A DNA stretch of 64,000 bases, from contig NZ_CANMVP010000024.1 of assembly GCF_947501385.1 (NCBI RefSeq), forward strand, positions 11,021-75,020, in the 5' to 3' direction. Shown piece after piece: positions 1 through 64,000 of the stretch; the stretch's first letter is position 1; each line of letters opens with the position of its first letter. The notes under the pieces were generated by a model. It worked only from the letters and a program-made list of their open reading frames with translations. It searched no databases and was not told the DNA's origin. A program made the translations under genes and the position numbers. The stretch is from an uncultured Polaribacter sp. Its GTDB lineage: Bacteria; Bacteroidota; Bacteroidia; Flavobacteriales; Flavobacteriaceae.

Positions 1-2
1 TA

Positions 3-764
3 AAAAGTGAAGATACTTTTTTAGTAGGTTATGTACTCTTTGACAAATTAGATGGCTTTGCAGAAGTAAGTGTTGTTGAAAACGCACAAGCACTGATTCA
101 AGGAAAAATAGACAATGGCGAATTAATTGTACCAAAAGGAATCAATTACAAGTTTACAGGAACCTACGAAAACCAATTAAGGGCAGAAAAAACATTGTCT
201 GTTGTTGTGCCATTGGCTTTAGCAATTATCTTTTTAATTCTGTATTTCCAATTTCGCTCGGTAGCCACGTCTTTAATGGTATTTACAGGAATCGCCGTAG
301 CCTTTGCTGGTGGTTTTATAATGATCTGGTTGTATGGTCAAGATTGGTTTTTGAACTTTAACTTCTTTGGCGAAAACCTTCGAAACTTGTTCCAAATGCA
401 CCCAATTAATTTGAGTGTGGCAGTTTGGGTTGGGTTTATTGCTCTTTTCGGAATTGCAACAGACGATGGTGTGGTAATGGCAACCTATCTAACCCAAACG
501 TTTGATAGAAACATGCCAGAAAACAAGAAAGAAATTAGAGCATCGATTGTTGAAGCTGGGGAAAAACGTATTAGGCCCTGTTTAATGACAACAGCTACTA
601 CCATATTGGCATTGCTACCCATATTAACCTCCACAGGACGCGGAAGTGACATTATGATTCCGATGGCAATCCCTAGTTTTGGTGGAATGTTAATCGCATT
701 AATTACTTTATTTGTGGTTCCTGTATTGTATAGTTGGAAAGCAGAGATGGCGGTTAGAAGTTAG
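3..764 (+). CDS. cusA: CusA/CzcA-family heavy-metal RND efflux permease, C-terminal part (5' end outside window)
   Basis: Frame is open from base 3. Motifs GFIALFGIATDDGV and RIRPCLMTTATTILALLP, plus MAIPSFGG, are typical of the last TM segments of HME-RND pumps. Confidence 0.92.
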   Translation, partial: KSEDTFLVGYVLFDKLDGFAEVSVVENAQALIQGKIDNGELIVPKGINYKFTGTYENQLRAEKTLSVVVPLALAIIFLILYFQFRSVATSLMVFTGIAVAFAGGFIMIWLYGQDWFLNFNFFGENLRNLFQMHPINLSVAVWVGFIALFGIATDDGVVMATYLTQTFDRNMPENKKEIRASIVEAGEKRIRPCLMTTATTILALLPILTSTGRGSDIMIPMAIPSFGGMLIALITLFVVPVLYSWKAEMAVRS

Positions 765-801
765 ATGTTAGAAATTGGAAGTTGGAAGTTGGAAGTTTAA
801 A
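753..801 (+). repeat. Tandem heptamer array (RTTRGAA consensus, 6-7 units)
   Basis: gttagaa gttagat gttagaa attggaa gttggaa gttggaa gtttaaa; the second unit supplies the cusA stop codon. Confidence 0.9.
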
Positions 802-810
802 AGAAAAATT

Positions 811-1176
811 ATGATAAAATCATATAAAGATTTAACAGTACATAAAGAGGCTTTCTCTTTAGCTATGGATATTTTCTGGCGCACCAGAAAATTCCCAGAG
901 GAAGAAGTGTATTCGCTCACTTCACAAATTGTGCGTTCATCACGCTTTGTTTCTGCTAACATGAGTGAAGGTTGGGAAAAACGGATGTATGAAGCTGTTT
1001 TTAAACAGCAACTTGTTACTGCATTAGGCTCTAATTCAGAAACTCAAGATTGGTTAGATTATGCACTGGAATGCAAATATATAGATAAGAAAGAGTATGT
1101 GGATTTTTCTAAAAAAAATGACAAAATAGGAAAAATGCTGACCAAATTATATCAAAATTGGAAAAGTTATGAGTAG
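811..1176 (+). CDS. Four-helix-bundle protein (23S rRNA intervening-sequence protein / bAvd-like family)
   Basis: SYKDLTVHKEAFSLAMDIF...FPEEEVYSLTSQIVRSSRFVSANMSEG...ETQDWLD pattern. Start moved to ATG 811 because the upstream extension is the repeat array. Confidence 0.88.
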   Translation: MIKSYKDLTVHKEAFSLAMDIFWRTRKFPEEEVYSLTSQIVRSSRFVSANMSEGWEKRMYEAVFKQQLVTALGSNSETQDWLDYALECKYIDKKEYVDFSKKNDKIGKMLTKLYQNWKSYE

Positions 1177-2476
1177 TTTTAATCAAGTAAAGTATGTAAA
1201 TATTTCAATAATATTTAAGAAGCAAAAGTGGTCGGGGATGTTCAATCTTCCAGCTTCTAGCTTCCAATTTCTATTGACCTTCATCATTTTGATTGCTGCA
1301 ACTTCTACAGTTTCCCAAAACCTAAATGATTATATAGAAACATCTATAAAAAACAGTCCAGAAATTCAAAAATTCGAATTACAATATAAGAGAGCTTTTG
1401 AAAAAGTAAACGAAGCGAATACGATTCCGAATACCGAATTTGGTGTTGGTTATTTTGTTAGCGAACCCGAAACCCGAACAGGAGCGCAGCGCTTTAAAGT
1501 ATCTGTAAAACAGATGTTGCCTTGGTTTGGTAATATTACTGCTAGAGAAAACTATATCGCTTCATTGGCTGATGCTACATATGAAGACATCGTAATTGCG
1601 AAACGAAAATTAATGGCTTCTCTATCGCAATCGTACTATAATCTATATGCTAATAAAGCAAAACAAGAGGTTTTAATTGACAATATTCAACTACTTGAAA
1701 CTTATGAAACATTGGCATTAACCTCGCTGGAAGTGGGAAAAGCATCAGCGGTTGATGTATTGCGATTGCAAATGCGTCAGAATGAACTAGAACAGTTAAA
1801 ACAAGTTTTAATACAGCAGTATTTGGCAGAACAAACCAACTTTAATAAATTATTAAATCGCGATAAAGATTTACAAGTTGCTGTTGTTAGAGAGTTAACA
1901 ATTCCTTCAGAAGACTTTGAAATTAATACTAAAAACCTAGCATTGCACCCTGAATTACTGAAGTACGACAAACTGTATCAATCTGTAACACAATCTGAAT
2001 TGTTGAATCAAAAAGAAAGCAGTCCGATGATTGGTTTTGGATTAGATTACATCAATGTTGCACAGCGACCAAATATGGATTTTAGCGACAACGGAAAAGA
2101 TATTGTAATGCCAATGGTTTCTCTTTCCATTCCTATTTTTAATAACAAATACAAATCTCAAACAAAACAAAATAAATTGCAACAAGAAGAGATTGAAGCA
2201 CAGAAACAAGAACGTTTCAACACACTAGAGACACGTCTTTACAAAGCAATAAACGATCGAATTTCTGCAAGAATAAGTTACAAAATTCAAACTAAAAATT
2301 TAAAGCAAGCTGAAAACGCGGAGGAAATCTTACTAAAAAGTTATGAAACAGGAACCATTGATTTTAATGATGTCTTAGATATTCAAGAGTTACAATTAAA
2401 GTTTCAAATGAATCAAATTGAGGCAGTAAAATCTTACTATGTACAAACTTTAAGAATTAACTATTTAACCAATTAG
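1169..2476 (+). CDS. TolC-family outer membrane efflux protein (CusC-like)
   Basis: Helical OEP repeats, SLSIPIFN and YETGTIDFNDVLD motifs, position within the RND cluster. The true start may be ATG 1238. Confidence 0.88.
   Translation: MSSFNQVKYVNISIIFKKQKWSGMFNLPASSFQFLLTFIILIAATSTVSQNLNDYIETSIKNSPEIQKFELQYKRAFEKVNEANTIPNTEFGVGYFVSEPETRTGAQRFKVSVKQMLPWFGNITARENYIASLADATYEDIVIAKRKLMASLSQSYYNLYANKAKQEVLIDNIQLLETYETLALTSLEVGKASAVDVLRLQMRQNELEQLKQVLIQQYLAEQTNFNKLLNRDKDLQVAVVRELTIPSEDFEINTKNLALHPELLKYDKLYQSVTQSELLNQKESSPMIGFGLDYINVAQRPNMDFSDNGKDIVMPMVSLSIPIFNNKYKSQTKQNKLQQEEIEAQKQERFNTLETRLYKAINDRISARISYKIQTKNLKQAENAEEILLKSYETGTIDFNDVLDIQELQLKFQMNQIEAVKSYYVQTLRINYLTN
1241..1275 (-). repeat. Inverted copy of the heptamer array, inside the tolC 5' coding region
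   Basis: ttcaatc ttccagc ttctagc ttccaat ttctatt are reverse complements of RYTRGAA-like units. Confidence 0.8.
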
Positions 2477-2478
2477 CT

Positions 2479-3036
2479 ATGGTAAATACATTACTTATCA
2501 AAAATATGGTTTGCAATCGTTGTACTACAATTGTTAAACAGTTATTTAATAACGAAGGGATTGAAGTTCAAACTATTCAACTAGGAAAGGTTGAAATTAA
2601 AGAAGATTCTAACATAGATATAATAAAGCTCGAAAAATCTTTAAATGCACAAGGATTTGAATTAATTACTAATTCATCTGATGTATTGGTCGAAAGAATT
2701 AAAATATTTTTAATTCAAGAAATTGAGAAAGGCAACACAAACAATTTATTTCCAAAACTAGCTAAAAATTTAGGAAAAACAGATTCAGTATTAAGTAAGC
2801 TTTTTAGTAAATATGAAGGTGTCACTCTTGAAAAATATTGTATCAATTTAAAAATTGAAAAAGTAAAAGAACAGATTGAGTTAAATCAATTGAATTTTTC
2901 AGAAATAGCGTATAGTCTTAATTATAAGAACAGTAGTCATTTGGCAAAACAGTTTAAAATTGTTACAGGAATGTCAATGACCCAATACAAGAACTCCCAA
3001 GATGGGAATAGAATACCCTTAGATAAAATTGTATAA
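2479..3036 (+). CDS. AraC-family regulator with N-terminal HMA-like metal-binding domain
   Basis: N-terminal IKNMVCNRC (MxCxxC) and C-terminal SEIAYSLNYKNSSHLAKQFKIVTGMS AraC HTH. Confidence 0.85.
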   Translation: MVNTLLIKNMVCNRCTTIVKQLFNNEGIEVQTIQLGKVEIKEDSNIDIIKLEKSLNAQGFELITNSSDVLVERIKIFLIQEIEKGNTNNLFPKLAKNLGKTDSVLSKLFSKYEGVTLEKYCINLKIEKVKEQIELNQLNFSEIAYSLNYKNSSHLAKQFKIVTGMSMTQYKNSQDGNRIPLDKIV

Positions 3037-3111
3037 AAATTGAACCCAATTAGAAAAACAAATTTTATGAAGCTAATGTAATTTAGTGGGTTGATATTAA
3101 AATTTATAAAA

Positions 3112-5637
3112 ATGAAACACACCTTTCACATACACGGAATGACTTGCAATGGCTGTCGCAGTCATGTAGAAAAAACGCTATCAGAAGTAGCAGGGGTTTC
3201 TAAATCGTCTGTCAATTTAGAAAAAGCAACAGCAACCATTGAAATGGAATCCCATATTCCTATTGAAACCTTTCAAGAAGCTTTAAAAAATGATGGTGGA
3301 CGATATAGTATTCACAAAAATCCCCACCCAGCCTCCCCAAAGAGGAGAAGTCAGGATGTTAAAAAACATACGAGTAAGAAAAGCCCCCTTGGGGGGTTGG
3401 GGGCTTCTTTCTATTGCCCAATGCATTGTGAAGGCGAAAAAACCTACGATAAAGCTGGGGACTGCCCAGTTTGTGGAATGGATTTAGTGGAAGAACAAAA
3501 CCTATCGACCACTACTGTAGAACAATGGACCTGCCCAATGCATCCGGAAGTTATAAAAGATGAATCTGGATCTTGTCCTATTTGCGGTATGGATTTAGTA
3601 CCTATGGAAGCAGATAGTTCTGCCGAAGAAAAAACCTATAAAAAATTATCGAAAAAATTTTGGATAGCCGTTGCTTTCACTTTGCCTATTTTCATAATAG
3701 CTATGAGTGAAATGATTTCCAATAACCCATTATACGATCTCCTAGAACAAAAACAGTGGAACTGGATTCAGTTTGTATTGTCTATTCCTGTGGTATTTTA
3801 TGCCACTTGGATGTTTTTCGAACGTGCTTATAAAAGCATCAAAACATGGAATCTAAATATGTTTACCTTGATAGGGATTGGTGCAGGAGTTGCTTGGTTG
3901 TTTAGTGTTTTCGGAATGCTTTTCCCTGATGTTTTCCCAATTCAATTTAAAACTGAAACTGGTGCTGTACATGTTTATTTTGAAGCAGCAACCGTTATTC
4001 TAACGCTTGTTTTAATGGGGCAACTTTTAGAAGCACGTGCACATAGTAAAACAAATTCTGCTGTAAAAGAGTTATTAAAACTGGCACCTAACAAAGCTAT
4101 CAAAGTAGTTAACGGTGAAGAAATTGAAGTGAGTATTGACGCTATAGAGTTGAACGACATTCTAAAAGTAAAACCAGGTGATAAAATTCCTGTAGACGGT
4201 AGTATCACAGAAGGTGAAACCACCATCGATGAATCTATGATTACTGGAGAACCTATTCCTGTAAATAAAGCAGTAGATGATAAAGTAAGTAGTGGCACCA
4301 TCAATGGAAATCAATCTTTCTTAATGAAAGCTGAAAAAGTAGGTTCAGATACACTACTTTCTCAAATTATTCACATGGTAAATGATGCAAGTAGAAGTCG
4401 CGCACCCATTCAGAAATTAGCAGACGAAGTATCAGGTTATTTTGTACCAGTTGTGGTTTTAATTTCTATCATAACATTTATTGTTTGGGCAATTTGGGGG
4501 CCAGAACCCGCTTATGTATATGCGTTGGTAAATGCTATTGCAGTGTTAATTATTGCCTGTCCTTGTGCATTAGGCTTGGCAACACCAATGTCTGTAATGG
4601 TAGGTGTTGGTAAAGGAGCACAAAATGGTGTATTGATCAAAAACGCCGAAGCACTTGAAAAAATGAACAAGGTAGATACCTTAATTATTGATAAAACTGG
4701 TACCATTACTGAAGGAAAACCAACTGTTGAAAAGGTAGGTTCTTTCAATGCTCTTTTTAATGAAAGTACCATATTGCAATACATCGTATCACTAAATACA
4801 AATAGTGAACATCCATTAGCAGAGGCGACTGTAAAGTATGGAAAAGAACAAAATGCAGAAATTATAAAATCTGATTCTTTTTCAGCAGTTACAGGTAAAG
4901 GTGTAGAAGCTACAATTCACAACAAAGAAATAGCCTTAGGAAACCCTAAAATGATGGAATATGCAAATGCGAAGATTTCTTCAGAAATGGAAGAAACAGC
5001 ATTGTCTTTTCAAAAACAAGGCAAAACTGTCTCTTTTTTAGCCATTGACAAATCTGTTGTTGGTTATGTCGTAATCGGTGATAAAATTAAAGAAACAAGT
5101 GCAAAAGCCATCAAAGAATTGCAAGACAGAGGCATTGCAGTAATCATGTTAACTGGCGATAATAAAAACACAGCACAAGCAGTAGCATCAGCACTAAACC
5201 TTGCTGATTTTAAAGCGAGCATGTTACCTCAAGACAAGCTTAAAGAAGTAGAAAAACTGCAAGCAAAAGGAAATGTAGTCGCCATGGCTGGAGACGGAAT
5301 AAATGATGCACCAGCATTAGCAAAAAGTGATATTGGTATTGCCATGGGAACAGGAACTGATGTTGCCATAGAAAGTGCTATGATTACCTTAGTAAAAGGT
5401 GATTTACACGGTATTGTAAAGGCGCATAATTTGAGTAAAAAAGTAATGAAAAATATCAAGCAAAACCTGTTTTTTGCATTGATTTATAACACCCTTGGCG
5501 TTCCAATAGCAGCTGGCTTACTATTTCCTTTTTTCGGAATTTTACTATCACCGATGATTGCTGCATTAGCAATGAGTTTTAGCTCAGTCTCTGTGATTGC
5601 CAATGCATTACGATTAAGAACACAATCTATTAACTAA
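3112..5637 (+). CDS. copA: Copper-type P1B ATPase with an HMA domain and two CPMH...CPxCGM metal-binding domains
   Basis: GMTCNGC, TGEP, CPCALGLA, DKTGT, SEHPLA, GDGINDAP and YN...MSFSS motifs. Confidence 0.95.
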   Translation: MKHTFHIHGMTCNGCRSHVEKTLSEVAGVSKSSVNLEKATATIEMESHIPIETFQEALKNDGGRYSIHKNPHPASPKRRSQDVKKHTSKKSPLGGLGASFYCPMHCEGEKTYDKAGDCPVCGMDLVEEQNLSTTTVEQWTCPMHPEVIKDESGSCPICGMDLVPMEADSSAEEKTYKKLSKKFWIAVAFTLPIFIIAMSEMISNNPLYDLLEQKQWNWIQFVLSIPVVFYATWMFFERAYKSIKTWNLNMFTLIGIGAGVAWLFSVFGMLFPDVFPIQFKTETGAVHVYFEAATVILTLVLMGQLLEARAHSKTNSAVKELLKLAPNKAIKVVNGEEIEVSIDAIELNDILKVKPGDKIPVDGSITEGETTIDESMITGEPIPVNKAVDDKVSSGTINGNQSFLMKAEKVGSDTLLSQIIHMVNDASRSRAPIQKLADEVSGYFVPVVVLISIITFIVWAIWGPEPAYVYALVNAIAVLIIACPCALGLATPMSVMVGVGKGAQNGVLIKNAEALEKMNKVDTLIIDKTGTITEGKPTVEKVGSFNALFNESTILQYIVSLNTNSEHPLAEATVKYGKEQNAEIIKSDSFSAVTGKGVEATIHNKEIALGNPKMMEYANAKISSEMEETALSFQKQGKTVSFLAIDKSVVGYVVIGDKIKETSAKAIKELQDRGIAVIMLTGDNKNTAQAVASALNLADFKASMLPQDKLKEVEKLQAKGNVVAMAGDGINDAPALAKSDIGIAMGTGTDVAIESAMITLVKGDLHGIVKAHNLSKKVMKNIKQNLFFALIYNTLGVPIAAGLLFPFFGILLSPMIAALAMSFSSVSVIANALRLRTQSIN
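3319..3406. repeat. GC-rich palindromic element in frame within the copA linker
   Basis: C-rich left arm (aatccccacccagcctccccaaagaggag) and G-rich right arm; aagccccc (3381-3388) and gggggctt (3399-3406) form a perfect inverted repeat. Confidence 0.75.
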
Positions 5638-5650
5638 TCAATAAAAACAA

Positions 5651-6238
5651 ATGAAACAAAGCATATTATTTTTATGTATTCTCATTTTAATGTCTTGCAA
5701 AGACGCTAAAAAAGAAGTTCAAGACAAAACACAACAAACAGAAATTGAACAAAAAACAACAAGCCCAATAACAGGTAAAAAGAAGCCCTTAAGTCCACAT
5801 TCCTCAACCATGGCTATGATTGGTGATGCACATATTCATATCGATTATTCGTCACCAGGTGTAAGAGATCGTATCATTTTTGGTGGATTGGTTGGCTATA
5901 GCAAGGTATGGCAAGCTGGAGCGCATAATGCTACTTGGATAGAAACCAACAAAGAGCTAACTATTGCGGGAGAAGTATTACCCGCTGGGAAATATGGTTT
6001 TTTTACCATCCCATCAAAAGAAGATTGGACGGTGATGATAAACAAAAATTGGGAACAACACGGTAAAGATGAATATGATGAAAAAGACGATGTGATTCGC
6101 TTTAAAGTTACCCCCAAAATTTCAGAAAATATTCAAGAACATTTAGCTTATAAAGTAACTAAAACTAGTGAAAATTCAGGTACCATAAGTATGACTTGGG
6201 AAAAAGTACATATTGAATTTCCGTTTACTGTAAATTAA
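5651..6238 (+). CDS. DUF2911-domain lipoprotein
   Basis: Lipobox LILMSC; LSP...IDYSSPGVRDRIIFGGLV...WQAGAHNAT...GKYGFFTIP pattern. Confidence 0.8.
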   Translation: MKQSILFLCILILMSCKDAKKEVQDKTQQTEIEQKTTSPITGKKKPLSPHSSTMAMIGDAHIHIDYSSPGVRDRIIFGGLVGYSKVWQAGAHNATWIETNKELTIAGEVLPAGKYGFFTIPSKEDWTVMINKNWEQHGKDEYDEKDDVIRFKVTPKISENIQEHLAYKVTKTSENSGTISMTWEKVHIEFPFTVN

Positions 6239-6277
6239 TTAAAAAAAAATAATATTAACTCGAGAACAATCAAAATT

Positions 6278-6763
6278 ATGAATGCAAAAGAACACACAAA
6301 CAACAAAGAAGGAATGAGCAATTACACAAAATTCTTTTTAATGCTAGGCACATCCTTTATAGCGATGTACATTACCATGTATTTAAATACCTATGCCTTT
6401 GATCATGTCTACTTTAGTTTAACACGATTTTATATGGTATGCTTAGGTATTTCAGCTATGGCGGTAATTATGTTACTATTTATGTTGAATATGTACCAAG
6501 ATAAAAAGAAAAACATAGCTATATTAATAGGCAGCTTTGTACTTTTTATAGCTGCTTTAGGTTTAGTACGTGATCAGAAATCTACAGTAGGAGATGTTTT
6601 ATGGATGGAAGCAATGATTCCGCACCACTCTATCGCCATTTTAACTAGTGAACGTGCAGATATCAAAGACCCAGAAGTTAAAAAACTAGCAAACGATATC
6701 ATTAAAGCACAACGTAAAGAAATTGAAGAAATGAAAGCAATGATCAAGCGTTTAGAAAATTAA
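6278..6763 (+). CDS. DUF305-domain membrane protein (ferritin-like, copper-associated)
   Basis: Three TM helices followed by WMEAMIPHHSIAIL...LANDIIKAQRKEIEEM. Confidence 0.8.
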   Translation: MNAKEHTNNKEGMSNYTKFFLMLGTSFIAMYITMYLNTYAFDHVYFSLTRFYMVCLGISAMAVIMLLFMLNMYQDKKKNIAILIGSFVLFIAALGLVRDQKSTVGDVLWMEAMIPHHSIAILTSERADIKDPEVKKLANDIIKAQRKEIEEMKAMIKRLEN

Positions 6764-6770
6764 AAGTAGT

Positions 6771-6924
6771 TTTTGGGCGCTCGAGCGGGCCTGCCTGACG
6801 GTAAGGTAGGCTGTTACAATCTTTTGCTCGTACCTCACAAAAGGATTTTCACTACTATCCCTAGCGCAAAAGTACAAGTTAACCTGCAAGGTATCGCTGA
6901 CGAAAAAAGTTGCCTTGTAAGTTT
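6771..6924. repeat. Mosaic of nested palindromic repeats between the DUF305 and CusB genes
   Basis: Hairpins cctgcc..ggtagg (6790-6810) and aatcttttg..caaaaggatt (6818-6848), and the inverted pair aacctgcaagg / ccttgtaagtt (6881-6923). Confidence 0.65.
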
Positions 6925-6942
6925 CAAATAAAATTAAGTAAG

Positions 6943-8715
6943 ATGAAAAAATATATTATTTTTGCAGTACTATTAGCTGTCGGACTATTCTTTGGATGGA
7001 TGATTTTTGGAGGTTCTTCTACAAGTGATGATGAACATAGCCATACTGAAATTTCTAAAACAAATCAAATGTGGACCTGCTCTATGCATCCTCAGATTAT
7101 GCAACCAGAACCTGGTGATTGCCCTATTTGTGGAATGGACTTAATACCAGCAGCAAGCAGTGCTGAAGGCTTATTAGCAGATCAATTCAAGCTTAGTAAA
7201 AATGCGATGGCATTGGCAAACATTCAAACATCTATTATCGGGAATGGTCAAATAGCAAATAACGCTATTAAATTATCTGGTAAAATTGTAGAAAATGAAG
7301 AAGCCAATACAGTTCAAGTCAGTTATTTTTCTGGAAGAATCGAACGTCTTTATATTAATTTTACAGGTGAAAAAGTAAGAAAAGGACAAGTATTGGCAAC
7401 CGTTTATTCGCCAGAGTTATATGCTGCTCAACAAGAATTAATTACAGCAGCTTCTTTAAAAGAATCGCAACCTGCACTATACAAAGCAATTCGTAATAAA
7501 TTAAAATTATGGAAGCTCTCTGAAAATCAAATCAATCAGATCGAAACATCAGGAAAAGTAAAAGAAAACTTCCCTATATATGCAACAGTTTCAGGTACCG
7601 TTTCAGAAAAATTAGTAGCACAAGGCCAAGCTATCAAACAAGGGCAACCCTTGCTTAAAATTGCAAATCTAAATACGGTTTGGGCAAATTTCGACGTGTA
7701 TGAAAATCAAATCAACTTATTTAAAAAAGGACAAGAAGTAACGGTCACAACAAACGCATATCCGAATACAAAATTTGAAGGAACGGTAGATTTTATTGAC
7801 CCAATATTAGACAGCAGCACAAGAACCGTAAAATTAAGAGTTGTATTGAATAATAAAAATGATACTTTTAAACCAGGAATGTTTGTTGAAGGTAAAATTA
7901 AAGGAATCTCTTCAAGTAAAGAGCAATTCTTAAGCGTTCCTTCATCAGCGGTTTTATGGACAGGGAAACGTTCTGTTGTATACATCAAAACAAATTCTAC
8001 ACAACCTACTTTTGAAATGCGCGAAATTACCTTAGGCAATCAAATTGGCGACTATTATGAAGTTTTAGAAGGTCTAAATAATGGCGCTGAAATTGTAACC
8101 AATGGAACTTTCACGGTAGATGCCGCAGCACAATTACAAGGTAAGAAATCGATGATGAACAAAGAGGGTGGTAAAGTTATGACGGGGCACGAAGGTCATT
8201 TAGGTATGGAAACAAAATCACCAAATGCCAATGAAAATAACTTAAAAACCAATAAAAGAATTGAAGTATCGAGCGATTTTCAAAATCAATTGAAATTAGT
8301 TTTTAATGAGTATATCCAATTAAAAGATGCTCTGGTAAAAGATGACTCCGTAAAAGGAATAACAGCAGCAAAAAAACTCTTGAATACTTTATCTAAAGTT
8401 GATATGAAGTTGTTATCTGATGATAAAGCACACAACCATTGGATGCCATTCGAAAAAGGAATAAAAACAGCAGCAACAGCCATTTCAAATACTTCAGCTA
8501 TAGCTACACAAAGAGATCATTTTAAAAATCTTTCCTCCAATTTTATTGAAACACTTCAAGTATTCGGAATCAATGAAACAGTTTTTGTAGAATTTTGTCC
8601 AATGGCAGATAATAACAAAGGCGCGTATTGGTTGAGTAAAGAAGAAAAGGTAATCAACCCCTATTATGGTGAAGCTATGCTTACCTGTGGAGAAGTAAAA
8701 CAAGTCATAAAATAA
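6943..8715 (+). CDS. CusB-like RND periplasmic adaptor with N-terminal heavy-metal-binding domain and C-terminal DUF3347-like domain
   Basis: WTCSMHPQI...CPICGMDL, MFP core (YSPELYAAQQE, FKPGMFV), C-terminal FCPMA...WLS...NPYYGEAMLTCG. Start set at ATG 6943. Confidence 0.88.
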   Translation: MKKYIIFAVLLAVGLFFGWMIFGGSSTSDDEHSHTEISKTNQMWTCSMHPQIMQPEPGDCPICGMDLIPAASSAEGLLADQFKLSKNAMALANIQTSIIGNGQIANNAIKLSGKIVENEEANTVQVSYFSGRIERLYINFTGEKVRKGQVLATVYSPELYAAQQELITAASLKESQPALYKAIRNKLKLWKLSENQINQIETSGKVKENFPIYATVSGTVSEKLVAQGQAIKQGQPLLKIANLNTVWANFDVYENQINLFKKGQEVTVTTNAYPNTKFEGTVDFIDPILDSSTRTVKLRVVLNNKNDTFKPGMFVEGKIKGISSSKEQFLSVPSSAVLWTGKRSVVYIKTNSTQPTFEMREITLGNQIGDYYEVLEGLNNGAEIVTNGTFTVDAAAQLQGKKSMMNKEGGKVMTGHEGHLGMETKSPNANENNLKTNKRIEVSSDFQNQLKLVFNEYIQLKDALVKDDSVKGITAAKKLLNTLSKVDMKLLSDDKAHNHWMPFEKGIKTAATAISNTSAIATQRDHFKNLSSNFIETLQVFGINETVFVEFCPMADNNKGAYWLSKEEKVINPYYGEAMLTCGEVKQVIK

Positions 8716-8876
8716 TCACTAAATTGGTAAACCATTTTGGATTTGAACTCCATAGTTTGAACAAGAAAATAATTTTTTTTAGAGAATTGCATGTCAGAAA
8801 TAACAACATGCTCTTAACACTTATAGAAATTAAAACGGAATTACAAAATTTTTAACCTTTAACTAAATCATAAAAA

Positions 8877-9287
8877 ATGAAGAAAATAATTTTAAGTATC
8901 GCTGTCATCGTAGCGGCAACTTTTACAAGCTGTAAAAACGAAACAAAAAAAGAAAAAGAATCTACAACTGAAGTATCTAAAAAAATGGAGATAACAGATA
9001 CTTCTTTTGGTGTAAGAGGTAACTGTGGAATGTGTAAAAATACCATCGAAAAAGCTGCAAATACTGTTGAAGGAGTCACCAATGCAACTTGGGATGTTGA
9101 TCAAAAGAACATCGCTATTTCTTATGATGCTCATAAAACAAATGCCATGGAAATTCATACAGCAATTGCGGCATCTGGCTATGATACCGAAAAAGTTGCA
9201 GGAAATGAGGAAGCCTATAAAAACTTACCTGCTTGTTGTAAATATGATCATGAAATGATGATGAATCAGTCTGGAGAAATGAACTAA
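8877..9287 (+). CDS. HMA-domain lipoprotein (copper chaperone-like)
   Basis: Lipobox TFTSC; GNCGMCK metal-binding motif; C-terminal LPACCKY. Confidence 0.85.
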   Translation: MKKIILSIAVIVAATFTSCKNETKKEKESTTEVSKKMEITDTSFGVRGNCGMCKNTIEKAANTVEGVTNATWDVDQKNIAISYDAHKTNAMEIHTAIAASGYDTEKVAGNEEAYKNLPACCKYDHEMMMNQSGEMN

Positions 9288-9355
9288 AGTGAATGTATAT
9301 GTTATCATTTACAATTTCTAATTGAGAAAAAGTCAACACAAATAACTAAAAAAGT

Positions 9356-9394
9356 AAAAACTCCTAGCAAATTAAATTTTGTTAGGAGTTTTTT
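9356..9394. terminator. Bidirectional intrinsic terminator
   Basis: aaaaactcctagcaaa / tttgttaggagttttt stem with A and T tracts, between the convergent HMA gene and tRNA. Confidence 0.8.
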
Positions 9395-9395
9395 G

Positions 9396-9467
9396 TTGGC
9401 CTACAAGGACTCGAACCTTGAATGTCGGTACCAAAAACCGGTGTGTTACCAATTACACCATAGGCCA
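9396..9467 (-). tRNA. tRNA-Gln (anticodon TTG)
   Basis: Minus strand TGGCCTATGGTGTAATTGGTAACACACCGGTTTTTGGTACCGACATTCAAGGTTCGAGTCCTTGTAGGCCAA: 7-bp acceptor stem, GGTTCGAGTCC T-arm, loop TTTTGGT; CCA not encoded. Confidence 0.93.
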
Positions 9468-9484
9468 ATGCTTCTTAGCGGATG

Positions 9485-9515
9485 CAAATTTAATGCAATC
9501 TTTCAATTCCACAAA
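9485..9515 (-). promoter_or_regulatory. Bacteroidetes housekeeping-sigma promoter for tRNA-Gln
   Basis: On the minus strand, TTTG (9515-9512), a 19-nt spacer, then TAAATTTG (9492-9485), matching the -33/-7 consensus. Confidence 0.7.
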
Positions 9516-9638
9516 CATTTTTAAATAAAATTTTACTTTAACAAATTTTTATGAACATTTCCTTACGCAATAAAAGACTTAACAAGCTATTTATTCATAA
9601 TTATTGTTAAATTCGCTCAGATATTATTATGTAATTTT

Positions 9639-12600
9639 ATGACATTAGCAAACTTTAAGAAATGGAACATCATTTTAGGATGGATCACATTTGCAATTGC
9701 TTTAATAACCTATTCTTTAACAATTGAGCCAACAGTTAGTGCTTGGGATGTTGGCGAATACATTTCTACAGCAGTAAAACTAGAAGTTGGGCATCCTCCA
9801 GGAGCACCACTCTTTCAAATGTTAGGCGCATTTTTTGCGATGTTTACTTCAGATGTTTCTGAAATTGCAAAAATGGTGAACTTTATGTCTGCTTTGGCAA
9901 GTGCATTTACCATTTTGTTTATGTTTTGGACAATTACCAATTTGGGTGAAAAATTAGCCTTAAAATCAGCTAAAATTACAGCAGGAAGTTATATCGCAAT
10001 TTTAGGAAGCAGTATTGTAGGCTCTTTAGCATACGCCTTTTCAGATAGTTTCTGGTTTAGCGCTGTAGAAGGCGAAGTGTACGCCATGTCTTCATTTTTA
10101 ATGGCCATTTTATTTTGGTTAGGGTTAAAATGGGAAAGTGAAATTACAACCCCAAGAGGAAACAAATGGTTAATTCTTATCAGTTTTGTAGTGGGCTTGT
10201 CTTTTGGCGTTCACATACTTTCATTACTAGTAATACCCGCCATTGTAATGCTCTATTTCTTTAAAACGTATAAAGAAATTAATCTAAAAACTACAGCAAT
10301 CGCAACAGTTTTGTCTGTACTTGTTTTAGCTTTTGTATTTAAGTTTTTATTCCCTTTTACTTTAAAATTCTTTAGTGCTTCAGAATTATTTTTTATAAAT
10401 ACCGTTGGTTTGCCATTTAATTCTGGAAGTATTATTGCCGGAATTATTTTAATAGCACTGTTTTTCTTCGGATTAAAATACACGCGAAAACAAAACAAAA
10501 TACATACCAACACCTTAATTCTATCTGTATTATTTATCATGATTGGTTTTTCTTCTTGGATGATGTTGCCAATTAGAGCCAATGCAAATACTACAATTAA
10601 CGAAAACAATCCTTCTAGTGCGCGTGAATTGTTAGCGTATTATGAACGTGAACAGTATGGAGATGCCAATGTTTTTTACGACACTTATTATTCTAATTCT
10701 TTTGAAAGAACACAAAAAACTGAAAAAGATGAATACGGAAATAGTATAGGTGTTTTTAAAGACGAAAAACCTAAATACGAAAAGAAAAACGGAAAATACA
10801 TCATCGTAAATAAATATAAAAACGCGATTCCTGTTTATACGGATAAACACAAAGGATTTATTCCAAGAATGGTAGATCCTGCTTCAGAAAAAATGTACAA
10901 AGCAATTGCCGGAATTCCATCAGGGAGTAAACGACGACCTTCTTTTGCAGAGAATTTAAAGTTTATGTTTAGTTTTCAGTTTGGATATATGTACGGACGT
11001 TATTTTATGTGGAATTTTGCAGGAAGACAAAATGATATTCAAGGAAGGTTAGATATTTTTAACGGAAACTGGATTAGCGGAATTGACTTTATAGACGAAG
11101 TAAGATTAGGATCTCAAAAACAATTACCAACACAAGTTTTAGAAAATAAAGGGCGAAATAAATATTACTTTTTACCTTTAATTTTGGGGATTATTGGATT
11201 AGTTTTTCAAATAAAGTGGGACAAAGAGAATTTCTTTACTCTCTTTTTATTCTTCGCATTTACAGGTTTTGCTATTATATTCTATACAAACCCAAAACCT
11301 TTTGAGCCAAGAGAACGAGATTATGCCATTGTGGGTAGTTTTTACATTTTTGCCATTTGGATTGGCTTTGGAGTGCTAGCACTCTATGAATTCTTAAAGA
11401 ATTACGCTAATAAGAAAACAGTCGCAATTGTAGTTTCTGTCATTTCATTATTAGCGGTTCCTACGTTAATGGCTTCTCAAAACTGGGACGATCATGACAG
11501 GTCTAACAGATTTACCACACGTTTAAATGCACAGGCATATTTAGAAAGTGCGGATCAGAATGCCATTATGTTCACTATTGGAGATAATGACACGTTCCCA
11601 CTTTGGTACATGCAAGAAGTAGAAGGTATTAGAACCGATTTAAAATTGGTCAACACCAGTTTATTTGCTACAGATTGGTATATAGACCAAATGAAGCGTG
11701 CCACTTATAATGCACCTCCAATTCCTTCTCAATTAACACACGACCAATATAAATACGGCAGTTTAGATATTGCCTATCATATAGAACACCCAAGATTTAA
11801 AGATTCTATCATAGAAATTAAAGATTTTATGCGTTGGATTTCTTCAGACAATGAGGCTACATATTATATTGATGAGGAAAATAATATCAAAGAAAAATTT
11901 TACCCAACCAATAGAATTCGAATTCCTGTAAACAGAGAAAATGTTTTAAAAAACGGTATTGTTGCACAAAAAGATGCCGATAAAATTGTGCCGTATATAG
12001 ATATTACAATTGACGACAGAGGCATTACAAAAAACCGAATTCTGATGTTAGATATTTTAGCAAATAACGATTGGGAAAGACCTATTTATTTTACAGGCGG
12101 TGCAAATGCAGATGAAGAATATATTTGGTTAAAAGACTATTTACAATTAGATGGTTTGGCTTTTAAATTAGTGCCCATACTTACCCCCTCAAAATACATA
12201 GACCAAAGTGGTAAAAAGCGTGAGGTTAGTCTTTTTGATATTGGTAGAATAGATGCTGAAAAAATGTATACAAACATTCAGAAATTAGAATGGAAAAACA
12301 TCAATAGCGGCAACATCTATTTAGATGAACAAACCAAAAGAAATGCAATTTCTTTACGAAACAGTTTAATGCGCTTGTCTGAAGCATTTGCCAAAGAAGG
12401 AGATACCATTAAAGCAGTAGAAGTATTAGATTTATCTTTAGACAAAATGCCTATAGAGAAATTTGATCATTACAGCCTGTCTTTAGGATATCCTGAAATG
12501 TATTATAGTTTAGGGAAACATAAAAAAGCAGAAGAAACAGCAAATACCCTAGTTCGATTAATCAAAGAGAAATTAATTTGGTTGAGTACTTTTGATAAAA

Positions 12601-12770
12601 ATAACAGCGATGTTGTTTTTGATGAAATTGATACTTCTTTGTACATGTTTAAAAATCTTATAGATCAAGTTGAACGAGGCAGTAATAATAAAGATTATGT
12701 TTCTAAAATTCAGAATGAATTTATGGATACAATTAAGCTTTTCGACCATTTAATACCAGATGAAGAATAA
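9639..12770 (+). CDS. DUF2723-domain multi-TM glycosyltransferase (TMEM260/GT117-like)
   Basis: PTVSAWDVGEY, LEVGHPPGAPLF, SAVEGEVYAMS, EPRERDY and GDNDTFPLWY motifs. Confidence 0.85.
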   Translation: MTLANFKKWNIILGWITFAIALITYSLTIEPTVSAWDVGEYISTAVKLEVGHPPGAPLFQMLGAFFAMFTSDVSEIAKMVNFMSALASAFTILFMFWTITNLGEKLALKSAKITAGSYIAILGSSIVGSLAYAFSDSFWFSAVEGEVYAMSSFLMAILFWLGLKWESEITTPRGNKWLILISFVVGLSFGVHILSLLVIPAIVMLYFFKTYKEINLKTTAIATVLSVLVLAFVFKFLFPFTLKFFSASELFFINTVGLPFNSGSIIAGIILIALFFFGLKYTRKQNKIHTNTLILSVLFIMIGFSSWMMLPIRANANTTINENNPSSARELLAYYEREQYGDANVFYDTYYSNSFERTQKTEKDEYGNSIGVFKDEKPKYEKKNGKYIIVNKYKNAIPVYTDKHKGFIPRMVDPASEKMYKAIAGIPSGSKRRPSFAENLKFMFSFQFGYMYGRYFMWNFAGRQNDIQGRLDIFNGNWISGIDFIDEVRLGSQKQLPTQVLENKGRNKYYFLPLILGIIGLVFQIKWDKENFFTLFLFFAFTGFAIIFYTNPKPFEPRERDYAIVGSFYIFAIWIGFGVLALYEFLKNYANKKTVAIVVSVISLLAVPTLMASQNWDDHDRSNRFTTRLNAQAYLESADQNAIMFTIGDNDTFPLWYMQEVEGIRTDLKLVNTSLFATDWYIDQMKRATYNAPPIPSQLTHDQYKYGSLDIAYHIEHPRFKDSIIEIKDFMRWISSDNEATYYIDEENNIKEKFYPTNRIRIPVNRENVLKNGIVAQKDADKIVPYIDITIDDRGITKNRILMLDILANNDWERPIYFTGGANADEEYIWLKDYLQLDGLAFKLVPILTPSKYIDQSGKKREVSLFDIGRIDAEKMYTNIQKLEWKNINSGNIYLDEQTKRNAISLRNSLMRLSEAFAKEGDTIKAVEVLDLSLDKMPIEKFDHYSLSLGYPEMYYSLGKHKKAEETANTLVRLIKEKLIWLSTFDKNNSDVVFDEIDTSLYMFKNLIDQVERGSNNKDYVSKIQNEFMDTIKLFDHLIPDEE

Positions 12771-12776
12771 GTTTTT

Positions 12777-13421
12777 ATGAAAGTCTATTCCCCCGGAACG
12801 CCCGATATTATGATGAGATTTTTCTCAAAATATATTTGGCGTTTTTCTATGGATAAAAAAGAAATTTACCTCACTTTTGATGATGGTCCAACACCAGAAA
12901 TAACCTCTTTTGTTTTAAACGAATTGCAAAAATACAAGGCAAAAGCTACCTTTTTTTGTATTGGAAAAAATATAGAAAATAATCCAGCAATTTTTAATAG
13001 AATTCTGGTGGATGAACATGCTGTTGGCAATCATACTCAAAATCACTTAAACGGTTGGAAAAGTGACACTTCTAGGTATATGAATGATTTTTTAAAGTGT
13101 GATAAAACAATTACACGATTCAACAATAAAACAATACAACAGCAAATTTTTAGACCTCCTTATGGAAAAATAAAAAAATCGCAAGCAACAGCTTTGTTAA
13201 ATAAGGGCTATAAAATTATTATGTGGGATGTTTTATCCGCAGACTTTGATACCAGTATTTCTAAAGAAAAATGCTTGCAAAATGTTTTAAAAAACACTAA
13301 AAACGGAAGCATCATCGTGTTTCATGACAGTGTAAAAGCTTCTGAAAAGCTGCGATTTGTGTTGCCGAAAGTGTTAGAAGAATACGCTAAAAAAGGATTT
13401 CAATTTAAGGCAATTCATTAA
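12777..13421 (+). CDS. Polysaccharide deacetylase (NodB/CE4)
   Basis: LTFDDGP, GNHTQNH, FRPPYG and IIVFHD motifs. Confidence 0.92.
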   Translation: MKVYSPGTPDIMMRFFSKYIWRFSMDKKEIYLTFDDGPTPEITSFVLNELQKYKAKATFFCIGKNIENNPAIFNRILVDEHAVGNHTQNHLNGWKSDTSRYMNDFLKCDKTITRFNNKTIQQQIFRPPYGKIKKSQATALLNKGYKIIMWDVLSADFDTSISKEKCLQNVLKNTKNGSIIVFHDSVKASEKLRFVLPKVLEEYAKKGFQFKAIH

Positions 13422-13438
13422 AAATTTTCGTGCAGTTT

Positions 13439-13633
13439 GTAATTTCTGCGCGGGCAGGAATCTAAAATTTCTTCTACTGAAAGTAACAATATTTTAAAAG
13501 CTGAATATTTTAAAGGCAAGTAAACAGTGAAATTACTGTTTAAAATTTTCTTTTTATGGATTCCTGTTTTCACAGGAATAACATAATTTTTTTAATGAGT
13601 GCTGTCTTTTAGAAACCTACCTGCCGCAGTCAG
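13439..13633. repeat. REP-like palindromes (inverted pair plus a degenerate third element)
   Basis: gtaatttctgcgcgggcaggaatct (13439-13463) faces ggattcctgttttcacaggaataac (13558-13582); cctacctgccgcagtcag (13616-13633) resembles the 6790 element. Confidence 0.65.
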
Positions 13634-13741
13634 TGAACTTTTTTTGAGCCTTTCGTAACCTTTGTTTCATATTTCAACCAAAAAGCATTTTGATTTCAAT
13701 AATGCCCAAGATAAATTACAAGGAACTAGTTTCTAAAAAAA

Positions 13742-14035
13742 TTAAACATATTGTTGCACCAAACCAATTAAAGTATTTGCGTCTTGAAAACCTGTTTGGC
13801 GCCACTTCATTTCTCCATTTTTATAGATCATAAAAGTTGGGTTTCCTTTTACCCGCAAAGCATCTGCAAGAATTTCGTTTTTATTGATGTCTATTTTAAT
13901 AACTTTAGCGCTATCACCCAAAGCAGCTGCAACACTTCTAAGCGTTTCTACAGTATTCTCAGCATCTTCCCAGTCTGTATAGAAGTCTATAAGAACGGGT
14001 TTTTCAACACTAATTAATTCGCCAAATTTTGTCAT
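13742..14035 (-). CDS. Thioredoxin-fold protein lacking the CxxC motif
   Basis: KPVLIDFYTDW...KVIKIDINKN...LRVKGNPTFMIYKNGE Trx pattern with no Cys residue. Start set at ATG 14035. Confidence 0.8.
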   Translation of the reverse strand: MTKFGELISVEKPVLIDFYTDWEDAENTVETLRSVAAALGDSAKVIKIDINKNEILADALRVKGNPTFMIYKNGEMKWRQTGFQDANTLIGLVQQYV

Positions 14036-14119
14036 AACATAAAGTTTTAGAGGAAAAACGTAAAAATTATTCAATCGTTACTTAACAAATATAAGAAATC
14101 TATTTGAATTGTCTGATTA

Positions 14120-15343
14120 TCAGCCTTTTTTCAATTCTATCACTGTAATTTCTGGCCAAATACCAACTCTACCAGGAAATGCATGGTAACCAAAGCCTCT
14201 GTTTACATTAATATATCTACCTGCTTCTTCGTACAAACCTGCCCATTGTTTATACACATATTTAGAAGGACTCCATTTTAACCACCCTGGAATTTCGATA
14301 CCCATTTGCAAACCATGTGTATGTCCGCTTAAAGTTAGGTGATAATTAAAGTTGTCTTGTTTTACTTGATATTCCCAATGACTTGGGTCATGAGACATTA
14401 AAATTTTAAAATCTTTTTGATTTACACCTGCCGAAGCGCGCTGCAAATCTCCTGCTTGGTTAAATCCTTTCCCCCAATTTTCTACGCCAAGAAGTGCAAT
14501 TTTTTGTCCGTCTTTTTCTAAATAACGGTGTTCATCCAATAACAAATCGAAGCCAATTTTTTTATGAACATCTTTTACTTGTTGAAAATTTTTGACCTTG
14601 TCTTCAGGTGTTTTCCAATCCATATAATCACCATAATCATGATTTCCAAGAATGGCATATTTTCCTTCTTTGGCTTCTAGTTTATCGAAAACATCAATCC
14701 AATTATCCATTTCATCTGCTTTGTTGTTTACAATATCTCCAGTAAATAACATAATATCAGATTTTTGTTGATTGATTAAATCGACACCATATTTAATCTT
14801 CTCTTTATTGGTAAAACTACCTGAATGAATATCTGATATTTGTGTGATGGTAAAACCATCAAAAGCTTCGGGTAAATCTTTAAAAGTTAACTGGTATTTT
14901 AAAACTTTGTAATTGTACTTTCCGTAAATAATTCCGTAGATAAAAGAGGCAAATGGTATGGCAGCCAAACCTAATGCAAGTTGAGAAATAAATTTTCTTC
15001 TTCCTACCAAAGGTTTTGTTTCTCCTGAGGAAATTGCAGAAATTAGTTTTAACACCCATCGATACATATCTTCTCCAAACAATACTAAAATGATCACCAA
15101 CTTCGGAATAGAAACGGTTAACATTAAACCCATTGCCATTTGAAATTGGGGTGTTTGCCCATTACTTTTATCATACGTTAAAACGGTAAGAAAAAAGTAC
15201 ACGTAAGCAGCAACACTAGCTGCTAGAAAAGAAAAACGCATTAGTTTGCTTTTAGAAATGGTTCTAAAGGCCTGAAAAGTATATATTTCTACAACAACTA
15301 TTAAAACTAAGAAAACGATAAGAGGAATGAACCAACGAGGCAT
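14120..15343 (-). CDS. Membrane-anchored metallophosphoesterase (YkuE-like)
   Basis: ISDIH, TGDIVN, GNHD, MSHDP and SGHTH motifs; N-terminal TM segments. Start set at ATG 15343. Confidence 0.88.
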   Translation of the reverse strand: MPRWFIPLIVFLVLIVVVEIYTFQAFRTISKSKLMRFSFLAASVAAYVYFFLTVLTYDKSNGQTPQFQMAMGLMLTVSIPKLVIILVLFGEDMYRWVLKLISAISSGETKPLVGRRKFISQLALGLAAIPFASFIYGIIYGKYNYKVLKYQLTFKDLPEAFDGFTITQISDIHSGSFTNKEKIKYGVDLINQQKSDIMLFTGDIVNNKADEMDNWIDVFDKLEAKEGKYAILGNHDYGDYMDWKTPEDKVKNFQQVKDVHKKIGFDLLLDEHRYLEKDGQKIALLGVENWGKGFNQAGDLQRASAGVNQKDFKILMSHDPSHWEYQVKQDNFNYHLTLSGHTHGLQMGIEIPGWLKWSPSKYVYKQWAGLYEEAGRYINVNRGFGYHAFPGRVGIWPEITVIELKKG

Positions 15344-15410
15344 AAAATATTTTTTTTGCGAATTTACCTCTTTTAAAAGTGTATGGATTTCATTTTTAGA
15401 AGACTTTAAC

Positions 15411-15437
15411 AAAAAACTCCCAAAATGGGAGTTTTTT
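15411..15437 (-). terminator. Intrinsic terminator after cphA
   Basis: aaaaaactccc aaaat gggagtttttt perfect hairpin with a U tract. Confidence 0.8.
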
Positions 15438-15472
15438 CACTACGCATTATGGTTATTTTCTTTTGAAAATTC

Positions 15473-18100
15473 TTAAACTTCAATTGCTTCTTTTTCCTTG
15501 AGTTCTTTTACAAGGTTGAGTGCATCTGGAATTACATCACTACATAAGACAATTAAAGCGCCTTTTTCGGCATTTTCAATCGCATACAAAATAGCTTCTC
15601 TTTCTGATGGAATGATCTTAATATTCTTATTTGGGTTTTTCCTAATAATGCCATCTTTTAGCATTTTAATCAACTCTTCTTCGGTTTTACCACGTAAATT
15701 TTTGTCTTGACGAATAATAATTTCATCGAACATGTCTGCCGCAATACCACCCATTTCATTATTATCTTCTACTCTTCGATCTCCAATTCCTGCAATAATC
15801 CCAACTTTTACCGAAGCTTCTATATTGTCTGTAAATTGTTTTAAAGCTTTCATTCCTGATGGATTATGCGCATAATCTAACAATATTTGGAAGTTTTTAA
15901 ACTGAAATAAATTCAATCTTCCTGGAGTTTGAGAAGGAGACGGAATAAAAGTTTCTAAAGCCGCTTTCATATCTTCGATACTAATTCCTTGTACATGTGC
16001 TGCCAAAACTGCTCCCAATACATTCTGAATCATAAACGTTGCCTTTCCACCATAGGTTAATGGAATATGCTCAGCTTTCATCAATCTCATTTTCCACTCA
16101 CCTCTACAAATTGTTACATATCCGTTTTCGTAAATTGCTGTAATTCCGTTTAAACGTTGCATGGCTTTTATACGAGGATTATTTTCATCCAAAGAAAATA
16201 AAGCAACATTACATTTTAAATCGCGTCTCATATCATAGACCAAATCATCATCAGCATTCAAAATTGCATACCCTTCTGGCAGGACAGTTTCTGGAACTAC
16301 CGCCTTTACACGTGCTAACTGTTCTATAGTATTGATCCCTTTTAAACCCAAATGGTCTGACGCAACATTGGTTACAATGGCAATATCACACTTTTTAAAT
16401 CCTAAACCTGCTCTTAACAAACCTCCTCTTGCACATTCTAACACGGCAAAATTTACGGTAGGATCTTTCAATACAAATTCGGCACTTTGTGGCCCAGTAC
16501 AATCACCCGTCATTAATAAACGATTCTGAACATACACACCATCACTAGTAGTATAGCCAACACGATATCCCTTCATTTTAGCGATGTGCGCAACCAATCT
16601 TGTGGTGGTAGTTTTTCCGTTGGTACCCGAAACAGCAATAATCGGAATTCTACCTGTATCGCCATTATTTGGAAATAATTTATCAATTACGGGCGCAGCA
16701 ACATTTCTTGGCAAGCCAGAGGTTGGTGCTAAATGCATTCTAAAACCTGGACCTGCGTTTACTTCTAAAACTGCACCTCCGGTTTCTGACAGCGGTTTTG
16801 AAATATCTGAAGTCATAATGTCTATACCACAAATATCTAAATCGATGATTTTTGAAATTCTTTCTACCATAGAAACATTTGCTGGATGCACAATATCTGT
16901 AACATCCTCTGCAGTGCCTCCTGTACTTAAATTTGCGGTGTCTTTTAAAATTAATTTTTCTCCTTTTGTTAAGACGGAATTTAAGGTATAACCCGCATCT
17001 TGAATGATGGTTTTTGTCAAATCATTGATCACGATTTGCGTTAATACTTTTTCATGACCATAGCCTCTTCTTGGATCTTTGTTAACTTCTTTAATCAACC
17101 TCTCTACCGAAGCTTCCCCATCACCAATAACATGCGCTGGCGTTCTTTTTGCTGCAGCAACCAAAATATTGTTAATTACTAGCAATCTATAATCTTCTCC
17201 GACAATATGTTTCTCAACAATGATAATTCCGTTTTTAGAACTTTCTTTCGCTTGATTGAAAGCAATTAAAGCATCTTCATAATTTTGAATATCTACAGTA
17301 ATTCCGCGTCCGTGATTTCCGTCCACAGGTTTTATCACCAAAGGATAACCCACATAGCTACAGGCATCTTCTAAACTACTTTCTCTACGAATAATATCTC
17401 CTCTTGGCACTTCTATTTCTGCTTGCTCTAACAAATATTTAGTATCTTCTTTATCGCAAGCTAACTCTACCCCAATACTACTTGTCTCACTCGTTACAGT
17501 GGCTTGAATTCTTTTCTGATTAGCACCATATCCTAATTGACAAAGTGAATATTTGTTCAAACGAATCCAAGGAATTCCTCTGGCTTCTGCTTCTGCTATA
17601 ATAGAAGCTGTACTTGGTCCTAATCTCGATTCTTCTCGTAATTCACGCATTCTTTGAATGTCGTAATTCAGATCATAATCTTCCGCAGCAATGAGCGCTT
17701 CACAAATTTCTACAGCAGCTTTTGCTGCATATCTCCCTACATTTTCTTCGATATATGAAAAAACTACATTATAGACGCCTTCTTCACCATAATCTCTCGT
17801 TCTCCCAAAACCCGTATCCATACCTGCAATGGTTTGAATTTCTAAAGCAATATGTTCAATAACATGTCCCATCCATGTGCCTTCGTCTACTCGCATAAAA
17901 AAACCGCCTTCACAAGCTTCAGAACATCTGTGCGAAAACATGCTTGGAAACATTGTTTTTAAGCGCTCTGAAAAACCAGGAACTTTATTGGTTGGAAATT
18001 CTTCCATTTTTTCCAAGTCTAACACCATAACAATTAATTTATGACGTCTTATTGACCAATAATTTGGACCTCTCATTGCATTTATACTAACAATTTTCAT
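15473..18100 (-). CDS. cphA: Cyanophycin synthetase CphA1
   Basis: 875 aa. N domain HRCS...GHVIEHIALE, ATP-grasp domain (VIKPVDGNHGRG, EVNAGPGFRMH), Mur-ligase domain (SGTNGKTTT, ECARGGLLR, DYAHNP). Confidence 0.95.
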   Translation of the reverse strand: MKIVSINAMRGPNYWSIRRHKLIVMVLDLEKMEEFPTNKVPGFSERLKTMFPSMFSHRCSEACEGGFFMRVDEGTWMGHVIEHIALEIQTIAGMDTGFGRTRDYGEEGVYNVVFSYIEENVGRYAAKAAVEICEALIAAEDYDLNYDIQRMRELREESRLGPSTASIIAEAEARGIPWIRLNKYSLCQLGYGANQKRIQATVTSETSSIGVELACDKEDTKYLLEQAEIEVPRGDIIRRESSLEDACSYVGYPLVIKPVDGNHGRGITVDIQNYEDALIAFNQAKESSKNGIIIVEKHIVGEDYRLLVINNILVAAAKRTPAHVIGDGEASVERLIKEVNKDPRRGYGHEKVLTQIVINDLTKTIIQDAGYTLNSVLTKGEKLILKDTANLSTGGTAEDVTDIVHPANVSMVERISKIIDLDICGIDIMTSDISKPLSETGGAVLEVNAGPGFRMHLAPTSGLPRNVAAPVIDKLFPNNGDTGRIPIIAVSGTNGKTTTTRLVAHIAKMKGYRVGYTTSDGVYVQNRLLMTGDCTGPQSAEFVLKDPTVNFAVLECARGGLLRAGLGFKKCDIAIVTNVASDHLGLKGINTIEQLARVKAVVPETVLPEGYAILNADDDLVYDMRRDLKCNVALFSLDENNPRIKAMQRLNGITAIYENGYVTICRGEWKMRLMKAEHIPLTYGGKATFMIQNVLGAVLAAHVQGISIEDMKAALETFIPSPSQTPGRLNLFQFKNFQILLDYAHNPSGMKALKQFTDNIEASVKVGIIAGIGDRRVEDNNEMGGIAADMFDEIIIRQDKNLRGKTEEELIKMLKDGIIRKNPNKNIKIIPSEREAILYAIENAEKGALIVLCSDVIPDALNLVKELKEKEAIEV

Positions 18101-18184
18101 GTATTATTGATTTTTATTTAATGAATTTGAATATAAGACTCTAAATATAGATAAAATTCAAGATACTATTCGTGAATTTAAAAT

Positions 18185-18248
18185 TATATTTGTCGATTAT
18201 ATTCCTATAAAAATTAGCCGTGTCTCAACTATTTTAATTTTACTTTTG
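18185..18248 (+). promoter_or_regulatory. Two candidate -7 promoter boxes for cphB
   Basis: TATATTTG (18185-18192) and TACTTTTG (18241-18248) match TAnnTTTG. Confidence 0.5.
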
Positions 18249-18285
18249 CAATTAGGTTTTTGAATATGAACATGAAATTAAAAAT

Positions 18286-19146
18286 ATGGATACAATAAAA
18301 GGTACTTTAATTCCTATTGGTGGCAATGAGGACAAGGGAATGCAAGCTGATAAGCTTTATACACTAGACTTTATTGATGAAGGTATTTTATTTCGTGTGG
18401 TGGAAGAAGCTGGAGGAATTGATGCAAACATTGTTGTAATTCCTACCGCGTCGAGTATTCCTGTTGAAATTGGTGATAATTATATGGAGGCTTTTACAAA
18501 ATTAGGCTGTAAAAATGTGACTGTTTTAGACATTAGAAAGCAAGAAGATGCTGAAGAAGCACACGCAATAGACTTGATTAAAAAAGCAAATTGTGTGATG
18601 TTTTCTGGAGGAAATCAATCTAAAATTACTAAAAAAATTGGAGGTTCTACCATTCATGAAATTCTAATAGATCGTTATAGAAATGAAAAAGGCTTTGTAA
18701 TTGCAGGCACAAGTGCTGGTGCAATGGTAATGTCTAATGAAATGATTGCTGGCGGCAGCGCAACAGAATCCTTTAAAAAAGGAGCTGTAAAAATGTTTAA
18801 AGGACTGGGCTTGATTCCGCAATTAATTTTTGATACCCATTTTATCAAACGTGGAAGATTTGGAAGAATCGCAGAAGCTGTAGCTATGTTTCCAGAGTTA
18901 ATTGGAATTGGATTGGCGGAAGACACTGGAATCATCATAAAAAAAGGAAATTTACATGTAATTGGCTCTGGAATGGTGCTTGTTTTTGACGGACGAAAAC
19001 TCACACACAACAACCAAAGAATCTTAGAAAAAGGGACACCAATGTCGCTTACAAATCTAAAAACACATGTACTTTCTAACGGTGATCAGTTTAATATTAA
19101 AAAGAAAAAAGTAAAAGTTTTACCTTTAGATAAAGAGTTTATTTAA
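18286..19146 (+). CDS. cphB: Cyanophycinase (peptidase S51)
   Basis: IGGNED, FSGGNQ, GTSAGA (Ser), DTHF..RGRFGR (His) and GLAEDT (Glu); divergent from cphA. Confidence 0.93.
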   Translation: MDTIKGTLIPIGGNEDKGMQADKLYTLDFIDEGILFRVVEEAGGIDANIVVIPTASSIPVEIGDNYMEAFTKLGCKNVTVLDIRKQEDAEEAHAIDLIKKANCVMFSGGNQSKITKKIGGSTIHEILIDRYRNEKGFVIAGTSAGAMVMSNEMIAGGSATESFKKGAVKMFKGLGLIPQLIFDTHFIKRGRFGRIAEAVAMFPELIGIGLAEDTGIIIKKGNLHVIGSGMVLVFDGRKLTHNNQRILEKGTPMSLTNLKTHVLSNGDQFNIKKKKVKVLPLDKEFI

Positions 19147-19268
19147 AATCCCATTCTGTCTTTCATACATCTTTCCCAAAGGGAAAGAACCTACAACTAT
19201 TATTTTTATTGATAATTTTAATTAAGTTATGATTTTTTCAATCCGTGAAAATCTGTGAAATCTGTGTC
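19147..19268. repeat. Small hairpin and degenerate 9-10-mer tandem repeat
   Basis: ctttcccaaagggaaag (19171-19187); aatccgtgaa aatctgtgaa atctgtg (19240-19266). Confidence 0.55.
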
Positions 19269-19285
19269 ACTTTTTTTAAAGAACC

Positions 19286-20215
19286 TTACTTGTAAATAGA
19301 AATTTCCTCTTTTCCATTTGAAGTTTTAAAAGCACGATACATTCCTTCTGTATTAAAAGGCATTGCAATATTTCCATTTTTATCAACCGCAATTAAGCCA
19401 CCATCGCCACCAATTTCTAAAATTCTTTTATGAATTACTTCGTTAGCTGCTACTTCTAAAGACAAATCTTTATGTTCCATTAAACACGCTACATCATAGG
19501 CAACAACGCCACGAATAAAAAACTCGCCACTTCCAGTACAAGAAATTGCACAGGTTTTATTATTGGCATAATTTCCTGCGCCAATCATTGGTGAATCTCC
19601 TACTCTACCAAATTTTTTATTAGTCATACCGCCTGTTGAAGTTGCCGCGGCAATATTTCCTTTTGTATCACAAGCAACCGCGCCTACTGTTCCAAATTTA
19701 CTGTCTTTTTTTGTGGAGTGATCTAGCTGAAAACTGTCTGTATCTTTTATTTCTAACCATTGCTTATGACGCAATTCGTCATAAAAGTAAGAGGTATCTT
19801 CAATTGTATAATCGTTCATTTTTGCAAATTGCATGGCGCCTTCTCCCGCTAAAAAAACGTGTTCGCTTTTTTCCATCACATCTTTTGCTAACGAAATAGG
19901 ATTCTTAATACCAGTGATTAAAGAAACAGCACCAGCATTCAGCGTTTTTCCATCCATAATAGCAGCGTCCATCTCGTGGGTTTCATCTGCTGTAAAGACA
20001 GCTCCTTTTCCTGCATTGAATAAATGTGAATCTTCTAAAATAGTCACCGCTTTTTCAACAGCATTAATGGAAGTTCCGCCATTTTCTAAAACGGAATACC
20101 CAGCTTCTAATGCCAATTTTAACCCCAATGTATATGCGGCTTCTAATTCCGCAGTCATCATTCCTTTTACTAAAGTTCCTGCGCCACCATGAATGGCGAT
20201 TGAAAAGTTATTCAT
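19286..20215 (-). CDS. iaaA: Isoaspartyl dipeptidase / L-asparaginase (Ntn hydrolase)
   Basis: IAIHGGAG, FNAGKG, GTVGAVA (Thr nucleophile), TSTGG, GRVGDSP and SCTGSGE motifs. Confidence 0.93.
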   Translation of the reverse strand: MNNFSIAIHGGAGTLVKGMMTAELEAAYTLGLKLALEAGYSVLENGGTSINAVEKAVTILEDSHLFNAGKGAVFTADETHEMDAAIMDGKTLNAGAVSLITGIKNPISLAKDVMEKSEHVFLAGEGAMQFAKMNDYTIEDTSYFYDELRHKQWLEIKDTDSFQLDHSTKKDSKFGTVGAVACDTKGNIAAATSTGGMTNKKFGRVGDSPMIGAGNYANNKTCAISCTGSGEFFIRGVVAYDVACLMEHKDLSLEVAANEVIHKRILEIGGDGGLIAVDKNGNIAMPFNTEGMYRAFKTSNGKEEISIYK

Positions 20216-20273
20216 TATCTAAATTTTGAGTAAAAATACGGCTTAATTAAATTATATGGCAATAAAAAAGACT

Positions 20274-20460
20274 TCTCGATACGATTCCGCTAAAAAGCGA
20301 AATCACTACCATTGACGTAGCTTGTAAGTTACTGTTTTACAAATTATTAATATATGTCTGGTCGAGCGCAGTCGAGACCTTCTTTAACCTCTCGACTGCG
20401 CTCGAGGAGACATTACGTCATTCCAATCGCTTGATAAAAATTTTTTTCTCGGGTCTCGGA
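20274..20460. repeat. Cluster of REP-like palindromes (BIME-like)
   Basis: Inverted pair atgtctggtcgagcgcagtcgaga (20354-20377) / tctcgactgcgctcgaggagacat (20390-20413); 20274-20316 matches 24721-24764; 20416-20460 is the reverse complement of 24894-24936. Confidence 0.85.
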
Positions 20461-20547
20461 GTGAGAGTAAGAGGTATTTTAAAATTTCTAAATATAAACT
20501 TAAAAACGCATAAGTTTTTGTAATTTTATAACTTCAATATTTTTAAC

Positions 20548-23385
20548 ATGTCAGACCAAAAAAGACTTTTTTTAGTTGATGCTTATGCATTAATTTTCCG
20601 TGGATATTACGCTTTTATAAAAAACCCAAGAATCAATTCTAAAGGTTTAGACACCTCTGCAATTATGGGGTTTATGAATTCATTGTTAGATGTAATAAAA
20701 CGTGAAAGACCAGATCACTTAGCCGTTTGTTTTGATAAAGGAGGCAGTGCAGACAGAGTAGAAATGTTTGAAGCGTATAAAGCCAACAGAGACGCTACAC
20801 CAGAAGCCATTAAATTAGCCATTCCATACATTCAAGATATCTTAAAAGCCATGCACATTCCTATTATGGTGAAGGAAGGTTTTGAAGCAGATGATGTTAT
20901 TGGAACACTTTCCAAACAAGCAGAAAAGGAAGGATATAAAACTTTTATGGTAACACCAGATAAAGATTTTGCACAGTTAGTTTCTGAAAACATTTTTATG
21001 TACAAACCACGTTTTGGTGGGGGTTATGATATTTGGGGAGTTCCTGAAGTACTCGCAAAGTTTGAAGTGACAGATCCGTTGCAAGTCATCGATTTTTTAG
21101 GGATGATGGGAGATGCTTCTGATAACATTCCAGGCTTACCTGGCGTTGGAGAAAAAACTGCCAAAAAGTTTTTAGCAGCCTATGGTTCTATGGAAAATTT
21201 GTTGGCAAATACCCATGAGCTAAAAGGAAAAATGAAAGAAAAAGTAGAAGCTGCCAAAGAACTGGGCTTACTTTCTAAGAAGTTGGCAACAATTATGCTA
21301 GATGTTCCTGTGACTTTTAACGCGAAAGATTTTACATTAGACCAACCAGATATCGAAAAAGTTACCACCCTTTTTAACGAATTGGAATTTAGAAATTTAT
21401 TAACAAATTTCTTAAAGACATTTTCTGAAACAAGGGACTTAAGTCCCTTGCAAAGCAAAGAATCTGAACAAAAAATAAAATCAAAAAAAGCACCTTCAAA
21501 TGTAGAAGGTCAATTCGATTTGTTCGCAGCACCAGGAACAGGAAGCGTTACTGAAGCTGAAGTTGCATCAGGATTTAAAACGATTGAAAATACAAATCAT
21601 TTTTATCAACATATCGATTCGCCTTTCTCTAGAAAACTATTGATGAGAAAGCTAATGCAACAAACTTCGGTTTGTTTTGACACAGAAACAACTGGTTTAA
21701 AAGCGTTGGAAGTTGAATTGATCGGAATTGCTTTTTCGTATGAAGTTGGAAAAGGATATTATGTGTCGTTTCCAGAAGACCAAGAAGAGACAACAAAAAT
21801 TTTAGAAGAATTCAGACCCTTTTTTGAAAGTGAAATTGAAAAGATTGGTCATAACTTAAAATATGATATCAAAGTATTGTCAAATTATCAAATGCCTGTA
21901 AAAGGGAAATTTTTTGACACGATGATTGCGCATTACCTGATCAATCCAGACATGCGCCATAATATGGATATTTTGGCAGAAACCTATTTAAATTATCAAC
22001 CCGTTTCTATTACAGAATTGATTGGTAAAAAAGGAAAAAACCAGCTTTCTATGCGCGTTGTTCCTATTGCAGATCAAACAGAATATGCTGTGGAAGATGC
22101 AGACATTACATTTCAACTAAAACAACTTTTTACGGGCGAATTAGAAGCTGGAAATGTAACCAAACTTTTTAATGAGATTGAGTTGCCTTTGGTATCTGTT
22201 TTAACAGCGATGGAAATTGAAGGGATCAATATAAATTCAGATTTCTTAAAGGAACTTTCTGTTGCGTTAACGGATGATATCAGCAGATTAGAAAAAAATA
22301 TTTACGAGCAAGCCGGTGAAGAATTTAATATTGCTTCCCCAAAACAATTAGGAATTGTGTTGTTTGAAAATATGCAATTGGTAGAGAAACCTAAAAAAAC
22401 GAAAACAGGGCAATATGCAACCGGAGAAGATATTCTTTCCTATTTGGCAAAAGACCATCAAATTATTAGAGACATTCAAGAATATCGTCAATATAAAAAA
22501 TTACAAAGTACCTATGTAGATGCATTGCCGAATGAAATCAACCCAAAAACAGGGAGAATTCATACACAATATATGCAGGCTGTTGCAGCTACCGGAAGAT
22601 TGAGTTCGAACAATCCGAATTTACAAAACATCCCGATTAGAACAGAACGTGGACGTGAGGTTCGAAAAGCGTTTATTCCGAAAGATGAAAATTATGTGTT
22701 GTTAGCAGCAGATTATTCTCAAATTGAATTGCGAATTATTGCAGCTTTAAGTGCAGAAGAAACCATGATCAATGCGTTTAAAAATGGAGAAGATATTCAT
22801 GCTTCCACCGCTTCTAAAGTGTTTAATGTTCCTTTAGATAAAGTTACACGCGAACAACGTAGCAATGCAAAAACAGTTAATTTCGGAATCATTTACGGGG
22901 TTTCTGCATTCGGATTGAGCAATCAAACTGATTTAAGCAGAAGCGAAGCCAAAGAACTCATTGATACCTATTATGAAACCTATCCAAAATTAAAAGCATA
23001 TATGTCTTCACAAGTAGATTTTGCTAGAGAACATGGGTATGTAGCAACTGTTTTAAACAGACGTAGGTATTTAAAAGACATCAATTCTAGAAATGCAATG
23101 GTAAGAAGTGGCGCAGAAAGAAATGCAGTAAATGCACCCATACAAGGTTCTGCTGCAGACATTATCAAGTTAGCCATGATTCATATTCACAATAGATTTG
23201 AGAAAGAAAATTTTAAATCGAAGATGTTATTACAAGTGCACGATGAATTGGTCTTTGACGCGCATAAAGACGAACTGGAAATTATAAAACCTATCATTAA
23301 GCACGAAATGGAAAATGCTTTTAAAATGGCTGTTCCTTTAGATGTAGAAATGGATACTGGAATGAACTGGCTAGAGGCGCATTAA
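20548..23385 (+). CDS. polA: DNA polymerase I
   Basis: 5'-3' exonuclease (LVDAYALIFR, EADDVIG), 3'-5' exonuclease (FDTETTG), polymerase motifs (DYSQIELR, AKTVNFGIIYG, LQVHDELVF). Confidence 0.98.
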   Translation: MSDQKRLFLVDAYALIFRGYYAFIKNPRINSKGLDTSAIMGFMNSLLDVIKRERPDHLAVCFDKGGSADRVEMFEAYKANRDATPEAIKLAIPYIQDILKAMHIPIMVKEGFEADDVIGTLSKQAEKEGYKTFMVTPDKDFAQLVSENIFMYKPRFGGGYDIWGVPEVLAKFEVTDPLQVIDFLGMMGDASDNIPGLPGVGEKTAKKFLAAYGSMENLLANTHELKGKMKEKVEAAKELGLLSKKLATIMLDVPVTFNAKDFTLDQPDIEKVTTLFNELEFRNLLTNFLKTFSETRDLSPLQSKESEQKIKSKKAPSNVEGQFDLFAAPGTGSVTEAEVASGFKTIENTNHFYQHIDSPFSRKLLMRKLMQQTSVCFDTETTGLKALEVELIGIAFSYEVGKGYYVSFPEDQEETTKILEEFRPFFESEIEKIGHNLKYDIKVLSNYQMPVKGKFFDTMIAHYLINPDMRHNMDILAETYLNYQPVSITELIGKKGKNQLSMRVVPIADQTEYAVEDADITFQLKQLFTGELEAGNVTKLFNEIELPLVSVLTAMEIEGININSDFLKELSVALTDDISRLEKNIYEQAGEEFNIASPKQLGIVLFENMQLVEKPKKTKTGQYATGEDILSYLAKDHQIIRDIQEYRQYKKLQSTYVDALPNEINPKTGRIHTQYMQAVAATGRLSSNNPNLQNIPIRTERGREVRKAFIPKDENYVLLAADYSQIELRIIAALSAEETMINAFKNGEDIHASTASKVFNVPLDKVTREQRSNAKTVNFGIIYGVSAFGLSNQTDLSRSEAKELIDTYYETYPKLKAYMSSQVDFAREHGYVATVLNRRRYLKDINSRNAMVRSGAERNAVNAPIQGSAADIIKLAMIHIHNRFEKENFKSKMLLQVHDELVFDAHKDELEIIKPIIKHEMENAFKMAVPLDVEMDTGMNWLEAH
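21431..21450. repeat. Perfect 20-bp palindrome in frame in the polA interdomain linker
   Basis: caagggactt aagtcccttg; falls in the ETRDLSPLQ stretch of the protein. Confidence 0.75.
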
Positions 23386-23394
23386 TAGAAACAT

Positions 23395-23783
23395 ATGAAA
23401 TTAGATTACATCGAAAATTACAATGGTCTTAAAGAAAATATTGTAAGGTTATTCAATTTTGATAAAGCAAAAGCAATTCAATTTAGAGATGTACTACACG
23501 ATACAATTATTGCTAAAAAACAAAAATTAGACTTATCTCAAATAGATTTTATAGACACCAGCAATTACAATTTAATTTTGGGTTGTTTACTTCTGATGAA
23601 GGAATTCTAACCAAAGACAACCAAACCTTTTTCTGCGTGTTAACTTTAGAAGGTTTTACGAATATGACAAAACTTTTAGAGCCTTTTTGTCAAAAAGAAT
23701 CAAAAGGCTACCAATATTTATACGACATTGATAACCCTACAGATTTGTTGTTTTCTCCAACAGCTAGTTTTATTGAATCATAA
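23395..23783 (+). pseudogene. Hypothetical protein split by a 1-nt frameshift (or sequencing error)
   Basis: ORFs 23395-23610 and 23583-23783 fuse (..NYNLIFGLFTSDEG..) if one T is added to the run at 23576-23579. Confidence 0.65.
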
Positions 23784-23888
23784 GTAGATTTCATAAAAAT
23801 AAAAGAGAAAAAGTTTTTAGATAGTTGTTTTTTTTATAAATTGAAGTTAGAATTGGCAAAATTTAACTGATAATGCATTAAAAACGTA

Positions 23889-24698
23889 ATGATGAAACAT
23901 TTAAAACTACTAATTATTCTTCTTGTATTAGGTTCTTGTTCTAAAAATATATATCAAATATCAACAAAAGCGTATAACAAAAAAGCTAAAACTCTAGGAG
24001 CATCTCTTAGTCGAATTAAGCAAGACACTGTAAACAACAGATTAACCAATCTTGTAAAATCTCAAAACTTCAATTTAAGAAAACCAAACCTAATTGTAAT
24101 TCATCATACAGCCCAAGACAGTTGTCAACAGACGTATAGAACCTTTGCTTTAAAACGCACACAAGTAAGTTCGCATTATGTGATTTGTGATGACGGAACG
24201 GTGACACAAATGCTAAACGATTTGTTAAGAGGTTGGCATGCAGGTAATGGAAGTTGGGGAAAAAACACCGATATAAATAGCACTTCTATAGGAATTGAAT
24301 TAGACAATAATGGCAAAGAACCTTTTTCCTATGCTCAAATTAACAGCCTAATCTTCTTGCTTCAAAAACTAACAGAAAAGTATAAAATACCAGCTCAAAA
24401 TATCGTGGGTCATTCAGACATTGCACCTGGAAGAAAAGTAGATCCTAGCGCATTATTTCCTTGGAAAGCATTGGCAGAAAGCGGTCTCGGAATTTGGTAC
24501 GATGAAGAAAAACTAAAAACAGTAGTACTTCCATTGGACTTCAATGTAGATTTTGCATTAAAATATATGGGGTACAATACCAAAAGTCTCAAAAACGCGA
24601 TCTATTCTTTTAAGCTTCGTTTTAATGCCGAAGAAGTTTCACATGAATTCACAGAAAAAGATAAAAAAATATTGTTTTTATTGATGGATGAAATTTGA
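23889..24698 (+). CDS. N-acetylmuramoyl-L-alanine amidase (Amidase_2, AmiD-like lipoprotein)
   Basis: Lipobox LVLGSC; IVIHHT, SSHYVI, WHAG, SIGIELDN and GHSDIAPGRKVDP motifs. Confidence 0.92.
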   Translation: MMKHLKLLIILLVLGSCSKNIYQISTKAYNKKAKTLGASLSRIKQDTVNNRLTNLVKSQNFNLRKPNLIVIHHTAQDSCQQTYRTFALKRTQVSSHYVICDDGTVTQMLNDLLRGWHAGNGSWGKNTDINSTSIGIELDNNGKEPFSYAQINSLIFLLQKLTEKYKIPAQNIVGHSDIAPGRKVDPSALFPWKALAESGLGIWYDEEKLKTVVLPLDFNVDFALKYMGYNTKSLKNAIYSFKLRFNAEEVSHEFTEKDKKILFLLMDEI

Positions 24699-24720
24699 AA
24701 TTATTTTTTAAATCAAAACA

Positions 24721-25237
24721 TCTCGATACGATTTTGTAGAAAAACAAAATCACTCGATGTGACAGTGCGTAATTTCAATTCAGTGAATTTATGAGAAATA
24801 AATAATTTTTATAGAGGTCAGTAGTTAAATACATACTAAATTAAAGTTTTAAAACACTGTTTATTAGATGTTTGAATTATTCGTTATTGTCCGTTCGAGA
24901 CCCGAGAAAAATTTTTATCAAACGATTAGAATGACGTTAAATAAATGATTGTAAGCATGTCTGTTCGAGCATTGCCAAAATCAAAATGTATTTTGATTGA
25001 AGGTAGCTTGCGAAGCAAATCGAGAACTGTTAATTTACTTAAAATCATATAATTAAACAAACACGTCAATGGTAACATTACTAAAATGAAAATGTATTTT
25101 CATTGAAAGTAGCTAGCAAAGCTATCGAGAACTATTGGTCTGCTTTATATAGGTTTCGACTGCTTCCGAAATTTCGGGACAACCAGACATAGTTAGTTAC
25201 TTATTGTTTTTAATAAGTAACTAACTACTGGCCTCTA
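24721..25237. repeat. Dense mosaic of nested REP-like palindromes, a direct-repeat pair and an outer inverted repeat
   Basis: IR tagaggtcagtagtta (24812-24827) / taactactggcctcta (25222-25237), 15 of 16 matching; DR 24970-25028 and 25076-25133; hairpin 25190-25227; REP variants at 24721, 24894, 24957 and 25153. Confidence 0.85.
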
Positions 25238-25256
25238 AATTTGTATTGAGAACCTA

Positions 25257-25790
25257 TTAAAAAAATGAAAAACCAATTCCAAAGGAAACGCTATCCAATC
25301 GATCATTCTTAAAACCAGCGATGCCTTTTCTATGAAAATCTATTCTAAAAACAGTATTCCATCTTTCCTCTCCTGCAATTTGAAATCCCACTCCTATTCC
25401 GTAATAATTTCCATCAGGATAGCTCAAAGAAGGCGTCCACATTTTACCATACCTCACTTCTACAAAGTGTGTACTATCATCTTTTTCGGTGATGTTGTAT
25501 TTTAAAGCTCCATATGCTGGAAAAGCGCTTACTGCATAATTCCAGTGCAAATCATAACCTCCATTCAAACTAACTGCAAGTCTTTTTTTAAACTCGTAAC
25601 CAAAACCAATTCTAAAAAATAATGCCGATGGTTCAATAAAAGTGCCACCATCCTCTGAATTTGCTTCATAATCTTCATTAATTCCCAAAGTAAAATTTCC
25701 ATCTATTGAAAAAAAAGGTTTCACTGTTTTTTCTTGAGAATTGGTTGCTAATGCTAAAAATAGTATGGAAAAGAATAGAAATTTCTTCAT
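25257..25790 (-). CDS. Hypothetical outer membrane beta-barrel protein
   Basis: Signal peptide, amphipathic beta strands rich in Gly and aromatic residues, C-terminal Phe (GIGFSFF). Confidence 0.65.
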   Translation of the reverse strand: MKKFLFFSILFLALATNSQEKTVKPFFSIDGNFTLGINEDYEANSEDGGTFIEPSALFFRIGFGYEFKKRLAVSLNGGYDLHWNYAVSAFPAYGALKYNITEKDDSTHFVEVRYGKMWTPSLSYPDGNYYGIGVGFQIAGEERWNTVFRIDFHRKGIAGFKNDRLDSVSFGIGFSFF

Positions 25791-25987
25791 TCAGAAAGGT
25801 TGTTTTTAATTCTCTTTCCTGCACCAAAAACTATTCCGCTTTTTTAGTTTTGTTTACATCTATTTGAATCGTTCCATTTTCAATAGATAAATTGAATCAT
25901 CAATCAGCCATTATTTTTTAATAAAAAAAATCTGCTTAAATTTATGCTTGCTAAAAATGAATCCTTACCAATTTTATCTTTGAAGTT

Positions 25988-27616
25988 ATGAAAGACCCAA
26001 GATTTCCAGAATTAAACTACAACCAAATTAAAAAATTAAAAAAATTTGGTACTCAAGAAAACTATAAAACCCAAACAAAAGTATTTGCTTTGGGCGATAA
26101 TATCTATGACTTCTTTGTTATTTTGGAGGGAGAAATAATCATTGAAGATCCATACAACAACACCTCTATAGTAACTCATAAAAAGTATGAATTCACAGGC
26201 GATAGCGGCATGCTTTCTAACAGATCTGCACAATTTAATGCGATGGCACAACCAAACAGCAAATTGTTGAGAATAAAACCAGACAAACTCAAAGAAGCGA
26301 TTACGCAAAATAGTGACATTAGTGATGTGCTGTTAAATGCATTTTTGTTGCGACAAGAAACCGTTTTAAATGAAATTTCTGGTGGTATCAAATTGGTGGG
26401 TTCTGGAAACTCCAATCAAACCTATAAAATTAGAGATTTTTTAGAGAAAAATCATATTTGGTATACTTTTATTGATGTAGATGCACAAGAAGAAGCAGTC
26501 GATTTATTAGATCATTTTGGTTTACATAAAACAGATTTACCACTTTTAATTAATAGCGATTCTAAAGTTTGTAAAAATCCGTCTTTAGAGCAACTGGCAA
26601 GATACAGTGGTGTTTTAATGGATTTTGAAGACAAAATTTTTGATGTTCTAATTATTGGTGCAGGACCTTCTGGTTTAGCGGCAAGTGTGTATGCAGCTTC
26701 AGAAGGTTTAAGCGTTGTTACTATTGACAGTGAAGCACCTGGTGGACAGGCTGGAAAGAGCTCTAAAATAGAAAACTATTTAGGTTTTCCAACAGGAATT
26801 TCTGGAACAGATTTAGCCAACAGAGCGTATGTACAAGCACAAAAATTTGGCTGTAATATTTCCATTCCGCACTGTGCAAAAAATTTGAGTTATTCTCCAG
26901 AATATTTTACGGTTTGTGCCACAAATGATAAAATAATCAAATCGAAATCTATCATTATTGCAACCGGAGCGGCCTACAGAAAATTGCCTTTAGACAATGT
27001 AGAAAAATTTGAAGGTTGTGGTATTTATTATTCTGCTACAGGAATGGACGTTTCTAATTGTAAAGACCAAGAAGTGGTTATTATTGGTGGAGGAAATTCT
27101 GCTGGACAAGCAGCCATGTTTTTATCAATTTCAGCTAAAAAAGTTCATATGGTAATTCGTGGTAATGATTTAGGCGCAAAAATGAGTAGTTATTTAGTAA
27201 AACGAATTGAAGCGTCTGCTAAAATAAAAGTTCATAAAAATACCGAAGTTTGTGAATTATTTGGCGATCATCATTTAGAAAAAATCTGTTTGCAAACCAA
27301 TAATAAAACCATAGAAATGGAAACCTCTAATCTTTTCTCTTTTATTGGCGCACAACCCAATACAACATGGATGGACGATATGGTAGTTACTGATGAAAAA
27401 GGTTTTGTTTGTACAGGAGAATTATTAATGAAAGAAAATTTAACAGATTGTAAAATTTACAAACAAAGAGATCCGCAATCTTTAGAAGCGAGTATTCCTG
27501 GTATTTTTGCTGTGGGCGATGTAAGAAAAAATTCTGTAAAACGTGTTGCTTCTGCCGTTGGTGAAGGTTCTATGGCAGTAAGTCAAGTGCATCATTATTT
27601 AGCTCAATTAGAATAG
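25988..27616 (+). CDS. cNMP-binding / glutaredoxin-like / thioredoxin-reductase-like FAD oxidoreductase fusion
   Basis: N-terminal cNMP fold (FFVILEGEI, EFTGDSGML); GAGPSGLAA, GGGNSAGQAA, FAVGDVR and RVASAVGEGS TrxR motifs. Confidence 0.88.
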   Translation: MKDPRFPELNYNQIKKLKKFGTQENYKTQTKVFALGDNIYDFFVILEGEIIIEDPYNNTSIVTHKKYEFTGDSGMLSNRSAQFNAMAQPNSKLLRIKPDKLKEAITQNSDISDVLLNAFLLRQETVLNEISGGIKLVGSGNSNQTYKIRDFLEKNHIWYTFIDVDAQEEAVDLLDHFGLHKTDLPLLINSDSKVCKNPSLEQLARYSGVLMDFEDKIFDVLIIGAGPSGLAASVYAASEGLSVVTIDSEAPGGQAGKSSKIENYLGFPTGISGTDLANRAYVQAQKFGCNISIPHCAKNLSYSPEYFTVCATNDKIIKSKSIIIATGAAYRKLPLDNVEKFEGCGIYYSATGMDVSNCKDQEVVIIGGGNSAGQAAMFLSISAKKVHMVIRGNDLGAKMSSYLVKRIEASAKIKVHKNTEVCELFGDHHLEKICLQTNNKTIEMETSNLFSFIGAQPNTTWMDDMVVTDEKGFVCTGELLMKENLTDCKIYKQRDPQSLEASIPGIFAVGDVRKNSVKRVASAVGEGSMAVSQVHHYLAQLE

Positions 27617-27665
27617 TTTAAAGTTATTAGAAATCAATTTTATATGTAGTTTTGCAATCGAACTT

Positions 27666-28625
27666 ATGAGCATCATTTCTAAAGACATACAAAAAGCAAT
27701 ACAATTATTAACTGACGAGCAATTGGTAGCCATTCCTACTGAAACGGTTTATGGTTTGGCAGGAAATATTTATAGCGAAAAAGCAATAAAAAGTATTTTC
27801 TCTACAAAGAAACGTCCGTTTTTTAATCCGTTAATCGTACATATTTCTTCTATAGATGTATTAGCTACTATCGTAGCTCACATTCCTAAAAAAGCGAAAT
27901 TGTTAGCAACTACTTTTTGGCCAGGTGCTATGACATTGGTATTGAAAAAGAATGCAAAGATTCCTGATTTAATTACTGCGGGAAAAGATACGGTGGCTGT
28001 TCGTGTACCAAATCACCCTGTAACTTTAGCATTGTTAAAACAATTGCCTTTTCCTTTGGCAGCACCAAGTGCAAATCCTTTTGGAAGCATCAGCCCTACA
28101 AAACCAGTACATGTAGCAAATTATTTTAAGAATGACATTCAAATGGTTTTAGATGGTGGCGCTTGTAAAAATGGCATTGAATCTACCATTATTGGTTTTG
28201 AAAATGAGGAACCCGTTATTTACAGATTGGGTGCTTTGGCTTTGGAAGATATCGAGGCGGTTGTTGGAAAAATTTCCATCAAAAACAAGAAAGAAAATAG
28301 CCCCGATGCTCCTGGAATGCTTGCAAGACACTATGCGCCTGCAACAAAAACCTTTTTGGTGGATGATGTTAGTTTAGAGGTGAAAAATCATCCAAAGAAA
28401 AAAATTGGTGTTTTAGTTTTTAAGACCTCTTTGAATAATAAAAATCTAACAGAAATTATTCTATCTGAAAACAATTCAATGCAAGAAGCGGCATCGAAAC
28501 TATATACTTCTTTGCACGTTTTAGACACTTTAAATTTAGATGTAATTATTGCTGAACGTTTTCCTGATAGCGGTTTAGGAAAATCTATCAACGATCGATT
28601 GCAACGTGCAACTTTTAGTTTGTAA
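27666..28625 (+). CDS. sua5: Threonylcarbamoyl-AMP synthase, Sua5 type
   Basis: PTETVYGLA, KKRPFFNPLIVH, APSAN and APGMLARHYAP motifs plus a C-terminal SUA5 domain. Confidence 0.92.
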   Translation: MSIISKDIQKAIQLLTDEQLVAIPTETVYGLAGNIYSEKAIKSIFSTKKRPFFNPLIVHISSIDVLATIVAHIPKKAKLLATTFWPGAMTLVLKKNAKIPDLITAGKDTVAVRVPNHPVTLALLKQLPFPLAAPSANPFGSISPTKPVHVANYFKNDIQMVLDGGACKNGIESTIIGFENEEPVIYRLGALALEDIEAVVGKISIKNKKENSPDAPGMLARHYAPATKTFLVDDVSLEVKNHPKKKIGVLVFKTSLNNKNLTEIILSENNSMQEAASKLYTSLHVLDTLNLDVIIAERFPDSGLGKSINDRLQRATFSL

Positions 28626-28630
28626 GCAAA

Positions 28631-28660
28631 AAAAAGGATAACATTTAAGCTATCCTTTTT
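28631..28660. terminator. Bidirectional intrinsic terminator
   Basis: aaaaaggata / tatccttttt perfect stem between convergent genes. Confidence 0.75.
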
Positions 28661-28679
28661 GAAGTCTATTGTATATAAA

Positions 28680-29204
28680 TTATGATTTTTTATACTTTGC
28701 AATTGTTTCATTCAACTCTTCACGTAAATCATCAAACTTTTCAATTAACTCTTCTAAGTTTTGCTTTACGTTTTTCATTGGCTCATCTTTCTCTTTCAAT
28801 AATTTTCTATATTCTTCTTGAACATCATCAACATCTTCCATTACCTCTTCATTTCTTAACCATACAGGAATAGAATTTCCTAAGTTAGCAATGGTACCGT
28901 TTAAATTTTCGATACGTTGTGTAGTTGTATTTAATTCTAAATTTTCAATGTCTCTTAATTCTTTATTAGCGATGTTAAATCCATCCCAATCATCAAAAGA
29001 TAAATCTCCGTAGACATCTACATTATAACTTCCATATTGACCATCGGCTATTTTAACTTTCATTTTTTTCGCTTCAATGCTCATTTCAGTCGTATTCGTA
29101 TCTGAAGAATTCATATCCGTTTTTTTCTCTTTAGCCTTGTCACAAGAAACAAATAGTAAACTTGCAATTGCCAATACTGTTGTAAATTTTTTTATGGTTT
29201 TCAT
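28680..29204 (-). CDS. Hypothetical lipoprotein with helical C-terminus
   Basis: Lipobox LLFVSC; acidic helical or coiled-coil tail; TAATTTTG promoter box upstream on the minus strand. Confidence 0.7.
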   Translation of the reverse strand: MKTIKKFTTVLAIASLLFVSCDKAKEKKTDMNSSDTNTTEMSIEAKKMKVKIADGQYGSYNVDVYGDLSFDDWDGFNIANKELRDIENLELNTTTQRIENLNGTIANLGNSIPVWLRNEEVMEDVDDVQEEYRKLLKEKDEPMKNVKQNLEELIEKFDDLREELNETIAKYKKS

Positions 29205-29545
29205 GATATCTGTTTTAAAATTCGGTACAAAATTATAGAAATTTGAAAAAATTAATTGACTCAGATAGGTTTATTATTAACTCTTAACAAAATCATCTAT
29301 TTTAAAAGTTTTAAATAAATTCTTTGTCTTTTTTTCTTTTTAAGGTAGTATTTTACAAAAAAATCTAAAGGAGGCAGCGCCAATGAGAAATTTTTTAGAT
29401 TAAAAAATCAGTCTGATTTTATTCATGATTTTTCCTTTAAGAGCATATTTAGATGACATTGCAAAACAGTTAGTCTGTTACAAACACTTGAAAATGCGAA
29501 AATTATTTGGGGAGTTATCTAAAAAAATGATAATTTAATACAAGA

Positions 29546-30847
29546 CTAAAGATGCAGTTTTATTTTTTCTTCTACAAATGAATCAACATCATTAAAATTT
29601 AAATAAAACCCTGTGTTTTTCTTTAATATAGATTTAAGCGTCTCATTATTTTTCCATAATAAAACTCTTCCATTTAAAACATCCGCTCCAGAGTAGACAA
29701 GAATATAACTTATAAATAAATCTTTTTCTAGCGGTTTAACTCTAATGGAAAATTGTGAAAAAGAGCTGTTTTTTTCTGAAAACTCAGATATTAAATAGTT
29801 TTCTGTTTTATTAAGTCTTCCTATTCCTTTAAAACTGTTGTTGTTGATTTTTAATTCTAATTCGCCAAGATTGTTATGTATTTTAAAGTATATAGGAATC
29901 AGATAGTTGTTTTCACTAAGATAAAAGCCAAAATATTCTCCCACTAAAAAGTTAACAATTTCTAAACGATTAACAGAAACAGATAAATCTGAATCTTTAT
30001 GCGGTAAAATATTTTCTACCTCCATACGCTGAGAATATAAGTAATGATGAAATATTGGATTTATATCTTTCGATTTCACCTTTAAATCCTGCTCTTCTTT
30101 GTCTTGTACTTGCTCAAAAATCAGTTTACCAATTACTGGGCTATTACTTCTGTTAAAACCACAATAAGCCCCCAATAGAACTGGTTTTGACTGCATATTA
30201 TTACCATAAAATAGATTTACAAAACATTCTTTATTTAAACTTGAATTTTCCTTACTGAAATAAAATGATAAAGCACTTTCGCCTGTGGGTACACATTTTC
30301 CGAAATACGTATAAAATGTGGGTTCTAAATTTCTTTCCCAATATAAAATTTCCCATGAAGCTGTTTTCATTTTATAAATAGTAAACTTCGATTTTATATA
30401 ATATTGTCTATCCTCTACATAATATCCTACGTAATACAATACATCTATATCACTGGATGTATTTTCAAAATTACTTCCTTTCTCATCTTCTTTTACTTCT
30501 GCGCTAATAAAAGTAGAATTATTTAAATATTCACTATACGAGTTATATCCTGCGGCAAGTAGTAAAAGCGATAAATAATCTCTCCTTAATTTGGTGTATT
30601 TACTATTGCCTCTATCTACTTCTCTTATTTTATTGTATAAATACTTTCCATTTATCCACTGACCTGTTATCTCCGTTATAAATCCTTTTAAACTTGGATG
30701 CTCGTCATTATAATCTCCAAATCCATATAACTGGAATATAGTCAGCGTTTTTATTTCTATGGAATAATGGTTAGAGAAAATAGTCAAAAGCTCCTTGTGA
30801 AGCCCAAGGATTAAACCATTAGATACCTGAATTCCTCTACTATTCAT
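29546..30847 (-). CDS. Hypothetical 433-aa cytoplasmic protein, possible regulator of the divergent operon
   Basis: Long ORF with no signal or TM segment; helical N-terminal ~110 aa; TATTTTTG -7 box at 30879-30872. Confidence 0.7.
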   Translation of the reverse strand: MNSRGIQVSNGLILGLHKELLTIFSNHYSIEIKTLTIFQLYGFGDYNDEHPSLKGFITEITGQWINGKYLYNKIREVDRGNSKYTKLRRDYLSLLLLAAGYNSYSEYLNNSTFISAEVKEDEKGSNFENTSSDIDVLYYVGYYVEDRQYYIKSKFTIYKMKTASWEILYWERNLEPTFYTYFGKCVPTGESALSFYFSKENSSLNKECFVNLFYGNNMQSKPVLLGAYCGFNRSNSPVIGKLIFEQVQDKEEQDLKVKSKDINPIFHHYLYSQRMEVENILPHKDSDLSVSVNRLEIVNFLVGEYFGFYLSENNYLIPIYFKIHNNLGELELKINNNSFKGIGRLNKTENYLISEFSEKNSSFSQFSIRVKPLEKDLFISYILVYSGADVLNGRVLLWKNNETLKSILKKNTGFYLNFNDVDSFVEEKIKLHL

Positions 30848-30948
30848 AATTATAAATTATCTGTATGTTCCCAAAAATACATTTATTCCAGTTAAATTCC
30901 TATTATAAACAAATAACATTAAAATAACAGGAATAGTGGAATTAATGA

Positions 30949-30990
30949 GTATGTATTTGTAAAATTGCCTAACTAATTTAAAATACATAC
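30949..30990. promoter_or_regulatory. Inverted repeat directly upstream of the TonB receptor start (operator or 5'UTR hairpin)
   Basis: gtatgtattt (30949-30958) / aaatacatac (30981-30990) perfect 10-bp IR with an inner aaatt/aattt pair; ends 2 nt before the ATG. Confidence 0.5.
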
Positions 30991-30992
30991 AC

Positions 30993-33395
30993 ATGAAAAA
31001 TCTAATTTTAACCTTATTTTGCATGACAACTTTACTTGCATTTGGACAAAATTCAAAAGATATTGGCGGTAAAATTTTCGATGAAACAGGAAACTCTTTA
31101 CCTGGAGCAAGTATTGTAGAAAAAGGCAATGCGGCTAATGGTGTTACTTCTGATTTTAATGGTGATTTTATTATTAAGGTAGCTAACGATGCTACAGAGA
31201 TTATCGTTTCTTATTTAGGTTATCAAACTAAAACAGTTAAAATAACGAGTGATAATTTAACGATCGTTTTAAAGCCCGAAGCAAATCAATTAGATGTTGT
31301 AACCATTAAAGGTTTTTCGTCTGTATCGAGTAAGGCGCGTGTTAGAGCACAAGCCATTCAAAGTTTACCAGAAACTACAGTTGCAGTAAATGCAGCTACA
31401 ATTGAGGCAAGTGGTATAGACAATATTCAATCCTTTACCTCACAAATATCAAATGTTACCTTTACCGAAGCACAACAGCCTGGCATAAATTTTTTAACGG
31501 TGCGTGGTATTTCTCAAATTAGAAATGCAGAATCACCTGTGGCCGTTGTTATCGATGGGATGACCTTGCCAGATGCCAGTGCCATGAACATGTCTTTGTA
31601 CGATATTGAATTATTAGAATTTGTAAAAGGACCACAAGGAACACTGTACGGTAAAAATGCTATTGCAGGTGCTATAAATATTGTTACCAAAGACCCAACT
31701 AATAAAAACAAAACGAAAGTAATGCTTAATGCTGGTAATGGCGGATTATTTGGAGCTGGAATATCTTCTTCTGGAGCTTTTGTTAAAAGTAAATTATACT
31801 ATAGTGTTAATGCTAGATATAACAAGTTTGATGGTTTAATTAACAACACCTTTTTAAATCAGAAAGTAGATTTTTCAAATGAGTATAATATTAGAGCTAA
31901 ATTAAAATATAGATTTAACCCACGTTGGTCTGCCACTTTTGTACAAGATAATTTTAAAGTGGAAGCAGGTGGTAATTATTACGTAACCAAAACGGATATT
32001 TTTGACCCTTCAATTCCTGTGCTTGCGGACGATGATTATTCCAGCGAGCCCTTTGGCGATATATTAGGAGATTCGGAATTATCAAATTCGTTGAGTAGCT
32101 TTAAGCTAGAAGGAGCATTGGAAAAAGCAAAATTTCAATCTGTTACCTCCTTTAATGCCACAAGACGTTATTATATAGGTGAAAATGATTATTCACAATA
32201 TGCGTTTAGTAAAGTATCGCAACAATCAGATTCAGACACCTTTAGTCAAGAGTTTAGATTGACTTCAAATTCTAGTGAAGACACTAAATTAAATTACACG
32301 GTAGGAACATTATATCAAAATAGCAACCGCTACTTGAATACCTCTACTTTTCTCAATAGAACGTATTATGAAGGCGGCTTTGTAGATGCATCTGCGGAAA
32401 ATGCAAATTACAGCACTGATCCGTTGGTAGGGAATGATGATGATAATACCATACAGACCTTAGCCGGTTTTGGTTTTGTGGATTATAAATTAGCAGATAA
32501 GTTTACGGTATCTGCTGGGGTTCGTGTCGATTATGATAAACTCACCAATGAGTCTCGTATTTCTAATACTTCAATAGAAAACGACATAACCGTATGGCAA
32601 CCAAAATTCTCATTGGCGTATGAATTTTCTAAAACAGTTTTAGGGTATGCTAACTATGGACGTGGGTATAGAAGTGGAGGTTTTAATTCTGACGAAACTG
32701 TAAAATTTGGTAAGACTTATGAGCCAGAATTCACAAATAACTATGAAATTGGCTTAAAGACAAGTTTCTTAAACAATAGAATTATTTTCAATAATGCTTT
32801 TTACATTATTGATTTTGAAAATCAGCAACAATACACCTTTATTCCGGTAACGCCAGCCGTATTAGGAATTTACAATTTTGAGGAATCTAGAATTTCAGGA
32901 TTTGAAACGGAACTAAAATTCAGAGCCACCAATAATCTTGATTTCTTTGCAAGTTTAGGATTCAATGATGGTGAGATAAAAAAAGGAAAATACAACAGAT
33001 TAACCAATGCGGCAGCCTTCGATTACGAAACACATGAAGAAGTAGACGTGAGCGGAAATACGTCTCCTTTTACTATAGAAAGCACGTTTCAAATTGGTGC
33101 CAATGCTAATTTTGAATTGGCAGAAAAATCAACATTGGGTTTCCATGTTAATGTAGATAGCAGAGGGACACAATATTGGGATCCGTTGGAAGAATACCAA
33201 CAAGATCCATATACTTTAGTAAATGCAAGAGTCAATTTAAAGCTAAATAAATTCGGGGTAACGGTATGGTCCAATAATATTTTTGACACCAAATTCAATA
33301 CAGAGTTTTTTCCAACGGCAGAATTTGGTTTTAGCAATTTAAGATTTCCAAATACACCGACCACAGTAGGTATTGACCTTTCTTATACCTTTTAA
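30993..33395 (+). CDS. TonB-dependent receptor with N-terminal carboxypeptidase-regulatory-like domain (non-SusC type)
   Basis: Signal peptide, LPGASIVEKG..GVTSDFNG N-terminal extension, plug motif FVKGPQGTLYGKNAIAGAINI, C-terminal GIDLSYTF. Confidence 0.93.
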   Translation: MKNLILTLFCMTTLLAFGQNSKDIGGKIFDETGNSLPGASIVEKGNAANGVTSDFNGDFIIKVANDATEIIVSYLGYQTKTVKITSDNLTIVLKPEANQLDVVTIKGFSSVSSKARVRAQAIQSLPETTVAVNAATIEASGIDNIQSFTSQISNVTFTEAQQPGINFLTVRGISQIRNAESPVAVVIDGMTLPDASAMNMSLYDIELLEFVKGPQGTLYGKNAIAGAINIVTKDPTNKNKTKVMLNAGNGGLFGAGISSSGAFVKSKLYYSVNARYNKFDGLINNTFLNQKVDFSNEYNIRAKLKYRFNPRWSATFVQDNFKVEAGGNYYVTKTDIFDPSIPVLADDDYSSEPFGDILGDSELSNSLSSFKLEGALEKAKFQSVTSFNATRRYYIGENDYSQYAFSKVSQQSDSDTFSQEFRLTSNSSEDTKLNYTVGTLYQNSNRYLNTSTFLNRTYYEGGFVDASAENANYSTDPLVGNDDDNTIQTLAGFGFVDYKLADKFTVSAGVRVDYDKLTNESRISNTSIENDITVWQPKFSLAYEFSKTVLGYANYGRGYRSGGFNSDETVKFGKTYEPEFTNNYEIGLKTSFLNNRIIFNNAFYIIDFENQQQYTFIPVTPAVLGIYNFEESRISGFETELKFRATNNLDFFASLGFNDGEIKKGKYNRLTNAAAFDYETHEEVDVSGNTSPFTIESTFQIGANANFELAEKSTLGFHVNVDSRGTQYWDPLEEYQQDPYTLVNARVNLKLNKFGVTVWSNNIFDTKFNTEFFPTAEFGFSNLRFPNTPTTVGIDLSYTF

Positions 33396-33425
33396 AAACA
33401 ATAAAATAATTTGATTTTAATTTTT

Positions 33426-33452
33426 CCTCCTACCTGAATTTAGGTAGGAAGG
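33426..33452 (+). other. Intercistronic stem-loop after the TonB receptor gene
   Basis: cctcctacct gaattt aggtaggaagg hairpin with no strong downstream U tract. Confidence 0.5.
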
Positions 33453-33482
33453 GTAGTTAACTCATTTCTAAATCTGAAAAAA

Positions 33483-34487
33483 ATGAAAGTCAATTGTAAC
33501 ATAATAAGATTCCACAAATGTGGAGAGTTAGACGTATTAAACATAGAAAACATAACCCTAGAAGACCCAATCAATGATGAAGTCTTATTCAAGGTTGATG
33601 CCTTCGCACTTAACAGAGCCGATGTACTGCATTACCAAGGTTTCCATACGACGTTGCCAGATTTCCCTTCACGTATTGGGTCAGAAGCGACAGGTGAAGT
33701 TGTAAAAATTGGCGACAAAGTAACCGATTTTAAAGTTGGTGATAGGGTAACTTCAATACCATTTAATACTTCAAAATATGGGGTGCAGGGAGAATATGCG
33801 GTCGTACCTCAAGACTACTTGACTAAGGCGCCAGAAAATTTAACCACAGAAGAAGCTTGCTCTATTTGGATGCAATATTCTACAGCTTATTTTGCCTTAT
33901 TTCATATTGGCAGCGTAAAAAAAGGAGATTACGTTTTTATTCCAGCCATTTCTAGTTCAGCTGGGTATGGTTGTTTTGAACTAGCAAGAGATGCAGGAGC
34001 TACCGTTATAGGTTCTACTAGGACAAGCGTCAAAAAAGAGGAACTCGAACAACTTGGGATACATCATCTAATCGTAACAAAAGAAGAAAACGTCAAAAAA
34101 AGATTGATGGAAATCACTAAAGGCAAAGGCGTAAGTTTTGTGTACGATCCTGTAGCAGGCGCTTTTTGTGATGAATATTTAGAAGCCTTATCAACAGGAG
34201 CCGTTGTAATCATTTACGGATTATTAGACCCAAACCCAACACTATTTCCACTTGTGCCATTAATTAGGAAAAAAGCCATAATGGATGCCTATTCTCAATT
34301 CACCCATGTAGAAAACATCGACAAACTAAACGAATGCAAGGGGTATGTTTTAGAACGCATTGAAAAAGGAGCGCTAAAACCAATCGTGAGTAAAGTTTTT
34401 GATTTTAAAGATTACAAAAAAGCCTATGAATATATGCTTTCCAATCAGCAAGTAGGAAAAATTGTAGTTCGGGTAAATAATAAATAA
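33483..34487 (+). CDS. Zn-independent MDR-family NAD(P)H oxidoreductase (quinone/enone reductase-like)
   Basis: ALNRAD, PSRIGSEATGEV, FKVGDRV, VYDPVAG and NQQVGKIVV motifs; no Zn-binding Cys cluster. Confidence 0.85.
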   Translation: MKVNCNIIRFHKCGELDVLNIENITLEDPINDEVLFKVDAFALNRADVLHYQGFHTTLPDFPSRIGSEATGEVVKIGDKVTDFKVGDRVTSIPFNTSKYGVQGEYAVVPQDYLTKAPENLTTEEACSIWMQYSTAYFALFHIGSVKKGDYVFIPAISSSAGYGCFELARDAGATVIGSTRTSVKKEELEQLGIHHLIVTKEENVKKRLMEITKGKGVSFVYDPVAGAFCDEYLEALSTGAVVIIYGLLDPNPTLFPLVPLIRKKAIMDAYSQFTHVENIDKLNECKGYVLERIEKGALKPIVSKVFDFKDYKKAYEYMLSNQQVGKIVVRVNNK

Positions 34488-34500
34488 ATTATTAAAATAC

Positions 34501-36561
34501 ATGAGAGTAGCAACAGATATAGGAGGAACTTTTACAGACCTTGTTTTCTTTGATTACGATAGCGTAACTAAAGAAGTTAGAAAGGTTGAAGTATCTAAAT
34601 CCAGCACAACACCGGGCGAATTTGAAAAAGGAATCTTAAACGCTATAGAAAAAATAGATTTAGATTTAACTACCATTGATTTTTTTGCTCACGGTACAAC
34701 AGTGGTCATCAATGCCATCACAGAACGGAAGGGTTCTAAAACGGCGTTGATCACAACCGAAGGATTTCGGGATGTTCTAGAGATTGCTAGAGGTACACGC
34801 CCAGATTTGTACAATTTCAACTTTAAAAAAGAAGAACCGTTTGTTGCCCGTTATTTAAGACAAGAGGTAAAGGAACGCATCAATTATCTTGGCGAAATCA
34901 TCACACCGTTAGACGAATCATCAGTAGATAAACATATCGGCAAATTTATAAAAGAAGGTGTCGAAGCAATTGCTATTTGCTTTTTACACGGTTATAAAAA
35001 TCCAGTTCACGAGAAACAATTGGCAACCTACATTCGTACTAAATATCCTCAATTCGAAGTCATAACTTCGCATGAAGTTACTAGAGAATGGCGAGAATAT
35101 GAACGTACAAGTTCTACAGTTTTATCAGCTTATGTAAAACCAATCGCAACCAAGTATTTAAATAATTTAACGCATCACCTACAAAAATTAGGGTATAAAA
35201 ATAATCTTTACATAATGCAGTCCAACGGTGGTATTACCACCGTTGGAGATGTAAAGGCAAATCCAATTACCTTAATTGAATCGGGTCCAGCAAGCGGTAT
35301 GCTTGGAGGGGTGGTACTGGGAAGAACTATTGGGAAAGAAAATTTATTGGTACTTGACATTGGAGGTACAACAGCAAAATGTTCTCTGATTGAAAACGGA
35401 ATCCCAAAAATTATAACCACTTATAATATTGAAAAAACAAAAACCCAAGCTGGCTTCCCTATACTTACACCCGTAATAGATATTGTAGAAATTGGTAACG
35501 GTGGCGGCAGTATTGCTTGGTTAGACGATGGTGGCAAAATGCGTGTGGGTCCAAAAAGTGCAGCTGCAAATCCTGGTCCTTCATCCTATGGAAAAGGTGG
35601 CACGAGTTTTACCACAACAGATGCTAATGTAGTCTGCAACCGTATTCATAAAGATTACTTTTTGGGGGGCGAATTAAAACCAGATTTAAATAGTCTAAAA
35701 AATGCAGCAAAACCACTTTGTGACGAATTGGATATGACAATGGAAGAAATGGCACGCGGCGTAATTCGTGTTGCCAATTCGAATATGGTAAACGCTTTAA
35801 AAAGTGTATCCGTAAACAAAGGCTATGACCCAAGAGATTTTTCTTTAGTCGTTATTGGTGGCGGTGGTCCAATGCACGGTGCATATTTAGGTGAAGAATT
35901 GCAAATGCCAGAAATCATTGTGCCCTTAAATGCAGGCGTATTTTCAGCTTTCGGAATGTTAATGTCAGATTTAAGGCGAGATTACATCCGTACAGATGTT
36001 ATGCGTTTAAATGTTGCTAATTTTTCAACCTTAAAAGACGTCTTTCATGACATGAGAAATGAAGCCATAAAAGCCTATGAAATAGATTTGTATCAAAAAG
36101 AAGACATTCAATTTGAATACTTTTTAGATCTCCGTTATGATGGTCAGGAACACTCTGTGAAGCTGATGCTGCCTGATTTAAACCATTTAAAAATGGATGA
36201 GATTGAAACTAATTTTCATCAACTGCATAAAAAGAGATACGCATTTAATCTAAAAGAGACCAAAATTGAAATTGTTAACTATCATTTGGTAGCAGAGGTT
36301 ATTGTAAATAAGCCCGTTATAGGAAAAGTTGAGTCAAAAGGCAGTACTATAGAAGATGCATTAATTGCCACTGAAAAAGTGGATTTTGATGAGTCTGGTA
36401 TTCATGATAGTAAGTTTTATGATAGAGATAAATTAGACCCAGGCATGACGATTGAAGGTCCTGCAATTATTGTAGAACAATCCACATCAACCGTTGTGCC
36501 CCCAAAGCATCAATTTAAAATTGATGACTATGCAAACATTATTATCAATAAAATAAAGTAG
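34501..36561 (+). CDS. Hydantoinase/oxoprolinase family subunit A (ATP-binding)
   Basis: DIGGTFTD, HGTTVVINA, ESGPASG, DIGGTT, GGGSIAW, GGGGPMH and DLRYDGQ motifs. Confidence 0.93.
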   Translation: MRVATDIGGTFTDLVFFDYDSVTKEVRKVEVSKSSTTPGEFEKGILNAIEKIDLDLTTIDFFAHGTTVVINAITERKGSKTALITTEGFRDVLEIARGTRPDLYNFNFKKEEPFVARYLRQEVKERINYLGEIITPLDESSVDKHIGKFIKEGVEAIAICFLHGYKNPVHEKQLATYIRTKYPQFEVITSHEVTREWREYERTSSTVLSAYVKPIATKYLNNLTHHLQKLGYKNNLYIMQSNGGITTVGDVKANPITLIESGPASGMLGGVVLGRTIGKENLLVLDIGGTTAKCSLIENGIPKIITTYNIEKTKTQAGFPILTPVIDIVEIGNGGGSIAWLDDGGKMRVGPKSAAANPGPSSYGKGGTSFTTTDANVVCNRIHKDYFLGGELKPDLNSLKNAAKPLCDELDMTMEEMARGVIRVANSNMVNALKSVSVNKGYDPRDFSLVVIGGGGPMHGAYLGEELQMPEIIVPLNAGVFSAFGMLMSDLRRDYIRTDVMRLNVANFSTLKDVFHDMRNEAIKAYEIDLYQKEDIQFEYFLDLRYDGQEHSVKLMLPDLNHLKMDEIETNFHQLHKKRYAFNLKETKIEIVNYHLVAEVIVNKPVIGKVESKGSTIEDALIATEKVDFDESGIHDSKFYDRDKLDPGMTIEGPAIIVEQSTSTVVPPKHQFKIDDYANIIINKIK

Positions 36562-36563
36562 CC

Positions 36564-38243
36564 ATGAGTTTAAATAAATTTACATCAGATATTATTCAGG
36601 ATTCATTAATATCCATTGGTGAAGCTATGTTTGAAACGATTCAACGTACCAGCATGAGTCCTATAATCTATGAGGCGTTGGACTACGCTGTAGGAATTAC
36701 AGACGGAGAAGGACGATTGTTGGCACAAGGAAACGGAGTAATTACGTTTTTAGCAGCAATGAGCCTTGTAGTAGAAGAAACATTAGAGCGTTTTAATGAT
36801 GACAATCCTATAAAAGAAGGAGACGTTATTATTGCAAACACGCCTTATGTAGGTGGTGGAACACATTTATCTGATATTGCGATTATTACACCTATTTTTT
36901 ATAAAGGAGAACGTGTTGCTTTTACAGTAAATAAAGCACATTGGACAGATATTGGAGGAACAAACCCTGGCTCTGTATCTACCGTTTCAACAGAAATTTA
37001 TCAAGAAGGGATGCATTTTCCTTTTATAAAAATTAAGGATGAAGGCAAACTAAATAATGCCATTATTCAAATGATTGAAGCCAACGTTCGTTTACCAAAA
37101 AGTACTTTAGGCGATTTATTTTCAGGAATAGCTGCAAATGATGTTGGTGCAGAAAGAATTATAAAACTGATTGAAAAATATGGTTTAGATGCTTACAAAG
37201 AAGCGGCAGAAGAATTCATGGAATACGGCGAACGTATTAGCTTAAAAGAGTTGCAAAAAATTCCGAATGGTGTATATGAAAATACAGGCTGGATAGAAAA
37301 CGATGGTTTTGGTAACGGTCCTTTCCCTTTAAAATTAAAAATTATCATTTCTAACGAAAATATGATTTGTGACTTTACAGGTTCTCACGAGCAATTAAAA
37401 GGCCCTTTAAATTTGTCGAGAACTGGTTTAGAAACCGCTGTAAGAGCTGCATTTAAATCGATAACAACACCAACATTACCAGCAAATAATGGTTCTTTTA
37501 AACATGTGAAATTAATTTGTCCAGACAATACATTGGTCAGCGCAAGCTCGCCTGCACCTACTTCTGTATATTATGAAGTGTTTTTAGCAGCCATAGATTT
37601 ATTGTTAAAAACATTAGGTCCTATTGTGCCAGAAAAATTACCAGCAGGTCATTTTAGATCAGTTTGTGTAACCTATATTTCTGGAGTTCATCCTGTTACA
37701 AAAGAGTTTTATGTACAAGCAGAACCACTTTCCGGTGGTTGGGGCGCATGTGCCTATCATGATGGAAATCGCGGACAATTCTCGTATGCACATGGCGAAT
37801 CCTATAACATTCCAGCAGAAACCAGAGAACGCAAATATGGTGTACTTGTAGAAGAATATGCTTTTCATAATGAAGGTGGTGGTTATGGCGAGTTTCAAGG
37901 TGGAAACGGACAATATTTAACTTTTAAAATTCTCTCTGAGGAAGCCTTTTTAACAGGAGCATTTTTAGGATATTCCATTCCAACTTGGGGATTAAAAGAA
38001 GGTAAAGAAGGGAGTTACAATTATTTTACCGTGATAAGAACCGATGGTACAGAAGAAGAATATAACATTGTAACCAATGTAAAACTAAATAAAGGCGACA
38101 AAGTAAAATTGGTAACAGCAACTGGCGGTGGTTATGGAAATCCTAAAGACAGACCGTTAGCGAAAATTCAAAATGACATAAAAAACGGTTTTATTACCAA
38201 AGAGCAAGCGTTGGAGCATTATCCTGCAATGATTGAAGCTTAA
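36564..38243 (+). CDS. Hydantoinase B / oxoprolinase family subunit (metal-binding)
   Basis: QRTSMSPIIYEALDY, GGTHLSD, KAHWTDIGG, YQEG, GGWGA and TGGGYG motifs. Confidence 0.93.
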   Translation: MSLNKFTSDIIQDSLISIGEAMFETIQRTSMSPIIYEALDYAVGITDGEGRLLAQGNGVITFLAAMSLVVEETLERFNDDNPIKEGDVIIANTPYVGGGTHLSDIAIITPIFYKGERVAFTVNKAHWTDIGGTNPGSVSTVSTEIYQEGMHFPFIKIKDEGKLNNAIIQMIEANVRLPKSTLGDLFSGIAANDVGAERIIKLIEKYGLDAYKEAAEEFMEYGERISLKELQKIPNGVYENTGWIENDGFGNGPFPLKLKIIISNENMICDFTGSHEQLKGPLNLSRTGLETAVRAAFKSITTPTLPANNGSFKHVKLICPDNTLVSASSPAPTSVYYEVFLAAIDLLLKTLGPIVPEKLPAGHFRSVCVTYISGVHPVTKEFYVQAEPLSGGWGACAYHDGNRGQFSYAHGESYNIPAETRERKYGVLVEEYAFHNEGGGYGEFQGGNGQYLTFKILSEEAFLTGAFLGYSIPTWGLKEGKEGSYNYFTVIRTDGTEEEYNIVTNVKLNKGDKVKLVTATGGGYGNPKDRPLAKIQNDIKNGFITKEQALEHYPAMIEA

Positions 38244-38255
38244 TTCAAAAAAACT

Positions 38256-38567
38256 ATGGAAGTACTCCCATTAACGTATCCCGAAAAAGAGTATTTAAAA
38301 TACCTCATTCAAAAACAAGAAGAAGGTGTTGCTGTAGATTGTGGTTCGGTAGTTTTAAAAAAAGGACAAGTACTCCCGTTTAAAACGCTCGACTCGCATG
38401 AAATCACTTATTTAGTTTTAGGTAAATTAAGAGTTTTAACTAATAATGGGAACGAAAAAATAATGAATCAAGGCGATTTAATCTATTTAAATAAAGACGA
38501 AATCCGAAAAACAGAAACATTAGAAGACAGTAAAATTCTTTTCTTCTTGTTCAAGAAAACTGATTAA
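38256..38567 (+). CDS. Small cupin-domain protein
   Basis: HEITYLVLGKLRV...MNQGDLIYL...ETLEDSKILF cupin beta-barrel pattern. Confidence 0.7.
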   Translation: MEVLPLTYPEKEYLKYLIQKQEEGVAVDCGSVVLKKGQVLPFKTLDSHEITYLVLGKLRVLTNNGNEKIMNQGDLIYLNKDEIRKTETLEDSKILFFLFKKTD

Positions 38568-38587
38568 ATCATAAAAAACCAATCAAA

Positions 38588-39874
38588 ATGGAACAAACTA
38601 CTAACACAAATAAAACGGTAGATTCAGCTTCAAAATCTATTCCGTTAAACGAAAGACAAGCTTGGCATATTCCAGCTTTCATTTTTGGAGGATTAGAATT
38701 CTGTATTCCTGTATTACTAATTGGCGGAATTCTAATTGGTAATTTTAGCTTGTTAGAGATTGTTGGCATTTTAATGGTTGCATTGGTTTTTTTCCAATGG
38801 ATAGGAAACGCTGTTCAAGGATATATTGGCGCTAAAACAGGTTTAACATCGTCTGGTTTAGCAGCGCTGAGTTTTGGAAAAGAGCAATCACGAATTATCG
38901 TTGGAATCGTCATTTTAGCGTTAACTTTAGGTTGGTGGGCCATACAAACCTCTGTTGCCGCAGATGCGTTTAGCGCATTAGTCGGCATCAATAAAAGAGA
39001 GGATGTATTCTTATACATTGTAAGTACAGCTGGTATTGGATTGCTATTTGCTATTCCGTCCATCATAGGCTACGCTTCTATTAAATGGGTAGATTATGTG
39101 GCAATTCCCGCAGGTTTATTATTAGTTACGGTAGCACTTTATTTATCCATAAATAATATGGGTTGGGAAAAAATAGCAAGCTGGAATCCAGAAGGTTCCA
39201 TGTCTTTTATCGAAGCAATTAATTTAGTAATTAGCATTAACGTGGCACAATGGTTAATTGCGCCAGATTACACCCGATTTGCAAAACCCACTTGGAGAGA
39301 TAATATTTTAATTCCGTTGGGAATTATCATCGTTGGTTTTCCACTTTTTTTAGTCGGAGCAGTAATGTCTATGGGAACAGGAAATTCAGATATTGTGCAA
39401 GTGATGCAAGAACTCGGCTTTCCTGCTTGGGGTTTTGTAGTGCTTTGGGTGGCTACTTGGACCAGTCAATTGGTTAGTAATTACACTGGAGGCTTGGTTT
39501 TATGTAATATGTTTAATCTAAATGATGATAAAAGTCGTAAAATAATGACACTCGTTTTTGCTATCGTTGGAATCATTTTATCCTTATTAGGCATCATGGA
39601 TCAGTTTGTAAATTTCTTATATTCAATAGCATTAATCGTTCCTGTAATCGCAGGCGTTATCATGGCACATTTCTTTTTTGTTGATAAAAGGGAAGTGACT
39701 ACAAATCAATCTTGGAATTGGTTAGCAACCATAAGCATTTTGGTAGGTCTTTTGGTTGGCTATGTTACACAATACGAAATAAAGATAGGTTTTCCTGCTG
39801 TACAATCGTTGCTTATTTCTGGAGCTTTATATGCACTTTTAACTAACTTAAAGAAAACAAAATTAAGTGAATAA
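38588..39874 (+). CDS. NCS1 (cytosine/purine/hydantoin) family permease
   Basis: About 12 TM helices; GAKTGLTS, LGWWAIQT, APDYTRFAK and ATWTSQLVSNYTGG patterns (CodB-like). Confidence 0.88.
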   Translation: MEQTTNTNKTVDSASKSIPLNERQAWHIPAFIFGGLEFCIPVLLIGGILIGNFSLLEIVGILMVALVFFQWIGNAVQGYIGAKTGLTSSGLAALSFGKEQSRIIVGIVILALTLGWWAIQTSVAADAFSALVGINKREDVFLYIVSTAGIGLLFAIPSIIGYASIKWVDYVAIPAGLLLVTVALYLSINNMGWEKIASWNPEGSMSFIEAINLVISINVAQWLIAPDYTRFAKPTWRDNILIPLGIIIVGFPLFLVGAVMSMGTGNSDIVQVMQELGFPAWGFVVLWVATWTSQLVSNYTGGLVLCNMFNLNDDKSRKIMTLVFAIVGIILSLLGIMDQFVNFLYSIALIVPVIAGVIMAHFFFVDKREVTTNQSWNWLATISILVGLLVGYVTQYEIKIGFPAVQSLLISGALYALLTNLKKTKLSE

Positions 39875-41045
39875 AATATTTGATAATACCGAAATTGCGC
39901 TGGCGCTGAAATCTGATTCAGAATTAAACAGAGCCTTATTTTTATTCGAAATGATAAAGAAAGCGCCATTAGTTAAAATTGGAGCAGCAGTTACAAATTT
40001 TGCTTTAAAAGCAAAATTACCCGTAAAAAAGTTAATTAGAGCTACCGTTTTCGATCATTTCTGTGGAGGCATCGATGAAGAAGATTGCCAGGGCATCATT
40101 AAAAAAATGCACACTAAAAATGTGCATACAGTTTTGGATTATTCGGTGGAAGGCAAAGAAGAAGAAAAACAATTTGATGAGACACTTCAAAAAATAGTAA
40201 CAATTCTAGAGTTTGCTAAAAAAGATGAAGCCATTCCGTTTGTTGTATTTAAACCCACAGGTTTTGGACGATTTAAAATTTATCAAAAAATCACCAAAAA
40301 AGATCCTTTAAGTGAGGGCGAAAAAGTTGAATGGGAAGCTATAAAAGAACGTTTTGAAAAGGTTTGCAAAACAGCAAATACGTATAATATTCCCGTTTTA
40401 ATTGATGCCGAAGAAAGCTGGATGCAAGTTGCTGCAGATGCACTTATTGAAGACATGATGGAAAAATACAACACAAAAGACGTTATTATTTTTAATACAC
40501 TACAAGCATATCGTTGGGACAGATTAGATTATTTAAAAAATTTACATCAAAGAGCAAAAGCCAAAGGATTTAAAATTGGCATGAAACTAGTTAGAGGAGC
40601 TTATATGGAAAAAGAGCGAGAAAGGGCTTTAAAAAACAATTACAAAGACCCAATTTGCAAAGACAAAAAGACAACTGATAACTTATACAATGAAGTTTTA
40701 AATTATATATTAGATAATTTAGAAGACATAGAACTCTTCGCAGGAACACATAACGAAGAAAGCTCTTATTTACTGATGGACATCATGAAAACCAAAGGAA
40801 TTTCTGAAAATGATAAAAGAATTTGGTTCGGACAATTGTATGGCATGAGTGATAATATTAGTTATAATTTATCTGAATTAGGCTACAATGTTGCAAAATA
40901 TCTTCCGTTTGGTCCCGTAAAAGATGTGATGCCTTATTTAATTAGACGCGCGGAAGAAAACACGTCTGTCGCTGGACAAACATCAAGAGAATTATCCATT
41001 ATTAAAAACGAAAGAGCAAGAAGAAAATCAAAAAACGTACACTAA
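39867..41045 (+). CDS. Monofunctional proline dehydrogenase
   Basis: IDAEESW, TLQAYR, KLVRGAYMEKER, GTHNEES, QLYGM, KYLPFGPV and YLIRRAEEN motifs; GTG start overlaps the permease by 8 nt. Confidence 0.92.
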   Translation: MNKIFDNTEIALALKSDSELNRALFLFEMIKKAPLVKIGAAVTNFALKAKLPVKKLIRATVFDHFCGGIDEEDCQGIIKKMHTKNVHTVLDYSVEGKEEEKQFDETLQKIVTILEFAKKDEAIPFVVFKPTGFGRFKIYQKITKKDPLSEGEKVEWEAIKERFEKVCKTANTYNIPVLIDAEESWMQVAADALIEDMMEKYNTKDVIIFNTLQAYRWDRLDYLKNLHQRAKAKGFKIGMKLVRGAYMEKERERALKNNYKDPICKDKKTTDNLYNEVLNYILDNLEDIELFAGTHNEESSYLLMDIMKTKGISENDKRIWFGQLYGMSDNISYNLSELGYNVAKYLPFGPVKDVMPYLIRRAEENTSVAGQTSRELSIIKNERARRKSKNVH

Positions 41046-41145
41046 CTCAAATCTTATTTTAAATAGTTTTTACAGAAAGGTTAAAAAGCAATGACAAATT
41101 TAGAGAAGATTCTAAAGTAAAAACTTCGAAAAGACTTTTTGCAAG

Positions 41146-43785
41146 TTATCGCACAAATCGATACGTTGCTTTGATTAAAAAAGTGTCTTGGGCAGGAATA
41201 TCAAAAACCTGATTATTGATGCTTTCTCTTAAAGAATTTTCTGAACTTTGTATTCCTGAAGAACCTCTTGCCCAAACAAAAAACAATTCAGAACCTGGAA
41301 TATATTCCCATCTTACCACTAAATTGGTTTGCAATTGTACAAAAGAAAAATCGGGTTTTTCGAAAGTATAGTCTGTGTTGCTATTTAAATTTTCATCAAT
41401 TAAAAAAGCTTCATCACCATTCGCATTTACACCAAAGGAAATCTGATTTTCATTATATACATTTACACGATCGTTGATTGAACTTGCGGTAGGATTGTTT
41501 ACAAAATTAAAATCAGAATATCTTCCTCTAGAAATAAAGGGTTGTCCGTAAAACTGAACAGAAAAATTAGGGTTCAAACTATAATTTAGCCTTAGCGTTG
41601 TAGACCAAGTATCGTTTTTAATATTTCCTAAGATGTATCTTTTTAAGTTTCCAAAATCTGTGGTTGTTACATACTGTGTTTTATCTTCGGTTTTTTCTAA
41701 TTCATTATCTAAAGACATGCTAAAAGAATCGAAAGGTTGGTAATTCATTCTAAAAACATATCTGTTTCTAGTAAAAACTTCTTCATCGCTTCGAACAGCA
41801 ACATAACCTAATGTAAAACTAAATTTCTTACTTCTGTCTGAACCGAAAAACCCATACATATAGCGATCATCTGCTGCTCGCCAACGAGGACCACCTCTTA
41901 AAAAAGCATTTCTATGAATTTGGCTACTTGCTCCCATTCCTACTTCTGTCCACCAATTATTTTTCCAGTTTACATTTCCTTCCAATTCGTAGCGCACTCT
42001 ATTTAAGTTTCCACCAAAATCATATCTACTAGATTGTTCTAAGTTTATTCTTATATCTCTATAAATTCCTTTAGGAACTTGCCATAAATATCTTCCTTCT
42101 ACAAACTGAATCATTTCATCTGTTTGACGTAAAAATCCAACATCATTCAATTCTAATTCTGGAGAACGCCAGACAAAACCACCGTTGTAACGCCAATTTC
42201 CACCACCTTGTTTACCTGCTTCTATTCTACCACCTGTTCCTGTTAAAGAAGTTCTTGTTTGGTTAACTGCTACATGACTTGCGTCTGTTCTTTGAAACAA
42301 TCTTGTGATAGAACGCTGCGTATTTTCTATAGCCTCTTCACTTCCAGAAACACGACTCATAATTGCATTTCCTTCTACATAGAATTCTCTTTTGCGCCAA
42401 GTGTGTCTAAAATCGATTCCTCCTGTATATGCTGCTTTGTGTAATTCAGTAAAATTACCATCTAAATTTCTATTGGTAGCTGTAAAAATTCCGCCTAAAT
42501 AAGAATTTCTTTCATTAAAATCTTTTTGAGCTCTCACCACAAAATAATTGGTTAAAGGTTCTACAATTTCTTCTCTAGTATCTTCATCGGTTTGTTTTAT
42601 TTCTGCGAATTCGTTGGCAGTAACACTTTCTAAAAGCCCAATAGACCAACCGTTTTTGGTTTTTCCAGAGAATTTTGCAGCACCTAAAATAGTTGAGTTT
42701 TGTGGTACCTCTGCAAATTCACCAGTTGCTAAATTTGCATTTCTATGCGGGTTTCTACCAATTCTTCTGCTATAAAAAAGATTATCACTTCCATTGGCAA
42801 ATTCAAAATCGAAAATATTTTTATTTTCTACAAAAAACGGACGTTGTTCTTGAAAAAATATTTGAAAACCGTCTAATGCAATCGCTCCAGGATCTGCTTC
42901 TACTTGTCCGAAATCTGGATTGATCGTTAAGTCTAAAGTTAAATCATTAGTAATCCCAATTTTTGCATCCAGACCTCCATTGATTTTAAAATCGCTTCCA
43001 TCTCTATATGGGTTTCCAGTTTCTGCTGGATAACTATCATATTGCAATACTGTAAAAGGCTGAATTTCTAATTGTTTTTGTGATTTTAAATTTACCAAAC
43101 CGTGTAGTTCTCCTGCTTCACTAATAAAACCTGCTTGATCATTGGGAATTCTTTGCCATAAAGAACGTTCTTGCAATCTAAAAATAGTTCTATTGATATT
43201 AAAACCCCAAATTTGCTCATTATCATCACCAAAGCGCAATTGACTAAAGGGTATTTTCATTTCTGCGGTCCAACCTTTCTCATCTACATTGGCATTTGTA
43301 TACCAAATTGGGTTCCAACTTTCATCCCAGTTATTTCCATTTTGGGTTGCTATCTCTTCGCCTTTAACACCAGCAGCTGTGGTAGTAAACACAAAAGCAG
43401 TTCTTTTATCGTGATAACTATCTATGATTACATTTACGCGATCACCAGCAAAACCGTCTCTTCTACTTAATCTTTGTTGAATTAAGCCGGGATCCTTATC
43501 TAATGCTCTAATTGCAACATATAAGAACTTCGCATCATACATTACCTTAAATTTTGTTTGGTGCGTTGGTGGTGTTCCTTCATCTGGTGTTTTTTCAGTA
43601 AAATCTGAGGACCATGGAACAACATCCCAGGCATCTTCAGAAATTAAGCCATCAATTACAGGTGTTTTTACTAATTTTTTTGTGGTGTAAATTCGCTTTA
43701 AAACTTTATTTAATTGTGCTTCTTGAGCAGTAATATGAAATGAAAAAAAAGTACTAAAAACTAGTATTGAAAGTATAAATCTCAT
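41146..43785 (-). CDS. DUF5916-domain outer membrane protein with N-terminal CBM9-like domain
   Basis: PVIDG..W, YDAKFLYVAI, WTAEMKIPFSQLRF, NPDFGQVEAD, EQRPFF and YSRRIG motifs. Confidence 0.82.
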   Translation of the reverse strand: MRFILSILVFSTFFSFHITAQEAQLNKVLKRIYTTKKLVKTPVIDGLISEDAWDVVPWSSDFTEKTPDEGTPPTHQTKFKVMYDAKFLYVAIRALDKDPGLIQQRLSRRDGFAGDRVNVIIDSYHDKRTAFVFTTTAAGVKGEEIATQNGNNWDESWNPIWYTNANVDEKGWTAEMKIPFSQLRFGDDNEQIWGFNINRTIFRLQERSLWQRIPNDQAGFISEAGELHGLVNLKSQKQLEIQPFTVLQYDSYPAETGNPYRDGSDFKINGGLDAKIGITNDLTLDLTINPDFGQVEADPGAIALDGFQIFFQEQRPFFVENKNIFDFEFANGSDNLFYSRRIGRNPHRNANLATGEFAEVPQNSTILGAAKFSGKTKNGWSIGLLESVTANEFAEIKQTDEDTREEIVEPLTNYFVVRAQKDFNERNSYLGGIFTATNRNLDGNFTELHKAAYTGGIDFRHTWRKREFYVEGNAIMSRVSGSEEAIENTQRSITRLFQRTDASHVAVNQTRTSLTGTGGRIEAGKQGGGNWRYNGGFVWRSPELELNDVGFLRQTDEMIQFVEGRYLWQVPKGIYRDIRINLEQSSRYDFGGNLNRVRYELEGNVNWKNNWWTEVGMGASSQIHRNAFLRGGPRWRAADDRYMYGFFGSDRSKKFSFTLGYVAVRSDEEVFTRNRYVFRMNYQPFDSFSMSLDNELEKTEDKTQYVTTTDFGNLKRYILGNIKNDTWSTTLRLNYSLNPNFSVQFYGQPFISRGRYSDFNFVNNPTASSINDRVNVYNENQISFGVNANGDEAFLIDENLNSNTDYTFEKPDFSFVQLQTNLVVRWEYIPGSELFFVWARGSSGIQSSENSLRESINNQVFDIPAQDTFLIKATYRFVR

Positions 43786-43938
43786 TGAATTTTGGGTCGT
43801 TTATTTTTTTTGAAAACAGCGTCTAAAAATGCGCTGTAGCATTACAACAAAAGTACTTTTCTCTTTTCTTAACTTTATGTTAATTATTCATTCAAAAAAG
43901 CATTCTGATAATTTCAAAAAAATAAATCTAAAACACTA

Positions 43939-43969
43939 TTTGTCAATCAAATAAATAGCATTACATTTG
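43939..43969 (+). promoter_or_regulatory. Promoter of the rplM-rpsI-rpsB-tsf operon
   Basis: TTTG (43939-43942), 19-nt spacer, TACATTTG (43962-43969). Confidence 0.7.
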
Positions 43970-44190
43970 CACTCCTTTTTTAAGGAAAATATAAATTATT
44001 AATCAATACCACTTAAACTTCAAAATAACTGTAATAAAACGTTCTTTTATTCCTTTCTATTTCAGAATAAAAAAAACCATAGCAAATGCTATGATTGATT
44101 TTTCTTCATCATATAAAGAAAAAAATCATCATTTTATTTTACAGCCATTTTCAAAGTATAATTGGTATAACAAAAACTAATCGTGTAATT

Positions 44191-44646
44191 ATGAACACAT
44201 TAAGTTACAAAACAGTATCAGCAAACAGCGCTACCGTAAACAAGGAGTGGGTTTTGGTTGATGCGGACGGGCAAACGTTGGGTCGTCTATCTTCTATTAT
44301 AGCAAAGCTAATTAGAGGTAAGTATAAACCAAACTTTACTCCGCACGTAGATTGTGGAGACAACGTGGTTGTTATCAACGCAGAAAAAATTGTTTTATCT
44401 GGAAACAAATGGAGAGACAAATCTTACATTCGTCACACAGGGTATCCAGGAGGACAAAGATCGTTAACTGCAACAGAAATGTTTGAGAAAGATCCTACAA
44501 GATTAATCGAAAAAGCAGTAAAAGGAATGTTACCTAAAAACACTTTAGGAGCGGCTTTGTACAGAAACTTGTATGTATATGCAGGTACTGAGCACAAACA
44601 AGATGGGCAAACGCCTAAAGCTATTAACCTTAACGATTTAATATAA
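44191..44646 (+). CDS. rplM: 50S ribosomal protein L13
   Basis: WVLVDA..LGRL, PHVDCGDNVVVINAEK, HTGYPGG and AVKGMLPK motifs. Start at ATG 44191. Confidence 0.97.
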   Translation: MNTLSYKTVSANSATVNKEWVLVDADGQTLGRLSSIIAKLIRGKYKPNFTPHVDCGDNVVVINAEKIVLSGNKWRDKSYIRHTGYPGGQRSLTATEMFEKDPTRLIEKAVKGMLPKNTLGAALYRNLYVYAGTEHKQDGQTPKAINLNDLI

Positions 44647-45032
44647 TGGATACAGTTCACAAAATAGGTAGAAGAAAAACTGCTGTTGCTCGTATTTATC
44701 TTACTGATGGAAAAGGGGACATTACAGTAAACAAAAAAGACTATAAAAGTTATTTTACAACAGGTACTTTACAGTATAAAGTTCAGCAACCATTAATGTT
44801 AACAGAAAACTTAGAGTCTTATGACATTAAGGTAAATGTTTATGGTGGTGGTGTAACAGGACAAGCAGAAGCAATTCGTTTAGCAATTACCAGAGCATTG
44901 GTATCTATTAACGAAGAGCACAGATTAGTGTTGAAACCAGAAGGATTATTAACGCGTGATCCAAGAATGGTAGAACGTAAGAAATTCGGTCAGAAAAAAG
45001 CACGTAAAAAATTCCAATTCTCGAAACGTTAA
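44646..45032 (+). CDS. rpsI: 30S ribosomal protein S9
   Basis: GRRKTAVAR, GGGVTGQAEAIR, TRDPRMVERKK and QFSKR motifs. Confidence 0.98.
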   Translation: MDTVHKIGRRKTAVARIYLTDGKGDITVNKKDYKSYFTTGTLQYKVQQPLMLTENLESYDIKVNVYGGGVTGQAEAIRLAITRALVSINEEHRLVLKPEGLLTRDPRMVERKKFGQKKARKKFQFSKR

Positions 45033-45053
45033 TATATTTTGTTTCTTCTTTCC

Positions 45054-45079
45054 ATGTCTCCTTGAGCGGAGTCGAAAGG
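45054..45079. repeat. Solo REP-like palindrome
   Basis: atgtctccttgagcggagtcgaaa differs at 3 positions from the reverse complement of 20390-20413. Confidence 0.75.
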
Positions 45080-45217
45080 TTTATACAAATTTCACATCGA
45101 GAACTGTTATTATTACACAAAATTAATAGGAAACAGTTTAGCATCTAAATATATAAGACTCTTATAAAGACTACTTATATATTGATTTCAAAACAGAACG
45201 TAAACACATTTAGAAAA

Positions 45218-46105
45218 ATGGCAAATATAAATATTCAAGAATTATTAGATAACGGTGTACATTTCGGACACCTTACTAGAAAATGGAACCCTAACATGGC
45301 TCCATATATTTATACAGAACGTAATGGTGTACACATCATCGATTTGTATAAAACGGCTGCAAAAATAGAAGAAACTTCAGAAGCTTTAAAAAAGATTGCG
45401 AACTCTGGACGTAAAATTTTATTTGTTGCTACAAAAAAACAAGCAAAAGACATTGTTTCTGAAAAAGCGAAAGCGGTAAGCATGCCTTACATTACAGAAA
45501 GATGGCCTGGAGGTATGTTAACCAACTTTGTTACTATTAGAAAAGCTGTTAAGAAAATGGCTCAGATAGATAGAATGAAGACAGATGGTTCTTTTGATGC
45601 CTTATCTAAAAGAGAAAAATTACAAATCAATAGACAACGAGAAAAATTAGAAAAGAATTTAGGTTCTATTTCAGACATGACTCGTTTACCTGGTGCGTTA
45701 TTTATTGTAGATATTAAAAAAGAACACATTGCTGTAGCAGAAGCTCAAAAATTAAATATTCCAATTTTTGCAATGGTAGATACGAATTCAGACCCAAGAC
45801 AGGTAGATTTCATCATTCCAGCAAATGACGATGCTTCTAAGTCTATAGACAAGGTATTGTCTTTTGTAACCGATGCAATTGCAGAAGGTTTGTCTGATAG
45901 AAAATCTGACAAAGCAGACAAGGAAAAAACAAAAGAAGAAAAAGTAGCTAAACAAGAGGCAGCTCCTGCAAAAGAAGAAACTCCTAAAAAGGAAGCAGTG
46001 AAAGCTGAAACTCCTAATTTAGAAGAAGCTGTAGTAAATACTACTGAAGGAACTACAACACCGGCAGAGGCTAAAGCAGAAGAAAAAGCTGAAGAAAAAA
46101 AATAA
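45218..46105 (+). CDS. rpsB: 30S ribosomal protein S2 with an acidic/Lys low-complexity C-terminal tail
   Basis: GVHFGH..RKWNP, FVATKKQA, RWPGGMLTN and PANDDA motifs. Start at ATG 45218. Confidence 0.97.
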   Translation: MANINIQELLDNGVHFGHLTRKWNPNMAPYIYTERNGVHIIDLYKTAAKIEETSEALKKIANSGRKILFVATKKQAKDIVSEKAKAVSMPYITERWPGGMLTNFVTIRKAVKKMAQIDRMKTDGSFDALSKREKLQINRQREKLEKNLGSISDMTRLPGALFIVDIKKEHIAVAEAQKLNIPIFAMVDTNSDPRQVDFIIPANDDASKSIDKVLSFVTDAIAEGLSDRKSDKADKEKTKEEKVAKQEAAPAKEETPKKEAVKAETPNLEEAVVNTTEGTTTPAEAKAEEKAEEKK

Positions 46106-46155
46106 TTTTAATAATCATTTAGAAACAATTGTTTCTAACAAAAATAGTAGGTGAC

Positions 46156-47121
46156 ATGGTAAAAGTAAGTGCTGCTGATGTTAAAAAATTAAGAGAAGCA
46201 ACTGGTGCTGGTATGATGGACTGTAAAAAGGCATTAGTAGAAGCAGAAGGTAACTTCGAACAAGCAATTGATGTTTTACGTAAAAAAGGTCAAAAAATTG
46301 CTGCAAAAAGAGCTGATAGAGAATCTACAGAAGGTGTTGCAGTCACAAAAATTAATGCAGATAAAACTGCAGGTGTTGCTATTGTTTTAGCTTGTGAAAC
46401 AGATTTTGTTGGTAAAAATGAATCTTTCGTAGCTTTAGGAGGACAATTTGCAGACATCGCTTTAAATTTTGACAGTAAAGAAGCTTTCTTAGCGGCAGAT
46501 TTTGGAGGAATGACTGTTGCTGATAAACTCGTTGAACAAACGGGTGTAATTGGTGAAAAGTTAGAAATTACAGCTTTTGAAAAAGTGGAAGCTGCGTATG
46601 TTGGTGCATATACTCACATAGGTAAAATTGCTGCTTTAGTAGGATTATCTGCCGTTGTAGACAATGCAGAAACTTTAGCGAAAGATTTAGCAATGCAAGT
46701 AGCTTCTATGGGAGCCACTACATTATCTTATAAAGATTTTGACCCTGCATTTGTTACTGCGGAAACAGAAGCTAGAATTGCTGTTATTGAAAAAGATAAT
46801 ATCGAGTTAGGGAGATTAGGAAAAACGTTGAAAAATGTTCCTCAATATATTTCTATGTCTCAATTATCTGATGCTATTTTAGCAAAAGCTGAAGAAGCAG
46901 CCAAAGCAGAGTTAAAAGCGGAAGGGAAACCAGCACAAATTTGGGATAGAATCTTACCAGGTAAAATGGAACGTTTTATTGCAGATAATACAACTTTAGA
47001 TATGGAGCAGTGTCTTTTAGACCAGACTTTTATTAAAGATGAAAAGAAGAATGTTGCGCAATATGTAAAAACTTATGGTGATGTTGAAGTAACAACTTTT
47101 AAAAGAGTTACTTTAGGATAA
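46156..47121 (+). CDS. tsf: Elongation factor Ts
   Basis: VKKLREATGAGMMDCKKAL, ETDFV and LLDQTFIKD motifs. Start at ATG 46156. Confidence 0.97.
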   Translation: MVKVSAADVKKLREATGAGMMDCKKALVEAEGNFEQAIDVLRKKGQKIAAKRADRESTEGVAVTKINADKTAGVAIVLACETDFVGKNESFVALGGQFADIALNFDSKEAFLAADFGGMTVADKLVEQTGVIGEKLEITAFEKVEAAYVGAYTHIGKIAALVGLSAVVDNAETLAKDLAMQVASMGATTLSYKDFDPAFVTAETEARIAVIEKDNIELGRLGKTLKNVPQYISMSQLSDAILAKAEEAAKAELKAEGKPAQIWDRILPGKMERFIADNTTLDMEQCLLDQTFIKDEKKNVAQYVKTYGDVEVTTFKRVTLG

Positions 47122-47125
47122 AACA
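47111..47125 (+). repeat. Direct repeat copy 1 (tsf 3' end)
   Basis: ctttaggataaaaca, identical to 48330-48344. Confidence 0.8.
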
Positions 47126-47143
47126 ATTCTAATTATTATAACT

Positions 47144-47182
47144 AAAACCTCGATTTCAAATATTTGAAATTGAGGTTTTTTT
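47144..47182 (+). terminator. Intrinsic terminator after tsf
   Basis: aaaacctcgatttcaaa / tttgaaattgaggtttt stem followed by a T run. Confidence 0.85.
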
Positions 47183-47193
47183 ATTGAAAAAAC

Positions 47194-47280
47194 TTTAAGC
47201 TCATTAAATAAAAAATAAAGCTCAAAAAATAGGTTTTACGAGCTTAAAAAGATTAAATTTATCCTCTAATTGAGCTTAAA
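47194..47280. promoter_or_regulatory. Four-copy operator-like motif (TGAGCTTAAA) upstream of the Fic gene
   Basis: tttaagctca 47194-47203, ataaagctca 47215-47224, cgagcttaaa 47239-47248, tgagcttaaa 47271-47280 (abuts the ATG). Confidence 0.65.
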
Positions 47281-48321
47281 ATGAATAACCAAAGAGAATT
47301 AACTATTATTAATATTCTAAAAACTAATAAATCATTATCATCTAAAGAAATATTTGATAACCTTGCATTAGAGATTAGTTATGCTACCCTAAAAAGAATT
47401 TTAACAAAGTTACAATTAGAAAATACCATTGCAACTATTGGTAAAGGAAAAGCAACAAAATACAGCATTTCCCCTGCTTATGAATTATTACAACCCATTA
47501 ATTTAGATGATTACTATAAGAAAGAAATTGATGATAGAGATATTAAAGAAAAATTCAATTTAAAAGTTATTACAGAAACCTTAAATGCACATCCTATTTT
47601 TACAAAAATTGAATTAGAAAAATTACAAAACCTTCAAAACATTTACACAAATAATGTAAGGCAACTTTCTGAATCAGAATACAAAAAAGAATTAGATAGA
47701 TTAGCGATAGACTTAAGCTGGAAATCTTCTCAAATAGAAGGAAACACTTATTCTTTATTAGAAACAGAAAGATTACTAAAAGATAAAGAAACTGCTTCTG
47801 GTAAAACGAAAGAAGAAGCTATAATGTTACTAAATCATAAAGATGCGTTAGATTTTATTATAGAAAACCCAGGTTATTTACATCCTCTAGCCGTATCAAA
47901 AATTGAGGATATTCATAGCTTACTAATTAAAGAACTTGACGTTCAAAAGAATATAAGAAAAAGAAGAGTGGGTATTTCTGGCACAAATTACCGTCCGCTA
48001 GATAATGAGTTTCAAATTTCAGAAGCACTTAAATGTGCTTGTAGCTTAATAAACGCTAAAGAAAATGTCTTTGAAAAAGCACTTTTAACACTTGTATTAA
48101 TCTCTTACATACAACCTTTTATGGATGGCAATAAACGGACTGCAAGAATAGTGAGTAATGCCATTTTGATGAATAAAAATTATTGCCCATTATCATTTAG
48201 AACTGTTGACGCCATTGATTACAAGAAAGCGATGCTTTTATTCTACGAACAAAATAATATTTCTAGTTTTAAAGAAATATTTATAGCCCAATTTGAGTTT
48301 GCTGTAAATACTTATTTTTGA
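47281..48321 (+). CDS. Fic/Doc-family protein with N-terminal HTH and degenerate active site
   Basis: N-terminal helical HTH-like region, inhibitory-type SSQIEGN motif, core IQPFMDGNKRTAR. Confidence 0.88.
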   Translation: MNNQRELTIINILKTNKSLSSKEIFDNLALEISYATLKRILTKLQLENTIATIGKGKATKYSISPAYELLQPINLDDYYKKEIDDRDIKEKFNLKVITETLNAHPIFTKIELEKLQNLQNIYTNNVRQLSESEYKKELDRLAIDLSWKSSQIEGNTYSLLETERLLKDKETASGKTKEEAIMLLNHKDALDFIIENPGYLHPLAVSKIEDIHSLLIKELDVQKNIRKRRVGISGTNYRPLDNEFQISEALKCACSLINAKENVFEKALLTLVLISYIQPFMDGNKRTARIVSNAILMNKNYCPLSFRTVDAIDYKKAMLLFYEQNNISSFKEIFIAQFEFAVNTYF

Positions 48322-48329
48322 AAGATTTC

Positions 48330-48344
48330 CTTTAGGATAAAACA
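48330..48344 (+). repeat. Direct repeat copy 2 (duplicated tsf 3' end)
   Basis: ctttaggataaaaca, followed by taaaacct and ttttttattgaa as after tsf. Confidence 0.8.
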
Positions 48345-48463
48345 TTATTTTAAAACCTAGTATTTAAGCTGAATTCATTTCAGTAAATCTGTGATGTTTT
48401 TTTTATTGAATTTACAATCTAAAATTTTTCATTCAATAAAAAATAGTGCTTTTAGGTATTATT

Positions 48464-48491
48464 ATGACCATAAGTTATAACTTACAGTCAT
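48464..48491. promoter_or_regulatory. Palindrome upstream of the AAA pseudogene
   Basis: atgac ca taagttataactta ca gtcat; the central 14 bp are a perfect palindrome, 17 nt before ATG 48509. Confidence 0.5.
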
Positions 48492-48508
48492 TACAAAGGC
48501 TAAAAGTT

Positions 48509-49625
48509 ATGATTAAGCGAATACTTTCACAAACATTATTAGAAAAATTTGGCAAAGGAAAAGCCATTTTATTAAATAGGTCCACGACAAGTTGGTAAAA
48601 CCACACTTATTTACAATCTTTTAGAAAATCAACAATTTCTTTTTTTAAATGGTGATGATCCTATCGTAAGAACTCTTTTAGAAAATGCCAATACACAACA
48701 AATTAATAATATAATTGCAGAGAATAAAATTGTTTTTATTGATGAAGCGCAACGTATCGAAAATATTGGCATCACTTTAAAACTAATTACAGATCAATTT
48801 AAAGATTTGCAATTAATAGTAAGTGGTTCTTCGGCATTTGAGCTAAATAATTTAATTAATGAACCTTTAACAGGAAGAAAGTGGGAATATCACTTATACC
48901 CTATTTCTTGGGAAGAATTTGAAAACGAATTTGGCTATGTAAAATCTGAACAAGAACTAGAACTTCGCTTACGATTTGGTATGTTCCCAGATGTTATAAA
49001 TAATAAAGGGGAAGAAAATGAGGTTTTAAATGAACTTGTTACCAGTTATTTATACAAAGATATACTAGCTTTTGGAGGTATTAGAAAACCAGAAATTCTA
49101 GAAAAGTTATTAAAAGCATTGGCTTTACAAGTAGGTAGCGAAGTAAATTACAAAGAACTTTCTCGATTAATTGGCGTTAGTAAAAATACTATAAACAGTT
49201 ATATAGATTTATTAGCAAAAGGCTACGTAATTTTTAAACTGCCTAACTTCAGTAAAAATTTGAGAACCGAAATTAGAACCAACCAAAAAATATATTTTTA
49301 TGATAATGGGGTTAGGAATGCCATTATTGGCAATTTTAATCCTTTAGATTTAAGAATAGATGTTGGCTTATTATGGGAAAACTTTTTAATATCAGAACGA
49401 CTTAAAAAAAATGACTATTACAAATTAAAGGCAACTCCTTTTTTTTGGCGAACATAACAACAACAAGAAATAGATTTTATTGAAGAAACTAGCAGTAATT
49501 TAAAAGCATTTGAGTTTAAATGGAAAGCAAGCACAAAGATAAAAATTCCTAAAACGTTTACGAATACTTACAATACTGATGTGAAAATTATTGATCAAAA
49601 TAATTTTAGAGAGTTTGTAAAATAA
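48509..49625 (+). pseudogene. AAA_14 + DUF4143 ATPase, disrupted
   Basis: Extra A at about 48574-48576 just before Walker A (GPRQVGKT); Walker B FIDEAQR; in-frame TAA at 49455-49457; the frame continues QQQEIDFIEE..AFEFKW to TAA 49623-49625. Confidence 0.85.
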
Positions 49626-49865
49626 GTAAAAATACTCGCTCGATTTCTAAATCTTAACGGTAAAAGCTTAGTTATAATAGTAAGTACAAAGATAAGTCCA
49701 AAACCTATTAAATTTGGAATTCAAAATGGATTGATAATTTACTAGGTAAGTTCACAAATTTACAAGATTTTTTATTTTATCAAAAAAAGAAAATCAAAAA
49801 AAAAACGTAGTTTTGCACAACTTTGTTTCTACAAAAGTGGAAATCTAAAAAATCAAGGAAACCAG

Positions 49866-50573
49866 ATGCAATACAAAAGAATTCTTTTAAAATTAAGCGG
49901 AGAAGCTTTAATGGGCGAAAGACAATACGGAATTGATCCAAAACGTTTGGCTGAGTACGCAAAAGAAATAAAAGAAGTCGTAGAAAAAGGGGTAGAAGTT
50001 GCTATTGTAATTGGTGGTGGAAATATCTTTAGAGGCGTTGCAGGTGCTGCAAATGGTATGGATCGTGTGCAAGGAGATCATATGGGTATGTTGGCCACTT
50101 GTATCAACGGTTTGGCATTGCAGAGCGCCTTAGAAGACGAAGATGTAGATACACGCTTACAAACCGCTTTAGAAATTAAAGAAGTTGCAGAACCTTATAT
50201 TAAAAGAAAAGCAATTCGCCATTTAGAAAAAGGAAGAGTTGTTATTTTTGGTGCTGGAACAGGAAACCCCTATTTTACAACAGATACCGCAGCCGTGTTA
50301 AGAGCTATTGAAGTAAATGCAGATGCTATTTTAAAAGGAACCCGTGTAGACGGAATTTACAATGTAGATCCAGAAAAAGATAAAAATGCTGTAAAGTTTG
50401 AAACGATTACTTTTAAAGACGTGATTAAAAAAGGTTTAAAAGTAATGGATATGACGGCATTTACATTGAGTGAAGAAAATAAATTACCAATTATTGTGTT
50501 TGATATGAACACAGACGGCAACCTATTAAAATTGGTTTCTGGAGAAAAAATTGGTACTATTGTTGATATTTAA
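49866..50573 (+). CDS. pyrH: Uridylate kinase
   Basis: [26 protein letters not shown] and [10 protein letters not shown] motifs. Confidence 0.98.
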
Positions 50574-50628
50574 TTGCACAAAGTTTCTCTAAAGTATTTA
50601 CTTTTGAGTTTCTTATAAAAATAAAAAT

Positions 50629-50676
50629 GTCATTCCTGTGAAATTGATACTCAAATTGATTGGGTAACAGGAATCT
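50629..50676. repeat. REP-like palindrome interrupted by a 23-nt insert
   Basis: gtcattcctgtgaa[attgatactcaaattgattgggt]aacaggaatct versus the uninterrupted reverse complement of 13558-13582, gttattcctgtgaaaacaggaatcc. Confidence 0.7.
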
Positions 50677-50701
50677 AAAAATCTTTAAAAATATACTGAA
50701 G

Positions 50702-51256
50702 ATGAACGAAGAAATCGAATTCATATTAGACACAGCTAAAGAAGCAATGGACAGTGCCATTACTCATTTAGAAAAAGAATTACGCTCTATTAGAGCTGGT
50801 AGAGCAACGCCTGCAATGTTAGGAACCGTAATGGTAGATTATTATGGTTCTCAAACACCATTAAGCCAGGTTGCCAATGTAAATACGCCAGATCCAAGAA
50901 CGCTAAGCATTCAACCTTGGGAAAAAGGCATGTTGCAAAACATCGAAAAAGCAATTCAAATAGCGAACCTAGGCTTAAACCCCATGAACAATGGTGATTT
51001 GATCATGATTAACGTACCACCGTTAACAGAAGAAAGAAGAATTGGTTTGGCAAAACAAGCAAAAGCAGAAGCTGAACATGCTAAAGTTGGAATTAGAAAT
51101 GCGCGTAAAGATGCAAACAACGAAATCAAAAAAATAGATATTTCTGACGATATGAAAAAAATTGCAGAAGATGACGTTCAAAAACTAACAGACTCTTTTG
51201 TAAAAAAAACAGAAGATATTCTTTCTATAAAAGAAAAAGAGATTATGACCGTTTAA
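50702..51256 (+). CDS. frr: Ribosome recycling factor
   Basis: IRAGRATP, VDYYGS.TPLSQVA and PPLTEERR motifs. Start at ATG 50702. Confidence 0.97.
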   Translation: MNEEIEFILDTAKEAMDSAITHLEKELRSIRAGRATPAMLGTVMVDYYGSQTPLSQVANVNTPDPRTLSIQPWEKGMLQNIEKAIQIANLGLNPMNNGDLIMINVPPLTEERRIGLAKQAKAEAEHAKVGIRNARKDANNEIKKIDISDDMKKIAEDDVQKLTDSFVKKTEDILSIKEKEIMTV

Positions 51257-51279
51257 ATAAAATGGCGAAATTAGAATTG

Positions 51280-51309
51280 AAAAGGGTGTTTTATAAACAC
51301 TCTTTTTTT
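51280..51309 (+). terminator. Intrinsic terminator after frr
   Basis: aaaagggtgttt tat aaacactctttt hairpin followed by a T run. Confidence 0.7.
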
Positions 51310-51356
51310 GTTGAAATCACTTCTACAATTTAGCTATCTTTGTAGAAATTTTTTGA

Positions 51357-53732
51357 ATGAATTTCTGGACAAAAGTTGCTGGTATTATTTTAAGAAACCG
51401 CTACTTGGTTTTATTAATAATTGCCGTTATTACAGGTTTATTAGCATCGCAGATGAAGTATATGAAATTCTCATATACCGAAGCAAATCTACTTCCAGAA
51501 GATCACATTGCGAATGTAGAATACAATAAGTTTTTAGAGATTTTTGGTGAAGAAGGCAATTTAGTAATTCTTGGCGTTAAAGATCCCAGCGTTTTTACAC
51601 CGCAAAAATTTAACGCTTGGAACAAGTTAGTTGAACAATTTGACGAAAGAGAAGAAATAGATTTTACCATTTCTATAGCCGATGTTCAAAAACTAAAAGC
51701 AGATAGAAAAAATAGAAAATTTGTTCTAGAACCCTTATACGAGAAAAACCCTACCACTTCAGAAGAAGTACAAGCCATAAAAAAACAACTTTTTGAAAAG
51801 CTTCCTTTTTACGATAATTTATTATTTAACAAAGAAACAGGAACTTTACAAACCGCTATTTACATTAAAAAAGAAATTATAAATACGCCAAAACGTAGAG
51901 ATTTTATTTTTGATGTTTTAACTCCTGCTATAAAAAAATTCGAAGAAGAAAACAACTTAGATGTTCGTGTTTCTGGAATGCCCTATATTAGGACTTTAAA
52001 TGCACAAAATATTCAAGATGAAATTCTACTCTTTGTAGTTGGTGCCTTAGGAATTACCGCACTTATTTTCTTCTTCTTTTTCCGTTCTTTTAGAGCCACT
52101 TTTATTACCCTTTTAGTAGTAATGATTGGTGTTGTTTGGGCCTTTGGGTTTATTGGTTTGTTCCGCTATGAAATTACAGTTCTATCTGCTTTAATACCAC
52201 CTTTAATTATTGTAATTGGTGTCCCAAATGCGGTTTTCTTGATTAATAAATATCAACAAGAAATAAAAAAACATGGGCAACAAGCCAAAGCGCTACAACG
52301 AGTTATTTCTAAAATTGGAAACGCCACTTTAATGACCAACATTACAACCGCATCTGGTTTTGCAACCTTTGTTTTTGTAAAAAGCGATTTATTACGTGAA
52401 TTCGGAATTTTAGCTTCTGTAAACATCATCAGTATTTTTATTTTGGCATTGTTAATCGTTCCGATTATTTATAGTTTTATGCCACTTCCAAAGAAAAAGC
52501 ATTTGAGTCATCTTGAAAAAAGATGGATCGAAAATGTAGTAGATTGGATGGAAAAAATGGTCAGAAACCAAAGAATTACTATTTATTTTGCAACCGTTTT
52601 AGTCATTGTTTTAAGCATCATTGGCGTTTATAAAATAAAAGTTTCTGGGAGTTTAATCGAAGACATGCCCAAACAAATGGATTTCTATAAAGACATTAAA
52701 TTCTTTGAAAGAGAGTTTGGTGGTATTATGCCTTTAGAAATTTTAATTGACACAAAAAAAGACAAAGGTGTTATGAAGCTTTCCACTTTAAAAAAGATGG
52801 AAAAGTTAAATGAAGCCATAGAAACTTTTCCTGAATTATCGAAACCAATTTCGGTTGTAAATCTTGTTAAATACTCGAAACAAGCTTATTATAAGGGGAA
52901 TCCTAAATACTATCAATTACCCACAAATCAAGAACAAGGCTATATTTTTTCCTATACTAAAAATTCAAATAATGATGCTGGCATGCTAAAAACCTTTGTA
53001 GATGCTACAGGACGTTATGCAAGAATTACCACATTTATGAAAGATATTGGTACCGATAAAATGGATATCATTCAAGAACGATTAAAAGCCGTAATTGCGA
53101 AAGAATTTCCTTCAGATACATATAATGTTTCTCTAACTGGAAAAGCATTGGTTTTTATAAAAGGAACCAATTATTTGATTAATAATTTAGTCATTTCTTT
53201 GTCTTTAGCTATTTTCTTAATTGCCATATTTATGGCATGGATGTTTAGATCGCCACAAATGATTCTAATTTCTTTGGTTCCGAATATGCTTCCGTTATTA
53301 ATCACTGCAGGTTTGATGGGCTTTTTAAATATTCCTATAAAACCATCCACAATATTGGTGTTTAGTATCGCCTTTGGTATTTCAGTAGATGATACCATTC
53401 ACTTTTTAGCAAAATACAGACAGGAATTAATTGCGAATAAATGGAAAATAAAACCCTCTGTTTATGCAGCTTTAAGAGAAACGGGCGTAAGTATGTTTTA
53501 TACTTCTATTGTTTTATTCTTCGGGTTTTTAGTATTTACGCTTTCTAGTTTTGGAGGTACCATTGCATTGGGTGGCTTAGTGTCTGTAACCTTATTACTA
53601 GCAATGGTTTCTAACTTATTATTATTGCCTTCGCTCTTATTAACCTTTGAGAAAAAGATAGCCAATAAAAAAGTATTTAAAGAACCAGCGATGAAAATTT
53701 TTCCGCCTAAAGAAGATGATTTAGAAAAATAA
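51357..53732 (+). CDS. MMPL/RND-superfamily membrane transporter
   Basis: Two TM repeats with large extramembrane domains; GISVDDTIHF and TNITTASGF motifs; TATCTTTG -7 box at 51335-51342. Confidence 0.88.
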   Translation: MNFWTKVAGIILRNRYLVLLIIAVITGLLASQMKYMKFSYTEANLLPEDHIANVEYNKFLEIFGEEGNLVILGVKDPSVFTPQKFNAWNKLVEQFDEREEIDFTISIADVQKLKADRKNRKFVLEPLYEKNPTTSEEVQAIKKQLFEKLPFYDNLLFNKETGTLQTAIYIKKEIINTPKRRDFIFDVLTPAIKKFEEENNLDVRVSGMPYIRTLNAQNIQDEILLFVVGALGITALIFFFFFRSFRATFITLLVVMIGVVWAFGFIGLFRYEITVLSALIPPLIIVIGVPNAVFLINKYQQEIKKHGQQAKALQRVISKIGNATLMTNITTASGFATFVFVKSDLLREFGILASVNIISIFILALLIVPIIYSFMPLPKKKHLSHLEKRWIENVVDWMEKMVRNQRITIYFATVLVIVLSIIGVYKIKVSGSLIEDMPKQMDFYKDIKFFEREFGGIMPLEILIDTKKDKGVMKLSTLKKMEKLNEAIETFPELSKPISVVNLVKYSKQAYYKGNPKYYQLPTNQEQGYIFSYTKNSNNDAGMLKTFVDATGRYARITTFMKDIGTDKMDIIQERLKAVIAKEFPSDTYNVSLTGKALVFIKGTNYLINNLVISLSLAIFLIAIFMAWMFRSPQMILISLVPNMLPLLITAGLMGFLNIPIKPSTILVFSIAFGISVDDTIHFLAKYRQELIANKWKIKPSVYAALRETGVSMFYTSIVLFFGFLVFTLSSFGGTIALGGLVSVTLLLAMVSNLLLLPSLLLTFEKKIANKKVFKEPAMKIFPPKEDDLEK

Positions 53733-53778
53733 ATATTGGACATTTCCGCACTTTAATTGCGGAAATGTCCAATATTTA
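53730..53778. promoter_or_regulatory. 21-bp perfect inverted repeat between the MMPL and AAA ATPase genes
   Basis: taaatattggacatttccgca / tgcggaaatgtccaatattta with a 7-nt spacer, followed by TATTTTTG (53782-53789). Confidence 0.7.
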
Positions 53779-53793
53779 AAGTATTTTTGAGAT

Positions 53794-54957
53794 ATGATTC
53801 AAAGAGAAATAACTAAAACATTGCTTGAGGTGAGTAATTATTATTCTGTAATAACTGTTACTGGACCTAGACAATCAGGAAAAACAACCTTAATAAAAAG
53901 TGTTTTTAATCAATTACCCTATTTTTTATTAGAAAATCCAGAAACTAGAAAAAGAGTATTTGATGATCCAAAAGGCTTTTTAGAAAATTTACCTAAAGGA
54001 GCAATATTAGATGAAGCTCAAAATGTACCTGAACTATTTTCATACATACAAGGTATTGTTGACGATAATAGAGATATTCTTTTTGTACTTTCCGGATCTC
54101 AAAATTTTTTATTATTAGATAAAATAAAACAGACTTTAGCGGGAAGAACAGCTATTATAAAATTATTACCTTTTTCAAATCAAGAATTAAAAAATACTAA
54201 TTATTGGCAAAATAAACCTTTAGAATTTGTTTATAAAGGAATGTATCCGAGTATTTACGATAGAAATATTCCGCCAAAAATATTTTATGGAAACTACATA
54301 CAAACATATATAGAAAGGGATGTAGGTTCTATTAGAAATATTGGAAATCTTACAAGTTTCACTAATTTTTTGAGTTTATGTGCAGGTAGAGTTGGGCAAA
54401 TTTTAAATTTAGATTCCTTAGCCTCAGATGCAGGAATAGCTCCAAATACAGCAAGAGATTGGTTGTCAATTCTAGAAGCAACTTATATTGTTCATCTCTT
54501 AAAACCTCATTATAAAAATTTTAATAAACGGTTGATAAAACGTCCCAAATTATATTTTTATGATACAGGTTTGGCGTGTAATTTATTGCAAATTAAAAGT
54601 ATAGCAGAATTACAAGTTCATTTTGCAAAAGGAAATTTATTTGAGAATTATATTATAAATGAACTCCTGAAAAATAAATTAAACAAAGGTCAAATGTCAA
54701 ATTTATATTTTTGGAGAGATAAACACGGTAAAGAAATAGATTGTGTTGTAGAAAAAGCAAATTCAATGATTCCTATCGAAATAAAATCGAGTGTAACCTA
54801 TCAAAAAGAGCATTTTAAAAACATGACTTATTGGAATAAGCTGGCAGACAATCCCAAAGAAAATGGATATTTGGTTTATGCTGGTACAAATGATGATGTT
54901 TTACCTTATGGGAATTTAATAAGCTGGAAGAATTTGGATGCAATTGATTTGAACTAA
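53794..54957 (+). CDS. AAA_14 + DUF4143 ATPase (intact)
   Basis: Walker A GPRQSGKT, Walker B ILDEAQ, SGSQNF, KLYFYDTGL; C-terminal EIDC..IPIEIK resembles a PD-(D/E)xK motif. Confidence 0.9.
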   Translation: MIQREITKTLLEVSNYYSVITVTGPRQSGKTTLIKSVFNQLPYFLLENPETRKRVFDDPKGFLENLPKGAILDEAQNVPELFSYIQGIVDDNRDILFVLSGSQNFLLLDKIKQTLAGRTAIIKLLPFSNQELKNTNYWQNKPLEFVYKGMYPSIYDRNIPPKIFYGNYIQTYIERDVGSIRNIGNLTSFTNFLSLCAGRVGQILNLDSLASDAGIAPNTARDWLSILEATYIVHLLKPHYKNFNKRLIKRPKLYFYDTGLACNLLQIKSIAELQVHFAKGNLFENYIINELLKNKLNKGQMSNLYFWRDKHGKEIDCVVEKANSMIPIEIKSSVTYQKEHFKNMTYWNKLADNPKENGYLVYAGTNDDVLPYGNLISWKNLDAIDLN

Positions 54958-55091
54958 TTTTTTATCTAAGAATTTTTAAATACAAACTCAGATTGCTGTA
55001 TATAATTTTATAAAATACAGAACAAATTATAGCAAAAAAAGTATCTTTACTCTTTTAAAAAAGACGATTTTCGAATACAATATATTTAATA

Positions 55092-56528
55092 ATGATGGTG
55101 AAAAGTAACGTAGCAGAAATCTTAAAATCAGGTACCGTTTTACAAGAAATAATCCTAAAAGGCTGGGTTAGAACCTTTAGAAGTAATCGTTTTGTTGCTT
55201 TAAATGACGGTTCTACAATTAACAACATACAATGTGTGATCGATTTTGAAAACACATCAGAAGATACTTTAAAAAGAATTACTACAGGAGCAGCAATTGC
55301 TGTAAAAGGAATTTTAGCGGAAAGCCAAGGAAAAGGACAGTCTGTAGAAGTTCAGGTTTCTGAAATAGAAATTTTGGGGGATTCTAATCCAGATGAATAT
55401 CCTATTCAACCCAAAAAACACAGTTTTGAATTTTTAAGAGAAAATGCACACTTACGTGTAAGAACAAATACATTTAGTGCGGTTATGAGAGTGCGTTCTA
55501 AGCTTTCTTTTGCGGTACATAAATACTTTCAAGACAATGGTTTTAATTATGTGAATACGCCAATTGTTACAGGTTCAGATGCAGAAGGTGCTGGTGAAAT
55601 GTTTCGAGTTACTTCTTTTGAAGATAATAAAGCGCCAGTAACAGAAGATGGTAAAATAGATTATGCGAAAGATTTCTTCGGAAAAGAAACCAACTTAACC
55701 GTTTCTGGTCAATTAGAGGCAGAAGCCTATGCAATGGCTTTAGGAAAAGTTTATACTTTTGGGCCGACATTTAGAGCAGAAAATTCAAATACAACACGTC
55801 ACTTAGCAGAATTCTGGATGATAGAGCCCGAAGTTGCTTTTATGGATTTAGATGGCAATATGGATTTGGCAGAAGATTTTATAAAAGCTGTTTTAAGTTA
55901 TGTGCTAGAAAACTGTAAAGAAGATTTAGCCTTTTTAGACCAACGTTTTACACAAGAAGAAAAAACAAAACCACAATTACAAAGAAGTGAAATGAGTTTG
56001 TTAGAAAAACTCAAATTTGTGGCTGAAAATAATTTTAAAAGAGTTTCTTATACAGAAGCAATAGACATTCTTAGAAACTCTAAACCTAATAAAAAGAAGA
56101 AATTTCAATATCCTATTCATGAATGGGGCGCAGATTTACAATCTGAACACGAACGTTTTTTGGTTGAAAAACATTTCAAATGTCCCGTAATTTTGTTCGA
56201 TTATCCAGCAGATATTAAAGCATTTTACATGCGTTTAAATGAAGATGGAAAAACCGTAAGAGCCATGGATGTTTTATTTCCTGGAATTGGAGAAATGGTA
56301 GGTGGCGCGCAACGTGAAGAGCGTTATGACGTTTTAATTGAAAAAATGAAAGCCATGAATATTGATAAAAAAGAACTTTGGTGGTATTTAGATTTACGTA
56401 AATTTGGTACAGCTGTGCATTCTGGTTTTGGTTTAGGTTTTGAAAGATTGGTACAATTTACAACAGGTATGGGAAATATTAGAGACGTAATTCCGTTTCC
56501 AAGAACACCACAAAACGCAGAATTTTAA
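55092..56528 (+). CDS. asnS: Asparagine--tRNA ligase
   Basis: GWVRTFR, LTVSGQLEAE, FRAENSNTTRHLAEFWMIEPE and GFGLGFERL motifs. Confidence 0.97.
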   Translation: MMVKSNVAEILKSGTVLQEIILKGWVRTFRSNRFVALNDGSTINNIQCVIDFENTSEDTLKRITTGAAIAVKGILAESQGKGQSVEVQVSEIEILGDSNPDEYPIQPKKHSFEFLRENAHLRVRTNTFSAVMRVRSKLSFAVHKYFQDNGFNYVNTPIVTGSDAEGAGEMFRVTSFEDNKAPVTEDGKIDYAKDFFGKETNLTVSGQLEAEAYAMALGKVYTFGPTFRAENSNTTRHLAEFWMIEPEVAFMDLDGNMDLAEDFIKAVLSYVLENCKEDLAFLDQRFTQEEKTKPQLQRSEMSLLEKLKFVAENNFKRVSYTEAIDILRNSKPNKKKKFQYPIHEWGADLQSEHERFLVEKHFKCPVILFDYPADIKAFYMRLNEDGKTVRAMDVLFPGIGEMVGGAQREERYDVLIEKMKAMNIDKKELWWYLDLRKFGTAVHSGFGLGFERLVQFTTGMGNIRDVIPFPRTPQNAEF

Positions 56529-56552
56529 TCAGATTTTTGTATCTTTAAAAAT

Positions 56553-64000: not shown

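Follow-up and report, generated by a model that had tools for sequence, protein, structure and literature searches.

Between cusA and tolC of a copper/silver efflux operon, located on a metal-resistance island in a low-GC Flavobacteriaceae genome, lies a small gene for a four-helix-bundle (4HB) protein of predicted Avd/IVS-protein fold, enclosed by two opposite-facing arrays of one 7-nucleotide unit (Table 1). We interpret positions 753–1275 of the 64-kb stretch of DNA analysed here (the window) as a single copy of a PF05635 gene cassette with heptamer arms, and assign this reading, with the full scheme proposed below, a probability of roughly 60%. The parts of it that concern the anatomy of the cassette and its evolutionary history are very probably correct.

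Table 1. Features at the cusA–tolC junction, with positions in the window.
Feature	Positions	Strand	Evidence and remarks
cusA 3' end (RND heavy-metal efflux pump)	3–764	+	PF00873 ACR_tran, 2.2e-40; ORF list
Left heptamer array	753–801	+	7 units RTTRGAA; TRF period 7, direct reading
5' arm of stem	769–801	+	Inverted repeat I1, 33 nt, 85% complementary; closes MFE fold
4HB gene, 121 aa, PF05635/23S rRNA IVS-protein family	811–1176	+	PF05635, 6e-28; start ATG 811
tolC-family outer-membrane factor	1169–2476	+	PF02321 OEP, 9e-43
Spacer, 4HB stop to right array	1177–1240	+	Open in tolC frame (SSFNQVKYVNISIIFKKQKWSGM)
3' arm of stem	1241–1273	+	Part of right array; pairs with 769–801
Right heptamer array	1241–1275	+	5 reverse-complement units; codes FNLPASSFQF of TolC N-terminal leader

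The arrays were characterized by direct reading, repeat detection and RNA folding. The left array consists of the units GTTAGAA, GTTAGAT, GTTAGAA, ATTGGAA, GTTGGAA, GTTGGAA and GTTTAAA, and the right array of TTCAATC, TTCCAGC, TTCTAGC, TTCCAAT and TTCTATT; where the initial annotation had claimed six to seven tandem RTTRGAA heptamers ahead of the gene and about five reverse-complement units behind it, the letters give seven and five. Tandem Repeats Finder (TRF) assigned the left array a period of 7 with 6.4 copies and 86% matches. The two arms, 439 nucleotides apart, can form a stem of 28 Watson–Crick pairs, three G-U pairs, one A-C and one U-U mismatch (counted by hand). The earlier proposal of a stem around the ORF, built from the two arrays, is supported by the predicted fold of 740–1290, in which the array stem closes the minimum free energy (MFE) structure (−144.9 kcal/mol, z = −4.66; none of 100 shuffles folded as well). 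A lack of predicted pairing, which would have refuted the initial reading, is thus not what the fold shows. The array pair is present as a single copy: within the 64-kb window, neither a second array of at least three units of the RTTRGAA motif nor a further period-7 site above the threshold used for the RTTRGAA array was detected.

The ORF between the arrays is a small conserved gene. It matches PF05635 over profile positions 1–105 of 106 (97.6 bits compared with a gathering cut-off of 33.8, E 6e-28), and its N-terminus, MIKSYKDL, is the same as in relatives, where it is nearly invariant. An AF2 monomer model (pLDDT 95) places helices at residues 9–25, 30–55, 61–87 and 93–116, and Foldseek matched the model to 2gsc (TM 0.87–0.94, rmsd 1.0–1.4), to 2rld and then to Avd (4dwl, TM 0.76/0.85). 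The profile match and the structure comparison thus agree with the earlier assignment of the protein to the IVS-protein/Avd-fold family; against the bAvd profile PF22296 it scores 19.4 bits, under the cut-off of 40. By sequence, the nearest solved relatives are again 2GSC (E 6.6e-5) and 2RLD (E 1.5e-7), both with five chains per entry; we know of no nucleic-acid complex solved for either. Values of dN/dS between 0.03 and 0.10, similar to those of tolC, show that the 4HB protein is, as judged from coding-sequence divergence, under purifying selection.

Both neighbouring reading frames extend into the module. The stop codon of cusA (TAG, 762–764) falls within the second heptamer of the left array, in line with the claim that this array provides the cusA stop. 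On the other side, the ATG of tolC at 1169 overlaps the 4HB stop codon by 8 nucleotides (ATGAGTAG), and the right array, read in the tolC frame, is translated as part of the N-terminus of TolC, again as annotated. Other possible tolC starts are ATG 1238 and TTG 1274, and the mature part of the protein begins near 1316. Among 37 distinct related loci, 35 had no stop codon in the tolC frame between the 4HB stop and the mature protein, compared with three and none for the other two frames, and the position of the tolC ATG relative to the 4HB stop was kept in most loci of type A, one of two 4HB lineages at this junction (see below). Because cusA ends in the left arm and tolC starts at the 4HB stop, the module would supply the tail and stop codon of CusA as well as the start and N-terminal leader of TolC. 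What we say of co-transcription, of stem formation in vivo and of the true tolC start we infer. The 4HB gene has cusA, tolC, an AraC-type regulator and a copper ATPase as neighbours. A scan of 600–1400 for sigma-70 promoters and intrinsic terminators returned nothing above shuffles, a result of little weight given that the consensus is unsuited to Bacteroidota, and a search of Rfam, rRNA included, gave zero matches within 500–1500 at E ≤ 1. Among sequencing runs, none contained 1–2600, and the only hits to 740–1300 were two DNA metagenome runs with 4–7% of words in common.

The arms are a trait of the protein family and not of this locus alone. Period-7 arrays were present on both sides of 67% of 84 related 4HB genes, compared with 1.7% of 174 control ORFs, and an inverted-repeat score of at least 28 was reached by 74% of the related genes and 3.4% of the controls. 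The array layout is therefore not a product of chance, and the possibility, raised with the initial annotation, that paralogues would lack the arrays is contradicted by these relatives. All relatives at least 53% identical to the 4HB protein carry the unit RTTRGAR, while the units of more distant relatives are TAGGCAA, CGGTTTT, GTCAGAA and CCAGAGG, and that of lineage B is AGTGAAA. Protein family and heptamer unit change together, a covariation that could stem from shared descent alone. Relatives 53–67% identical are also found at other co-directional junctions, namely grpE–dnaJ, nadK–mdh, dapD–GT1, hypD–hypE and pcm–thioesterase (contexts confirmed by Pfam); at grpE–dnaJ and nadK–mdh the arms are intergenic.

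Complementarity between arms is not specific to the locus. The median was 36 within loci and 34 between loci, and an arm ranked its own partner first in only four of 51 loci; locus-by-locus co-evolution of the arms through compensatory change was therefore largely rejected. Mismatches within the arms, scored on the sense strand, were more often G-U than A-C (197 compared with 129, or 60:40; 39 compared with 22 loci), a modest excess to which a transcription-linked C-to-T bias could contribute and which stands beside common transversion mismatches (193).

The cusA–tolC junction was sampled in about 190 related operons altogether. A census of 80 loci, kept from about 570 metagenomic cusA relatives, was picked by CusA and is unbiased for cassette presence. 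The census yielded 66 empty junctions, six with arms only, four with lineage B and one with a decayed B, three with lineage A and one with another gene, so that the empty sites which the initial annotation had suggested looking for by alignment are plentiful. Overall, the junction is mostly empty in related operons, with about 10% holding lineage A (to which the cassette in the window belongs), lineage B, gene-less arms or nested B(A)B arms. Lineage B is a 4HB gene unrelated to A (the proteins are 23–25% identical). Mapped on the cusA tree, changes of state total 21–23 (at least 21), with at least eight for lineage A and 6/6 for lineage B.

Alleles in different states occur on nearly identical backgrounds. 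L136 carries B and L137 is empty, and the two share 98% identity across about 2 kb of upstream and 400 nucleotides of downstream sequence; L146 (B) and L149 (arms only) are 98–100% identical upstream; flank identity turns mosaic farther downstream. The difference between alleles comprises the whole segment from just past the conserved 'YSW' of CusA to the signal-peptide cleavage site of TolC. Orphan period-7 arrays, located in the region of the TolC signal peptide, were detected in 24 of 54 empty alleles, compared with five of 610 random windows, and the empty alleles L138 and L144 have a recognisable B right arm. In L019 and L080 the arms are nested, B(A(4HB)A)B, and fold as nested stems. A tree of 4HB proteins placed 33 of the 34 cus copies within two neighbouring clades, while the A-family gene that L169 has at its cus junction arose separately; all sampled relatives of B, 78–94% identical, are likewise located at cusA–tolC. 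These comparisons show lineage A to be, on phylogenetic grounds, a long-standing resident of the cusA–tolC junction across Bacteroidota, one that has repeatedly been lost there, leaving orphan right arrays, and has also been replaced by B or nested in B arms. The identity of about 80% that TolC shows among many genera indicates horizontal movement of the operon.

Two further ideas about the junction were rejected. Empty junctions do not as a rule form small hairpins (median z 0.1; just 8% folded better than 95 of 100 shuffles). A few arms-only alleles, L132 for example, do form them. The 546-nucleotide junction gap of L156, considered as a cassette, contains a small gene with two heavy-metal-binding-domain motifs.

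Signs of mobility were sought in the same material. Alignments of filled and empty alleles revealed neither a target-site duplication nor a flanking direct repeat, and simple insertion with target duplication was rejected, as alleles differ by replacement of the entire junction segment. No transposase, integrase or reverse transcriptase gene was found in the flanks examined, and viral contigs contained no relative of either 4HB type. The module is also unlike an integron cassette, which has a single attC recombination site at its 3' end and an IntI integrase/attI platform: it has heptamer arms on both sides of the gene, an efflux operon as host and no integrase nearby. The initial annotation had proposed a self-contained mobile or RNA-processed cassette that inserts at operon junctions without breaking its neighbours. 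The difference of whole segments between alleles fits a self-contained unit that leaves its neighbours unbroken; an active mechanism of movement, on the other hand, finds no support, with no enzyme, no target duplication and each 4HB lineage staying at its own junction. Together with an arm complementarity that is no greater within a locus than between loci, these results point to a cassette that is replaceable over evolutionary time. Because each lineage is confined to one junction, much of the patchiness could be due to loss and homologous recombination between operon alleles, with no need for dedicated mobility.

Several other explanations of the locus were weighed. A chance placement of two unrelated simple-repeat tracts around a small ORF, to which the AT-rich genome (32.7% GC) would lend itself by favouring low-complexity tracts, is already refuted: the array pair is the only one in 64 kb, and the design recurs around 67% of related genes compared with 1.7% of controls. 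The module might instead be an IVS-like RNA cassette whose main function is processing, with RNase III cutting the stem, excising the 4HB mRNA and splitting the cusA and tolC messages. Its architecture matches that of the Coxiella IVS, in which a PF05635 ORF, a 28-bp terminal stem and tandem heptamers go together with RNase III excision (PMC4990558). The stem is long and imperfect with a strong fold (z = −4.66), G-U pairs outnumber A-C on the sense strand, and at grpE–dnaJ and nadK–mdh, where the arms are intergenic, cleavage would be harmless. At cusA–tolC, however, a cut in the stem would part tolC from its conserved start codon, which is located in the loop, the tolC frame running open across the 3' arm in 35 of 37 loci; this layout disfavours excision here. 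Almost no locus-specific compensatory change is seen in the arms and Rfam gave no match, and we regard processing as the main function as unlikely.

It is also possible that an active DNA-level mobile element is involved, with an enzyme encoded elsewhere moving arms and gene into hairpin loops or stop/start overlaps and the 4HB protein playing an accessory part like that of Avd, with, for instance, a reverse transcriptase as its partner. Such an element would be consistent with filled and empty alleles on 98–100% identical backgrounds, two unrelated 4HB lineages at one junction, nested arms, the occurrence of the subfamily at five other junctions, the separate origin of the gene in L169 and the resemblance of the fold to Avd of DGR ribonucleoproteins (TM 0.74–0.85). 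Replacement of segments in place of simple insertion, the lack of target duplications, of an enzyme gene in any flank examined and of viral-contig copies, the long-standing tie of the lineages to one junction and the subthreshold PF22296 bAvd score (19.4 compared with 40 bits) make it a doubtful candidate. An ordinary old operon gene would dispense with movement altogether: A, B and empty would be ancient alleles, shaped by deletions and reshuffled through homologous recombination as metal-resistance islands are exchanged horizontally, and the arrays would be intergenic repeats that are prone to slippage and play no part in movement. Consistent with this, both lineages are tied to cusA–tolC, flank identity becomes mosaic farther downstream, horizontal operon movement is indicated by TolC (about 80% identical across many genera), and divergence of the 4HB gene (dN 0.09–0.13) does not track that of its flanks (cusA dN 0.026–0.146). 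This account nevertheless leaves unexplained why two 4HB genes only 23–25% identical, each with its own heptamer, should occupy one junction, why the same arm design lies between unrelated gene pairs and why arms are nested; it also requires that, in each of two independent pairs, the exchange tracts stop no more than a few bases from either edge of the module. We consider it improbable.

In the heptamer-armed cassette reading that we prefer, the module would be co-transcribed with the cus operon, and translation of tolC would be coupled to termination of 4HB translation. The heptamer sequence would be kept through recognition, most simply by a 4HB oligomer, rather than by arm–arm matching, because right arms from other loci serve any left arm about equally well as pairing partners; binding of the 4HB protein to its own arms is a tentative proposal, drawn from these sequence patterns. 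The cassette would persist largely by entrenchment in the reading frames of both neighbours, with gain and replacement being rare, and candidate routes are exchange, with the arrays as portable homology, and insertion at a site that already has a hairpin loop or overlapping stop and start codons. A wider reading, which we offer as speculation, is that PF05635 proteins and their cognate arrays constitute a self-maintaining 'hairpin cassette' system. A hairpin cassette would settle where the stop and start codons of co-transcribed genes overlap, or in the loop of a hairpin already present. It would provide the gene before it with a stop and the gene after it with a start and leader, and would afterwards pass from site to site, its arrays acting as portable homology. 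The cusA–tolC junction of marine Flavobacteriaceae would be a natural hotspot colonised serially, holding lineages A and B, an older TCTTTGT-type scar and nested forms, and the ORF-bearing intervening sequences of rRNA would represent this system after its arrival in rRNA.

To our knowledge, PF05635 has no assigned function, yet it is a large and widespread family with structures solved since 2006; aside from its noted kinship with Avd, the rRNA intervening sequence is the only genetic setting that we know to have been described for it. The literature we searched contained no link of PF05635 to inverted heptamer arrays at operon junctions. The cusA–tolC junction offers a dense natural experiment, with empty, scarred, arms-only, filled, replaced and nested states, some on near-identical backgrounds, and thus a natural series for the study of a kind of gene cassette without earlier description. 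It further illustrates how a module can reside harmlessly in an operon, giving a stop codon upstream and a translated leader and signal peptide downstream. Array binding, stem cleavage and cassette gain are questions that can be tested in cultivable strains (Mesonia ostreae, Marinirhabdus gelatinilytica, Aequorivita spp., Polaribacter sp. MSW13 and Winogradskyella epiphytica). Among cultivable carriers, Mesonia ostreae T-y2 and Aequorivita spp. have type A, Polaribacter sp. MSW13 and Formosa maritima have type B, and Winogradskyella epiphytica CECT 7945 has the nested form.

Among known systems, the solved proteins closest to the 4HB protein in both sequence and fold are 2GSC (Xanthomonas XCC0516) and 2RLD (Bacteroides BT_0352), with TM up to 0.94. 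Avd, the DGR accessory protein, forms pentamers and has nucleic acid and a reverse transcriptase as binding partners. The 4HB model shares its four-helix-bundle fold (4DWL; DGR RNP 8UBB; TM 0.74–0.85), but, unlike avd in DGRs, the 4HB gene adjoins no reverse transcriptase, template or variable repeat, and the protein falls short of the PF22296 cut-off. A relation between the PF05635 and Avd families has been noted before (PMC10053308). The GGGAATC repeats of Xanthomonas are variable-copy tandem heptamers, preferentially between aligned ORFs and often in convergent pairs that could fold into stem-loops, which are read as G-quadruplex formers with no link to a gene family (Rehm et al. 2015, PMC4692102). 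The arrays studied here are alike in their tandem 7-nucleotide units and convergent pairs between co-oriented ORFs, and differ in that GTTGGAA and GTTAGAA contain no run of three G and in that the pair encloses a PF05635 gene. An architectural parallel is found in the 23S rRNA IVSs of Coxiella and Leptospira: there, too, a long terminal stem (28 bp in Coxiella compared with 33 nucleotides here) has in its loop a PF05635 ORF, preceded by tandem heptamers, in a total of about 430–520 nucleotides. Unlike these, the present module is located at a protein-coding operon junction (cusA PF00873/tolC PF02321) rather than in an rRNA helix, and its arms overlap the coding sequences of its neighbours. RNase III excision was shown for the S23p IVS of Coxiella burnetii (PMC4990558), whereas here it is hard to reconcile with the layout of tolC. 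ORF-bearing 23S rRNA IVSs have been proposed to be selfish or once mobile, and the Coxiella ORF is reported to be decaying and probably untranslated (PMC4990558); in contrast, the ORF of the cusA–tolC module, with dN/dS of 0.03–0.10, is under purifying selection.

The four-helix-bundle gene in the cusA–tolC junction (4HB; PF05635, the family of the 23S rRNA intervening sequence or IVS protein) is bracketed by two inverted heptamer arrays, hereafter arms, as the initial annotation had described; sequence reading and repeat finders both confirmed them. Tandem Repeats Finder gave 6.4 copies with a period of 7 for the left array. The 64-kb window (GC 32.7%) contained no second array of the heptamer motif and no further period-7 site over the same threshold. 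Pairing of the arrays into a stem around the ORF, also proposed in that annotation, was borne out by the RNA fold of 740–1290, which is closed by exactly the 33-nt arms (−144.9 kcal/mol, z = −4.66) and was equalled by 0 of 100 shuffles. Both neighbouring genes are affected as claimed: the left array provides the cusA stop codon, and the tolC frame, whose start ATG overlaps the 4HB stop by 8 nt, continues through the right array, which is translated in the TolC N-terminus.

Features of the cassette and of the downstream cluster, in window coordinates
Feature	Position	Strand	Description	Basis
ORF upstream of 4HB (cusA)			C-terminus of RND pump	ACR_tran match
Left array	753–801		7 heptamers: GTTAGAA GTTAGAT GTTAGAA ATTGGAA GTTGGAA GTTGGAA GTTTAAA	read from sequence
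cusA stop TAG	762–764		inside second heptamer of left array
Stem arms	769–801 + 1241–1273		33 nt, 85% complementary	repeat finder
4HB ORF	811–1176		enclosed by arms	PF05635, 6e-28
ORF downstream of 4HB (tolC)	1169–2476		outer-membrane factor	OEP match
Right array	1241–1275		5 reverse-complement units: TTCAATC TTCCAGC TTCTAGC TTCCAAT TTCTATT	read from sequence
HMA protein	8877–9287		last gene of cluster, about 110 bp before tRNA-Gln
tRNA-Gln	9395–9467	−	anticodon TTG; marks end of metal-resistance cluster

Heptamer periodicity was also found in the flanks of relatives. Searching species-representative genomes with the 4HB protein yielded 80 loci; nearly all relatives at least 53% identical have RTTRGAR arrays on the upstream side and the reverse complement on the downstream side, and more distant ones carry other heptamers. 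Period-7 arrays flank 67% of 84 4HB genes on both sides; among 174 control ORFs taken from these loci, the share is 1.7%. Inverted-repeat scores of at least 28 were obtained for 74% of the 4HB genes and 3.4% of the controls. At one locus (L169) the left arm has grown to more than 10 copies of GTTGGAT (2760–2870), and a second, forward-oriented array (GGAGAAT x3, 3256–3290) lies immediately 3' of the 4HB stop; the right arm lacks a matching expansion, so arrays grow by slippage, each side independently.

An AlphaFold model of the 4HB protein, built from 47 relatives, has four helices and a pLDDT of 95. The solved structures most similar to it are 2GSC and 2RLD (TM up to 0.94); next comes Avd of diversity-generating retroelements (TM 0.74–0.85), whose kinship to the PF05635 family has been stated previously (PMC10053308); the family also occurs in rRNA insertions of CPR bacteria (2024 preprint). 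With dN/dS values of 0.03–0.10, the gene is under purifying selection.

The segment from the 4HB stop to mature TolC, which takes in the right arm and averages 153 nt, was compared across 37 distinct loci. The tolC frame is free of stops in 35, the other two frames in 3 and 0, with on average 3.7 and 6.2 stops; at this junction, therefore, the right arm is coding. The first ATG keeps a constant position overlapping the 4HB stop, and termination of 4HB translation and initiation of tolC are probably coupled. Where the downstream gene is dnaJ or mdh, its start lies past the arm, so arm translation is particular to the cusA–tolC junction. G-U pairs are tolerated in sense RNA only; strand-neutral alignment of the arms of 73 distinct loci gave 197 G-U against 129 A-C pairs (p = 2e-4; 39 vs 22 loci), a modest indication that the arms pair in the transcript. 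Left arms pair with right arms of other loci (median 34) nearly as well as with their own (median 36); the conserved feature is the heptamer unit, not a locus-specific arm match. The conserved unit, together with its switch between protein clades, suggests sequence-specific recognition. The 4HB oligomer would be the obvious candidate for recognising it, which makes such binding a putative function of the protein.

Relatives differ in what occupies the junction. A metagenome scan with the CusA C-terminus, unbiased for cassette presence, retained 80 close relatives (83–96% identity) from roughly 570 metagenomic cusA relatives. Empty alleles, whose existence had been at issue, were the commonest state (66 of 80), followed by arms without a gene (6), type B, an unrelated 4HB lineage with AGTGAAA arms (4, plus 1 decayed), type A, the window's own lineage with RTTRGAA-like arms (3), and an unrelated small metal-binding gene (1). 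On a DNA tree of cusA with 114 rows, type A requires at least 8 changes, type B 6 for 6 rows, and all states together 21–23. In one close cusA relative, the cusA–tolC gap (L156:2760–3300) is occupied by a small gene carrying two CPMKCEG...CP.CGMDL heavy-metal-binding-domain motifs, without heptamer arms or 4HB, so the junction accepts ordinary genes too.

The signal peptide is short (MK...) in most TolC homologues; a minority have long F/S/L/Q-rich N-termini. In empty alleles L005–L007 the cusA stop overlaps the tolC ATG. A type-A allele (L001) has GTTAGAG-type arms and a 4HB 83% identical to the window's, while type-B alleles (L002, L004, L008, L010) encode a 117-aa 4HB only 23–25% identical between AGTGAAA/TTTCACT arms. 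A type-B and an empty allele (L136, L137) show about 98% identity across 2 kb of upstream and 400 nt of downstream sequence; another type-B allele matches an arms-only one at 98–100% upstream (L146, L149), and the latter retains a degenerate remnant of the 3' end of the 4HB gene. Between filled and empty alleles the entire segment is replaced, from just past CusA 'YSW' to the TolC signal-peptide cleavage site, and their alignments revealed no target duplication; simple insertion was rejected on these grounds. A decayed type-B 4HB (L154:2745–3200; 43% identity, with frameshifts and stops), still between weak arms at a cus junction, is an intermediate toward an arms-only or empty allele. In Formosa-like contigs (L184–L186:346–3905) the type-B cassette is intact, with cusA called as a 529-aa piece and tolC split into 128 and 365 aa; here the gene in the cassette may survive its host operon.

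Empty junctions form no hairpin in general (median z 0.1). An orphan period-7 array nevertheless lies in the signal-peptide-coding part of tolC in 24 of 54 distinct empty alleles; the corresponding counts are 5 of 610 for random windows and 3 of 54 for other ORF starts. In L138 and L144 a type-B right arm is recognisable. We read these arrays as scars that lost cassettes left behind and that persist because the TolC signal peptide is encoded in them. Type-B arms enclose type-A arms and gene in L019 and L080, with nested stems in the RNA fold (z −4.2), and L016, L012 and L022 are partially layered; such nesting is the expected trace of repeated entry at one point. The compound left arm of Mesonia ostreae (L012:2365–2490) comprises, in this order, a long GGTTGGA/GATTAGA array, a short type-B-like AAAGTGAAAAAC piece and a second GTTAGAG array, which suggests several layered events. 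In many 411-aa TolC variants (L135, L107, L093, L091), heptamer runs of TCTTTGT/TCTTGGT encode the signal peptide, with four perfect copies in L135; in L132 such a run pairs with an ATAGAGA-type left array via G-U pairs. These runs look like a third, older arm type, of which no gene-bearing copy was found.

The genes downstream of tolC (AraC-type regulator, copper P-type ATPase, DUF2911, DUF305, CusB-type adaptor, HMA protein) place the cassette in a metal-resistance cluster. Across many Flavobacteriaceae genera, TolC homologues share about 80% identity; the operon therefore travels horizontally, and this identity and the position of tRNA-Gln suggest that the cluster was acquired horizontally as an island with the tRNA gene at its boundary.

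The initial annotation regarded the cassette as possibly mobile. On the 4HB tree, two neighbouring clades, the first made up mainly of Flavobacteriaceae and the second mainly of Cytophagia-like members, contain 33 of 34 cus-junction copies, with L169 alone apart, and nine context groups require only 9 changes, which argues for long residence. Relatives down to 62% identity sit at cusA–tolC, even at TolC identities of only about 30%, as do all type-B relatives sampled (78–94% identity). Other members of the A subfamily (53–67% identity) occupy grpE/dnaJ, nadK/mdh, dapD/glycosyltransferase, hypD/hypE and pcm/thioesterase junctions, each conserved inside its own lineage. Two loci labelled as Rickettsiales and Bifidobacteriaceae MAGs (L021, L031) are probably mis-binned, since their cus or dapD contexts are of Bacteroidota type and almost the same as those of Marinoscillum and Chitinophaga. 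No enzyme gene was found in the flanks of the examined loci, and no copies in viral contigs. Divergence of gene and flank is uncoupled (4HB dN 0.09–0.13, cusA dN 0.026–0.146), which points to module exchange between operon alleles. Over evolutionary time the cassette is thus gained, lost and replaced, but, given long residence and the lack of enzyme and target duplication, it does not behave as an active transposon; what had been observed stands, and its interpretation is supported in part.

Inverted pairs of tandem heptamers between co-oriented ORFs are described for Xanthomonas in PMC4692102, which reads them as G-quadruplexes and ties them to no gene family; that reading does not fit the unit of the cusA–tolC cassette. 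Our literature search found no paper that connects the PF05635 family with heptamer-armed cassettes at operon junctions. Among described elements, the ORF-bearing 23S rRNA IVS comes closest, sharing the gene family, terminal stem and heptamers. That of Coxiella has a PF05635-family gene, a terminal stem of 28 bp and tandem heptamers upstream of the ORF; RNase III excises it, and it was suggested to be a former mobile element (PMC4990558). Its ORF is reported as decaying (PMC4990558), whereas the window's 4HB gene is under purifying selection. A true IVS was rejected, since the module lies outside rRNA, the defining location, and obligatory excision would also cost tolC its start codon. The module is instead an IVS-type gene-in-hairpin outside rRNA, built into the reading frames of both neighbours, at a junction that offers unusually rich comparative evidence for cassette loss, replacement and nesting.

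Follow-up and report, generated by a model that had tools for sequence, protein, structure and literature searches.

The window analysed here is a stretch of 64,000 nucleotides from an uncultured Polaribacter sp. (GCF_947501385.1 NZ_CANMVP010000024.1:11021-75020), and it holds seven co-oriented genes running from a TonB-dependent receptor to a proline dehydrogenase. An ORF listing gave gaps of 87, 13, 2, 12, 20, and -8 nt between these genes from first to last, in agreement with an earlier sequence-only reading of their positions and spacing, and family scans agreed with every assignment. A divergent gene, an operator-like array, and an intercistronic stem-loop had been overlooked. The features are as follows:

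29546-30847, minus strand: m433, a 433-aa cytoplasmic protein of an unnamed family, candidate ligand-sensing regulator (synteny and model)
30885-30942, no strand: operator-like array of four ATTCC/GGAAT sites (pattern search and intergenic conservation)
30993-33395, plus strand: TonB-dependent outer-membrane receptor (TBDR), 800 aa, with an N-terminal CarboxypepD_reg (Pfam Plug, TonB barrel, and CarboxypepD_reg)
33425-33453, plus strand: intercistronic stem-loop without a U-tract, just 3' of the TBDR stop codon (MFE and covariation)
33483-34487, plus strand: MDR-family oxidoreductase of the quinone-oxidoreductase/enoyl-reductase type, accessory (Pfam ADH_N/ADH_zinc_N)
34501-36561, plus strand: HyuA-type ATP-binding subunit of an ATP-dependent lactamase (Pfam Hydant_A_N/Hydantoinase_A/Hydant_A_C, E 1.5e-89)
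36564-38243, plus strand: HyuB-type metal-binding subunit, presumed site of ring hydrolysis (Pfam Hydantoinase_B, E 6e-152)
38256-38567, plus strand: small cupin, 103 aa, without the HxH metal motif (orthologue profile against solved cupins)
38588-39874, plus strand: NCS1-family inner-membrane permease (Pfam Transp_cyt_pur)
39867-41045, plus strand: monofunctional proline dehydrogenase (ProDH; Pfam Pro_dh, E 7e-78)

By domain content, both the A and the B subunit belong to the hydantoinase/oxoprolinase (HyuA/HyuB) superfamily of ATP-dependent lactamases and carboxylases: the three HyuA-domain models score 300.5, 166.2, and 63.3 bits and the HyuB model 507.1 bits, all above the Pfam cut-offs. 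With a published caprolactamase as the reference for ATP motifs and metal ligands (PMC8453981), HyuA has DIGGTFTD (residues 6-13), DIGGT (286-290), and AANPGP, and D40, H101, D104, and H126 of HyuB align with the CapB ligands D41, H99, D102, and H124. Judged by alignment, the catalytic motifs of the superfamily are intact in both subunits. The best PDB match for each is the fused N-methylhydantoinase 7hk5 (E 5e-139 for HyuA and 9e-74 for HyuB). Across genera, HyuB retains 88-93% amino-acid identity while third-codon identity is 41-64%, which is near saturation; at the codon level, HyuB is under extreme purifying selection. A rough neighbour-joining tree of HyuB, which took in no verified 5-oxoprolinase and no NS671 hydantoinase, placed the window protein in a clade with its nearest out-of-phylum relatives, apart from CapB and N-methylhydantoinase.

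The receptor is not of the SusC type (TIGR04056, 107 bits against a cut-off of 368), and the gene after it encodes the MDR protein and not a SusD partner; the earlier view that this is no SusC/D locus therefore holds. Its similarity to solved siderophore receptors is at the level of the plug only. The MDR protein, which scores 178 bits (under cut-off) with the PIG3 family, is probably zinc-independent because it carries GSE where zinc ADHs carry GHE. Its gene is present in 14 of 21 informative orthologous (type-1) loci, in the rearranged locus L039, and in Brucella, and is missing from the other seven type-1 loci. On this distribution the MDR is accessory to the operon, and the reduction step once assigned to it does not survive as a core step.

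The cupin scores below its Pfam cut-off (20.3 against 27.2 bits), and a profile of its orthologues matches solved small cupins (E 1.6e-5), with G30, P41, E49, G56, G73, and E82 invariant in the alignment. It lies 3' of HyuB in type-1 and paralogous (type-2) clusters, in a minimal Elizabethkingia cluster, and in Parageobacillus; by synteny, it is a core and constant partner of HyuAB. For the permease (Transp_cyt_pur, 68.1 against 23.5 bits), the nearest named family and structure is the cytosine permease CodB (157 bits against a cut-off of 326; 7qoa, E 5e-21), and the CodB, CytX, and NCS1 NCBIfam models all score under cut-off. ProDH matches PF01619 over its full length (262.4 bits, profile positions 5-278 of 278). 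Its start overlaps the NCS1 stop by 8 nt (GTGAATAA), an arrangement previously read as translational coupling. The overlap is real, since the GTG at 39867 is the most upstream start in the ORF and 13 of 17 orthologues share the N-terminus from residue 1 onward.

How widely is this arrangement conserved? A synteny search recovered the same gene order in about 25 genera of Bacteroidota, where m433 diverges from TBDR, HyuA, HyuB, cupin, and usually NCS1 and ProDH; because the order recurs so often, the arrangement is not a matter of chance. ProDH is linked in 17 of the 21 informative type-1 loci (absent from four), as well as in L039, in which the order is swapped, and in the type-2 locus L034. 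Tight abutment of NCS1 and ProDH, or the 8-nt overlap, is shared by many genera. A P5C dehydrogenase above the curated cut-off (TIGR01236, 764 against 614 bits) is encoded in L001, L003, L022, and L034, and together with the ProDH counts this upholds the suggested link to proline-to-glutamate catabolism. The linkage of ProDH could also reflect only that both routes yield glutamate.

Further genes lie inside these clusters. A prolyl aminopeptidase above cut-off (TIGR01249, 314 against 260) is encoded between HyuB and cupin in L003, and an AMP_N+M24 Xaa-Pro peptidase, a Pyr2C-reductase-like gene, and ProDH occur within orthologous or paralogous clusters. Two paralogous clusters contain an OCD/mu-crystallin-family gene for which Pyr2C/Pip2C reductase is the best model, the ornithine cyclodeaminase models scoring far lower. 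Genes of the Asp/Glu/hydantoin-racemase and DUF917 families are found in paralogous and out-of-phylum clusters. An index of the assembly collection lists the type-2 paralogue in 278 blocks, and Allomuricauda sp. R78024 has a type-1 cluster (L008) with a type-2 HyuB of the same strain on record. The minimal Elizabethkingia cluster consists of TBDR-HyuA-HyuB-cupin without ProDH, and the commonest marine paralogous cluster has neither an M24 peptidase nor ProDH.

The nearest relatives outside the phylum (39-49% identity) come from Alphaproteobacteria, Betaproteobacteria, Bacillota, Deinococcota, and Acidobacteriota, where the clusters have other transporters and a related set of accessory genes: Xaa-Pro peptidases, Asp/Glu/hydantoin-type racemases, P5C dehydrogenase, ProDH, cyclophilin, and peptide-type ABC transporters. 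For example, the order is racemase-MFS-HyuA-HyuB-cupin-Xaa-Pro peptidase-PruA-ProDH in Parageobacillus and TBDR-racemase-HyuA-HyuB-Xaa-Pro peptidase in Novosphingobium, while Thermus combines an Opp/Dpp ABC transporter and an Xaa-Pro peptidase with HyuA and HyuB. Similar clusters are found in Qingshengfaniella, Roseateles, Brucella, and Ketogulonicigenium, and Thermoanaerobaculia have a cyclophilin between TBDR and HyuA. An intact M24 peptidase gene is present in 7 of 10 sampled relatives and a fragment in an eighth; it is found in none of four distant HyuB homologues (27-31% identity), where the accessory set is also absent and one homologue (29%) adjoins an isochorismatase-type hydrolase. 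The label 'Xaa-Pro peptidase family' includes M24 enzymes of other specificities, such as creatinase.

The divergent protein m433 has no Pfam or NCBIfam match, no PDB sequence match, and no signal peptide, and all 73 of its homologues are labelled 'hypothetical'. Its gene always adjoins TBDR-HyuA-HyuB, including in Elizabethkingia, two metagenomic lineages, and a paralogous cluster. In the predicted structure, a helical domain at the N-terminus precedes two lipocalin/calycin-like barrels. The N-domain is confidently modelled (pLDDT 89.8) and has no significant structural match in the PDB, with XRE-type ClgR and Stl at a non-significant E of about 1. From its model and position, m433 is a candidate ligand-sensing regulator of the operon. 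The intergenic region between m433 and TBDR contains ATTCC-N6-ATTCC and GGAAT-N3-GGAAT separated by N29; the array is conserved and the flanking intergenic DNA is not. This pattern has one match in the window, against 0 expected, and exactly one in each of 21 loci, always in or next to the same intergenic region; degenerate versions occur in paralogous clusters. The stem-loop after TBDR (MFE -19.5 kcal/mol, z -2.74) keeps its 10-bp stem in 12 orthologous loci, with compensatory changes on both sides in 7 of 10 pairs.

Which compound does the operon take up and degrade? The proposal of an uncharacterised TonB-fed operon around an ATP-dependent HyuA/HyuB lactamase is supported, and the overall interpretation attached to it stands in part. 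Three kinds of substrate had been suggested. The comparative context favours a proline-containing diketopiperazine, since clusters of relatives include genes for Xaa-Pro peptidases, a prolyl aminopeptidase, racemases, and peptide ABC transporters; a 5-oxoproline analogue and an algal metabolite gain no support. The locus may thus be a self-contained, probably ligand-regulated system that takes up and breaks down a small cyclic amide which contains proline and resists peptidases; cyclo(Xaa-Pro) 2,5-diketopiperazines would be its likeliest substrate. This reading draws on gene context, and we give it slightly less than an even chance.

Diketopiperazines withstand ordinary peptidases and are abundant as natural products, as products of peptide breakdown, and as signalling molecules. 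In one study none of 15 peptidases attacked them and genes for their degradation were not identified (PMC3852281); our literature search did not turn up a description of such genes either. Some proteins mis-annotated as 'oxoprolinases' may, as Otzen et al. speculated, hydrolyse cyclic dipeptides (PMC6061476). Clusters that encode cyclodipeptide oxidases show an enrichment of the same racemase and DUF917 families (PMC11055893).

In the proposed pathway, the compound would cross the outer membrane through the TBDR and the inner membrane through the NCS1 permease. By the chemistry of the family, HyuA would phosphorylate the lactam with ATP and HyuB would hydrolyse it to a linear Xaa-Pro or Pro-Xaa dipeptide. 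A prolyl-specific peptidase, which relatives encode in the cluster and this genome presumably encodes elsewhere, would free proline, and ProDH (by homology) and then P5C dehydrogenase, in-operon in some orthologous loci, would convert it to glutamate. The cupin is perhaps an epimerase or accessory subunit, and the MDR may have an optional side activity, for example in reducing dehydro-derivatives. It is proposed that m433 senses the ligand through its two calycin-like barrels and controls both promoters through the ATTCC/GGAAT array, and the stem-loop probably sets the ratio of TBDR to enzyme expression. Against the diketopiperazine reading, the window's own cluster encodes no peptidase and no racemase, the in-cluster prolyl aminopeptidase comes from one genome only, and the lack of M24 peptidase and ProDH in the commonest marine paralogous cluster also counts. 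At 200-260 Da, a diketopiperazine is moreover small for a TonB-dependent receptor. A search for RNA-seq runs containing this sequence returned none.

What else could the substrate be? An enzyme for 5-oxoproline or pyroglutamyl compounds such as pGlu-Pro, in an operon that turns oxoproline and proline into glutamate, would fit the '5-oxoprolinase' label that some records give to orthologues. HyuAB and ProDH would then both end in glutamate, the minimal Elizabethkingia cluster would be a full route, and pGlu-Pro would also account for the Xaa-Pro peptidases. However, genes for racemases, Xaa-Pro peptidases, prolyl aminopeptidase, cyclophilin, and peptide ABC transporters recur around the clade, and free 5-oxoproline calls for none of them; no curated 5-oxoprolinase model matched, and Allomuricauda sp. 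R78024 has both HyuB types. We regard this as unlikely. Another lactam or pyrrolidine, a possibility also raised in the earlier reading, is rather improbable; it might be the lactam of ornithine or lysine, 2-pyrrolidone, an algal pyrrolidine such as a kainoid, or an unsaturated lactam first reduced by the MDR. Such substrates are in keeping with the strong activity of P. putida OplAB on delta-valerolactam (PMC11033972), with the enoyl-reductase-type MDR in two-thirds of the type-1 loci, L039, and Brucella, and with the OCD/mu-crystallin-family gene, which, if a cyclodeaminase, could join ornithine to proline. Yet the MDR is absent from a third of orthologous clusters and therefore is not an obligatory step, the caprolactamase markers are lacking (509 and 230 bits against 1000; Tyr-Ala for Cys410-Cys411), and the recurrent prolyl-specific peptidases are left unexplained.

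A hydantoin route of the NS671 kind is quite improbable. Here NCS1 would import a 5-substituted or proline-derived bicyclic hydantoin, HyuAB would produce an N-carbamoyl amino acid, and an amidohydrolase would release proline. NCS1 carriers include hydantoin permeases, N-methylhydantoinase is the best solved relative, racemase-family and DUF917 genes accompany paralogous and out-of-phylum clusters, and an M24B enzyme might cleave N-carbamoyl-proline, which in formal terms is an X-Pro amide. On the other hand, no type-1 or type-2 cluster has a carbamoylase, be it of the M20, nitrilase, or isochorismatase type, HyuB shares only 30.6% identity with the B part of N-methylhydantoinase, and the peptide-type ABC transporters of relatives suggest ligands that resemble dipeptides; moreover, we know of no natural abundance of proline hydantoin. 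Finally, ProDH may be parked at the end of a conserved transport and lactamase cluster whose HyuAB substrate is unrelated to proline. Four of 21 type-1 loci have no ProDH, nor does it occur in the clusters of Elizabethkingia or in the commonest marine paralogous cluster, and it might be the housekeeping copy of the genome. But its overlap or tight abutment with NCS1 is kept in many genera, it stays in the operon when gene order is shuffled (L039), and type 1, type 2, and a Bacillota plasmid each show an independent linkage of ProDH and/or P5CDH, so that we find this the least probable explanation.

The diketopiperazine reading can be taken further, with more doubt: the HyuA/HyuB clade is possibly the long-missing diketopiperazine hydrolase, served in Bacteroidota by a dedicated TBDR and a new transcription-factor family, with a novel helical DNA-binding domain and two calycin-like sensor barrels, acting on the ATTCC/GGAAT array. 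If so, thousands of 'N-methylhydantoinase / 5-oxoprolinase' annotations would be wrong, and marine and other bacteria would have a widespread route, paid for in ATP, for consuming dissolved organic nitrogen and peptidase-resistant diketopiperazine signals, whose turnover in the sea would become testable. Two further objects of study would be gained: a TBDR whose ligand is a very small organic molecule, and a candidate new regulator family whose operator is defined. Whatever the substrate, few uncharacterised catabolic units in Flavobacteriia are as strongly conserved as this cluster.

How does the operon compare with named systems? CapAB of Pseudomonas jessenii (PDB 6yra) shares the two-subunit HyuA/HyuB composition, the ATP motifs, and the Asp-His-Asp-His metal site, and spends ATP to open a lactam ring that is not activated (PMC8453981); the P. 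putida KT2440 lactamase (PpLactA, Q88H50), 80% identical to CapAB, bears the same likeness. By contrast, the window HyuB is 27% identical to CapB, and CapAB lacks the TBDR, NCS1, cupin, and ProDH context. As a caprolactamase or valerolactamase the enzyme was rejected: the NCBIfam equivalogs score 508.8 (CapA) and 229.5 (CapB) bits against cut-offs of 1000, and the vicinal disulfide Cys410-Cys411 of the B-subunit pocket aligns with Tyr-Ala. The N-methylhydantoinase of creatinine degradation (7hk5) is likewise an ATP-dependent cyclic amide hydrolase, but it is a fused enzyme of 1288 aa with a B part 30.6% identical to HyuB, and its pathway partners (creatinine/cytosine deaminase, N-carbamoylsarcosine amidase, sarcosine oxidase) are found in neither the operon nor its orthologues. 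Acetone/acetophenone carboxylase was also rejected, as scores with the Apc models are 98-293 bits where the cut-offs lie at 1250-1500, and there is no gamma-subunit gene.

Eukaryotic 5-oxoprolinase (OPLAH/OXP1) shares the superfamily and glutamate as end product, and differs in that a context of peptidase, racemase, and peptide transporter is not expected for free 5-oxoproline; the NCBIfam scan matched no curated 5-oxoprolinase model to the operon proteins. Pseudomonas sp. NS671 reportedly has the hydantoin-utilisation genes hyuA, hyuB, hyuC, and hyuE. HyuA, HyuB, and an Asp/Glu/hydantoin-family racemase are common to both systems, the racemase being in paralogous and out-of-phylum clusters, whereas the HyuC-type carbamoylase is absent and relatives have an M24 Xaa-Pro peptidase and ProDH/PruA instead. 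An NS671-type cluster was rejected for the window, from which racemase and carbamoyl-amino-acid amidohydrolase are both missing; within the phylum the racemase is confined to paralogous clusters. Pfam and NCBIfam scans bear out the earlier statement that the operon contains no carbamoylase, racemase, or sarcosine oxidase. The plasmid-borne operon of Parageobacillus (Bacillota), with a HyuB 46% identical to that of the window, shares HyuA-HyuB-cupin followed by Xaa-Pro peptidase, PruA, and ProDH. In this Gram-positive host, an MFS transporter and an XRE regulator replace TBDR, NCS1, and m433, and a racemase is added.

The seven co-oriented genes proposed in the sequence-only reading are all present in the open reading frame (ORF) listing, with intergenic distances of 87, 13, 2, 12, 20 and -8 nt, and its family calls all agree with Pfam and NCBIfam. 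The Pfam match of the cupin is weak (20.3 bits against a cut-off of 27.2), and a profile built from orthologous sequences finds small cupins of solved structure (E 1.6e-5).

Features of the cluster in the window. Genes are ORFs; where a family is given, its source follows in brackets.
29546-30847, divergent from the TBDR gene: m433, encoding a protein of 433 aa
30885-30942, between the m433 and TBDR genes: operator-like array ATTCC-N6-ATTCC-N29-GGAAT-N3-GGAAT
30993-33395, +: TonB-dependent receptor, TBDR (Pfam/NCBIfam)
33425-33453, directly after the TBDR stop codon: intercistronic stem-loop
33483-34487, +: MDR (Pfam/NCBIfam)
34501-36561, +: HyuA (Pfam/NCBIfam)
36564-38243, +: HyuB (Pfam/NCBIfam)
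38256-38567, +: cupin (profile of orthologues)
38588-39874, +: NCS1 (Pfam/NCBIfam)
39867-41045, +, GTG start: proline dehydrogenase, ProDH (Pfam/NCBIfam)

In 13 of 17 orthologues, conservation of ProDH begins at residue 1, so translation does start at the GTG at 39867 and the gene truly overlaps that of NCS1 by 8 nt. The operon lies among housekeeping genes (PolA, Sua5, ribosomal proteins L13 and S2, EF-Ts) in a window of about 32% G+C, and a homologue scan finds its closest relatives in the Flavobacteriaceae. Comparison with solved structures gave generic plug similarity for the TBDR and CodB similarity for NCS1, with no clue to the substrate from either.

Elsewhere in the window, a gene for a 542-aa protein that fuses a cyclic-nucleotide-binding domain to a pyridine-nucleotide-disulphide oxidoreductase (25988-27616, +) lies upstream of the cluster, an association not conserved in other genera. 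A cyanophycin-synthetase-like gene (15473-18100, -; Cyanophycin_syn N-domain, ATP-grasp and Mur ligase domains) is unexpected in a flavobacterial window and adjoins a metallophosphoesterase-family gene (14120-15412, -). The product of the gene at 9639-12770 (+), 1043 aa long, has a TMEM260-like protein O-mannosyltransferase domain.

How far is this arrangement conserved? HyuB relatives were found at 34 loci in a scan that took a single genome from each species, and a synteny search showed that 23 of these loci carry the orthologous (type-1) cluster. Carriers include Aestuariivivens, Gillisia, Subsaximicrobium, Flagellimonas/Allomuricauda, Croceitalea, Winogradskyella, Polaribacter, Dokdonia, Tenacibaculum, Ascidiimonas and the cytophagal Ekhidna. 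Among cultured carriers are Aestuariivivens sediminis, Gillisia hiemivivida, Polaribacter glomeratus ATCC 43844, Dokdonia ponticola and, with a minimal form of the cluster, Elizabethkingia anophelis. Besides the seven genes reported at first, the unit takes in the divergent m433 gene. Its layout is m433, then TBDR, an optional P5C dehydrogenase (P5CDH), an optional MDR, HyuA, HyuB, an optional prolyl aminopeptidase, cupin, an optional membrane protein, NCS1 and ProDH. Neighbours outside it vary between genera, which indicates that the unit has been inherited or moved as a block. TBDR, HyuA, HyuB and cupin are near-universal among the 21 informative type-1 loci, ProDH is found in 17 and MDR in 14. 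Between genera, HyuB proteins are 88-93% identical and third codon positions only 41-64%, pointing to very strong purifying selection; with third codon positions so close to saturation, recent horizontal transfer is ruled out as the cause of the high identity.

Among the optional genes, P5CDH lies between TBDR and HyuA in two genera (TIGR01236, 764 against 614 bits), and one genome has a prolyl aminopeptidase gene between HyuB and cupin (TIGR01249, 314 against 260 bits). Seven loci have an extra gene between cupin and NCS1 (L001:12109-12966 and the equivalent site in L002, L003, L007, L008, L010 and L017), which is absent from the window. Its highly conserved product of about 290 aa matches no family; it is a polytopic membrane protein, and a role as an enzyme is ruled out. 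In Polaribacter glomeratus (L015:4985-6589 and upstream) ProDH is missing and the match to the TBDR is broken into two parts (residues 1-270 and 265-800); the TBDR of a marine contig with the paralogous (type-2) cluster is likewise called as two ORFs (L043:4418-6779). These split receptors are possible frameshifts, decaying copies or assembly errors.

The m433 protein has no signal peptide and belongs to no named family by Pfam (E up to 10), NCBIfam, a PDB profile search or two fold searches; its homologues are all annotated as hypothetical. Every homologue with examined context adjoins TBDR-HyuA-HyuB. These include the minimal cluster of Elizabethkingia anophelis (m433 beside TBDR, HyuA, HyuB and cupin), a 568-aa variant next to TBDR-HyuA-HyuB-NCS1-cupin-DUF917, and a 558-aa variant in the same direction as TBDR-MDR-HyuA-HyuB-cupin-ProDH-NCS1. 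In the AlphaFold2 model, an N-terminal helical domain is followed by two beta-barrels, which resemble lipocalin/calycin-like ligand binders at low whole-chain TM-scores. The N-terminal domain modelled alone is confident (pLDDT 89.8, pTM 0.84) and has no significant match among PDB folds, the top hits at E of about 1 being the XRE-type regulators ClgR and Stl. The most invariant stretch (T61, N66-G67-K68-Y69, Y71-N72-K73) may form a helix-turn-helix-like helix pair; fold searches gave no confirmation of a DNA-binding fold.

The array between m433 and TBDR is kept among orthologues while the surrounding intergenic DNA diverges. The 64-kb window has a single occurrence of the pattern where 0 are expected, and each of 21 retrieved loci likewise has just one, within or beside the m433/TBDR intergenic region; a locus with a co-directional m433-like gene also has it, and paralogous clusters carry degenerate versions. 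In most orthologues a -7 box of the Bacteroidota type (consensus TAnnTTTG) lies about 20 nt downstream. On position and co-evolution, m433 is proposed as a candidate cognate ligand-sensing regulator of the operon. The intercistronic stem-loop (-19.5 kcal/mol, z -2.7) lacks a U-tract. Its 10-bp stem is conserved in 12 loci and seven of the ten pairs show compensatory changes; the element may serve in read-through attenuation or protection of the TBDR mRNA. No Rfam riboswitch was found upstream of TBDR at gathering or relaxed thresholds; the sole relaxed match (E 0.13, below gathering) overlaps the stem-loop and was judged noise. A scan with a sigma-70 model, which is unsuited to Bacteroidota, gave no more matches than shuffled sequence. 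A search of sequencing runs returned one DNA-type run with 5% of words and listed no RNA runs.

Two gene pairs, TBDR+PepSY_TM and the haem-uptake pair TBDR+HmuY, lie on either side of the minimal Elizabethkingia cluster (L035/L036:1-2942, 11532-14225); their presence may be fortuitous or may hint at regulation linked to iron. With these flanks and the resemblance of the TBDR to siderophore receptors, a siderophore was considered as substrate and rejected, as no other operon gene fits.

Which enzyme do HyuA and HyuB form? The ATP motifs of HyuA are intact (DIGGTFTD, DIGGT, AANPGP) and HyuB keeps the metal ligands D40/H101/D104/H126, the counterparts of D41/H99/D102/H124 in the caprolactamase subunit CapB (PMC8453981); the enzyme thus looks catalytically competent. 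By sequence comparison it lies outside the characterised caprolactamase, N-methylhydantoinase and carboxylase branches. The CapA and CapB equivalog models give 509 and 230 bits where 1000 are required, the caprolactamase vicinal disulfide aligns with Tyr-Ala, and HyuB is 27.1% identical to CapB and 30.6% to the B part of the solved N-methylhydantoinase. Scores against carboxylase models are far under the cut-off, and the cluster lacks the partner genes found in the creatinine pathway. In a rough neighbour-joining tree that took in CapB and N-methylhydantoinase, the window and sampled relatives form one clade set apart from these two enzymes with solved structures.

The type-2 cluster, with HyuB 60-65% identical, includes an m433-like gene, a TBDR, a cupin and an NCS1 of its own. 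Its accessory genes vary by genome: an AMP_N+M24 Xaa-Pro peptidase, an Asp/Glu/hydantoin-family racemase, SDR, MDR, a Pyr2C-reductase-like gene, ProDH and P5CDH. The commonest marine form has a racemase and a DUF917/short-HyuA pair in their place. Allomuricauda sp. R78024 has type 1 (L008), and a type-2 HyuB in type-2 context is recorded under the same strain name, which makes it probable that both types occur together and have different substrates. The pair of DUF917 (S-Me-THD-like) and short HyuA-like (about 527 aa) genes recurs at type-2 cluster ends and next to a second TBDR and racemase in Novosphingobium (L041:13991-16661; L042:13991-16661; L037:1-2026; L044:15905-18591), and resembles an independent second module for ring opening. 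Avidin/streptavidin-family proteins, one of which has 915 aa and a T9SS sorting tail, are encoded within a Polaribacter type-2 cluster (L024:12569-16377), and another adjoins the Novosphingobium TBDR-HyuAB cluster (L044:1-760); they may be secreted binders of a cyclic ureide or amide ligand and not of biotin.

The nearest relatives outside the phylum (HyuB 39-49% identity) have related neighbourhoods. Parageobacillus pGEOTH01 encodes racemase, MFS, XRE, HyuA, HyuB, cupin, Xaa-Pro peptidase, PruA and ProDH; Novosphingobium, LuxR, TBDR, racemase, HyuA, HyuB and Xaa-Pro peptidase; Thermus, an Opp/Dpp-type ABC transporter, Xaa-Pro peptidase, HyuA and HyuB. Qingshengfaniella, Roseateles, Brucella and Ketogulonicigenium combine a peptide-type ABC transporter, HyuA/B and an M24 peptidase, often with racemase(s), cupin or MDR. 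In Thermoanaerobaculia, a cyclophilin-type peptidyl-prolyl isomerase (PF00160, 61.5 bits; L033:6644-7204, also L032) between TBDR and HyuA is one more proline-specific function tied to the clade. An intact M24 peptidase gene lies within the cluster in seven of ten sampled relatives (Planococcus has only an aminopeptidase-P fragment) and beside none of four distant HyuB homologues (27-31% identity), a clear contrast in a small sample.

This gene context makes it likely that the operon encodes an ATP-dependent lactamase for a proline-yielding cyclic amide, with none of the characterised activities. Cyclo(Xaa-Pro) diketopiperazines (DKPs), the class that fits all accessory genes, are favoured as substrate, an assignment that is tentative and falls a little short of even. 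NCS1 carriers are known to transport small cyclic ureides and amides. A peptidase-resistant cyclic amide with an Xaa-Pro unit would cross the outer membrane through the TBDR and the inner membrane through NCS1, be opened by HyuA/HyuB with ATP and release proline through prolyl-specific peptidases, and ProDH and P5CDH would convert proline to glutamate. Racemases would handle D-epimers of the cyclic substrate, hydrolysis of the linear dipeptide would fall to the M24B enzyme or prolyl aminopeptidase, the cyclophilin would act on the cis Xaa-Pro bond, and peptide-type transporters would take up a dipeptide-like ligand.

The main weaknesses of the DKP assignment are that the window's own cluster encodes neither peptidase nor racemase, that M24 annotations are ambiguous in specificity and that a DKP is small as a TBDR ligand. 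Rival substrates are 5-oxoproline or pGlu-peptides, hydantoins (proline hydantoin included), and other lactams or an MDR-dependent unsaturated lactam; the linkage to ProDH might also be merely positional. On oxoproline, Lys40 of CapA is reported to separate oxoprolinases from lactamases (PMC8453981), and its counterpart could not be mapped unambiguously in the HyuA alignment. For DKPs, all 15 peptidases tested in one study failed to degrade them and the degradative gene was not identified (PMC3852281). Otzen et al. speculated that mis-annotated oxoprolinases are possible cyclic dipeptide hydrolases (PMC6061476), and racemase and DUF917 families, as found here, are enriched in cyclodipeptide-oxidase clusters (PMC11055893).

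The pathway had been put forward as a candidate undescribed one, and a full-text literature search found no prior characterisation of the operon. The chemistry of the enzyme, like its superfamily, is already known. No account was found in accessible full text of the clade, of its coupling to a TonB-dependent receptor and NCS1 carrier, of a link to proline catabolism that spans six phyla, of the cupin as a constant partner of HyuAB, or of m433, a protein of no named family, and its operator-like array.
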